Below are positions 1 to 41,008 of a DNA stretch of 41,008 bases, one piece after another. A program made the position numbers and the translations under genes. Positions within the stretch are counted from its first letter, which is position 1. Each line of letters begins with the position of its first letter. The stretch covers positions 1 through 41,008 of the forward strand of contig JANMWE010000222.1 of NCBI GenBank assembly GCA_031393795.1, given 5' to 3'. Origin of the DNA: Gemmatimonadota bacterium (lineage in GTDB: Bacteria; Gemmatimonadota; Gemmatimonadetes; Gemmatimonadales; GWC2-71-9). The notes under the pieces are model-generated. The model saw only the letters and a program-made list of their open reading frames with translations. It ran no database searches and had not been told where the DNA came from.

Positions 1-2
1 GC

Positions 3-962
3 GCGTGCCACTTCGTCGGTCGGCACGCGCCGCTGGTCCTCCATCGACCGCCAGCCGGCCGCGCCGAGGCGGAAGTATCCCTTCACCGGGAGCGCCGCAA
101 CGTCGCGCAGGGTCGCGTAGAGCTGCCGCGCATCCCAATCGGGCGGCGCCGCAAGCAGCACGGCGCCGGGCAACGGCGACACCCGCACCAGGAGCTGCCG
201 CAGATCGTCACGCGGCTCGGCGTCGCCCGCGGCGCGTACCCGGACGCTGAGGAGGTGATCGCCCGCACCGAGCGCGCGAGTCGGGAGCACCAGGACGACG
301 TGCCCCCCGGAAGGACCGAGGGTGAACGCGCGGGTGAGGAGCGGCGTCGCGCCGCGGCCGAGGAGTTCGAGGGTCACGGCCGCCCCAGCGCCCCCGGCCC
401 GGCCGAGCTCCACGCCGATCCTGAGCGTGTCTCCCAGCGTGACCTGTTCCACCCCTTCGAGCCGGAGCACTGCCACATCGATGATATCGGCGCGCGGGAA
501 AAGCCGTACCGCCGTCCGCGCGAGGAGGTCGGGGGGCAGGTCGCGTGCGTCAGCGATCGCCCCGTCGGTCACAATGATGACGGGGCGGTCCATCGCGGTC
601 GCGGCGAGCAAGGCGGGACGGAGCGTTGAACGGGCGTAGAGTGCTGCAGTATCAGGCGCGACGGGGTTTTCCCCGAACCGCCGGACCTCTCCCCACGCCT
701 CGGCGGAGTCCTGCGCTTCGGCCCCCCGGCCACCGGCGGCGGTCATCGACAGCGAACCGTCGAGCAGGACCAGCGGCCTGCGAGCCGCCTCGGAGCGGGC
801 GCAGGTAAGGTCGAGGAGCAGGAGGGCCAGGAGCGCGCCAGAGGTGCCTCGGAGCGCGGCCAGGAGCCGTCCCTTGGCTCCGAGGCCCTCGAAATGAAGG
901 TAGGCCACCCCCCCGATGCCGAAAGCGAGGAGGACGAGGAGGATCGGGGCGAGTGTGATCAC
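3..962 (-). CDS. vWA (MIDAS)-like domain membrane protein, 3'-truncated by the window edge
   Basis: Not in the ORF track, consistent with the frame running off the window. Read by hand from GTG at 962, overlapping the hisA stop: MITLAPILLVLLAFGIGGVAYLHF...LLALLLLDLTC...PLVLLDGSLSM...VIIVTDG. Two N-terminal hydrophobic segments, a DxSxS MIDAS motif and a later TDG motif. Confidence 0.7.
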   Translation of the reverse strand, partial: MITLAPILLVLLAFGIGGVAYLHFEGLGAKGRLLAALRGTSGALLALLLLDLTCARSEAARRPLVLLDGSLSMTAAGGRGAEAQDSAEAWGEVRRFGENPVAPDTAALYARSTLRPALLAATAMDRPVIIVTDGAIADARDLPPDLLARTAVRLFPRADIIDVAVLRLEGVEQVTLGDTLRIGVELGRAGGAGAAVTLELLGRGATPLLTRAFTLGPSGGHVVLVLPTRALGAGDHLLSVRVRAAGDAEPRDDLRQLLVRVSPLPGAVLLAAPPDWDARQLYATLRDVAALPVKGYFRLGAAGWRSMEDQRRVPTDEVAR

Positions 963-1681
963 ACGTCGAGGAGCGCTGTCAGCGCCTGCACGAGGGTGAA
1001 CCGTCCTTCGTACAGAGCCCGCCCGACGATCACTCCTGCCACCGCGCTGGCCTTGGCCCGGAGCAGGTCGTCGATCGACCCGACCCCTCCGCTCAGGATC
1101 ACCCCCGCGCCGCTCGCCTCCTGCAATTCGATGGCCCCGACGAAGTCGGGACCGGCCAGCCGTCCGTCCCGGGCGATGTCGGTGTAGACGAGTGTCCGCA
1201 CCCCTTCCTGTGCCACCCGGATCGCCACATCGCGCGCCCGAACGATGGAGGTCTGCTGCCACCCGTGCAGGGCGAGGAGACCGTCCCGGACGTCCAACCC
1301 CACGGCGACGCGCGGCGCACCGATCAGCTCGAGAGCCTGTGGCACCAAGGCCGGCGTGGTGACGACGGCACTGCCGAGGATGATCCGCGTCACTTCCAGG
1401 TCGCGGACCTCACGCAGCCGCTCCTCGTTCCGGATCCCGCCGCCGAGCTGGATCCGGACGTGGCTTCCGACCCGCGTGATGATGCGACCGATCAGCGCCC
1501 CGTTCTCGCCGTCGCCGAAGGCGCGATCGAGGTCGATGAGGTGGAGCCACCGGGCCCCCTGCATGACGAAGCGCTCGGCCAGGGCGACAGGGTCGTCGTC
1601 ATGGCGCTGGGTCGTCGCCGCACCCTGCGCGAGGCGCACGGCGCGGCCGAAACGAATGTCGATGGCGGGGAAGAGGTCCAC
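959..1681 (-). CDS. hisA: ProFAR isomerase (HisA/HisF TIM-barrel family)
   Basis: Motifs LFPAIDIR, LHLIDLD, QLGGGIR, VGLD, YTDIARDG, SGGV, GRALY. Start moved to GTG at 1681 (240 aa); the ORF-track extension overlaps the M23 gene. Confidence 0.9.
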   Translation of the reverse strand: MDLFPAIDIRFGRAVRLAQGAATTQRHDDDPVALAERFVMQGARWLHLIDLDRAFGDGENGALIGRIITRVGSHVRIQLGGGIRNEERLREVRDLEVTRIILGSAVVTTPALVPQALELIGAPRVAVGLDVRDGLLALHGWQQTSIVRARDVAIRVAQEGVRTLVYTDIARDGRLAGPDFVGAIELQEASGAGVILSGGVGSIDDLLRAKASAVAGVIVGRALYEGRFTLVQALTALLDV

Positions 1682-1713
1682 GGGTACACTACAGGCGGGA
1701 CGCCTGTGCTCCC

Positions 1714-2940
1714 TCAGGGGTGCTGCGCGAGGGACTGCGGCGGGTAGAGCAGTGCGGCGAGGCGGGTGCGCTCGCGATCGAAGTCGGCCCGTTCGACGGC
1801 GGCCACGGGGGTCCCATCCCCCGCCTTGATGGACCGAGGATCGCGCGCGACACCACCGACGCGGAACTCGTAATGGAGGTGCGGTCCGGTGGCGAGACCG
1901 GTCGCTCCCACCGCGCCGATCCGTTCCTCCTGTTTCACCCGCTGGCCGACGTGCACGTTGATGCGCGACAGGTGTCCGTACCGGGTGATGATGCCGTTGG
2001 CGTGCCGCAACTCGACCAGGTTGCCGTAACCACCGCTCCGTCCGGCGCGGAGCACGACCCCGTCGCCCGCGGCCATCACCGGGGTGCCGAGCGCCGCGGC
2101 GTAGTCGATCCCTTCGTGCTGCTTCCACCGGCCGAGGATAGGATGGAAGCGGCCACCGAACCCCGACGCGAGGCGCCGGAACTGGAGCGGGGCACGGAGA
2201 AAGGCGCGGCGGAGCGACTTCCCGTTGGCGTCGAAATAGCCGGTCGAGGTGCCGGGTCCGTCAAAGCGATAGGCGGTGTACTCGCGCCCGCCGACCACGA
2301 GGTCGCCGGCCAGGACGCGGCTGAAGCGGATCTCTCCCTCGGGGGTCGTCATCCGCTCGACCAGGATGCGGTAGCGGTCGCCCGGCCGGATGTCGCGCGT
2401 GAAGTCCACCTGCCAGGCGTAGACGTCGGCCAGATCCCAGGCGAGCGCCTCGCGCTGGGACTTGGGGAGGAGCGAGTCGGGGATGCTCCCGTCCAGCGCC
2501 TGATACAGCGTATTGTCGATCGGGCCTTCCACCCGGATCACGCTCTCGCGCCAGTCGATCGGCACCGCGGCGGCCATCCAGGTGGTGTCACCGAAGGAGA
2601 TGGTCGCCTTCTGCTCACGGGAGAGGCGGAAGCTCACTTCGGCGGGGATGGAATCGGCGGGATGTTTGCGGAACGCAAAGACGGTCCCGGGGCGGAGCCG
2701 CCGGAGGTCCACGGCCAGCTGGGAGGCGATGGTGCTGAACTCCGCTCCGGTGACCTTGTTCCGCGCAAAGACCCCCGAAAGCGTCTCGCCGGGATGAAGG
2801 GTATCGACGGTCACCAGGTACGGCACCGCCACGACGACCGGCGCCATCAATGGACGCGGCCACGGCCAAACACCGCGGGCCCACGCGATCAGCGCGAGCC
2901 CGACGATGACGGCGGGGAGAGACCGCGCGAGTCGCTGCAT
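1714..2940 (-). CDS. M23 family peptidoglycan endopeptidase (MepM/OapA-like)
   Basis: N-terminal TM segment; HEGID (HxxxD), GYGNLVELRH, YGHL and ATGPHLHYE (HxH) zinc motifs. ATG overlaps the ftsZ stop codon. Confidence 0.9.
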   Translation of the reverse strand: MQRLARSLPAVIVGLALIAWARGVWPWPRPLMAPVVVAVPYLVTVDTLHPGETLSGVFARNKVTGAEFSTIASQLAVDLRRLRPGTVFAFRKHPADSIPAEVSFRLSREQKATISFGDTTWMAAAVPIDWRESVIRVEGPIDNTLYQALDGSIPDSLLPKSQREALAWDLADVYAWQVDFTRDIRPGDRYRILVERMTTPEGEIRFSRVLAGDLVVGGREYTAYRFDGPGTSTGYFDANGKSLRRAFLRAPLQFRRLASGFGGRFHPILGRWKQHEGIDYAAALGTPVMAAGDGVVLRAGRSGGYGNLVELRHANGIITRYGHLSRINVHVGQRVKQEERIGAVGATGLATGPHLHYEFRVGGVARDPRSIKAGDGTPVAAVERADFDRERTRLAALLYPPQSLAQHP

Positions 2941-4100
2941 CAATCCATCTGTCGGCGGATGAAGGTCGGGATATCCATCTCGTCCGACGCGGACGCCCCC
3001 GCGGCCTTCTTGGGCTCGGGCTTCGGCGCCTGGCTCGTGGCCTGGGGCGGCGGGGGCGGCGCCGGCATCTTCTTGGCGCTCGGGAACGGCAGCACGTTGC
3101 CCGCGTTCCCCACCGACCGCATCCCCGGATCGCCCGACACCTGGCGGTCGAACCCGGTCGCGATCACGGTGACCCGCACCTCGCCCTGCATCGCTTCGTC
3201 CACCCGGTTGCCGAAGATGATCTCGGCCTCGCCGCCCGCAGCGTCGTGGATGATGTCGTTGATGCGGGTCAGCTCGTCCATCGTGAGGTCGGGCCCGTGG
3301 GTGATGTTGATCAGCACCCCGGTGGCCCCCTGGATGGACACGTTGTCGAGCAGCGGGCTCGAAATGGCCTGTTGCGCCGCCTCCATCGAGCGGTTCTCCC
3401 CCTTGCCGCTGCCGGTCCCCATCAGCGCCGCCCCGCCGTTCTGCATGATGGTGCGCACGTCGGCGAAGTCGACGTTGATCATCCCGGTGTGGGTGATCAG
3501 GTCGGCGATGCCCTGGGTGGCGTGGAGCAGCACCTCGTCGGCCTTCTTGAGCGCGTCGGTGAAGGGGATCTGCTTCCCCACCACCGCCATCAGCCGCTCG
3601 TTCGGCACCACGATCATCGTGTCGACGCTCTTCCGGAGCTCGGCGATGCCGAGCTCGGCCTGCTTCATCCGCTTCTTGCCCTCGAAGAGGAAGGGCTTGG
3701 TGACGATGCCGATGGAGAGCGCGCCGATGTCGCGCGCCAACTGGGCGATGATCGGCGCCGAGCCGGTGCCGGTGCCGCCGCCCATCCCGCAGGTCACGAA
3801 GACAAGGTCGGCGCCCTGGATGGCCTGGAGGACGTCGTCACGGTCCTCCTCGATCGCCTGGCGGCCGATCTCGGGCCGCGCACCGGCGCCGAGCCCCTTG
3901 GTGAGCTTTTTGCCGATCTGGACCTTCACGTCCGACCGGGAGGTGGCCAACGCCTGGCTGTCGGTGTTGACCGAGATGAACTGCACGCCCTTGAGGCCCT
4001 CGGCGATCATGCGGTTGACGGCGTTCCCACCGCCGCCGCCGACGCCGACCACCTTCAGGTTGGCGTGCTGCGCCACCGTCTCATCGAGCTCGAAGATCAT
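2940..4100 (-). CDS. ftsZ: Cell division GTPase FtsZ
   Basis: VVGVGGGGGNAV, GGGTGTG tubulin signature, NVDFADV, C-terminal DIPTFIRRQ peptide. Confidence 0.99.
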   Translation of the reverse strand: MIFELDETVAQHANLKVVGVGGGGGNAVNRMIAEGLKGVQFISVNTDSQALATSRSDVKVQIGKKLTKGLGAGARPEIGRQAIEEDRDDVLQAIQGADLVFVTCGMGGGTGTGSAPIIAQLARDIGALSIGIVTKPFLFEGKKRMKQAELGIAELRKSVDTMIVVPNERLMAVVGKQIPFTDALKKADEVLLHATQGIADLITHTGMINVDFADVRTIMQNGGAALMGTGSGKGENRSMEAAQQAISSPLLDNVSIQGATGVLINITHGPDLTMDELTRINDIIHDAAGGEAEIIFGNRVDEAMQGEVRVTVIATGFDRQVSGDPGMRSVGNAGNVLPFPSAKKMPAPPPPPQATSQAPKPEPKKAAGASASDEMDIPTFIRRQMD

Positions 4101-4118
4101 GGGTCGCTCCCGCGTCGC

Positions 4119-5372
4119 CTAGAAGAAGTCCTGGAACCACTGCTTCACCGGGCCCAGCCACTTCTCGACGGGCAGACCCCGTCGCCCTCCCATCCCGAAT
4201 CCCTGTCCTTCGGCGCGCTTGCGCGCTCCGTAGAGCGCCAGCCCTGCCACCACCGCCATCCGCGGTGCTTCGACCCCATCGGCCAGCCCGGTGAGCCCCT
4301 GCTCCGCCTTGCCGATCCGCACCGGAATCGCGCAGACCTCGCGCGCCAACTCTACGATCCCCGGCGTCGAAGCGCCCCCGCCCACCAGCACCAGCCCCGC
4401 GGGTAACCGACCTTGAAATCCCGCGCGGGTGATCTCGTCCAGCGCGTACTCGAGCACTTCCCGCAGCCGCGCGTCCATGATGTGGGCGAGCACCTGTCGC
4501 GCCACCGTCCGCGACCCCTGCCCCGGCGTACTAGGAAGGTCGATGATATCGCTCCCCGGCACCAGTGGCTGGTACGCAGCCCCCGAGCGCTCCTTGAGCC
4601 TCTCGGCGTCCGACTGGGTCACCTGCAGTCCGTGCACGATGTCATTGGTCACGTGGCCGCCGGCGATCCTGACCGACCCGGTGTGCCGGATCCTCCCCCC
4701 TTGGAAGACCGCCACGTTGGTGCTCCCGCCGCCCAGGTCCACCAACGCGCAGCCGAGCTCGAGCTCGTCGGCGGTGAGCACCGGCAGGGAGGCCGCGAGG
4801 GGTTCGAGGACGAACTCCTCGACATGATACCCGGCGCGCTCCACGCACTTCTTCAGGTTCTGCAGGGCGTTGCTGTAGACGGTGACGAGGTAGACCTCCG
4901 CCTCCAGCCGCATCCCCGACATCCCGAGGGGTTCATTGATCCCCGCCTGCTGGTCCACCCGGTACTCCTGCGGGATCGCGTGCAGCAGCTCGTGATCGCG
5001 CCCGAGGGAGATGGCACACGCCACGTCATTCACGCGCGCCAGGTCGGCGGTGCGGATCTCCTCCCCCGTCACCGAGACCGTGCCGTTCGAGCTCTTGCCG
5101 CTCACGTGCTCGCCCGCGATGCCGCAGAACACCGAGCCCACTTCGACGCCGGCCATCCGCTGCGCGTCGGAGAGCGCCTTGGTGATCGCCCGGGTCGCTT
5201 CCTCGATGTCGCGCACCACGCCGCGACGGATCCCGTTGGAGCGTTCGATGCCGACGCCGAGCACGCGCGCGGTCGGACGGCGGGCATCGCCCCCCGCTTC
5301 GGCCACGACCGCCGTCACCTTGGTGGAGCCCAGGTCCAGGGCGGCCACCAGCTTCGTAGGTGCCGTGCTCAC
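4119..5372 (-). CDS. ftsA: Cell division protein FtsA
   Basis: ALDLGSTKV, VDLGGGST, LVGGG actin-like ATPase motifs; C-terminal amphipathic helix (KWLGPVKQWFQDFF); position before ftsZ. Confidence 0.98.
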   Translation of the reverse strand: MSTAPTKLVAALDLGSTKVTAVVAEAGGDARRPTARVLGVGIERSNGIRRGVVRDIEEATRAITKALSDAQRMAGVEVGSVFCGIAGEHVSGKSSNGTVSVTGEEIRTADLARVNDVACAISLGRDHELLHAIPQEYRVDQQAGINEPLGMSGMRLEAEVYLVTVYSNALQNLKKCVERAGYHVEEFVLEPLAASLPVLTADELELGCALVDLGGGSTNVAVFQGGRIRHTGSVRIAGGHVTNDIVHGLQVTQSDAERLKERSGAAYQPLVPGSDIIDLPSTPGQGSRTVARQVLAHIMDARLREVLEYALDEITRAGFQGRLPAGLVLVGGGASTPGIVELAREVCAIPVRIGKAEQGLTGLADGVEAPRMAVVAGLALYGARKRAEGQGFGMGGRRGLPVEKWLGPVKQWFQDFF

Positions 5373-6055
5373 GCGTCCCCTCCTCGTACGATGACCTGAC
5401 CGGCCCAGCGGCCGTCGAGCTCTCGCCAGGGGCGGCGGAGGCGGGCCAGGTCCTGCGCCACTGCCGTCACCGCCCGGATCGTTTCCATCGACGCGTCGGG
5501 CCGGAACACCAGCCGCCGCCGCGCCACCATCAAGATTACCCAGGGACCGTCCCGTTCCGCACTCCCCACCTGGGCAAAGAGCGCCGGGTCGGCCGCCCGC
5601 ACCTGCCCCAACAGTTTCCCGATGAGGCTGTCGGCCCGTCCCGCCAGCGGGAGATCGGGGGCGGAGACGCTCGGATCGAATGGGAGGAGCCGCCCGGGAG
5701 CGTCCATCGCGGTCAATCCGTCGCGGCCCGGCACCAGCGCCACTGGCGGCACCTCCGTGATCTCCACCCGGATCGTGCCGGGGAGCCGGCGCGACACTTC
5801 GGCATCGACCACCCCGGGGATCGCCCGCGCCCGCCGCTCGATCGGCGCCACATCGTCGAACACGCTGGCCGTCCGGGAGAGCGAGAGCCCCCGCAACACC
5901 TCATCGCGCCCCAGATATTCCAGGCCGAGCAGTTCCACTCGGCGCACCCGGAAGAAATCGACTTTGCGCAGGACCCGAGGCGCGAAGGCCCAGGTGAATG
6001 CGCAGAGGATCAGCGCATAGAGGGCCAGCCACCCCGGGCGTAGGAACCGTCTCAT
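5369..6055 (-). CDS. ftsQ: Cell division protein FtsQ/DivIB
   Basis: N-terminal TM, POTRA-like FFRVRRVELLG...VSRRLPGTIRVEITE, C-terminal ELDGRW (cf. YxDLR); position between murC and ftsA. Confidence 0.85.
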   Translation of the reverse strand: MRRFLRPGWLALYALILCAFTWAFAPRVLRKVDFFRVRRVELLGLEYLGRDEVLRGLSLSRTASVFDDVAPIERRARAIPGVVDAEVSRRLPGTIRVEITEVPPVALVPGRDGLTAMDAPGRLLPFDPSVSAPDLPLAGRADSLIGKLLGQVRAADPALFAQVGSAERDGPWVILMVARRRLVFRPDASMETIRAVTAVAQDLARLRRPWRELDGRWAGQVIVRGGDA

Positions 6056-7410
6056 TTCGCCACCAGCGCCCGTCCGACCTTGGTCACGTCACCGGCACCG
6101 AGGGTCAGGACCACGTCGCCCGGTCGCATCTCCGCCGCCACCGCCGCCTCGAGGTCCTCACGGCGCGGGACGAAGATCGAACGGCCCCCCGAGAGCGCCA
6201 CCGCCTGCGCCACCACCTGGCCCGTCACGCCCGGCACGGGCGCTTCCCGCGCCCCGTACACATCGGCCACGATCGCGAGGTCGGCGGCGGCCAACGCCCG
6301 TCCCATCGCCTCCCCGTGCACCTGCGTCCGCGAATAGAGGTGCGGCTGGAAGACCGCCACCAACCGCCGCCCGGGGAAGGCCTGCTTGCTCGCCGACAAG
6401 GTCGCGTTGAGCTCCGAGGGATGATGGGCGTAGTCGTCCACGAACGTGATCCCGTGCGCCTCTCCCAACCGCTCGAATCGCCGTCCCGCGCCGGTGAACC
6501 GAGCCAGCGCCCCGAGCGCCGCGTCCACATCGCCTCGGAGGGCCACCACCGTCCCCAGCGCCGCCGTGGCGTTCAGGATGTTGTGCATCCCGGGGACCGA
6601 GAGCCGGAGGACCACCCGCCGCCCGTCGGGGAGACGCACGTGAGCGCTCGTCCCCTTCGGTCCCTGCTCCACCGGCCCGATCCGAAGATCGGCGTCGCCG
6701 GTACCGAACCGCCACACGTCGTTCTTGAGCCGGGCCGCCACCCGCGCAGCGCCGGGGTCATCGGTACCCACCAGCGCGATCCGCGCTCGGCCCGCGAACT
6801 CCACGAACGCATCCTCGATGGCGCCGAGGGTCCCGTAGACCTCGAGATGGTCGGCCTCGACGTTGTTCACCACCGCGATCCCGGGCCGAAGCTCGAGGAA
6901 GGCGCGGTCGTACTCGTCGGCCTCGACCACGAAGAGCTGGTCCCCGCCAATCCGGGCGTTGCCGCCCCACTGCGCCACCCGGCCTCCGGCCAGACCGGTC
7001 GGATCGAACCCCGCAGCGGCCAAGGCCTCGGTGGCCATCACGGTGGTCGTCGTCTTCCCGTGTGTCCCCGACAGGGCCACCACTTCGTGCGGATTGACCA
7101 GGTCGGCCAGCGCGCGCTTGCGTGGTACGACCGGGATCCCCGCGGCGCGGGCGGCAACTAATTCGGGATGGTCGACTGGGATCGCTGCGGTCGCCACCAC
7201 TGCGCGGGCCCCCGCGACGTGCGCCGGGTCGTGCCCGGCGAGGACGGTCGCTCCGAGGGCCGCCACGTCGGCGGCACCCGCCGGATCGGTGTCACACCCG
7301 GTCACCTTTACCCCGCGACGCGAGGCCAAGAGGGCCAGGGCGCTCATCCCGGCGCCGCCGATGCCCATGAAGTGCACTGGGCGGGTGTCCGAGGGTGAGA
7401 ACAGATCCAT
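6052..7410 (-). CDS. murC: UDP-N-acetylmuramate--L-alanine ligase
   Basis: HFMGIGGAGMS, GTHGKTTT, EADEYD, DDYAHHP, FQPHLYSRT, GAGD. Confidence 0.98.
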   Translation of the reverse strand: MDLFSPSDTRPVHFMGIGGAGMSALALLASRRGVKVTGCDTDPAGAADVAALGATVLAGHDPAHVAGARAVVATAAIPVDHPELVAARAAGIPVVPRKRALADLVNPHEVVALSGTHGKTTTTVMATEALAAAGFDPTGLAGGRVAQWGGNARIGGDQLFVVEADEYDRAFLELRPGIAVVNNVEADHLEVYGTLGAIEDAFVEFAGRARIALVGTDDPGAARVAARLKNDVWRFGTGDADLRIGPVEQGPKGTSAHVRLPDGRRVVLRLSVPGMHNILNATAALGTVVALRGDVDAALGALARFTGAGRRFERLGEAHGITFVDDYAHHPSELNATLSASKQAFPGRRLVAVFQPHLYSRTQVHGEAMGRALAAADLAIVADVYGAREAPVPGVTGQVVAQAVALSGGRSIFVPRREDLEAAVAAEMRPGDVVLTLGAGDVTKVGRALVAK

Positions 7411-7426
7411 TGGTTGGAAGGCTAAT

Positions 7427-8551
7427 TTAATGAATCTTCGGGAGTTGCGAAAGAGCTTGGCTCCCTAAAAGTGTCAATAAATGTGACACTATCGAGTCCA
7501 CGGCATGGGGTCGTCCTCGCCCTTTGGCACGGGTCGCCATGGTCCGCCGACGCACATCATCGGTCAGCAATTCGCCGATAAGCCGCCCCAGGGTCAGGGT
7601 GCTGAGCTCCGCCTGCGGGAGGTGCACCGCCGCGCCCGCCACCTCGAGCGCCACCGCATTACCCGTCTGGTGGTCCGAGGCGGCCGTGGGCAACGGGATG
7701 AGGATCGATGGGATCCCCCACGCACAGAGCTCCGCGCCGGTCATCATACCGGCGCGCGCGACCGCGATATCGGCCACCGCGAAGGCGTCCGCCATTGGAT
7801 CGATGAAGCCGAAGACCTGCACGTCGGGCGTCTTCTGGTACTTGGCGTACTCCTCGTAGCTTCCCCGCCCCGTGGCCCAGATCACCGAGCAGGTGTCCGC
7901 GCCCCCGACCTCGATCCACCCCGCCACCGCGCGGTTGATCGCCAGCGCCCCCTGGCTCCCGCCGGTCACCAGCACCACCGGTTTGCGGCCGTCGAGCCCG
8001 AAACGCTTGAGCGCCGCCTCACGCCGGGCCGGGTCGGGTGGTACGATCGGGTTGCCGGTGTCCCAGACCTTCGTCCTCTTCCCGACCCGCAGCCGCTCCT
8101 TCGCTTCCGGCAGGCCGAGATAGACGTGGTCTACCCGACCGGCGAGCCGCTTGGTGGCGAGGCCAGGCCAGGCATTCTGCTCCTGGATGGCACTCGGCAA
8201 GCCGAGTCCCGCGCCATACCAGACGGCGGGGGCCGAGGCATAGCCGCCGGTCCCGACGACGAGCGCGGGGCGCTCCTCCGCGAAGATCTTCTTCAACTCG
8301 CGGTGCACCTGCCACGCCACGAACGGTAAGCGGACATTCCTCCACCATTGGCGGCGGTAGAACGGTTCGATGGCGAGGAGGTGATAGCGAAAGTCGCGGG
8401 TGGGGAGGATCTGGATCTCGATGCCGCGGGTGGCACCGATCAAAACTGGTTCGAGATCCGGGCGCTTGGCCTGGAGCGCCTCGGCGATGGCGAGCGCGGG
8501 CATCAGGTGGCCGCCGGTACCGCCCCCCGCGATCAGGATCCGGGTCTTCAT
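7427..8551 (-). CDS. murG: Lipid I N-acetylglucosaminyltransferase MurG
   Basis: GGGTGGH, GTGGY, EQNA, GNP, GGSQGA, RAG, HQxxNA. Start set at MKTRILIAGG (ATG 8551); the ORF-track extension runs through an intergenic repeat. Confidence 0.97.
   Translation of the reverse strand: MKTRILIAGGGTGGHLMPALAIAEALQAKRPDLEPVLIGATRGIEIQILPTRDFRYHLLAIEPFYRRQWWRNVRLPFVAWQVHRELKKIFAEERPALVVGTGGYASAPAVWYGAGLGLPSAIQEQNAWPGLATKRLAGRVDHVYLGLPEAKERLRVGKRTKVWDTGNPIVPPDPARREAALKRFGLDGRKPVVLVTGGSQGALAINRAVAGWIEVGGADTCSVIWATGRGSYEEYAKYQKTPDVQVFGFIDPMADAFAVADIAVARAGMMTGAELCAWGIPSILIPLPTAASDHQTGNAVALEVAGAAVHLPQAELSTLTLGRLIGELLTDDVRRRTMATRAKGRGRPHAVDSIVSHLLTLLGSQALSQLPKIH
7470..7490. promoter_or_regulatory. Operator-like palindrome AGTGTCA-N7-TGACACT in an AT-rich patch upstream of murC
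   Basis: Perfect 7-bp inverted repeat with a 7-bp spacer (AGTGTCA ATAAATG TGACACT), inside the last codons of murG. It contains TTGACA on the minus strand. Confidence 0.45.
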
Positions 8552-8556
8552 CACGT

Positions 8557-8670
8557 GGTGACCCGTGACCGGTGACCGGTGACCGGGCCACGGGAGCGGA
8601 GCCGCGGCCCTCTCCCGCCAACGATGCACGCCAACAAGGCCCGGTTACTGGTCACTGGTCACCGGTCACT
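8557..8670. repeat. Inverted repeat built from tandem heptamers (GGTGACC)x4 ... (GGTCACY)x4
   Basis: Left arm 8557-8589 GGTGACC CGTGACC GGTGACC GGTGACC GGGCC; right arm 8638-8670 GGCCC GGTTACT GGTCACT GGTCACC GGTCACT; 48-bp spacer; fills the ftsW-murG gap. Confidence 0.85.
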
Positions 8671-9823
8671 TTTTGGGCCCTCCCCTGGAGGGGCGTCCCC
8701 GCTGCCTTCCGATCGACAGCAGGATCCCGGTGCCGAGCAGCGACATCATCAGGCTCGAGCGGCCGTAGCTCATGAACGGCAGGGTGAGTCCCGTCGTCGG
8801 CATCATCCCCATCGTCACCGCCATATGGAGGAAGGCCGTGATGCCGATGCCCGTCGTGATCCCGGTGGCGAGGTACTGCCCGAACGGATCGGGCGCCGTG
8901 CGCGCGATGCGGTAGCCGAGCCAGACGAAGAGGCCGAAGAGGAGGACGATGGCGCAGACGCCGACGAACCCCCATTCCTCCCCGATCGAGCTGAAGAGGA
9001 AGTCGGAATAATTGTACGGCAAGTAGCCCAGCTTCTGCTGCCCCTGGCCGAATCCGACCCCGAACACCTGCCCGCTCCCGAACCCGATGAGCGACTGGTT
9101 GATCTGGAAACTTGCCGCGTCGCTCGCCTGTCCCGGATTGAGGAAGGTCGCCAGCCGGGCGGCACGATATTGGGTGTCGACGATCTTGGTGTAGACCAGC
9201 GGGAGCGCCACCATCCCGAGCAGCAGGAAGTAGGAGATCCGCGCTCCCGCGGTGAAGAGCACGATCCCGGCACCGAACGCGACCAGCATCGCCATTGACA
9301 GATTCGGTTCCAGGAAGACCAACCCCGACACGATGCCGATCACGACGAGGAATGGGAGGAGCCCCCGCTTGAACTCCCGGATCTGGGCCCCTTTCTTCGC
9401 CGCGAGCATCGCACACCAGATCACGATGACCAGGCGCGCCAACTCCGACGGCTGGAAATTCACCGGGCCCAGATCGACCCAGCGACGGGCGCCGTTGAGG
9501 GACGGCGCGATCCGGGAGGTCCCCGGCAGCACCGGGATCAGGAGGAAGAGGATCGTGACCAGGAGCATCGGCCAGGCGAGCTTCCGCCAGACCTGGTAGT
9601 CGAGCCGTGCCGCGATCAAGAGGAGGATCCCTCCCATCGCCGCGCCGGTCGCCTGGCGGAGCGCGTAGGCGAATCCGGTCGAGTCACCGGCGCGATTGGT
9701 CGCGAGGCTCAGCGCCCCGTACGTGCTGGCGATGCCGAACACCACCAGCGTCGCCGTCACCACGGCCAGGAGCCGCGTCTCCCAGCGGAGCTCCCCCGGA
9801 TGCCGGATCACGGACGCCGTCAT
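8666..9823 (-). CDS. ftsW: SEDS peptidoglycan polymerase FtsW
   Basis: About 10 TM segments, NGARRW, FQPSE, SDFLFSSIGEEWG, GLTLPFMSYG; dcw position. Confidence 0.96.
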   Translation of the reverse strand: MTASVIRHPGELRWETRLLAVVTATLVVFGIASTYGALSLATNRAGDSTGFAYALRQATGAAMGGILLLIAARLDYQVWRKLAWPMLLVTILFLLIPVLPGTSRIAPSLNGARRWVDLGPVNFQPSELARLVIVIWCAMLAAKKGAQIREFKRGLLPFLVVIGIVSGLVFLEPNLSMAMLVAFGAGIVLFTAGARISYFLLLGMVALPLVYTKIVDTQYRAARLATFLNPGQASDAASFQINQSLIGFGSGQVFGVGFGQGQQKLGYLPYNYSDFLFSSIGEEWGFVGVCAIVLLFGLFVWLGYRIARTAPDPFGQYLATGITTGIGITAFLHMAVTMGMMPTTGLTLPFMSYGRSSLMMSLLGTGILLSIGRQRGRPSRGGPKK

Positions 9824-11175
9824 CGGGCCGCCACCCAGGCGCGGAAGATGGCCCCCCGCTCTTCATAGTTCTTGAACATGTCGTAGCTCGAACAGGCCGG
9901 ACTTAGCAACACGGCATCCCCGGGCTCGGCCAGCCCCGCCGCGGTCCGGAGCACCGCGTCGAAATCGCTCCCCTGCCGGATCACCTTGAGTTTCCCCTTC
10001 AGGTCCTGCTCCACCTGCGCTCCCGACTCGCCATAGGCGATCACCGCCTTGCACCGCGTCCCCGCCGCCTCGGCCAGTCGCGTGTACGGCTCACCCTTGT
10101 GGCGCCCGCCGAGGAGGAGGATGAAGGGACGGTCGAGCCCCCGCACTGCCACTTCGGTCGATGCGATGTTGGTGGCCTTGGAATCGTTGATCCAGAGCAC
10201 CCCCTTCACCTCACCCACCGGCTCCATCCGGTGGGGCAGCGGCGAGAAGGTCCTGAGCCCCTCGGCGATGGCGCTGTGCGCCACCCCCGCGCGGTAGGCG
10301 ACCAGCATCGCCAGGAGCGCGTTGGCCACATTGTGGTCGCCGAACAGCGGAAAGCCCGACCGCGGCGCCACCGGCACATCCCCGATCATCAGCCGGTCCA
10401 CCGGCCGGTCGAACCAGGCGTCCGCCATCGTGCGCGTCGAGAAGCGCAGGTGCGTCCCCGGCACTTCACTCACCATCCCGCGACTGATCGGATCGTCGGC
10501 GTTGCTGATCCAGAGGGAGGTCGCGTCGGCGTTCAGGAAGAGGCGCGCCTTGTCGGCGTAGTACCCGGCCAGGTCGGGATAGGCGTCGAGATGGTCGGGC
10601 GCCAGGTTCGTCACCGCCCCGATCATCGGCCGGAGGCTCGGCATGTCGTGCAGCTGGAACGACGAGAGCTCCACCGCCAGCCAGTCGGGCCGCTGCGGCT
10701 CGAGCGCGATGGCCGAGAGCGGCGTCCCGATATTCCCGGCGGTCGTCGCGTCGATCCCGCCGATCTTGAGCAGGTGGCCGACGAGGGCCGTCGTGGTGGT
10801 CTTGCCGTTGGTGCCGGTGATGCAGGCGGTCTTGATCCCCGGCATCGCAAGGAGGCCGAGTTCCGCTTCGGCGATCTGAGGCACACCCGCGTCGGCCGCG
10901 GACTTCCGGGCCGGCGTGTTCGGATTGACCCCGGGCGAGACGACCGCGAGCTGCGCCTTGGCGATCCGGTCGAAGTCGTGGCCGTTGGTCTGGACCGCCG
11001 CGCCGAGCTGGCGGAGCGCCTCGATATCATCGGGACCGGCACCGGTGCCGGCGTCGGAGGCGTACACGGCGAGCCCTTCGCGCCGGAGGAGCCGGGTGGC
11101 GGCGATCCCGCTCTTGCCGAGTCCGATCACGGCGACCTCGCGCCCGTCGGCACGCCACGCGTCGAAGGGACTCAC
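9820..11175 (-). CDS. murD: UDP-MurNAc-L-Ala--D-Glu ligase
   Basis: GLGKSG, VSPG, ITGTNGKTTT, ELSSFQL, NDSKATN, LSPACSSYD. Start GTG 11175 overlaps the mraY stop. Confidence 0.97.
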   Translation of the reverse strand: MSPFDAWRADGREVAVIGLGKSGIAATRLLRREGLAVYASDAGTGAGPDDIEALRQLGAAVQTNGHDFDRIAKAQLAVVSPGVNPNTPARKSAADAGVPQIAEAELGLLAMPGIKTACITGTNGKTTTTALVGHLLKIGGIDATTAGNIGTPLSAIALEPQRPDWLAVELSSFQLHDMPSLRPMIGAVTNLAPDHLDAYPDLAGYYADKARLFLNADATSLWISNADDPISRGMVSEVPGTHLRFSTRTMADAWFDRPVDRLMIGDVPVAPRSGFPLFGDHNVANALLAMLVAYRAGVAHSAIAEGLRTFSPLPHRMEPVGEVKGVLWINDSKATNIASTEVAVRGLDRPFILLLGGRHKGEPYTRLAEAAGTRCKAVIAYGESGAQVEQDLKGKLKVIRQGSDFDAVLRTAAGLAEPGDAVLLSPACSSYDMFKNYEERGAIFRAWVAAR

Positions 11176-12299
11176 CGGAGCTTGAGCGTCCCGAGGGCGA
11201 TGAGGGCGCAGAGGATCCCGAGGATCCAGAACCGCACGACCACCGTGGTCTCCTGCCAACCGAGCTTCTCGAAGTGATGATGCAGCGGCGCCATCCGGAA
11301 GACCTTGTGGGTGTCGGCGTACTCCCGGCCCCGCGTCCGCTTGAGCCACTTGTAGGTCCCGGTCTGCAGCATCACCGAGAGGGTCTCCGCCACGAACACT
11401 CCGCCTACCAGCACCAGGAGGAACTCCGCCTTGAGCAGGATCGCCACGGTGCCGAAGGCGCCGCCGATGGCGAGGCTCCCGGTGTCCCCCATGAAGACCT
11501 GCGCCGGCGGCGCGTTGAACCAGAGGAAGCCGAGCGAGGCCCCCATCAGCGCACCGCAGAAGATGGCGAGCTCACCAGCGCCCGGGAGATAGAAAAGGTT
11601 GAGGTACTGCGTCATGTCGACGCGACCGAACAGGTAGGCAAAGAGCGCGAAGGTGCCGGCGCCGATGGCCGTGAGCCCGGTCGCGAGCCCGTCGAGCCCA
11701 TCGGTCAGGTTCACCGCATTGCTGAACCCCGCCACGACGCCGGTCACGAAGACCACGTAGAGCCAGGGTGCGAAGGTCACCACCACGTACTTGAAGAAGG
11801 GGATGGTCGTCCCGGTGGCGGGGATGGTCTCCGGCGGCACGGCGGGCCAGAAGATCAGCGTGAGCCCGAGCGCCACCCCGAAGCTGCACTGCCCGATGAG
11901 CTTCCACTTGGCCACGAGCCCGCGTGACTTTCCCTGCACGATCTTGAGATAGTCGTCGACGAACCCGATCCCCCCCATCCAGAGCGTCGCCCCCAGCGCG
12001 GTCACCACGAACCGGCTGGGGAGATCGGCCCAGAGGATGGTGGACACGGCCACCGAAACGAGGATGATCACCCCCCCCATCGTGGGCGTGCCCCGCTTCC
12101 CCTGATGGCTGGCGGGCCCCTCGGCGCGGATCACCTGCCCCACCTTCCTCTCCCGGAGCCGCCGGATCACCCAGGGGCCGATGACGAACGCCAGGAGGAT
12201 GGCCGTCACCACCGCCCCCGCCGTCCGGAAGCTCAGGTAGTTGAACAGATTGAAGATGAGGTACTGCTTGCTCAGCGGTCCGAGCAGGAAGTGGAGCAT
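11172..12299 (-). CDS. mraY: Phospho-MurNAc-pentapeptide transferase
   Basis: KRGTPTMGG, GFVDDYLK, NAVNLTDGLDGL, FMGDTGS, MAPLHHHFE. Confidence 0.99.
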   Translation of the reverse strand: MLHFLLGPLSKQYLIFNLFNYLSFRTAGAVVTAILLAFVIGPWVIRRLRERKVGQVIRAEGPASHQGKRGTPTMGGVIILVSVAVSTILWADLPSRFVVTALGATLWMGGIGFVDDYLKIVQGKSRGLVAKWKLIGQCSFGVALGLTLIFWPAVPPETIPATGTTIPFFKYVVVTFAPWLYVVFVTGVVAGFSNAVNLTDGLDGLATGLTAIGAGTFALFAYLFGRVDMTQYLNLFYLPGAGELAIFCGALMGASLGFLWFNAPPAQVFMGDTGSLAIGGAFGTVAILLKAEFLLVLVGGVFVAETLSVMLQTGTYKWLKRTRGREYADTHKVFRMAPLHHHFEKLGWQETTVVVRFWILGILCALIALGTLKLR

Positions 12300-12305
12300 C
12301 GTCCC

Positions 12306-13655
12306 TCAGTGCGATGGGGCGGTGGACGTGATGCCGAGTGCCGGAAGTATGCGTTCGAGCGCGGGCCCGCGGGAGGCCTTGAGGACCACGAGTTCGTCCC
12401 CCTGGAGCCGGGCGGCGAGGAGCGGGGCGAGCGCCACCGCGTCGGGGGCGGTCAGGAGCCGGTCGCCGAGCGCGACCCGGTGGCGTTCGAAGGCGGGGAC
12501 GAACTCACCCACCGCGGCCACCAGCTCCGGCCCGAGCGCCACCAGGGCGTCGGCCACTTCCGCGTGATAGCGCCCGCTGTCGGCGCCGAGCTCCCGCATC
12601 GTCCCCGCCACGAAGACGAGTCGTCGTCCCCCGCGCATCGTCCGCGCCACGTCGATGACGGCACGGAAGCTCGCAGGATTGGCGTTGTAGGCGTCGTTGA
12701 GGACCGTGAGCCCGCCGTGCTGGATCAATTCGCCCCGTCCCCCCGGGAGGACGAGACTGGCGAGCGCGGAGGCCATCGCCGTGGGGTCGCAGAAGAGTTC
12801 CCGCCCCACCGTCCAGGCCAGCATCGCGTTCCCCACCTGATGACGGCCGCGGATCGGGAGGTGCACGGTGTGGCCATCGATGCGGAAGATCGGTTCGCCC
12901 ACTGCATCGACCCGCACGTCATCCGGGACCCGATCCGCCGCGGTCAGCCCGGCCGTGAGGACACGGGTCGCCACCCGCTGGGCGCCTTCCGCCAGGCGCG
13001 GCGGGTCGGTCCCCACCACGGCGAGCGGGGCTTCGCGCGCCAGCGAAAGCTTTTCGAGCATCACGCCTTCCACCGACCGGAATCCGTCCAGGTGGCTCGG
13101 CTGGACATTGGTGATGACCACGATCGTGGGCTCGATGATGTCCCGCGCGCGGGCCAACTCTCCCGCCTCGCTCGCCCCCGCCTCGATGACCAGGGCGTCG
13201 GTGCCGGGTGGGGCCGCGAGGATGGTCTGCGGCACCCCCACGAGATTGTTGAGGTTGAGCCGGGTGGCGTGCACCCGCCAGCGGGTGCGGAGCACGGCGG
13301 CGAGCATCTCCTTGGTGCTGGTCTTTCCGTTGCTGCCGGTGATCGCCACCACGGGACCGGTGATCTCGCGTCGCCGTTCGCGCCCCAGGCGCCCATAGGC
13401 GGCCAGCGTATCGCCCACCTCGATCAGCGTGAGGCCTTGGACCACCGGCGTCCCCCGCCGCACCACCGCGGCAGCGGCCCCCTTTTCCCGCGCGGCGGCG
13501 AGGTGGGCGTGACCGTCGAACTGCTCCCCGACCAGCGCCACGAAGAGCGCCCCGGGCGCCAGCGTCCGAGTGTCGGTCGAGATCTCCGAGAAGCCCCGCC
13601 CCGCCACCGGGACGCCCAGGGCGCGCGCCACGAACTCCGCGCTCCAGCGACTCAT
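12306..13655 (-). CDS. murF: UDP-MurNAc-tripeptide--D-Ala-D-Ala ligase
   Basis: STDTR, FDGH, ITGSNGKTSTKE, NDAYNANP, MRELG, LKASRG. Confidence 0.96.
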   Translation of the reverse strand: MSRWSAEFVARALGVPVAGRGFSEISTDTRTLAPGALFVALVGEQFDGHAHLAAAREKGAAAAVVRRGTPVVQGLTLIEVGDTLAAYGRLGRERRREITGPVVAITGSNGKTSTKEMLAAVLRTRWRVHATRLNLNNLVGVPQTILAAPPGTDALVIEAGASEAGELARARDIIEPTIVVITNVQPSHLDGFRSVEGVMLEKLSLAREAPLAVVGTDPPRLAEGAQRVATRVLTAGLTAADRVPDDVRVDAVGEPIFRIDGHTVHLPIRGRHQVGNAMLAWTVGRELFCDPTAMASALASLVLPGGRGELIQHGGLTVLNDAYNANPASFRAVIDVARTMRGGRRLVFVAGTMRELGADSGRYHAEVADALVALGPELVAAVGEFVPAFERHRVALGDRLLTAPDAVALAPLLAARLQGDELVVLKASRGPALERILPALGITSTAPSH

Positions 13656-15124
13656 CGGCGCCCCACCGCGGCGTGGACGATCGTCGGCTCGTCGAAGGGG
13701 ATCTTCTCCTTGCCCATGATCTGGTAGGTCTCGTGCCCCTTGCCGGCCAGGAGCAGCGTGTCCCCCGGCAGCAGCAGCGCCACCGCGGCGTGGATCGCCT
13801 CTTCCCGGTCGAGGATGCGGATCACCTTCCCCGCCCCGCCCCCCGGGATCCCGGCCATGATGTCGTCGATGATCCGCTCAGGATCCTCGGTGCGCGGATT
13901 GTCGGTCGTCAGGATCACGAGGTCCGACCGCTCGGCGGCGATCCGCCCCATTTCCGGGCGCTTGCCCCGGTCACGATCGCCACCGCAGCCGAAGACCACG
14001 ATCACGCGTCCCCGCGTGAGCGGACGGAGGGTCGCGAGCACCCGCTCGTAGGCATCGGGCGTGTGCATGTAGTCGCGGAGCACCACGAACGGGGCGCCGA
14101 CCAGCACGTCCATCCTCCCGGGCACCTGGGGCGCGCTCGCGAGCCGCGCCACGACCTCCTCCAGCGGGCGGCCGAGTACCAGCGCCGCACCCGCGGCGCC
14201 GAGGGCGTTGCTCAGGTTGAAATCGCCGATGAGGGGGATCCGCACGGCGGCGTTCCCCCAGCGCGACCGGAGCGTGAAGCTCGTCCCCCCCGCCTCGCTC
14301 ACGACCTCTTCGGCGCGGAGGTCGGCGTCGGGCCGGAGACCGAAGGCCACCCGACGGGCGGGAGGCAGGGACGGCAGGGCATCCCACGCCGGGTCATCTG
14401 CATTGGTGACTGCACTGCCGTCGGTGCCGAGGAGCCCTATCAGCTTCGCCTTGGCCGCGAAGTAATGCTCCATCGTGCGATGGTAATCGAGGTGTTCGCG
14501 GGTCAGGTTGGTGAAGATCGCCGCCCCGAACGCGAGGCCGTCGAGGCGCCCCTGGTCGAGGGCGTGGGAGCTCGTCTCCATCGCGACGGTCCGCACCCCG
14601 CGGTCGCGGAGGGCGGCGAAGGTGGCCTGCAGGTCGATCGCCCCCGGCGTGGTGAGCGATCCCGCGGTGGAGGGGACCATCTCCCCCTTCCCGTCGAAGG
14701 CGCCGATCGTGCCGATCACTCCCGCGGTGCCGTCGGCATTGAGGAGGTGACGGACGATGGTGGAGGTGGTCGTCTTCCCGTTGGTGCCCGTGACGGCGAT
14801 GAGCGTCATCGCGCGGGCGGGGTCGCCGTACCACGCCCGCGCCACCGCGATCGCGGCCAGGCGCCCATCGCGCACCACGACCTCGGGAAGCCCGGTCCCG
14901 AGCGGACGCTCCACCACGAGCGCGACGGCACCCGACGCGACGGCCTGGGACGCGAAATCGTGCCCATCCGCCTGCGTCCCCCGGATCGCGAGGTAGAGGG
15001 TGCCGGCCTTCGACTTGCGACTGTCATCGGTGAGCCCCGCGAGCGTCGGGGTCTCCTTCGGCGCCGTGACGAGGAGGTCGGCCCGGCGGAGCGCATCGAG
15101 GAGCGTCGCGAAGCGGGCGGTCAT
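13652..15124 (-). CDS. murE: UDP-MurNAc-L-Ala-D-Glu--2,6-diaminopimelate ligase
   Basis: DDSR, VTGTNGKTT, METSSHAL, FGCGGDRD, DNPR (meso-DAP-type motif), AGKGHE. ATG 15124 overlaps the ftsI stop. Confidence 0.97.
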   Translation of the reverse strand: MTARFATLLDALRRADLLVTAPKETPTLAGLTDDSRKSKAGTLYLAIRGTQADGHDFASQAVASGAVALVVERPLGTGLPEVVVRDGRLAAIAVARAWYGDPARAMTLIAVTGTNGKTTTSTIVRHLLNADGTAGVIGTIGAFDGKGEMVPSTAGSLTTPGAIDLQATFAALRDRGVRTVAMETSSHALDQGRLDGLAFGAAIFTNLTREHLDYHRTMEHYFAAKAKLIGLLGTDGSAVTNADDPAWDALPSLPPARRVAFGLRPDADLRAEEVVSEAGGTSFTLRSRWGNAAVRIPLIGDFNLSNALGAAGAALVLGRPLEEVVARLASAPQVPGRMDVLVGAPFVVLRDYMHTPDAYERVLATLRPLTRGRVIVVFGCGGDRDRGKRPEMGRIAAERSDLVILTTDNPRTEDPERIIDDIMAGIPGGGAGKVIRILDREEAIHAAVALLLPGDTLLLAGKGHETYQIMGKEKIPFDEPTIVHAAVGRR

Positions 15125-17085
15125 TCGGTGTAGACCGTGACGGTCGATCGTTGCGGGACGGCCGTCCCGGCCACCGGATCGGTCCGCGTCACCCGTCCGA
15201 TCCCGCGCAGGTCGACGTGAAGCCCGCGCCGGTGCAACGCGAGCGCAGCGGTCCGGACCCCCTGTCCGGCGACCGACGGGACCGTCACCGGAGCGGGCCG
15301 GGTGGTATCCGCCACCGGCGGCCACGGCACGACGACACTTTGGCGCGGCACTTCCTCCACCGCGGAGCCGGGATCGCGGCGCGGTGCGCGCGCGCCGGTG
15401 TCACCCGTCAGCCGCGCCCGGTCGATCGCGACCCGGCGGCTCGCCAGCGCCTGCTCGAGCATCCGCCGCACCACTGGTGCCGCGGTGGTGCCACCGTACC
15501 CGCTCCCGACGCGCGGGCTGTCCAGTTTCACGACCACGATGAGCTGTGGGTCATCGGCGGGGAACATCGCGGCGAAGCTCGCGGTCTGTTCTCCGGGCAC
15601 ATAGGCTCCGTCGCGGAAGCGCCGCGCGGTGCCAGTCTTGCCGAGGAGCGGATAGTTGGCCAACTGACCCATCTCCCCCGTGCCACCTTCCGCGACCACA
15701 CCGCGGAGGAACTCCCGCAGCCGGGTGGCCACCTCGGCACTCACGGCCCGGCGCACCGGTTCGGTCCGATGTCGGTACACGACGGAGCCGTCGTTGTCCC
15801 GGATCTCCCGCACCAGTGCGGGAGTGAGCAGGACGCCGCCGTTGGCGATGGCGCCGTACGCGGCCGCGAGCTGCAGCGGCGTCACGCCGAATTCGTATCC
15901 GATCGCGAGGGAGGGCCGGGTCAACGTCGTCCACCGCTCGGGGCGGGTCAGGATCCCCCGGCTCTCGGCGGGATATTCGACCCCGGTGGGGCTCCCGAAC
16001 CCGAAGGCACGCAGCTGCTCGTACTGCTCCCCCGGCTGCAGGCGCTGCGAGAACTTGGCCATCGCGATGTTGCTCGATACCCCGATGGCGCGGGCGAGCG
16101 TGACCCGTCCGCGCTCCGGGTGCACATCAGTGAGGATCCGGGTGGTGCCTCGCGTGTCGATCGGCATCGCCCAGCGACCGTTCTCCCCACTCACGGCATC
16201 GGTGCTGTCCACGCGGTCCAACGCCACGAGTGCCGCCGCCGTGAAGAGCTTGGCCGTCGAGCCGGGTTCGAAGGGGTCGGTGATGCTCGAGGGATGGGAG
16301 GAACTGCCGCCGGACTGGCGCGACGCGAGCGCGAGGATCTCGCCTGAGCGTGGATCCAGGAACACGATGTCCCCGCCGTCCGCATCGAGCGCCTCCAGCG
16401 CATCGCCCAGCCCCTGCTCGGCGATGTCCTGGAGCTCCGCGTCCAGGGTGAGGTACACGTCTCCACCCGGGATCGGGGAGCGGAGCCGCCGCGAGGGCGA
16501 GTCGTACCGCCGCCCGGCCCGGTCCTTCTGTACGGTCGTCTCCCCCGGTACGCCCCGGAGCACCGAATCCAGGACGAGTTCCAACCCGGACCCGCCGACC
16601 GCACTGTCGGGATCGAGCGTACCGATGATCGGGCGCGCCAATCCCTGCGCCGGGTAGAACCGGGCGAACTCTCCCTCGAGGTGCACCCCCTTCAGCGCCC
16701 GGATCGACTCGACCTGCGCAGCCGTGAACGGGCCGTGATAGTAGATCCAGCTCTTCCCCGACCGCATCTCCCCCCGTATCCGGTCGGCGTCGATGCCCAG
16801 CGCACGCGCGACGACGCGGACCGCCGTGGCGGGGTCCGCAAACTCGTTGGGCGCGAGTCCGATGTGGTAGTACTCCTGGGTGATCGCGAGCGGCACGCCG
16901 TTCCGGTCGCGGATGGCGCCCCGACGGGCCGGAAGCACCTCGCGGACAGTGCGCGCCCGCTCCGCTTCGCCCGCGAATTCCCTCCCCCGCACCAGCTGCA
17001 GCCGCCCCGCCTGCACGACGGCGGCGAGCAGCGCGAGGCCAAGACCGACCTGCACGACGGTGAGCCTGGTCTCGAACTTGGCCAT
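15121..17085 (-). CDS. ftsI: Class B penicillin-binding protein (FtsI/PBP3-like) with C-terminal PASTA-like domain
   Basis: N-terminal TM, RRGAIRDRNG, EPGSTAK (SxxK), SSN (SxN), KTGTA, C-terminal VPSVAGQ...TVTV. Start set at ATG 17085. Confidence 0.93.
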   Translation of the reverse strand: MAKFETRLTVVQVGLGLALLAAVVQAGRLQLVRGREFAGEAERARTVREVLPARRGAIRDRNGVPLAITQEYYHIGLAPNEFADPATAVRVVARALGIDADRIRGEMRSGKSWIYYHGPFTAAQVESIRALKGVHLEGEFARFYPAQGLARPIIGTLDPDSAVGGSGLELVLDSVLRGVPGETTVQKDRAGRRYDSPSRRLRSPIPGGDVYLTLDAELQDIAEQGLGDALEALDADGGDIVFLDPRSGEILALASRQSGGSSSHPSSITDPFEPGSTAKLFTAAALVALDRVDSTDAVSGENGRWAMPIDTRGTTRILTDVHPERGRVTLARAIGVSSNIAMAKFSQRLQPGEQYEQLRAFGFGSPTGVEYPAESRGILTRPERWTTLTRPSLAIGYEFGVTPLQLAAAYGAIANGGVLLTPALVREIRDNDGSVVYRHRTEPVRRAVSAEVATRLREFLRGVVAEGGTGEMGQLANYPLLGKTGTARRFRDGAYVPGEQTASFAAMFPADDPQLIVVVKLDSPRVGSGYGGTTAAPVVRRMLEQALASRRVAIDRARLTGDTGARAPRRDPGSAVEEVPRQSVVVPWPPVADTTRPAPVTVPSVAGQGVRTAALALHRRGLHVDLRGIGRVTRTDPVAGTAVPQRSTVTVYTE

Positions 17086-17087
17086 CG

Positions 17088-17534
17088 CTATCGGTGGCGG
17101 GTGCGGGGACGGGGGCGGGCGGCGGGGTGCCGCGCCGCGGGCTTCCGCGCCGGAGCCCGGGCCGTCACGCGGGGCTTGGCCGGTGCCTTCCTGACCGTGT
17201 CGGCCCTGGGTCCGTCGGTGCCGAGGAGTGCCTCGGGCGGGAGGCCGCCCGAGACGCCGTCCGGGATGGAGAGGACCGTGATCTCGCCGGCGGCGGGTTC
17301 GTGCAGTCCGAGAGTGGCGGCGGCCCGGGGCACCAGTATCTGGCGGCTCGAGGCCTGCCGGATCCGTCGGTCGAGTTCGCCGCGGCGCGACTCCAATCCG
17401 GCCCGTTCGTCCCGCGCACTCCGGAGCGCCTGGGCGGTGGCGAAGCCGCTGGTCTGCCGCGCGGCCACGCTGCCGAGCGTGCCGAGCGCCACCACCAGCC
17501 AGAGCATGACCCAGTGCCGACCTTTCAGCGTCAT
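17088..17534 (-). CDS. ftsL: FtsL-like bitopic coiled-coil protein with basic C-terminal tail
   Basis: Short N-terminus, TM, heptad coiled coil ending AATLGLHEP; sits between rsmH and ftsI, the canonical ftsL position. Confidence 0.7.
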   Translation of the reverse strand: MTLKGRHWVMLWLVVALGTLGSVAARQTSGFATAQALRSARDERAGLESRRGELDRRIRQASSRQILVPRAAATLGLHEPAAGEITVLSIPDGVSGGLPPEALLGTDGPRADTVRKAPAKPRVTARAPARKPAARHPAARPRPRTRHR

Positions 17535-18439
17535 TCGGCCTTGCGGAAGATGCGGAGCTTGGCGCTCCGCGCCCGGGGGTTGGCCGCCACCTCGGCAGCG
17601 TCAGGGACGATCGGCTTGCGGGGAACGAGGACGCCGAGCGGGGTGCCGCGGCAGGTGCAGATCGGCTGTTCCGGAGGGCAGATGCAGGAGCGGGCCCAGG
17701 CCTGGAACAACTGCTTCGCCACGCGGTCCTCACCCGAATGATAACCGATCACGGCCAGGTGTCCCCCTGGTCGGAGCGCGTCGAGGAAGGCGGGGAGGGC
17801 GCGCTCGAGCCCCTCGAGCTCGTCGTTCACCGCGATCCGGAGCGACTGGAAGAGCCGGGCGAAATCGCCTGGACCGCTGCGCGGGCCCAGGACCGACCGG
17901 ATGGCGTTCACGAGGTCGTCGCTCACCACGAAGGGGGCGTTGGCGCGGCGGCGCACGATGGCCCGCGCCAACTGGCGCGCCTTTCGCTCATCGCCCCAGT
18001 AATGGAAGATGTCGGCGAGGGTCTCTTCCTCGGCCTCGTTGAGGAGGTCGGCACCGGAGGGCCCTTCCCGCCCCATCCGCATGTCGAGCGCCGCCCCGGG
18101 ACGGAAGGTGAAGCCGCGAGTATCATCGTCCAGCTGCCGTGACGAGACGCCGAGATCGAGCAGGATGAAGTCGGGGGCGAAGGCCTTTACCGCCGCGAGC
18201 CCTTCGTCGCTCGCGAAGGGCGCCTCGAGGGTCTGGAGCCCTGCCCCGAGCCGCGCCCGCGCGATGGCCAGCGCCTCCGGATCGCGATCGATGCCGAGCA
18301 CCTCGGCGCCGAGGGCGAGGAACATCTCCGCGTGCCCGCCGTGCCCCAGGGTCGCGTCCACGACGCGACGGGCGCCCCGGGCCGCCGCGCGGATGGGGTC
18401 GAGGAGGACGGGGATGTGGGAAGGCGCGGGTGTCGTCAT
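17531..18439 (-). CDS. rsmH: 16S rRNA m4C1402 methyltransferase
   Basis: HIPVLL, DATLGHGGH, LDLGVSS, LDMRM, FQSLRIAVNDEL, HSGEDR, NPRARSAKLR. Confidence 0.98.
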   Translation of the reverse strand: MTTPAPSHIPVLLDPIRAAARGARRVVDATLGHGGHAEMFLALGAEVLGIDRDPEALAIARARLGAGLQTLEAPFASDEGLAAVKAFAPDFILLDLGVSSRQLDDDTRGFTFRPGAALDMRMGREGPSGADLLNEAEEETLADIFHYWGDERKARQLARAIVRRRANAPFVVSDDLVNAIRSVLGPRSGPGDFARLFQSLRIAVNDELEGLERALPAFLDALRPGGHLAVIGYHSGEDRVAKQLFQAWARSCICPPEQPICTCRGTPLGVLVPRKPIVPDAAEVAANPRARSAKLRIFRKAE

Positions 18440-18455
18440 AGGGCCTTGAACGGAG

Positions 18456-18485
18456 ACACCCCGGCGGCCGAGGCCGACGGGGTGT
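18456..18485. terminator. GC-rich hairpin between tRNA-Asp and rsmH (possible terminator or processing stem)
   Basis: ACACCCCGGCGGCC GA GGCCGACGGGGTGT inverted repeat; no clear U-tract on the minus strand. Confidence 0.4.
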
Positions 18486-18503
18486 TCCTATTTGCGCAGC
18501 GAG

Positions 18504-18578
18504 CGGGGCTGACGGGGCTCGAACCCGCGACCTCCGCAGTGACAGTGCGGCACTCTAACCAAGCTGAGCTACAGCCCC
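18504..18578 (-). tRNA. tRNA-Asp (GTC)
   Basis: GGGGCTGTAGCTCAGCTTGGTTAGAGTGCCGCACTGTCACTGCGGAGGTCGCGGGTTCGAGCCCCGTCAGCCCCG; cloverleaf, anticodon loop CTGTCAC, T-loop GTTCGAG; CCA not encoded. Confidence 0.97.
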
Positions 18579-18592
18579 TGCACAGGTCGGCG

Positions 18593-18621
18593 AAGATACA
18601 ACCGCCGGGGTCCTATTGGAA
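18593..18621 (-). promoter_or_regulatory. Putative sigma70 promoter for tRNA-Asp (and possibly the dcw cluster)
   Basis: TTCCAA-17 bp-TATCTT, 14 nt upstream of the tRNA 5' end. Confidence 0.55.
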
Positions 18622-18681
18622 GGCCTCGGGCCTCAGGCCACGGGCCTCGGGGACTGATATTCCCGAGGCCTGAGGCCCAGG
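18622..18681. repeat. Heptamer-repeat palindrome (GGCCTCG-like x4 ... CGAGGCC/TGAGGCC)
   Basis: GGCCTCG GGCCTCA GGCCACG GGCCTCG, short spacer, then CGAGGCC TGAGGCC; immediately after the stop of the 584-aa gene. Confidence 0.75.
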
Positions 18682-18685
18682 TCGT

Positions 18686-20440
18686 TCACCGGCAGTAGGC
18701 GTGGATCATCGACTGCGTGCGCTGCTTGTACGTGACCACGTTCGCCAACATCTTGTCGATCGTCACGGGATTGGCGCCGGGGCCGGTCTTCCCGATGGTG
18801 AACCCGGTGTTGGATTCATCGAGCAGGGCATCCATCCGCCGGGCGATGTCGCACGACTTCCCCTGCTCCGCCTGGGTGTCGTACTTGCCGGCGGTCTGCA
18901 GCGCCGCGTACCCCATCAGCAGATTGGCGGACGGCACGATGCGGGGATCGGTCGATGCGGGCACCGCCACGTGCAGGAGCGTGTAGGCCCCTTCCGGATC
19001 AGTCGGCGCCGTGGTCAGGAGTCCGCGGGCGGCGTTGGTGAAGTTGACCGCGATGGCCAGCTTCTGCTGGTCGTCACCCTTGGCGGCGACCAACATACCA
19101 TACCGCGCGGCATCGGCCCACCGCTTCCCCTTGAGCAGGATGTCGACCGCCGCGAGCGCCGGGGTCACGTCGCTCGAATCGAGCGCGAGGACGCGGTCGG
19201 TGGTGGTCAGGATCTTGTCGGACATCCCGTTGATCGAATACGCAGCGAGCAGCTGCCCGACCAGGTTCTTGTTGGCCGGGAACTTCGATGCACCGAACTC
19301 GGCCCACCGGAGGTAGGTGGCCTTGAGGGCGGTGCTGTCGACCCATGTGACGCTGTCCCCCTGGAACAGGGCGCCGGCGGTCACCACGACACGGAAGACG
19401 AAGTTCGAGTCCGCCGCCTTGGTGCTGTCGATCAGGATGATCTGCTCGAGCGAACCGACCGAGCAGGTGTACTTGGACTGGAACAGGCAGGCGCTCGAGC
19501 GGAGGTCCCACATCGCCGTGTCGAGCGAGTCGAGCGCGATGCCGCGATTGGCCACGATCTCGGCGGCGTCCGGCCGGCCGTAGTTACGGAAGACCTTCGA
19601 GGCCGCCTCGATCAGCGTGCGGTTGGTCGGCGCCGCCTCGATGATCTGCTGCCACTTGAGCACGACGTTGGCCGTGTCGGTCTTGCTGTCGTAATAGGTC
19701 GCCAGTTCACCGAGCGCCTTCAGGGAGAGCGAGTCCGCCCGGACGGTCAGGTCGAGTTCGGGGACGTACGCCGGATCGGCGACCGAACGGGATTTGGCCA
19801 GCTGGGCCAGGCAGTAGTGCGCCAGACCGTGGGCCGGATAAGCGCGGAGCGCCTTGGCCGCCGACTCCGCCGCCTTCACCGGGCTCGTGGCCAACTGGTC
19901 CATGCACCCCTTGGCGTCGGCCTGGGCGCGCACCACCTGGGCGAACCCCGCGGCGACCGCTTCGCCGAACTGCTGCAGGGACTGTCCTGGCAGCTGCCGG
20001 ACGATGAGGGTGTTGCCGGGATCGTCGGCGCCGGTCGAAAGGCGCGCGCGGGCACGGAACTGCGTGCCCTCGCGGTTGAGCTCCGTGAACAGCAGCGTGC
20101 GCGACTGCAGCGAGCTCGCCAGCCGGTACGCGCTCTCGCGGTTCAGGATCGCGTCGGCCGGATAGGAGAACTCGGCCAACGCGTGGTTCATCTGATCGCG
20201 CGGGATCACGAAGAACGTCGTCCCGACCTGCCGGTCGAACTTCGTCCGGAGGGCGGCGCCGACGGCGACCGCGGCGGCGGAATCCGACGCGCGGTCGGTA
20301 TAGGGCGTGGCCACCAGCATCCGGGGCGCAGTGGCGGCGCCCGCCGGACGGCCACGGTTGATGGGGATCTGTGCGGCGAGAGAGCCCACGCTCACGCCGA
20401 TGAGCGCGAGCATCGGGACGGTCCTGCGCAGCAGCGACAT
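18686..20440 (-). CDS. Secreted/periplasmic alpha-solenoid (TPR-like) protein, 584 aa
   Basis: Sec-type signal peptide (MSLLRRTVPMLALIGVSVGSLAAQ), strong SD GGAGGT, TPR-like helices (AKALRAYPAHGLAHYCLAQL, RGIALDSLDTAMW), six Cys. Confidence 0.75.
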   Translation of the reverse strand: MSLLRRTVPMLALIGVSVGSLAAQIPINRGRPAGAATAPRMLVATPYTDRASDSAAAVAVGAALRTKFDRQVGTTFFVIPRDQMNHALAEFSYPADAILNRESAYRLASSLQSRTLLFTELNREGTQFRARARLSTGADDPGNTLIVRQLPGQSLQQFGEAVAAGFAQVVRAQADAKGCMDQLATSPVKAAESAAKALRAYPAHGLAHYCLAQLAKSRSVADPAYVPELDLTVRADSLSLKALGELATYYDSKTDTANVVLKWQQIIEAAPTNRTLIEAASKVFRNYGRPDAAEIVANRGIALDSLDTAMWDLRSSACLFQSKYTCSVGSLEQIILIDSTKAADSNFVFRVVVTAGALFQGDSVTWVDSTALKATYLRWAEFGASKFPANKNLVGQLLAAYSINGMSDKILTTTDRVLALDSSDVTPALAAVDILLKGKRWADAARYGMLVAAKGDDQQKLAIAVNFTNAARGLLTTAPTDPEGAYTLLHVAVPASTDPRIVPSANLLMGYAALQTAGKYDTQAEQGKSCDIARRMDALLDESNTGFTIGKTGPGANPVTIDKMLANVVTYKQRTQSMIHAYCR

Positions 20441-20510
20441 CGCTATCTACCTCCCAAACGGTTCAGGCGCGCGGCGAATGGCCGCAGAATGCGCCGAGTG
20501 AGACGGGCCA

Positions 20511-20585
20511 TGGGCGAAGAGGGATTCGAACCCCCGACATCCTGCGTGTAAGGCAGGCGCTCTGGACCAGCTGAGCTATTCGCCC
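20511..20585 (-). tRNA. tRNA-Val (TAC)
   Basis: GGGCGAATAGCTCAGCTGGTCCAGAGCGCCTGCCTTACACGCAGGATGTCGGGGGTTCGAATCCCTCTTCGCCCA; anticodon loop CTTACAC; CCA not encoded. Confidence 0.97.
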
Positions 20586-20593
20586 CGAAGATC

Positions 20594-20782
20594 CTAGAGC
20601 GCCAACCCTACAGGCACCAACACACAGTAACCGAGGACCAACAGTATCGAAGCGGGAGTGGTACTCCCTGCACTGAGCAGCAAGTACCCTGCCACCAGAC
20701 TTACGGCCCCGAGGCCGAGGATAACGAGGTTCCTTCGACCGAGGGGGAAACCGCTGCGGCCAGAAGTGGCGGAAGTGACCAT
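20594..20782 (-). CDS. Small two-TM membrane protein (DUF3098-like)
   Basis: 62 aa, FPLGRRNLVILGLG...GYLLL...ILLVLGYCVLVPVGL; pattern resembles DUF3098 small proteins; own promoter immediately upstream. Confidence 0.65.
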   Translation of the reverse strand: MVTSATSGRSGFPLGRRNLVILGLGAVSLVAGYLLLSAGSTTPASILLVLGYCVLVPVGLAL

Positions 20783-20790
20783 AGAATTGA

Positions 20791-20819
20791 AGGTTACACC
20801 CCCTGCGGTCCTTGGTCAA
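20791..20819 (-). promoter_or_regulatory. Putative sigma70 promoter for the small membrane protein gene and tRNA-Val
   Basis: TTGACC-17 bp-TAACCT; -10 box ends 8 nt before the ATG at 20782; no SD. Confidence 0.6.
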
Positions 20820-21729
20820 TCGGAGGCGGCGGCCCCTCGCCGGGCGTGGGAACGCTCGCCTCTTCCGGGGGAAGTTCCCACCCCGTATCGAGGGCGGCAC
20901 GGCGCGGACGCTCCCGGCGTCGGCGGAGCCACCACGCCACCGCGACCACCAGCCCGACCAGCGACCACCACCCCCCGGCGATGAACCAGAGCACGCCGCG
21001 GAACCGCTGCCGGGTCTCCTGCTGCCACTCCGACTCGAAGCGCGAGAGCTCGCGCCCGGTGACCGAGTGCACCGCATTCGCGAACTCTTCTCCCCGGGCC
21101 AGGCTGTCGATGAGCGGAGCGAGATCCCCGCCGGGGATCCGCTCGGCGAGCGCGCTGACCGCCGACTCGGCGAGTCCGTAGGCCCGATCCGCCATCGGCG
21201 CCGCCGAGCGGAGCTGGCCGTCGAGGTCGCCGAGAGTGGGGACGCCGGTGGCGAGCACGCTCAGGTGCATTTCGAGCGCGGTGAGGCGGTCCCACTCGCC
21301 GGCGGCGAGGGCGGCGTAGCCTTCGTCGAACCAGAGTGGAAGCCGGCTCCGGACGGCGCCCCGGAGGACGAGGTGCGCCAGCTCGTGACGCAGCGTGCGA
21401 GGGAGATCCGGGAGGTCGGCTCGGAGAATGATGGTGCGGCTCTCGGGGAAGGCGACCGCCGCCCCCCACCCCGGGGCGCGCCCCCGGGAGAGCCGGGACA
21501 TCTCCCCCGAATCGGCCACGAGCACGAGCTGGAGCGGCCCCGGCGACCGGCGTCCGAGACCGGGCCAGGTCGTGGGACGATCCGCCAGTTCGGCCAACCC
21601 GATGGCGGCGTCGAGCCGTCGGGCCGTGGCGACGGCGCGAACATCGCCGACCTGGGCCACCCGGAACGAATCGGCCGGGGTCGCCTGTTGGGCGGCCCCG
21701 GCCAGCACCAGCAGCAGCCCCCCGATCAC
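20794..21729 (-). CDS. Membrane-anchored zinc metallopeptidase (peptidase MA-like)
   Basis: GTG 21729 overlaps the upstream stop; signal peptide VIGGLLLVLAGAAQ, HELAH (HExxH) plus PLWFDEGYA, C-terminal TM followed by RRRRER. Confidence 0.8.
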   Translation of the reverse strand: MIGGLLLVLAGAAQQATPADSFRVAQVGDVRAVATARRLDAAIGLAELADRPTTWPGLGRRSPGPLQLVLVADSGEMSRLSRGRAPGWGAAVAFPESRTIILRADLPDLPRTLRHELAHLVLRGAVRSRLPLWFDEGYAALAAGEWDRLTALEMHLSVLATGVPTLGDLDGQLRSAAPMADRAYGLAESAVSALAERIPGGDLAPLIDSLARGEEFANAVHSVTGRELSRFESEWQQETRQRFRGVLWFIAGGWWSLVGLVVAVAWWLRRRRERPRRAALDTGWELPPEEASVPTPGEGPPPPIDQGPQGV

Positions 21730-22604
21730 GCCTGGGTCGCCGTCCGCGGAGGCTCCTCGCCCCTGGCCACGAGGTCGAGCATCTCCTTGCAGCGCTTCCC
21801 CCATGGATTGAACTTGTTGGCCTTGTGTCCGTCGCTCCACGCCTTCTTGGCGCCGTCCGGGTCGCCGGCGAACCAGCGGGCCCGCCCGAGTTCGTACCAG
21901 GCCTCGATCAGGTTGGGGCCGAACTGCAGCGTCTTCTCGAAGAACACCTGCGCATCCTCGAACATCTCGCGCTCGAGGTACACGAGACCGAGATAGTAGT
22001 GCGCGTAGAGGGTGGCCTTGCGGTCGTTGTCGAGCCGGATGGCCTTGGAGAGGTGTTCGATCGCCTCGCCGAAGATCCGCTTCTTGAGGCAGATGTAGCC
22101 GACGTTGATCCGCGCCAGCGAATTGGCCGGCTCCTTCATCAGCACCTTCGAAAAGGTGGCCAGCGCGTCGTCGTAATCCTCGTGCAGCATCTGGGCCCAC
22201 CCGAGCAGCGACTGGGCTTGGACCTCGTTGGGCGAGAGCGTGAGGGCCTTCTCGAGCGCCTGGATGGCCCCGGAGTAATCACCCAGGGAGATCAGGCTCC
22301 ACCCCTTTTCGATGAAGGTGCTCGCCCCGATGTGGTCGGCCTGCACCACGGGGCGCTGGCCCGTGAACATCGGCGCCGGCGCGGTGGCGGTGTCGGCGGC
22401 CTGGGACTTGTACTTGTCCACCAGCTGACGGATATCCTCCTTCAGTTGCCCGAGCTCGGTGAGCGTCCCATCGACCCGCTTGAAGAGGGCGATGATCTCG
22501 CGCTTGACCGTTTCGCGCTCGGCGAACGCCTGGGCGGCGTCGAGCTTGGTGCTGATCTCCTGGTATTGCTGACGGAGCGAGACGACGAATGGTTCAGCAC
22601 TCAT
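21726..22604 (-). CDS. Coiled-coil plus TPR protein
   Basis: Start MSAEPFVV (ATG 22604); N-terminal heptads, then about 5 TPRs (YSGAIQALEKALTLSPNE, AQVFFEKTLQFGPNLIEAWYELG). Confidence 0.85.
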   Translation of the reverse strand: MSAEPFVVSLRQQYQEISTKLDAAQAFAERETVKREIIALFKRVDGTLTELGQLKEDIRQLVDKYKSQAADTATAPAPMFTGQRPVVQADHIGASTFIEKGWSLISLGDYSGAIQALEKALTLSPNEVQAQSLLGWAQMLHEDYDDALATFSKVLMKEPANSLARINVGYICLKKRIFGEAIEHLSKAIRLDNDRKATLYAHYYLGLVYLEREMFEDAQVFFEKTLQFGPNLIEAWYELGRARWFAGDPDGAKKAWSDGHKANKFNPWGKRCKEMLDLVARGEEPPRTATQA

Positions 22605-22611
22605 CGGATGA

Positions 22612-23082
22612 TCAGGCCGCGCCCACGGACTTGAGGGCGAGCCGCTCCTTGGACGACAAGAGCCGCCCGGCGTTGAGGATGACGACGGTCCGCTCACCTT
22701 CGCGCACGAGCAGGCCGCTGATGTATTCGGCGGCGAGGCCCCGCACCAGGGGCGGGGGCGCGGCGATGGCGCCACCGTCCACCCGGGCCACGTCGAGCAC
22801 CTGGTCGACCACGATGCCGACCCGCTGCCCTTCGATGTCCAGGACCATCATCCGCGTCTCCTCCGTCAAGTCGGCCTTGAGCGAGAGCCGCTTCCGCAGG
22901 TCGATGACGGGGACCGAGATCCCTTCGAAGGTCACGACCCCCTCGAGGTAGTCGGGGGATTTGGGGAGGGCGGCGGGCTGTTCGTAGCGCAGGATCCGCT
23001 CGACCTGGAATACGTTCAGGCCGAACTCCTGGCTTCCCACCCGGAAGCACACGATCTGGATCTCGTCGCCGGTGGTCGTCAC
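22612..23082 (-). CDS. cheW: Chemotaxis coupling protein CheW
   Basis: IVCFRVGSQEFGLNVFQVERI, LPKSPDYLEGV, VPVIDLRKRL, VGIVVDQV. GTG start 23082. Confidence 0.92.
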   Translation of the reverse strand: MTTTGDEIQIVCFRVGSQEFGLNVFQVERILRYEQPAALPKSPDYLEGVVTFEGISVPVIDLRKRLSLKADLTEETRMMVLDIEGQRVGIVVDQVLDVARVDGGAIAAPPPLVRGLAAEYISGLLVREGERTVVILNAGRLLSSKERLALKSVGAA

Positions 23083-23500
23083 GTGGAGGCTCCCGCGCCG
23101 GCGATGCGTTCGCCGAGGGCGTTGAGGTCGAGGATCGGGACGGTCCCGTCCTGCTGTCGCGCGATAGCCGCGGCGTAGGGGAGGCCCGGCAGACCGACCG
23201 CCGGCAGCACCTCCCCGCGTTGCACCACAAAAGCGTCGTCGACTTCGAGGCAGATCGGCCGGCCGGCCGCGCGGACCAGCACCGTGGCGGTGCCGCGGGT
23301 CTCGGGTGCGGGGCCTCCGGCGAGGAACGCGCCCAGATGGAGGAGCGGCACGAGGCGCCCGCGCGATTCGATCACGCCCCGCATCGACTCGAGGAGGCTC
23401 GGCGCCGGCAGCACGGCCCCGAGTTCTCCGACCTCGAGCACGTCGGCCGCGGGCAGGCCCAGTCGGCGGCCGTCGGCCTCGACCTCGAGCCAGGTGGCGA

Positions 23501-23504
<4 letters not shown>
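23079..23504 (-). CDS. cheW: Divergent CheW-like protein
   Basis: [41 protein letters not shown]. Confidence 0.78.
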
Positions 23505-24572
<1,068 letters not shown>

Positions 24573-24589
<17 letters not shown>

Positions 24590-25061
24590 CGGTCGCCAGG
24601 GTGCGGATCCAGAGGGATCCATCGTTGGCCTGCAGGCGGAGGGAGCGACCGGTCGTGCCGCCGGTGGCCTCCGCCGTGATCTTCACGCCTTGTTCCTGCA
24701 GCACCTGGCGCGTCGCCACGACATTCCGTTCTCCCATCTGGACCGCGCCCGACGGCGACAGGTTGCCGAACATCGATGCCCCGCCCACCAGGCGGGCGGT
24801 GATCCGAGTGCGGTCCGCCCCGAGCGCTTCCATCTTCTCGAGCAGGAGCGGCACCGCCGACTGCGGGAACTTGGCGGGGTTCTCGATGGAGCGGCTGAGG
24901 CTCTTGTTGGGGAGGAGGATGTGGGCCATCCCGGCGACCAGCGCGACGGGGTCGTGCAGGCAGATGGCCACGCAGCTCCCGAGCCCCAGGGTGACGAGTT
25001 CGGCGTCGCCCGCGGCGGTGTTGAGGTCCGCCACCTTGACCACGATCGAGCCCGGCTTCAC
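24573..25061 (-). CDS. cheD: Chemoreceptor glutamine deamidase CheD
   Basis: TLGLGSCVA (Cys), GMAHILLP (His), GGASMF, GERNV, GGTTGR. GTG start 25061. Confidence 0.95.
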
Positions 25062-25885
25062 CCGGGCTTCCGGAAGATACGTTCGCGCACGTCGACCACT
25101 TCCAGCCGCTCGCGCGCGACACCCATCAGGGTCTCGACCTTGCCGAGCAGCAGGAAGCCGCCGGGCGCGAGCGCCGAGGCGAAATGCTCGAAGAGCCGTT
25201 CCTGCCCGTCCCGGTCGAAATAGATCACCACGTTGCGACACACGACGAGATCATAGGGTGGGGTCGGTGGCGGTTCGCGCAGGAGGTCCTGACGGCGCAC
25301 GTCGACCATTCGCTTGAGGATCGGGACCACTTCCCGGTCGTCGGTGCCGACGGGCCGGAAATACTTGGCGGTGAGTGCCGGCGGCATCTCCATGAACGCG
25401 GAGGTCGGGTACCGACCGGTGCGGGCACGGGCCATCACCAGCTCATCGATGTCGGTGGCGACGATGCGAGCCCGGTTGGCCCAGGCGGGCTTCCCCATCC
25501 GTTCGGCCTCTTCCGCCAGGATCAGTGCGAGCGTGTACGGCTCTTCGCCGGAGGAACAGCCCGCGCTCCAGACCCGCACCGCCCCTTCGCGCGCCGTCAG
25601 CAGACCGGGCAGGACCAGGGTGCGCAGGCGCTCCCAGGTCTCCGGGTTCCGGTAGAGCCGCGTGACGTTGATGGTCAGCGTGTCCTTCAACTTTTCGAGC
25701 TCGGCGGGATCCTGCCGCAGCAGATCGCTGTACGCGCCGTAGCTCTCGGCACCGCGGGCCCGCATCCGCACCGCGATCCGGCGGCGGAGGACCTTCTCCT
25801 TGTAGTCGGCGAGCTGCATCCCCGCCGCCCGGGCGATCTCGCCGGTGAGGCGCGCGAAGCCCTCGGGATCGCCGGTGAGCATCAT
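25058..25885 (-). CDS. cheR: Chemotaxis methyltransferase CheR
   Basis: LTINVT, WSAGCSSGEEPYTLA, ATDID, CRNVVIYFD, LLGKVE. Start at 25885 or 25882. Confidence 0.95.
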   Translation of the reverse strand: MMLTGDPEGFARLTGEIARAAGMQLADYKEKVLRRRIAVRMRARGAESYGAYSDLLRQDPAELEKLKDTLTINVTRLYRNPETWERLRTLVLPGLLTAREGAVRVWSAGCSSGEEPYTLALILAEEAERMGKPAWANRARIVATDIDELVMARARTGRYPTSAFMEMPPALTAKYFRPVGTDDREVVPILKRMVDVRRQDLLREPPPTPPYDLVVCRNVVIYFDRDGQERLFEHFASALAPGGFLLLGKVETLMGVARERLEVVDVRERIFRKPG

Positions 25886-27504
25886 GCCCCCGCGGTCTCC
25901 AGCGCCTCGAGATTGGTGCGCGCCAGCTGGTGGCCGGGGTTGAGCGCCAGCACGCGCTTCCAATGCTCGCGCGCCTGCGCGGTGTCGCGCTGGCGGAACG
26001 CGATGTTGCCGAGCTTGAAGAAGAGGTCGTCGCCCAGGTCGGGCGCCAGCTTCGCGGCGCGCTGGTACGCCTCGGCCGCTTCCTCGTACTTCCCGCCGCG
26101 ATAGAGCAGGTCGCCCAGGTTCTTCGAGAGCTGCGGCAAGGCGGGATCGTCGCGGAGGGCCTCGCGCACGACGGTCTCGCTCCGGTCGAGGTCACCCATC
26201 AACTCGAGCAGGACGCCGAAATTGTTCCGGAGCGCCGGATGGGCGGGATACTTCTCCACCCCTTCCTCGGCGGTACGCAGCGCGTTCTCCAGGTCGCTGT
26301 CGAGCGCCTGCCCCAGGCTCATCGCCCAGAACCAGACGGCGGGGGGCTGCTTCTGCCCGTGCAGCTCGCGCGCCCGCTGCAACCGGCCGACCGCCACGTG
26401 CGCGTCCCCCTTCTTGAGCGCCGCGATGGCCCATCCGGTCATCAACCGGGGATCCTCGCGCGACCGGCTCACCGCCTCACCATAGCACGCCTCGGCGTCG
26501 GCGATGCGCCCCATCTGCTCCATCCCGAACGCCAGGTTGGCGAGGACCGCCGGTCGGGGGCCGCCCCGTTCGCCGGCCAGCTTGAGCGACTCGACCGCAT
26601 CCGCCCACTTGGCCTGCTTGAGGGAGATGAGCCCGATGAAGAAGGGGGCGCTCGCCTCGGAGGGGCGGAGGTCGGCCACGCGGCGGAACTCGCGCTGGGC
26701 CTCGTCGAGCATGCCGGTCTTGAAGAAGGCGATGCCGAGGTTCCGGTGCTCCTCGATGCGGGCCGCATTGACCTTGGGTTCGGCCGACACAGCGGAGCTT
26801 CCCGCCCGGTGCGCGAACCCGGCGGTGATAAGGCCGTAGAGCGACTTGCCGACCTCGAACTCGACCAGCCCGGAATCCTCGACCAGCTGGTGGATGTCGC
26901 GCTTGCCGTCGAGGAGCGGGACGATCCGTTCCTGGTCGGCGGAGAGCTGGACCCCCGACTCGGCGAGGTGCTTCTGGTCGACGGTGAAGATCAGGTCGAA
27001 GCTCGGGATCTTCTTTTCAATGAGGCTCCACTCGTCGACCCGCCGCGCCCCTTCCAGGAGGAGCGACTCGGGGTTGATCCGGACCAGGAAGTCCTGGCGC
27101 TCCGGCTTGACGCCCGCCTCGAAATTGAACGTCCCGCTGGTCCAGGTGAAGAGGAAGTAGACCGCCTCCTCGATCTGGACCGACATGTACTCCTCGAGCT
27201 GCGGCCGCTTGATGGCCCCGATGTTCACGAGGATCTCGCCGAGCTTCTGCTCGCGAAACTCCTCCTGCATCGCGATGGCCTGCTCGAGCTGGGCCTCGGT
27301 GATCTTGCTGTTCTTGACGAGGATGTCGCCCAGTCGATCGCGCCGGTTGACGATGGAGGCGTAGCAGATCCGTCCCTCGTCGAAGTAGATGTACCCGAAG
27401 TTCTGCTTGTCGGCCACGGCCAGGCAGCCCGTCTTCCGCCCCAGCGCCAGCAGCTGGAGGACGTCCGGGAGGGACGCTTCCTTGAGACTCCCCTTGATGG
27501 CCAC
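25882..27504 (-). CDS. DUF4388 (PATAN-like)-MshEN-TPR protein
   Basis: GSLKEASLPDVLQLL..RKTGCL, FTWTSGTFNF, LLLEGARRVDEW (DUF4388); tandem RLGDILV...Q / KLGEILV...Q motifs; about 8 C-terminal TPRs. Confidence 0.88.
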   Translation of the reverse strand: MAIKGSLKEASLPDVLQLLALGRKTGCLAVADKQNFGYIYFDEGRICYASIVNRRDRLGDILVKNSKITEAQLEQAIAMQEEFREQKLGEILVNIGAIKRPQLEEYMSVQIEEAVYFLFTWTSGTFNFEAGVKPERQDFLVRINPESLLLEGARRVDEWSLIEKKIPSFDLIFTVDQKHLAESGVQLSADQERIVPLLDGKRDIHQLVEDSGLVEFEVGKSLYGLITAGFAHRAGSSAVSAEPKVNAARIEEHRNLGIAFFKTGMLDEAQREFRRVADLRPSEASAPFFIGLISLKQAKWADAVESLKLAGERGGPRPAVLANLAFGMEQMGRIADAEACYGEAVSRSREDPRLMTGWAIAALKKGDAHVAVGRLQRARELHGQKQPPAVWFWAMSLGQALDSDLENALRTAEEGVEKYPAHPALRNNFGVLLELMGDLDRSETVVREALRDDPALPQLSKNLGDLLYRGGKYEEAAEAYQRAAKLAPDLGDDLFFKLGNIAFRQRDTAQAREHWKRVLALNPGHQLARTNLEALETAGA

Positions 27505-29489
27505 TAGCGGAGATCCTCCATCAGGCGGTCCGCGAGGTCGGGCCAGTCCCAGACCATCTTCTCGGCGCTCTTCACGCCACCCGACGTGGTGACCACGATC
27601 CCGCTCGAGCGGCGGGTGGCCCCGCTCTTCCGCTCCGCGCCGGACATCGGCCCTTCCAGCACCTCGCGCGCGAGCCCCGCGCTCGGCGCCACGTTCTGGG
27701 CCTCGGACGCGCCGAGGAGCCGCTGCACCAGTCCGAGCACCGCGCGGAGCGACTCCGCCGGCCGGCCGGCCAGATAGGCGGCGAGCTCGGGGTCGCTGGT
27801 GCCGAGGCGTTCGTGCAAGGCGCGCTCGACGACGCCGAGGCGAAGCTCCCGTTCGGGGGCCCCGAGCGAGACGACGAGACCTCCCTCGAGCCGGCTCCGG
27901 AGCCGCTCCTCGAGGCCGGTCAGGTCGCGTACCGGAACGGCGCTCGAGAAGACCAGCTGTCGCGCCTGCCCCAGGAGCTGGTCGAAGAGCCAGAAGAGCT
28001 CCTCCTGGGTGCGGTCCTTCCCCTGCAGGAGGTGGATGTCATCGATGCAGAGGGCCGTGACCCGGCGGTAGCGCGCGCGCCAGACCGCCACGCGGTCCCG
28101 CTCGATCGCCTCGATCAGTTCCTGGGTGAAGTCCTGCGCGCCGAGGCACGCGACCACCGTCCCTTCGTGCCTGGCCAGCTGGTTGGCGATGGCCTGGAGC
28201 AGATGGGTCTTGCCGAGCCCGCTCGCCGCGACGATCACGAAGGGGTTGTACTTGGTGGCGGGCTCCTCGACCACCGAGTGCGCTGCCCGAACCGCGATCC
28301 GGTTGGACGGTCCCTCGACGAACTGTTCCAACCGGAAGATGGGCGACGGCCCCGGCGGCGGGTTGGAACCGGCGCGCGCCCGCTCGCTCAGCGCGATGGC
28401 GCCGGCGAGGTCATCGGGGTCGCGGAAGGCAGCGCTGCCCGCGAGCTGCGGCTCCAACTCGGCCACCTCGGCCTCGAGTGCGCGCAGGCGGGTCACATCG
28501 GCCTCGTACTTCTGGATGGCGGCAAGGGGATCGCCGGGCGATTCCTGCGCGAGCAGGGCGGAGAGACGGGCGGTGCGGAACCCCTCGCCTTCCCAGCGCA
28601 TGATCGCTTCACCCACGCGGGTGCGCCACGCCTCGACCTGCGCATTCACCGTGGTGGTGATGTCGCTCAGGAAGGAGTCGAACTCCCCCGGGGCCGGGAT
28701 GGCAGGTTCGGGGGTGCTGACAGGCGGGCCGTTCGCAGGCGAGACGCCTACGCTCCCGGCGCTCGGTGCGGGGCCGCCGCCGAGGACCTCGCGGGCGGTG
28801 TCGGGATCGATCGGGGTGTCGCTCACCGACTGCCAGGCGATGAGGCGATTGAGCCCGCCGATCAGCTCGCGGACGTTCCCGTCGATGAGCGTGGCCACGA
28901 CCTCGAGCACCCCCGCGGGGATCTGCTGGTTCCGCTCCTCGGCCTGGCGCCTGAGGATGGCGATGCGGGTCTCGAGGTCGGGAGGGCTGATGTCGATGAC
29001 CAGGCCGCCGGCGAACCGCTGGATGAGCCGCTCGTCGAGCGCCTCGATCTCGCTGGGAGGCCGGTCGCTCGACATCACGATCTGGCGGCCCGCGGTGGTC
29101 ATCTGGTCCACCAGGCGCAGGAGCTCCGCCTGCACCTCCCGCCGGTGCGTGAGGAACTGCACGTCATCGAGGAGCAGGAGCCCGGTCTCGGCGTAGCGTC
29201 GACGATAGGCATCCCCCTGGCCCGCGCCGATCGCGGCGTGGAAGGCCTCGACGAAATCGTCGCAGGTGATGTAGTCCACCGTGAGCGAGGGGTCGATCCC
29301 GCGCGCGAAATGCCCCACCGCCATCAGGAGGTGGGTCTTGCCGAGGCCGGGCCCACCGTAAACGAAGAGCGGGTTGTACGCCGACCCCGGCGACTCCGCC
29401 ACCGCCTTCGCCGCGGTGACGGCGAGACGGTTGGTGGTGCCGACGACATAGGCGTCGAACCGGAATCGAGGGTTGAGCTGGTCGGTCAT
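27504..29489 (-). CDS. DnaA-like protein with two tandem AAA+ domains, lacking DnaA domains I and IV
   Basis: Start [12 protein letters not shown] (ATG 29489, overlapping the mglA stop), 661 aa. Domain 1: [46 protein letters not shown]. Domain 2: [46 protein letters not shown]. Confidence 0.88.
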
Positions 29490-30091
29490 CCGCTCACGGG
29501 CTGGTTCTGCGCGAGCCGTTTCAGGACCTGTTCGGAGATCCCCTTGAGGGTCTCGAACACGCCGCTCCCGTGCAACGCGTCCCCGCCGAAACTCTTCACG
29601 CCCCGGAAATTGAGCGCGTCGTCGAGCTCGGCCGGGCTCAGGATCAGCTCGGGCGGGAGGTCCTGTTTGTTGTACTGGAACACCGTCGGGAAAGCGCGGA
29701 CATCGATGCCCTGCTCCAATAGGTTCACCTGGAGGTTCTGCAGGCTCTCGAGGTTGTCCTCGAGCCGGCGCGCCTGGCTGTCGGCCACGAAGACCACCCC
29801 ATCGGCGCCCTGCAGCACCAGCTTCCGCGTGGCGTTGTAGTAGACCTGGCCGGGGACGGTATAGAGCTGGAACCGGGTGCTGAACCCCGAGATCGTCCCG
29901 AGCTCCAGCGGCAGGAAGTCGAAGAAGAGGGTCCGATCGGTCTGGGTCGCGAGCGACACCATCCGGCCGCGCCGTGTGTCCGGCACACGCCCGTAGATGT
30001 AGTGCAAGTTGGTCGTCTTCCCGGACCGGCCTGGTCCGTAGTAGACGATCTTGCACGTGATCTCACGGGTCGTGAAGTTGACCAGGGACAT
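29486..30091 (-). CDS. mglA: Small Ras-like GTPase MglA
   Basis: [58 protein letters not shown]; very close to Myxococcus MglA motifs. Confidence 0.96.
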
Positions 30092-30095
30092 AGGC

Positions 30096-30557
30096 TCAGC
30101 TCCCGAAAAGCGTACGGAGACTCGCGTTGAGCTCTCGTTCGAAGTCCACCGCCAACACCGGCTGGGGGGCGGGGGCCTCGGGCGCGGCGGCCGCGAGGTC
30201 CTTCACGAGCTGCTCGAAGAACAACTGCACCAGCCCGAGCGAGGTGTCCGGACCGAAGACCACCAACCCTACCCAGCGACCCCGCGGGGTCTCGAAGCTC
30301 GCCAGCAGATGGGCCTGCTGCGCGCCCTGATGCACCACGGTGGTGAATTGCTCCCACTTGAGCGTCCGGGCCAGCTCACCGGTCGAGGCCACGATGCCGG
30401 CACCGAGGGCGGCGACCCCCATCACGTCCACCGCACGCAGGAACCCGTGCTGGGCCACCACCTGCCCCGCCGTGGTCATCAACAGGCAGAGCCGGGCCTG
30501 GCTCTCGGCCAGGAAGGTCTCCATCGGCGCCGCCACCCAGGGTTCGACGGCGCGCAT
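30096..30557 (-). CDS. mglB: MglB (Roadblock/LC7 GAP of MglA)
   Basis: [53 protein letters not shown]-terminal helix; directly upstream of mglA. Confidence 0.85.
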
Positions 30558-30910
30558 CAGCCAAGGATCTCCAACGCACGGAGCATCTCGATCCGGGCGA
30601 GCCCGGCGTTGACGGTGCGCTCGGCCACGGCCACGAGGATGAGCTCCTCGCCGTGCGGTGCCGCCAGCAGTGTCCCGCCGGAGGCTGTGAGATGGACGAA
30701 CCGCGGCACCCCCCGCCCGGCCCCTTCGACCGCGCGCCGGAGCCGGGACACCAGGCTCGCGGCCAATGCCGCCACGGCGCTCCCCTTCATTTCATCCATC
30801 AAGGCCTCGGCCACGACCACCCCATCGGCGGCCGAGACGATCATCGCACCCCGGACCCCGGGTACGTGGGTCACGAGCTCGAGGGCGCTCTCGAAGGGAC
30901 TCGTGCTCAC
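30557..30910 (-). CDS. Roadblock/LC7 domain protein (MglC-like)
   Basis: 117 aa, VPGVRGAMIVSAADGVVVAE, AALAASL, NAGLARIEM. Confidence 0.85.
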   Translation of the reverse strand: MSTSPFESALELVTHVPGVRGAMIVSAADGVVVAEALMDEMKGSAVAALAASLVSRLRRAVEGAGRGVPRFVHLTASGGTLLAAPHGEELILVAVAERTVNAGLARIEMLRALEILG

Positions 30911-31752
30911 CTGAGCGTCTCCAGCCAGGCGCGGGCGGCGCGGGCGGCCCGTTCGGCCCCGAACTGGAGCCGCCCCATCGGGACGCTCGAGTCACGGACC
31001 ACCAGGAGGAGTGCCTCCGAGGTGGCAGGCAGGAGCGCGGCGTTGCCACCGGGGGACTCGAGGACCACGCTCTCCCAGGCGCCGAGCCCTAGAAGCTTCG
31101 CCGTTCGGGCCGCTTCGCGCGAGACGCCGGCCAGGTGGGCGGCGACCACGTCGGCCACGTCGGTCCCCTCGAGCGACCGGAGACCCCCGCCGAGCCGGAG
31201 TCCCTGGGTGTCCACGAGCAGGAGTCCATTCTCGGCCCCTTCGAGCCCCGCGAAGATCGCGGCCCGCGCGGCGGCCTCGTCATCTCCCGCGGTCGGCGCG
31301 GGCGAGACGCCGGCCGGCGCCGAGAGGCGCGTGACCGGCGGAGCCTGATCGCCGAGCGCGGCGCGGACGCGGGCGGCGGCCTGCCGGAGGCGCGGGTCAT
31401 CCGGCGCCTCGGCGAGCGCCGCCTCGAGGTGCTGGAGCGCCTCGGCGGTCCGCCCCGCCTTGAAATAAAGGAAGCCGAGCCCTTTGTGCGCCCCCGCGTG
31501 CTGGGGATCGAGCCGGAGGGCCATGTCCCATTCATCGAAGGCCCGCTCGAAATCGGCGCGATCGGTGAGGATCTTGGCGTACAGGTCGTGCGCGTCAGGG
31601 AGGTGCGGATAGCGACCGAGCCCCTGCAGCGCGACCTTCTGCGCGGCCTCGAGCTGCCCGCGGCGGCGGAGCGTCTCCCCCAGCGGCAGGAAGACGAGGC
31701 TCGCCGGGTCGGCGGCCAGCTGGGCGGTGAGGACGCGGACGTCGTCGCTCAT
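30907..31752 (-). CDS. TPR-Roadblock/LC7 fusion protein
   Basis: Three N-terminal TPRs (ALRLDPQHAGAHKGLGFLYF), Pro/Ala linker, then GLLLVDTQGLRL...AAHLAGV...PMGRLQF Roadblock. Confidence 0.83.
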   Translation of the reverse strand: MSDDVRVLTAQLAADPASLVFLPLGETLRRRGQLEAAQKVALQGLGRYPHLPDAHDLYAKILTDRADFERAFDEWDMALRLDPQHAGAHKGLGFLYFKAGRTAEALQHLEAALAEAPDDPRLRQAAARVRAALGDQAPPVTRLSAPAGVSPAPTAGDDEAAARAAIFAGLEGAENGLLLVDTQGLRLGGGLRSLEGTDVADVVAAHLAGVSREAARTAKLLGLGAWESVVLESPGGNAALLPATSEALLLVVRDSSVPMGRLQFGAERAARAARAWLETLR

Positions 31753-32885
31753 CGCAGCGCCTTCATCGCTTCTTCCAGGGCCAGGAGCGCGGTGCGCGCC
31801 TGCTCGACCGCTTCCTCACGCGACTGCTCCTCGGGCGAGAGGTCGGAGATCCGGCTCCACTTCATCAATTGATCGGCCGCCTCGCGGAACCGACCGGCCG
31901 CCGCCAGGGCAAGCCCCAGGAAGCGCTGGCCCTCGGCGGACTGCGGATCGTACTGCAGCACCCGGCGGAATGCATCGGCCGCCTCGAGGGCGCGGCCCAG
32001 GCCGAGGAGCGAGCGGCCGAGCACGAGGTGCGCCATCGGCTCGAGCGGGTGGATGGCCATCACTTCCTGGGCCGCGAGCAGCGCGCCCTGCGCGTCCCCT
32101 TCGGCCAGGCGGTCCTCGGTGCGGGCGATGAGGATCGCGAGTTCGCGCCCCCCGGTCGCGACCGTCGGACGGGGGGGCTGCTCGAGCCCGACGATACCGG
32201 CGGCGGCGAGGCCGAAGAGGGTCTTGGCCACCTCGAATTCGGCCCGGCCGATGGCCTGGGCCACCTCGCGCACATCCCGATCCCCATCGATGACGGCGAG
32301 GATCGACCACTCGTCGGGATGGAGGTCGAGGGAACCACCATCGGTCATCGCCAGCCGCGGCACGATGCCCAGGTGCGGGATGCGGGTCTGGATCTGGGAC
32401 CATTCGTCGATGCGACGCGCCCCCTCCATCAGCACCGCTTCGACCGGGATCCGCACCTCGACCTCGGAGAACTTCTCGGGCGGGGCCCCTTCCTCGAAGG
32501 AGAAGTACCCTTCCGACCAGCTCATCAGCTCGAAGACCACGGCCTCGACCTGGGCCCGGACCTGGCGCTGGAGTTCCCGCTGGGTGACCGCGCCGATGGC
32601 GACGAGGATCTCGCCGAGCCGGCGTTTGTCGCCCCCTTTCTGCATATCGCGCGCGCGGTGGAGGTCCTCTTCGCGGACCTTCCCGGCCTGGAGCAGGACG
32701 CTCCCGAGCGGGTGCGGATTGGAGCGGATCTCGGCGAAGACCACTCCGCCCTGGTCGAACACCACCGTGCCGGCGTTCTGGCGCAGCTGCGAGGAAACGC
32801 GCAGGACCCCGGTCTTCCGGCTCAGGTCGAGGAGCTGGAAGACATCGTGGATGCCGAGTTCCTTGAGCGGTCCCTCGATCGCCAT
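31749..32885 (-). CDS. DUF4388 (PATAN-like)-MshEN-TPR protein
   Basis: GPLKELGIHDVFQLL..RKTGVL, SWSEGYFSF, VLMEGARRIDEW; PLGSVLL...Q / RLGEILV...Q motifs; three C-terminal TPRs; paralog of 25882..27504. Confidence 0.88.
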   Translation of the reverse strand: MAIEGPLKELGIHDVFQLLDLSRKTGVLRVSSQLRQNAGTVVFDQGGVVFAEIRSNPHPLGSVLLQAGKVREEDLHRARDMQKGGDKRRLGEILVAIGAVTQRELQRQVRAQVEAVVFELMSWSEGYFSFEEGAPPEKFSEVEVRIPVEAVLMEGARRIDEWSQIQTRIPHLGIVPRLAMTDGGSLDLHPDEWSILAVIDGDRDVREVAQAIGRAEFEVAKTLFGLAAAGIVGLEQPPRPTVATGGRELAILIARTEDRLAEGDAQGALLAAQEVMAIHPLEPMAHLVLGRSLLGLGRALEAADAFRRVLQYDPQSAEGQRFLGLALAAAGRFREAADQLMKWSRISDLSPEEQSREEAVEQARTALLALEEAMKALR

Positions 32886-32887
32886 CG

Positions 32888-35611
32888 CTAGCCCTCCCGC
32901 CCGGCGAAGATGTGGGCGAGATCCTTGGCCGAACGCGCGTTCTTCCGCGCGGCGGTGGCATAGTCAGTGGTGGGCGCGAGCTGCACGACCCGATCCCAGG
33001 CTTCCACGGCCTCGGCGTAGCGACGGTCGCCGTTCCGCGCGGCGCCGAGGTGGTACCACGCCTCCACCCGGTCGGGCTCGAACCGAAGCACCCGCGAAAA
33101 GGCCTCGGCGGCCTTGTCGGCACGCGCCTGGTCGAGCAGCGCGCGGCCAAGGAGCACCAGCGCGTCGAAGTCGTACGGATCCTGCTCGAGCAGCGGGATC
33201 AGCAGCTCGAGCGCCGTGGCGGACTGCCCGGTGCGTCGGTAGAGGTCGCCGAGCGCGAGCGTGGCCTGCGAGAAGGTCGGCAGGATGTCGAGTGCGCGCT
33301 CGTACGATCCACGGGCCTCCGCGTGGCGTCCCTCCTGCTCCTGCAGGTGGCCCAGCTCGTACCAGACCTGCGGGATCGCGGCGTCGAGTTCGAGCGCGGC
33401 CTGGTACGCCGCCATCGCGCCGCCGGTGTCGCCGAGCCGACTGCAGACGGCGGCCTGGAGCTGGAAGAGGTCGGGGCGGCCGGGCGCGCGCGCCTGCGCG
33501 GTGCGCACGTACTCGAGGGCGCCGAGCGCGTTGCCACCCGCCATCCGCGCCCGCGCCCCCGCGACCAGGGCGTCCACGTCGGTGGGGCGCATGGCGATCA
33601 GTTCTTCGGCCAGCGGGGCCGCCTCGGCGCCGCGATCGAGGGCCAGGAGCGCGCGCAGCTCGCCGAGCCGGGCCTCCGGATCGTCGGTGCGCACCAGCCG
33701 CGCCTCGCGGAAGCGCTCGAGCGCCTCGCCGTGGAACCCGCGCCGGGTGAAGACCTCGCCCTGGAGCACGGCCGCACGCACCGGATCGGCACCGCGCTGG
33801 ATGGCGCGATCGACCTCGCCGGCCGCGCGGTCGATGAACCCCTTGCTCAGCTGGTCGCGCGCCATCGCGAGGAGGTCGTCGCCCGGGAGCGCCGCCGAGA
33901 GCGCGCTCCCGGACCCCGACGTGCGCGCGGCCTCGGTCCCGGGCGCGGTGGGCTCAAGCTCGGTGAAGAGCTGGTCGAGCAGCCGCTGGTCGAAGTTGAA
34001 CTCCTCTCCGACCTCCTCGGCGTGGACGTCGGCCGAGATCTCCGGGGTGATCGAGAGGTTCGGGTCCTCGTACTGCAGGTCGATCGCCAGCGCGTACTTC
34101 TGGGGCACGTAGTACGGCTCGAGCTCGAGGGCGCGCTTGGTCTCGCGCAGGGCGCCGTCGAAGTCGCCGAGGTGGCTGAGAGTGAAGCTCAGGTTGTAGT
34201 GCGCCGACGCGAGCTTGTCGTCGGCCTCGACCGCGCGGGCGAAGGCGTTCTTGGCGTCGGGATATCGCTTGAGCTCCACCAGCACGAGCCCGATGCCGTT
34301 CCACGCCACCGCGTTCTGCGGATGGTCGGCCAGGACCTGGCGATACGCCTCGAGCGCCATCTGGAAGCGGCGCTGCTGGAAGAGGAGGAGCGCCAGGTTG
34401 AGCCGCGCGGCGGCCAGGTCCCGCTTGCCCCGGAGCGCCGTCTGGAACGCTTCCTGCGCCCCCTCGATGTCGTTGAGCTGGCTCCGGAGGACGCCGAGGT
34501 TGTTCCAGGCGAGGCCGTAGTGGGGATCGTTGGCGGTGGCGCGCGCGTAGCCTGCCGCGGCCTCGTCGCGTCGATTGGCCTGGTGGAGGCAGACCGCGCG
34601 CTCGTTCCAGAGCTTGGGGCTGTCGGGGAATTCCTGGACCAGGCCGTCGTAGAGCTCGAGGGCGGCGGCGATGTCGCGGCGGATGAGGTGCACCTCGGCC
34701 ATCGCCTGGAGGGTCAGGCGTCGGTCTTCGCCGCTGTCGAGCGCCAGGCGGTACTCGCGGAGCGCCTCGACGTAGTAGCCCTTCTGGCGGAAGGCGAGGC
34801 CGAGGTTGAAGTGCGCGAGCATCTCCCCTTCGGCCACCTGGGGGCGCATCGCCTCGAGGGTGGACCGGCGGCGGATGGCCTGGGAGCGGCGATCTTCGAC
34901 GGAGAGATTGGCCTGCGCGCGCCCGAGGGTCGGGTTGAGCGCGAGGGCGCGCTTGGTGGCGGCGCGCGCCTGCTCGTGCTGGCCCATGTCGCCGTGGACG
35001 AAGGCCAGCAGGTAGTGGGCGTCGGCGTTGTCGGGGTTGAGACGCACGGCGCGGGCGAGGCCCTCGAGGGCGGCGTCGTTGAGGCCGCGATTGTAGAGCG
35101 ATTCGCCGTAGTAGAACTGCGCGATGGAGCTCTCGGGATCCCGCTCCGCGGCGCGGCGGAACCATTCGCTCGCCTGGTCCATTCCCCCGCGGGCCTTCTC
35201 GGCCATGCCGAGCTGGATGAGCGCCGGGACATCGCCGGGGTGGCGGGAGAGGAGGGTCTCGAACTCGGCGATCGCATCGGTGTGGTTCCCGAGCGCGGCG
35301 AAGACGCGGCCCAGTTCCCAGCGGGCCGTGCGGTCATCGGGCTGGCGGCGGAGCGCTTCGCGGAGTTCGGCGACGCGGGTGTCGTAGTACCCGGTGTTCT
35401 GGTAGGCGATGGCCAGGTTGGCCTGGGCCACCTCCATCTTGGGGTCGAGTTCGAGGGCGCGCGTAAAGCCGGCGATCGCCTCCGGGACGAGCCCTTTCTG
35501 GTAATACAGAACGCCGAGGTTGTTGTGCGCCCCGGCGTCCGAAGGGTCGATCCGACGCGCGAACGAGCGGAGGACCGCAAGGTCGCGTTCCGACGGCGCG
35601 GGCCCGGTCAT
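32888..35611 (-). CDS. Large cytoplasmic TPR protein (907 aa, roughly 20 repeats)
   Basis: Repeated AHNNLGVLYYQKG / ALELDP / AWNNLG / AWYHLG units along the whole length; acidic central linker; no signal peptide. Confidence 0.9.
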   Translation of the reverse strand: MTGPAPSERDLAVLRSFARRIDPSDAGAHNNLGVLYYQKGLVPEAIAGFTRALELDPKMEVAQANLAIAYQNTGYYDTRVAELREALRRQPDDRTARWELGRVFAALGNHTDAIAEFETLLSRHPGDVPALIQLGMAEKARGGMDQASEWFRRAAERDPESSIAQFYYGESLYNRGLNDAALEGLARAVRLNPDNADAHYLLAFVHGDMGQHEQARAATKRALALNPTLGRAQANLSVEDRRSQAIRRRSTLEAMRPQVAEGEMLAHFNLGLAFRQKGYYVEALREYRLALDSGEDRRLTLQAMAEVHLIRRDIAAALELYDGLVQEFPDSPKLWNERAVCLHQANRRDEAAAGYARATANDPHYGLAWNNLGVLRSQLNDIEGAQEAFQTALRGKRDLAAARLNLALLLFQQRRFQMALEAYRQVLADHPQNAVAWNGIGLVLVELKRYPDAKNAFARAVEADDKLASAHYNLSFTLSHLGDFDGALRETKRALELEPYYVPQKYALAIDLQYEDPNLSITPEISADVHAEEVGEEFNFDQRLLDQLFTELEPTAPGTEAARTSGSGSALSAALPGDDLLAMARDQLSKGFIDRAAGEVDRAIQRGADPVRAAVLQGEVFTRRGFHGEALERFREARLVRTDDPEARLGELRALLALDRGAEAAPLAEELIAMRPTDVDALVAGARARMAGGNALGALEYVRTAQARAPGRPDLFQLQAAVCSRLGDTGGAMAAYQAALELDAAIPQVWYELGHLQEQEGRHAEARGSYERALDILPTFSQATLALGDLYRRTGQSATALELLIPLLEQDPYDFDALVLLGRALLDQARADKAAEAFSRVLRFEPDRVEAWYHLGAARNGDRRYAEAVEAWDRVVQLAPTTDYATAARKNARSAKDLAHIFAGREG

Positions 35612-35615
35612 CGGT

Positions 35616-36236
35616 TCAAGTCAGGCGGATGGCGTCGAAGATCGCCCGCAGCGACGCAAGATCGGGGAGGAGCAGGAAATGGCCCCGGATCTGGACGGGC
35701 GAGTCGAGGAAGTTGAACTCCGTCTCGACGCAGAAGACGTAGTCGCGGTCGTGCCCGAAATTGAGATACGCGGTGGTGAGCACCGCGCCCGCCTGGTCCA
35801 CCACGAGGCTCGGCACGGAGGGGAGGAGCATCATCCCCATGAAGTCGCTGAGCGCGTTCATGTAGGCGCTCGAGAGGATGTTGCCCGTCTCCTTGAGCCC
35901 CGATTCCTCCATTGGCCCGAATTCCTGGGTCTCGCCGGGCTTGCGCTTGAAGAGTATGTCGGAGAGGGTCTTGGCCGAGCTGAGCGGGAAGATCACGAGG
36001 GTGCGCCCCGTGAGATCGCCCAGCATATGCATCATCACGGCGGCGATCGGGTCGTCGGGCTGGCCCAGCAGCTCGGGGACCTCCTCGAGCCGCAGGATGT
36101 TGACCCGCGGCACCGAGATCATGATCCGGCTGTTGACCATCTGCCCGAGCGCGGTGGCCGCGTGGCCGGCGCCGATGTTGGCCACCTCACGCAAGGCGTC
36201 GAGCTGGAGGGCCTGCAGGTCGCGCACGTCGTCCAT
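35616..36236 (-). CDS. cheC: CheY-P phosphatase CheC
   Basis: Two E-x2-N active sites (DALREVANIGAG, SGLKETGNILSSAY), PSVP, GHFLLLPD. Confidence 0.95.
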   Translation of the reverse strand: MDDVRDLQALQLDALREVANIGAGHAATALGQMVNSRIMISVPRVNILRLEEVPELLGQPDDPIAAVMMHMLGDLTGRTLVIFPLSSAKTLSDILFKRKPGETQEFGPMEESGLKETGNILSSAYMNALSDFMGMMLLPSVPSLVVDQAGAVLTTAYLNFGHDRDYVFCVETEFNFLDSPVQIRGHFLLLPDLASLRAIFDAIRLT

Positions 36237-36245
36237 GGTGCTCCT

Positions 36246-38144
36246 CTACACGAGCGTGGCGGCGTCGAGGATCAACGCCGGTACGCCATCGCCCAGGATC
36301 GCGGCACCGGAAAAGAGCGGGAGCATCCCGCGCGGTGCCTCGAAAGGTTCGACCACGATCTCCTGCTGTCCCACCAGCGCATCGGCCAGGAGTGCGGCGC
36401 GCCGGTCCCCCACCTGCAGGATGATGCCGGGCCGCCGGAGCGGCGGCGGGGTGTCGCACTTCACCCCCAGGACCACCCGGAGGTCGAGGGTCGGGATGAC
36501 CTCGTCGCGCAGCACCATGGCGTCCGATCCCTGCAGCACGCCCGCCGACTTGGGCGAGACCTCGATCGTCTCGGCCACCGACCCGAGCGGGAGCGCGTAG
36601 CGCTCGTTGCCGACCCGGGCCAGGAGGACCCGCACCACCGCGAGGGTCATCGGCAGCCGCAGGACCCAGGTGGTGCCCTTCCCTTCGGTGGTCCGGATCT
36701 CGACCGCCCCGCCCAGCTGGCGCACTTTCGAGACCACCACGTCGATGCCGACCCCGCGTCCGGAGACGTCGGTGACCTGCTTGGCGGTGCTGAAGCCGGC
36801 GCGCGCGATGACCCGGAGCAGTGCGTCGTCGTCCAGCCGCTCGACGTCGTCCTCGACCAGCCCTTCGCGCTTGGCCTTGAGCAGGATCGCACCCCGGTCG
36901 AGCCCGCGGCCATCGTCGCTCACGCGGATCACGACACCCTGCCGCTCCTGCGCCGCCGCCAGATGGAGGCGCCCTTCGACCGGCTTCCCGGCCTTCTTGC
37001 GATCGGCCGCCGGTTCGATGCCGTGGTCGAGGGCGTTCCGGATCAGGTGCAGGATCGAGTCGCCGATCTCCTCAAGGATGACCCGGTCGAGCTCGATCCC
37101 TTCCCCTTCGACGTCGAACCGCACCTGCTTGCCGAGCTGCCGCGCGAGGTCGCGCACGAGGCGCGGGAAGCGGTCGAAGGTCTGCCACACCGGCGTCATC
37201 CGGGCGGCGATGATCTCGGACTGCATGTCGCCGGTGAGGCGACCGATGCGGGCGGCGAGGGCCTCGAGCTCCGGGTGTTCGCGCGCCACCAGTTCCTGCA
37301 GGCGGCCCTTCGCGACCATCAGCTCGCCGACCTGGTTCATCAGGGTGTCGAGCCGGCGCAGGTCGACCCGGATGTGCGATCCGCGGTCGGCGGCGACCCG
37401 GGCCCCCTTCGCGGTCGGCGCGGCGGCGGCGGTCGCCGGCGCCGACTCCCCGACCTGCACCAGCTCCACGTCTCCCGCGCCGCGGAGCGCCGACTCGATC
37501 TCGGCCGCATTCCGGGTGGTCGCCAGCCGGAAGGCGAACTGCCCGTCGAACCCCTCGGCCTCGAAGGTGTTGATCGGAGGCCGGACCCCGCTCACCGTGC
37601 CCAACGCCTCGGCCCGCTTGAGGGTCAGGAGCGCGCGGACCCCCGGCATGATGGTGCCCGACTTGAGCCGCACCAGCACGTGGAGCCCTTCGCCGGCCGG
37701 GGCCGCCGCCATGTCCGAGATCCGGTGCGCGGCGGTGATGCGCATCGCCTCGGTATCGCTGGCCCCGGAGGCCGCGCGGTCCAGCTCCTGGCCGACACGG
37801 CCCAATTCCAATTGGGCGTCCCGCCCCTTCCCCGCCTCTTCGACCCCGTCCCCGAGGGCATCGACCGTCCGGAAAAGGAGATCCAGGAGATCGGGGCCGG
37901 GGACCAGTTTGCCGGCCCGGAGGCCGTCCAGCAGGTTCTCGGCGCGGTGGGCGAGGGCCGCGAGATTCGCGTAGCCCATCGTGCCGGCCATGCCCTTCAG
38001 GGTGTGGATGGAGCGGAAAAGACCGGCGATGTGGCCCGCGGCGCCGGCCGGATCGCGCTCCCACTCCAGGAGGAGCTGGTTGCAGGTACCGAGGTGTTCG
38101 CGGCTCTCGGTGAGGAAGAGCTCGGTGTACTTGGCGACGTCCAT
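36246..38144 (-). CDS. cheA: Chemotaxis histidine kinase CheA
   Basis: Hpt FRSIHTLKG, P2 domain, RVDLRRLDTLMNQVGEL, HLIRNALDHGIE, DDGRG, GFST..VSGRGVGIDVV, C-terminal CheW domain. Confidence 0.98.
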   Translation of the reverse strand: MDVAKYTELFLTESREHLGTCNQLLLEWERDPAGAAGHIAGLFRSIHTLKGMAGTMGYANLAALAHRAENLLDGLRAGKLVPGPDLLDLLFRTVDALGDGVEEAGKGRDAQLELGRVGQELDRAASGASDTEAMRITAAHRISDMAAAPAGEGLHVLVRLKSGTIMPGVRALLTLKRAEALGTVSGVRPPINTFEAEGFDGQFAFRLATTRNAAEIESALRGAGDVELVQVGESAPATAAAAPTAKGARVAADRGSHIRVDLRRLDTLMNQVGELMVAKGRLQELVAREHPELEALAARIGRLTGDMQSEIIAARMTPVWQTFDRFPRLVRDLARQLGKQVRFDVEGEGIELDRVILEEIGDSILHLIRNALDHGIEPAADRKKAGKPVEGRLHLAAAQERQGVVIRVSDDGRGLDRGAILLKAKREGLVEDDVERLDDDALLRVIARAGFSTAKQVTDVSGRGVGIDVVVSKVRQLGGAVEIRTTEGKGTTWVLRLPMTLAVVRVLLARVGNERYALPLGSVAETIEVSPKSAGVLQGSDAMVLRDEVIPTLDLRVVLGVKCDTPPPLRRPGIILQVGDRRAALLADALVGQQEIVVEPFEAPRGMLPLFSGAAILGDGVPALILDAATLV

Positions 38145-38148
38145 CGGA

Positions 38149-38511
38149 TCAACCGAGGACGCGCTGCACCGCCTCGAGCACCCGGGAAGGCTGGAACGGC
38201 TTGACGACGAAATCCTTCGCGCCCGCCTGGATCGCCTCGACCACCAGGGCCTGCTGGCCCATCGCGCTGCACATCAGGATCTTGGCGTCGGGATCCTGCC
38301 GGCAGATCTCGCGGACCGCGTCGATACCGCCCATGTCCGGCATCACGATGTCCATCGTGACCAGATCCGGCTTGAGCTGGAAATACTTCTCGACCGCCTG
38401 ACGGCCCGTCTCGGCCTCGCCGACGACCTCGAATCCCGCCTGCTGCAGGATGTCGGAGATCATCGTTCGCATGAAGATGGCGTCGTCGCACACGAGCACG
38501 GTGTGGCTCAC
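38149..38511 (-). CDS. cheY: Single-domain response regulator CheY
   Basis: VLVCDDAIFMR, TMDIVMP, CSAMGQQ, FVVKPF; closely resembles Bacillus/Thermotoga CheY. GTG start 38511 with SD GGAGG. Confidence 0.93.
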   Translation of the reverse strand: MSHTVLVCDDAIFMRTMISDILQQAGFEVVGEAETGRQAVEKYFQLKPDLVTMDIVMPDMGGIDAVREICRQDPDAKILMCSAMGQQALVVEAIQAGAKDFVVKPFQPSRVLEAVQRVLG

Positions 38512-38557
38512 GGAATACCCTCCCGACCGATCGCTACTGGGTGATGTCCTTGGGGGA

Positions 38558-38992
38558 TCATGCCCCGAGCACCGGCGCCAGCAGCGCATCGGTGTCGAGC
38601 ACTACAAAGAGACCGTCCTCACGCCGGCCCACCGCCCGTACCACGCGCGGATCGAGGCCCGGCAGACCCTCACGTCCTTCGAGGGCACTGGCGGGGATCG
38701 TCGTCAGGTCGAGCACCTTGTCGACCGCGAGCCCCACCGATTTCCCGTTCATCTCGAGCACCAGCACGCTCCGGTCCGTCACCAGCGACGGCCGCCCCAG
38801 GAGGCGGGACCCGTCGATCACCGTGAGGAGCCTGCCTCGCACGTTCGCCAACCCTTCCACCGCGTCGCCGGCCCCCGGGATACGGGTGCCACGTTCGAAC
38901 GGGACGATCTCCTTGGCGGTCTCGACCGGCACCGCGCAGGTCAGGTCGCCGACCAGAAAGACCAGGAGTCGGAGGGGAGCGGTATCAGCCAT
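38558..38992 (-). CDS. cheW: Chemotaxis coupling protein CheW
   Basis: LLVFLVG, TRIPGA..AVEGLANVRGRLLTVID, VGLAVDKV. ATG 38992 overlaps the 3' end of rluD. Confidence 0.9.
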   Translation of the reverse strand: MADTAPLRLLVFLVGDLTCAVPVETAKEIVPFERGTRIPGAGDAVEGLANVRGRLLTVIDGSRLLGRPSLVTDRSVLVLEMNGKSVGLAVDKVLDLTTIPASALEGREGLPGLDPRVVRAVGRREDGLFVVLDTDALLAPVLGA

Positions 38993-39995
38993 TGTCTTCG
39001 AAGAAACCAAGATACCCAAGCCCTTGTCGGTCAGCAACTTCCGGCCCCTCGCCCGAGGCCAGCCGGAGGGCCTGCCGGAGGTCCGCCGGCCACTCGCTCC
39101 GGAACCGGAGGGGCTCGCCGCTGATGGGATGGCGGAAGGCGAGCTCGGCAGCGTGCAACGCCTGCCGCTTCGCGGCCCGTTCGAGCGCCTCGGCGTCCAG
39201 GCGGGAGGCCCCGCCGATGCGCCGGCTCCCCCCCGCCCCGTAGACCGGGTCGCCCACCACCGGGTGGCCGATGTGGGCGAGATGCACCCGGATCTGGTGG
39301 GTGCGCCCGGAGTGGAGCACGCAGCGCACCAGGTCGCAGACCCCGAACCGGGCGACCACGTGGATGTCGGTCCGCGCCGCCCGGCCTCCCTCGATGATCG
39401 CCATCCGGGTCCGATCCTTGGGATGGCGGTCGATCGGGGCCTCGATGATCGTCGGGTCCTCATCGATGTGCCCCCAGACCAGGGCGGCATAGCGGCGATT
39501 CACCTTCCGGGCCGCGAGTGCGGCGCCGAGGCGCCGGTGCGCCAAGTCGTTCTTGGCAACGACGATAAGGCCGGAGGTGTCGCGGTCGAGGCGGTGGACG
39601 ATCCCGGGGCGCCCCTCCACCCCGCCGCCAAGCGCAGTGCCGCGTGCCACCAGTGCGTTGACGAGGGTGTCGTCCCAATGGCCGGGGGCGGGATGGACCA
39701 CCAGACCGGCCGGCTTGTCGATCACCGCGAGGTGCTCATCCTCCCAGACCACCGTGAGGGGGATGTTGGCGGGGAGGAGATGGCGGGGGGGATCGATGTC
39801 GGGGATGGTGACGGTGATCTCGTCGCCGTGCTCGGGGGTCCGCGAGGCGCGGGCGACGATGCCGTTGATCTGCACCTGCTTGTCGGCCACGAGCCGCGCG
39901 GCCTGTGTCCGGGAGAGACTGAGCTGGTCGGCGAGGAAACGGTCGAGGCGCTCCGCCTTGCCCGGCACGACGCACAACCGGCGGAGGTCGGGCAT
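38985..39995 (-). CDS. rluD: RluA/RluD family pseudouridine synthase
   Basis: S4-like ERLDRFLA, DKPAGLVVHP, GIVHRLDRDTSG (catalytic Asp), GRTHQIRVH, RQALHA. ATG 39995 overlaps the lspA stop. Confidence 0.93.
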   Translation of the reverse strand: MPDLRRLCVVPGKAERLDRFLADQLSLSRTQAARLVADKQVQINGIVARASRTPEHGDEITVTIPDIDPPRHLLPANIPLTVVWEDEHLAVIDKPAGLVVHPAPGHWDDTLVNALVARGTALGGGVEGRPGIVHRLDRDTSGLIVVAKNDLAHRRLGAALAARKVNRRYAALVWGHIDEDPTIIEAPIDRHPKDRTRMAIIEGGRAARTDIHVVARFGVCDLVRCVLHSGRTHQIRVHLAHIGHPVVGDPVYGAGGSRRIGGASRLDAEALERAAKRQALHAAELAFRHPISGEPLRFRSEWPADLRQALRLASGEGPEVADRQGLGYLGFFEDNG

Positions 39996-40495
39996 CAGCT
40001 GGTGCGCACCACTTCTTTCTGGTTGTCCTCGTCCCAGAGCGACCAGGCGAGCAGGATGGCGCCGCAGCTCACTCCGATGTCGGCCACGTTGAACGTGGGC
40101 CACCGGTGGACGCCGATCCCGACATCGAGGAAGTCGACGACCCCCTGCGCATTCCGGATCCGGTCGACCAAGTTGCCGAAAGCGCCGCCGGTCACGAGCC
40201 CGGTGGCAAGCTGGCGCACCCGGTCACCCGGCAGCGCGGTGCGGCTCATCCGATCGAGCACGATGATCGCGCCGACCGCCACGCCGAGGAAGATCCAGCG
40301 CGACCAGGGGCCGAGGTGAAGGCCGAAGGCGGCGCCGGGATTGTAGACCAGACGAAGCTGGACCGTGTCGCCCAGCACGGCCACCGCGCTCCGGAGCGCG
40401 AGCTGGGCCTCGGCGATGAGTTTGGTAGCGAGGTCCGCCACCACGACGCACCCCGCCGCGACCCAGAAGAGCCGGCGCTCAGCGGCGCTTGGCAT
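39995..40495 (-). CDS. lspA: Lipoprotein signal peptidase II
   Basis: DLATK, NPGAAFG, GAFGNLVDR, VVDFL, FNVAD. Confidence 0.97.
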   Translation of the reverse strand: MPSAAERRLFWVAAGCVVVADLATKLIAEAQLALRSAVAVLGDTVQLRLVYNPGAAFGLHLGPWSRWIFLGVAVGAIIVLDRMSRTALPGDRVRQLATGLVTGGAFGNLVDRIRNAQGVVDFLDVGIGVHRWPTFNVADIGVSCGAILLAWSLWDEDNQKEVVRTS

Positions 40496-40862
40496 CCTCT
40501 TCCTTCTCCTTGCAGGCGATGCAGAGCCGCGCGTGGGGCAGCGCGTCGAGCCGTTCGAAGCCCACCTCGTTGCCGCAGGTCTCGCACTTCCCGAACGTCT
40601 CGGGCGACGAGTAGAGCCGGCGGAGCGCCTGGTTCACGTGCCAGAGGTAGCGCCCCTCCTTGGAGGCCATCAGGAACTGCTTCTCGCGCTCCATGGCGTC
40701 GGTGCCCTGGTCGGCCATGTGGAACGAGTAGGAGGAGAGGTCGCCATCCGCGCCCTGGAGGGTGGTGTTGAATGACTCGTCGTAGAACCCGAGCTCCTTC
40801 ATCACGCGCGTCCGCTCTTCAAGGAGGCGCTTCTCCAGGTGGGCCAGCTGCTTCTTGTTCAT
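40479..40862 (-). CDS. TraR/DksA family C4 zinc-finger protein
   Basis: Coiled coil with HMADQGTD tip, CETC...ERLDALP..RLCIAC zinc finger. Confidence 0.92.
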   Translation of the reverse strand: MNKKQLAHLEKRLLEERTRVMKELGFYDESFNTTLQGADGDLSSYSFHMADQGTDAMEREKQFLMASKEGRYLWHVNQALRRLYSSPETFGKCETCGNEVGFERLDALPHARLCIACKEKEEDAKRR

Positions 40863-40882
40863 ACGCTCCGGGGGGTTCGTGG

Positions 40883-41008
40883 TCAGGTCGCGGCGCCGAG
40901 GCGCGCGAGACCGACGGTGACGGCGTGGCCGTCGAGATCCAACTGCTGTTCGAGCTCGGGCTTCTCGAGCGTCCCGCCGGGCTCGAACCGGCGGGCGAGC
41001 GTCTCTTC
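40883..41008 (-). CDS. ileS: Probable C-terminus of isoleucyl-tRNA synthetase (5'-truncated)
   Basis: Hand translation EETLARRFEPGGTLEKPELEQQLDLDGHAVTVGLARLGAAT*; resembles type-2 IleRS C-termini; the ileS-dksA-lspA order is familiar from FCB-group genomes. Confidence 0.6.
   Translation of the reverse strand, partial: EETLARRFEPGGTLEKPELEQQLDLDGHAVTVGLARLGAAT

Follow-up and report, generated by a model that had tools for sequence, protein, structure and literature searches.

A DnaA-derived protein with two AAA+ modules encoded in a chemosensory and cell-polarity gene cluster of Gemmatimonadales

Domain III of DnaA has one established role, assembling in an ATP-dependent manner at the replication origin, and beyond that is known from the regulator Hda. 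In Myxococcus the MglA polarity circuit comprises a GTPase, a GAP, and receiver and TPR proteins, and the partners known for MglA in Myxococcus and Bdellovibrio are the MglB/RomY GAP, RomR-RomX, SgmX, FrzS and AglZ, together with a TPR partner in Bdellovibrio. To our knowledge, none of these partners is an AAA+ ATPase or a relative of DnaA; our literature search found no paper pairing a DnaA-like or AAA+ ATPase with MglA, and none on the double-AAA+ protein described here. This protein is encoded in the 41,008-nucleotide stretch of DNA that we analysed as a whole (the window), in the following cluster:

31749..38589, (-): upstream part of the cluster, encoding PATAN-TPR (31749-32885), a TPR protein of 907 aa (32888-35611), CheC (35616-36236), CheA (36246-38144) and a CheY-like receiver (38149-38589)
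30096..31752, (-): three Roadblock/LC7 genes, MglB-like (30096-30557), Roadblock (30557-30910) and TPR-Roadblock (30907-31752)
29486..30091, (-): mglA paralog, 201 aa, with conserved P-loop, R53 and Q82 and conserved synteny; its stop overlaps the start of the double-AAA+ gene
27504..29489, (-): double-AAA+ DnaA-derived gene, 661 aa plus stop codon (translation, Pfam, homologs)
25882..27504, (-): PATAN(DUF4388)-TPR gene, 540 aa, whose start overlaps the stop of the double-AAA+ gene (domain scan)
25915..26133, (-): last two TPR units of this PATAN-TPR protein, approximately residues 458-530 (ortholog comparison)
23079..25963, (-): downstream part of the cluster, encoding CheR (25058-25963), CheD (24573-25241), CheB (23501-24622) and CheW (23079-23504)

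The double-AAA+ protein is translated from one open frame of 661 residues, whose ATG (29489-29487) overlaps the TGA stop of mglA (29488-29486) as an ATGA and whose TAG stop (27506-27504) has one base in common with the GTG start of the next gene (27504). Both overlaps had been claimed in a first-pass annotation, which knew the downstream neighbour as a DUF4388 gene, and both were confirmed, the neighbour proving to carry DUF4388 and TPR. The frame is also open further upstream, to a GTG at 30056 (an 850-aa ORF); the ATG is supported as the start by 32 homologs whose N-termini lie at most a few residues from its position. At least 120 full-length homologs are 59-95% identical to the protein, which is organized as follows:

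28776..29489, (-): D1, a complete DnaA domain III (IIIa and lid), residues 1-238 (Pfam, BLAST/MAFFT)
28683..28775, (-): Pro-rich disordered linker, residues 239-269 (AlphaFold2 pLDDT <50)
28365..28682, (-): family-specific middle domain of three long helices, residues 270-375 (AlphaFold2, homolog alignment, profile)
27654..28337, (-): D2, a second complete DnaA domain III, residues 385-612 (Pfam, BLAST/MAFFT)
27570..27653, (-): disordered Ser/Gly/Arg-rich spacer, residues 613-640 (pLDDT <50 for 617-643)
27507..27569, (-): C-terminal motif SxEKxVWxWPxxxDRLxE(E/D)xx-COOH, residues 641-661 (65 homologs)

PF00308 (Bac_DnaA) matched the protein twice (E 2.4e-97), and neither PF08299 (domain IV) nor PF11638 (domain I) was found in it by Pfam up to E = 1; the chain starts at the first residues of DnaA domain III (MTDQLNPRF...). 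TIGR00362 likewise matched in two stretches, at 473.9 bits against a cut-off of 343.9 (NCBIfam). The first-pass annotation had described two copies of domain III joined by a Pro-rich linker and a helical segment, no domains I, II or IV, and a short Trp-rich tail, and this layout was recovered throughout, with module limits within about 10 bases of its coordinates. It had also proposed locating a canonical dnaA elsewhere in the genome, and we found one on another contig, encoding a 474-aa protein with PF11638, PF00308 and PF08299, the last of these models detecting it at 2.3e-27. With this full-length dnaA in place, and domains I and IV absent from the double-AAA+ protein, we rejected the latter as the genome's initiator.

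Both modules are recognizably of DnaA type. D1 is 43% identical to residues 124-362 of the DnaA of its own genome and D2 38% identical to the same protein (BLAST/MAFFT), to which the middle part and tail gave no match. D1 aligns without gaps to residues 109-343 of Bacillus subtilis DnaA, domain III of which (8bv3_A) was also its top Foldseek match (TMt 0.96, rmsd 1.2, 46% identity). It carries Walker A K51, Walker B D108/D109, sensor I D142, arginines R154/R158 and sensor II R207, and among 65 homologs K51 and D108 are each conserved in 65, R207 in 61, the sensor I Asp in 50 and R158 in 48. D2 has Walker A AASGLGKT (K427), Walker B D483/D484, arginines R529/R533 and sensor II R582, conserved at K427 in 58/65, D483 in 60/65, R533 in 58/65 and R582 in 53/65; its sensor I position is an alanine (A517), with A in 32 and D in 12 of the 65, and in the window's protein the first Gly of its Walker A is also Ala. 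In our tree D1 and D2 clustered together (SH-aLRT 97), separate from the phylum's canonical DnaA; D2 branched as the sister of D1, suggesting that a module was duplicated internally. The full-length AlphaFold2 model had a mean pLDDT of 88.3 and a pTM of 0.52, so it does not predict how D1, middle domain and D2 are placed relative to one another.

We also compared the protein with other families that share this ATPase type. An identity as Hda/HdaA was rejected on TIGR03420 (170.4 against a cut-off of 194.8), NF006571 (40.1 against 297) and NF051883 (36.8 against 300), and an identity as an IstB/DnaC helicase loader on NF038214 (95.1 against 200) and NF005931 (DnaC; 41.9 against 357).

Outside the AAA+ modules, the Pro-rich linker varies in length and sequence among homologs. 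The middle domain has conserved positions at F273, G303, L309, L335 and D357-P358 and was modelled with a pLDDT of 88.2 and a pTM of 0.72; it had no match in Pfam, the PDB or the Atlas. The tail, which matched no PDB chain, is conserved at E643 (58/65), K644 (60/65), W649 (63/65), P650 (58/65), R655 (53/65) and E658 (58/65), and is anchored to the C-terminus, with 59 of the 65 proteins ending exactly three residues past the E658 column.

A profile of the middle domain matched 354 of 401 genomes sampled from Gemmatimonadales, almost always with one copy each, and full-length conservation with intact frames extends to homologs of about 31% identity. The core shared throughout the family consists of D1, the middle domain and the C-terminal motif. 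D2 is full, lidless, degenerate or absent depending on the lineage, and short forms without it keep D1, middle domain and tail; judged from these sequences, D2 is dispensable and the core is constant. The gene is missing in some lineages that retain mglA and PATAN-TPR, and in lineages that retain canonical DnaA.

The surroundings of the gene are equally stable. The order CheY-CheA-CheC-TPR-PATAN-Roadblock-MglB-MglA-[double-AAA+ gene]-PATAN/TPR-CheR-CheD-CheB was conserved as a whole in nine inspected full-cluster loci, and the cluster is also present in three complete single-contig genomes of a sister family. Of the 97 genomes carrying a non-canonical match to DnaA, 90 have mglA immediately upstream of the gene, sharing its contig and strand, which bears out the association with mglA that had been proposed, and the gap between the two genes was at most 30 nt in 77 of these 90. 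Five of the seven exceptions belong to a single genus, and in the one examined from that genus a diverged MglA (42% identity) stands at that place; one further exception is a contig break. The gene's context is broader than the mglAB pair first named, as a che/PATAN/TPR cluster surrounds it. By sequence comparison, the double-AAA+ gene is thus best described as a fixed single-copy member of a chemosensory/cell-polarity cluster in Gemmatimonadales. The window's own genome (93% complete) had six matches to T2SSE-family (PilB/PilT-type) ATPases above cut-off and no match to flagellin, which makes it probable that the cluster controls the polarity of a surface apparatus, type IV pili for example.

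Whether the protein works through MglA is a separate matter. A MAG labelled Candidatus Cloacimonetes bacterium 4572_55 has the gene after CheA-AAA_22-CheW-CheC-TPR-PATAN, with neither mglA nor mglB adjoining, and encodes four MglA homologs elsewhere, so MglA may not be the primary partner. A predicted complex of the double-AAA+ protein with MglA and GTP scored 0.48, the best of three controls scoring 0.00, on a calibration that is rough (own alignments, riding GTP). Of 80 solved complexes, 58 reached the mark set for such scores, as did 2 of 110 mismatched pairs; scores reaching the mark at 0.60 or below came from only 7 of those 80 and from both passing mismatches, and the tool rates the range of 0.48 as more often wrong than right unless the pairing is likely beforehand. 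The runs agreed in at least 43% of contacts, with a partner pLDDT of at least 79.

A second candidate contact is suggested by the gene downstream, whose PATAN-TPR product covaries with the double-AAA+ protein. In all four examined genomes in which mglA is followed by PATAN-TPR without the double-AAA+ gene, the PATAN-TPR protein (430, 430, 477 and approximately 436 aa) stops before its last two TPR units, and where a DnaA-like gene is the neighbour, all 11 orthologs measure 538-573 aa. The four genomes represent three genera of one family and may stem from as few as one or two events. TPR domains are known to grip C-terminal acidic peptides, as Hop/CHIP-type TPRs do with the C-terminal motif of Hsp70/Hsp90. 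By analogy only, the tail could dock onto TPR units: in 59 of 65 proteins its motif keeps a distance of three residues from the C-terminus, the motif ends in acidic residues, TPR proteins are encoded all around it, and genomes without the gene have a neighbour that lacks its two terminal TPR units. The likeness to Hsp70/Hsp90 does not extend to kinship in sequence, and the conserved part here is longer and Trp-rich (EKxVWxWP).

Our preferred reading, held with moderate confidence, is that the protein is a DnaA paralog rebuilt as a signalling or assembly ATPase, an ATP-driven subunit of the MglA/PATAN polarity module and no origin-binding initiator. The first-pass annotation had likewise proposed a repurposed initiator-type ATPase, a proposal supported by both modules being far closer to DnaA than to Hda. 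Upon ATP binding, the arginine fingers would let D1 and D2 pair head to tail in the manner of DnaA protomers, within or between chains, creating a nucleotide-timed platform, and the middle domain and C-terminal peptide would hold partners, putatively MglA and the two terminal TPR units of PATAN-TPR, the product of the next gene. A bolder version, which we regard as rather unlikely, makes this DnaA-derived AAA+ protein a new kind of partner for a Ras-like GTPase: the head-to-tail D1/D2 array would form a polar platform read by MglA-GTP, its peptide clamped by the TPR end of PATAN, so placing an ATPase timer on the GTPase switch under chemosensory control. In its boldest form the protein would also touch DnaA or ssDNA and couple polarity reversals to the replication cycle.

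Replication itself may instead be the target, the protein either joining domain III of the resident DnaA in mixed head-to-tail assemblies or supplying an Hda-like arginine finger, such that initiation would be tuned by chemosensory or polarity state. The match to TIGR00362 above cut-off, the kept fingers R158 and R533 and the PDB matches, far stronger to DnaA (E 2.1e-63 for D1 and 3.5e-40 for D2) than to Hda chains (~4e-4), are compatible with such control. We nonetheless judge it improbable, as domains I and IV are absent, TIGR03420 stays under its cut-off, the neighbours are all signalling or polarity genes, the family forms a group separate from the canonical DnaA of its phylum and is missing from lineages that retain a canonical DnaA, and the consensus of 65 homologs, inspected by eye, has no conserved N-terminal beta-clamp-binding motif. 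The link between polarity and replication raised in the first-pass annotation is not supported, with no result in its favour. The same annotation had described the protein as devoid of a DNA-binding domain, which holds for domain IV only: of the residues given as ssDNA/base contacts of B. subtilis DnaA in PMC10721633 (I190, I193, R202, K222 and E228), D2 largely keeps the equivalents, as I459 (I in 40/65), I462, R471 (53/65), K491 (K in 30 and R in 7 of 65) and E497 (57/65). D2, and perhaps D1, could thus bind ssDNA or RNA in an ATP-dependent manner via this initiator-specific surface, tethering or timing the polarity module on the nucleoid. We give this little credence, because D1 has His (30/65) or Arg (9/65) at the key Ile190 position, the family persists in several lineages in which D2 is degenerate or absent, some contact residues may be retained for the fold or for protomer contacts, and a dsDNA anchor (domain IV) is lacking.

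By far the least probable account is that of a decaying, functionless dnaA duplicate, or an IstB/DnaC-like helper ATPase of a mobile element, that lies beside mglA by chance. Weaker matches to IstB_IS21 (PF01695, E 1.6e-17) and IS21 helper models, and the altered sensor I and Walker A of D2, are what it can draw on. Conservation contradicts it, in the intact frames of distant full-length homologs and in the single copy at a fixed place in a conserved operon; against it stand also an IstB score far under the NCBIfam cut-off, and the lack of any transposase-family match among the window genes scanned against Pfam.

Under the preferred reading of a rebuilt signalling ATPase, an initiator fold appears to have been put to use in signalling: the DnaA fold is here duplicated, without origin recognition, and joined to a private domain and a putative C-terminal docking motif, within the che/MglA operon of one order. 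If true, this would be an initiator-clade AAA+ module reused outside replication, and an ATPase added to the MglA polarity circuit. Automated pipelines label these homologs 'chromosomal replication initiator protein DnaA' (as seen in source names, and with TIGR00362 above cut-off), a name that is very likely wrong for them and that can mislead origin prediction and dnaA copy counts in Gemmatimonadota genomes. The presence of the cluster in complete single-contig genomes of a sister family suggests that cultivable relatives may allow genetics.

Set beside the systems already described, the protein resembles DnaA in its two complete domain III modules with Walker A and B, box VII Arg and sensor II Arg, and differs in having two such modules per chain, no domains I, II or IV, a private middle domain and C-terminal motif, a tree group of its own, and a gene placed in a che/mglA operon with canonical dnaA elsewhere. 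Like Hda it is a domain III paralog without domain IV that keeps the arginine finger, but it has two modules in 661 aa and its PDB matches favour DnaA (1e-40 to 1e-63 versus ~4e-4). Type II tandem AAA+ proteins (p97/Cdc48, NSF, Rix7) also carry two AAA+ modules per polypeptide and rank after the DnaA entries in Foldseek; in contrast to p97/NSF, whose whole-chain TM is ~0.25-0.28 with an rmsd of ~25, the modules here match the initiator (DnaA) clade best and are separated by ~145 residues of linker and helical domain instead of being directly stacked. Compared with the known MglA partners, binding to MglA is only weakly predicted by modelling, whereas the genomic setting is alike, in one operon with MglA and Roadblock/MglB beside TPR, receiver-type (PATAN) and chemosensory genes. 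The Frz-MglAB circuit has the same pairing of a chemosensory system with MglAB, there as functional organisation.

The double-AAA+ gene occupies 27504-29489 on the minus strand and translates into 661 residues and a stop. Both of its junctions are overlaps: its ATG lies over the TGA of the preceding mglA as ATGA, and its stop TAG has one base in common with the GTG start of the next gene, in which Pfam scans place DUF4388 (the PATAN domain) ahead of TPR repeats. An 850-aa ORF from a GTG at 30056 would also be possible, since no stop interrupts the frame upstream of the ATG; the ATG start is backed by 32 homologs that begin within a few residues of it. Within the protein, two stretches match PF00308, the Pfam model for the ATPase domain of DnaA (E 2.4e-97), and no match up to E = 1 was obtained to either the C-terminal helix-turn-helix PF08299 or the N-terminal domain PF11638. 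The first module (D1, residues 1-238) is 43% identical and the second (D2, residues 385-612) 38% identical to domain III of the DnaA encoded in the same genome, and D1 and D2 share 33% identity. Neither the intervening 140 residues nor the final 50 have a match in that DnaA.

An AlphaFold2 full-length model built on 65 sequences (mean pLDDT 88.3) is confident for D1, for helices at residues 270-375 (the middle domain) and for D2, and renders residues 239-269, which are Pro-rich, and 617-643 as disordered. Since its pTM is only 0.52, the model does not predict how D1, the middle domain and D2 are placed relative to one another, and we make no claim on an internal D1-D2 interface. The top Foldseek matches were DnaA domain III structures (8bv3_A: TMt 0.96, rmsd 1.2, 46% identity). 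Together, the two PF00308 matches, the comparison with the genome's own DnaA, the model and the Foldseek result bear out, at its coordinates, the first-pass annotation, which had read DnaA domain III twice, with no domain IV, from the sequence. The middle domain had no match in Pfam or PDB sequence searches and no usable one in the ESM Atlas; folded alone, it gave no Foldseek match against the PDB at E <= 0.001. VIA-align placed it nearest to the spectrin-like repeats of EzrA (Z 6.4, rmsd 3.5 over 110 residues), a value below the level that the tool deems common for helical bundles, and we assign no fold.

A frameshifted or fused dnaA pseudogene was rejected, as the frame is intact and no internal stop occurs in any of the phylum-wide matches listed. 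The genome, which is 93% complete at 2.6 Mb in 319 contigs, also carries a canonical DnaA of 474 aa on contig C201, with PF11638, PF00308 and PF08299, so the double-AAA+ protein is not its initiator. The first-pass interpretation is supported in part. With two domain III modules, no match to domain I or IV and a complete initiator gene elsewhere, the proposal of a repurposed initiator-type ATPase holds; polymerisation and a role as MglA effector would be further steps, and nothing found in this analysis speaks for the accompanying suggestion of a link to replication control.

We then counted the ATPase motifs of both modules across 65 homologs (alignment A2).

ATPase motifs in D1 and D2, with counts among the 65 homologs of A2
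Walker A Lys: D1 K51, 65/65; D2 K427, 58/65
Walker B: D1 D108, 65/65, and D109, 63/65; D2 D483, 60/65, and D484, 54/65
Sensor I position: D1 D142, 50/65; D2 position 517, Ala 32/65 and Asp 12/65
Box VII arginines: D1 R154, 47/65, and R158, 48/65; D2 R529, 50/65, and R533, 58/65
Sensor II Arg: D1 R207, 61/65; D2 R582, 53/65

Given these counts, both modules look able to bind ATP. The available part of PMC10721633 gives R264 as the arginine finger of Bacillus subtilis DnaA; because D1 aligns with that protein without gaps, at an offset of 106, R158 and R533 are its counterparts. An invariant ATP site in D1 and a better-kept arginine finger in D2 would fit a head-to-tail pairing of the modules. 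Projecting the contacts to ssDNA and bases that the same part of that paper describes for B. subtilis DnaA onto D1 and D2 leaves a small chance of nucleic-acid binding by D2: the equivalents of Ile190, Ile193, Arg202, Lys222 and Glu228 are kept in D2 of the window's protein and of most homologs. At the Ile190 position D1 carries His or Arg.

Full-length relatives at 59-95% identity, named Gemmatimonadales or Gemmatimonadota, numbered at least 120 in a word-indexed search. Searching the 50% cluster representatives exhaustively yielded many more, with identities as low as about 31%; for the divergent ones among these (the homologs P0178, P0201, P0202 and others), the taxonomy rests on likeness to a single locus, L006 of genome G116. 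A non-canonical DnaA-like match is present in 97 of 151 genomes sampled across the phylum, among them nearly all from the window's family, the majority from a sister family and a scattering from the other families of the class. In the sampled genomes of other classes, only matches of canonical length were found. Of 401 genomes sampled from the order, 354 have a single match to a profile of the middle domain alone; nine of the 47 others were inspected. Genomes flagged as unpublished are G057 and G097 in the phylum-wide set and G250, G057, G405 and G177 in the order set, where all four have the middle-domain match; no claim depends on unpublished genomes alone. The cluster representatives also include five much longer proteins (P0183, 1990 aa; P0184, 1876 aa; P0218, 1427 aa; P0245, 1372 aa; P0248, 1368 aa); at one end, N- or C-terminal, each has a region resembling DnaA domain III with 38-41% identity.

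Not every family member has an intact second module. In two genomes (loci L007 and L008) we found a short form consisting of D1, the middle domain and the C-terminal tail, with D2 absent; the protein of L011 has D2 without its lid, and in that of L006 both Walker A and lid are gone from D2. All of these variants keep the C-terminal motif, so the constant core is D1, middle domain and tail. Eighty domain III rows went into a quick maximum-likelihood tree (LG+G4, SH-aLRT support only, assumed root); it took in 22 of the 65 homologs of A2, 15 canonical rows from the phylum (14 chosen phylum-wide matches and the genome's own) and 16 of the 78 loci read as canonical dnaA in the P0176 scan described below. 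The D2 rows all fall together (SH-aLRT 94), as do the Gemmatimonadota D1 rows (98), and the two groups join (97) apart from the phylum's canonical DnaA (88). If the root lies outside, D2 would have arisen by duplication within the family and the short forms would have lost it.

The gene sits in a chemosensory cluster whose members, named by Pfam scans, all lie on the minus strand and either overlap or stand a few bases apart.

Gene order of the cluster (minus strand, Pfam names)
Upstream part: DksA-type zinc finger, CheY-like receiver, CheA, CheC, 907-aa TPR protein, PATAN-TPR
Middle: TPR-Roadblock, Roadblock, Roadblock (MglB-like), MglA, double AAA+
Downstream part: PATAN-TPR, CheR, CheD, CheB, CheW

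The whole order was found in nine loci (L005, L007-L012, L014 and L111). Comparing the match coordinates of two phylum-wide searches by script, we found mglA directly upstream, on the same contig and strand, in 90 of the 97 genomes with a non-canonical match (the unpublished G057 among them); in 77 of the 90 the two matches are at most 30 nt apart, and three wide separations come from partial matches that begin only after D1. Of the seven misses, five are genomes of one genus, one is a contig break and one is L006, where no MglA match lies within 6 kb upstream. The one inspected locus of that genus, L005, has a diverged MglA (42% identity) at the same place. The MglAB company is constant within Gemmatimonadota, in line with the tie to mglA that the first-pass annotation had proposed. 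The exception lies outside the phylum. A search beyond it with the homolog P0176 gave one full-length relative outside Gemmatimonadota (L013) and one Gemmatimonadaceae locus (L014), along with 78 loci with short matches (about 650-1,065 bases), most of them uninspected, that we read as canonical dnaA; the spread outside the phylum rests on this single scan, in which sampling was sparse. L013, the sole relative placed outside, belongs to a MAG labelled Candidatus Cloacimonetes bacterium 4572_55 (GC 45%), is 66% identical to P0176, and in the tree the D1 of the Cloacimonetes-type pair falls outside the other D1 rows, at an open fork. Its gene follows CheA, an AAA_22 protein, CheW, CheC, a TPR protein and a PATAN protein, the extra AAA_22 ATPase gene lying at 719-1561 between CheA and CheW. 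Neither mglA nor mglB stands beside the gene, and four MglA homologs are found elsewhere in that genome. The most constant company is therefore che, TPR and PATAN.

At the cluster's upstream end, the DksA/TraR-type zinc-finger gene (40479-40862, minus strand) recurs at 72-79% identity near three reduced mglA-PATAN-TPR loci (L112, L114 and L115). Directly downstream of the cluster lies a partial division and cell-wall cluster, and between the two are two frames with no Pfam match at E <= 1e-4, the longer of which is strongly coding-like (third-position GC 0.91).

Features downstream of the chemosensory cluster
20463-21077, minus strand, 204-aa frame
18686-20440, minus strand, 584-aa frame
11172-18439, minus strand, partial division and cell-wall cluster (Pfam), comprising:
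17531-18439, minus strand, MraW methylase
15121-17733, minus strand, FtsI-type PBP with PASTA domain
13652-15325 and 12306-13655, minus strand, two Mur ligases
11172-12299, minus strand, MraY

The tail (residues 641-661) follows the motif SxEKxVWxWPxxxDRLxE(E/D)xx, in which W649 is kept in 63 of 65 homologs, K644 in 60, and E643, P650 and E658 in 58 each. In 59 of the 65 proteins the chain ends exactly three residues past the E658 column. A motif at a constant distance from the chain end would suit a peptide that is bound along with its carboxylate; TPR domains bind C-terminal peptides in this way, which offers an analogy. Four genomes (G036, G047, G114 and G179) have mglA followed directly by PATAN-TPR, with no DnaA-like gene and no middle-domain profile match. 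There, PATAN-TPR ends just before its last two TPR units (430, 430, 477 and about 436 aa); after a DnaA-like gene, of long or short form, 11 of 11 orthologs measure 538-573 aa and keep these units. This points to the last two TPR units of PATAN-TPR as the portion of the cluster for which the double-AAA+ protein is required. As the four genomes represent three genera of one family, the independent events may number one or two.

The adjacent MglA retains its P-loop, R53 and Q82, the roles of which we take to be those known from the Myxococcus literature. A second MglA paralog in the same genome (contig C72, 4374-4850, minus strand; frame of about 248 aa) is 64% identical over residues 1-161 and has similar-scoring matches across the order. 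A single complex was predicted, the double-AAA+ protein with MglA and GTP, each protein with its own alignment. It scored 0.48 (runs 0.47, 0.51 and 0.48), the best of three controls 0.00, with contact agreement between runs of at least 43% and partner pLDDT of at least 79. Of 80 solved complexes, 58 reach the same mark, as do 2 of 110 mismatched pairs; scores of 0.60 or under at that mark include 7 of the 80 solved complexes and both passing mismatches. The prediction thus gives a small push towards MglA as partner.

As to what the cluster may control, the genome has no match to flagellin (PF00669), at 93% completeness and with a full che cluster, and has six above-cut-off matches to the PilB/PilT/GspE ATPase family. 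In Synechocystis, PATAN-domain regulators are reported to target the motor of type IV pili (bioRxiv 10.1101/2021.06.11.447907), and in Myxococcus MglA activates type IV pili (PMC7668184). On these grounds, a chemosensory system steering pilus polarity is a reasonable guess, and we put it no higher.

Our literature search found no paper that connects a DnaA-like protein to MglA, to PATAN or to polarity in Gemmatimonadota; the available part of a survey of prokaryotic small GTPases (PMC4316618) mentions PATAN neighbours and no DnaA-like one, which its supplementary table S2 may list. Beyond the first-pass annotation, the analysis adds the core of D1, middle domain and tail, a motif anchored to the C-terminus, the setting among che, PATAN and TPR genes, the one locus with no mglAB beside it, and a neighbouring protein whose TPR end covaries with the gene. 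In one source the homologs bear the name 'chromosomal replication initiator protein (DnaA)'; another calls them 'DnaA/Hda family protein' or 'DnaA ATPase domain-containing protein'. The double-AAA+ protein passes the DnaA equivalog model TIGR00362 (473.9 against a cut-off of 343.9 bits) only because the scores of its two modules sum, and the name 'chromosomal replication initiator protein DnaA' is very likely wrong for these homologs. Its scores for Hda models lie below the curated cut-offs, and Hda ranks 48th at best in the Foldseek list. Among PDB chains, those of Hda match D2 at about 4e-4, whereas those of DnaA match at 3.5e-40.
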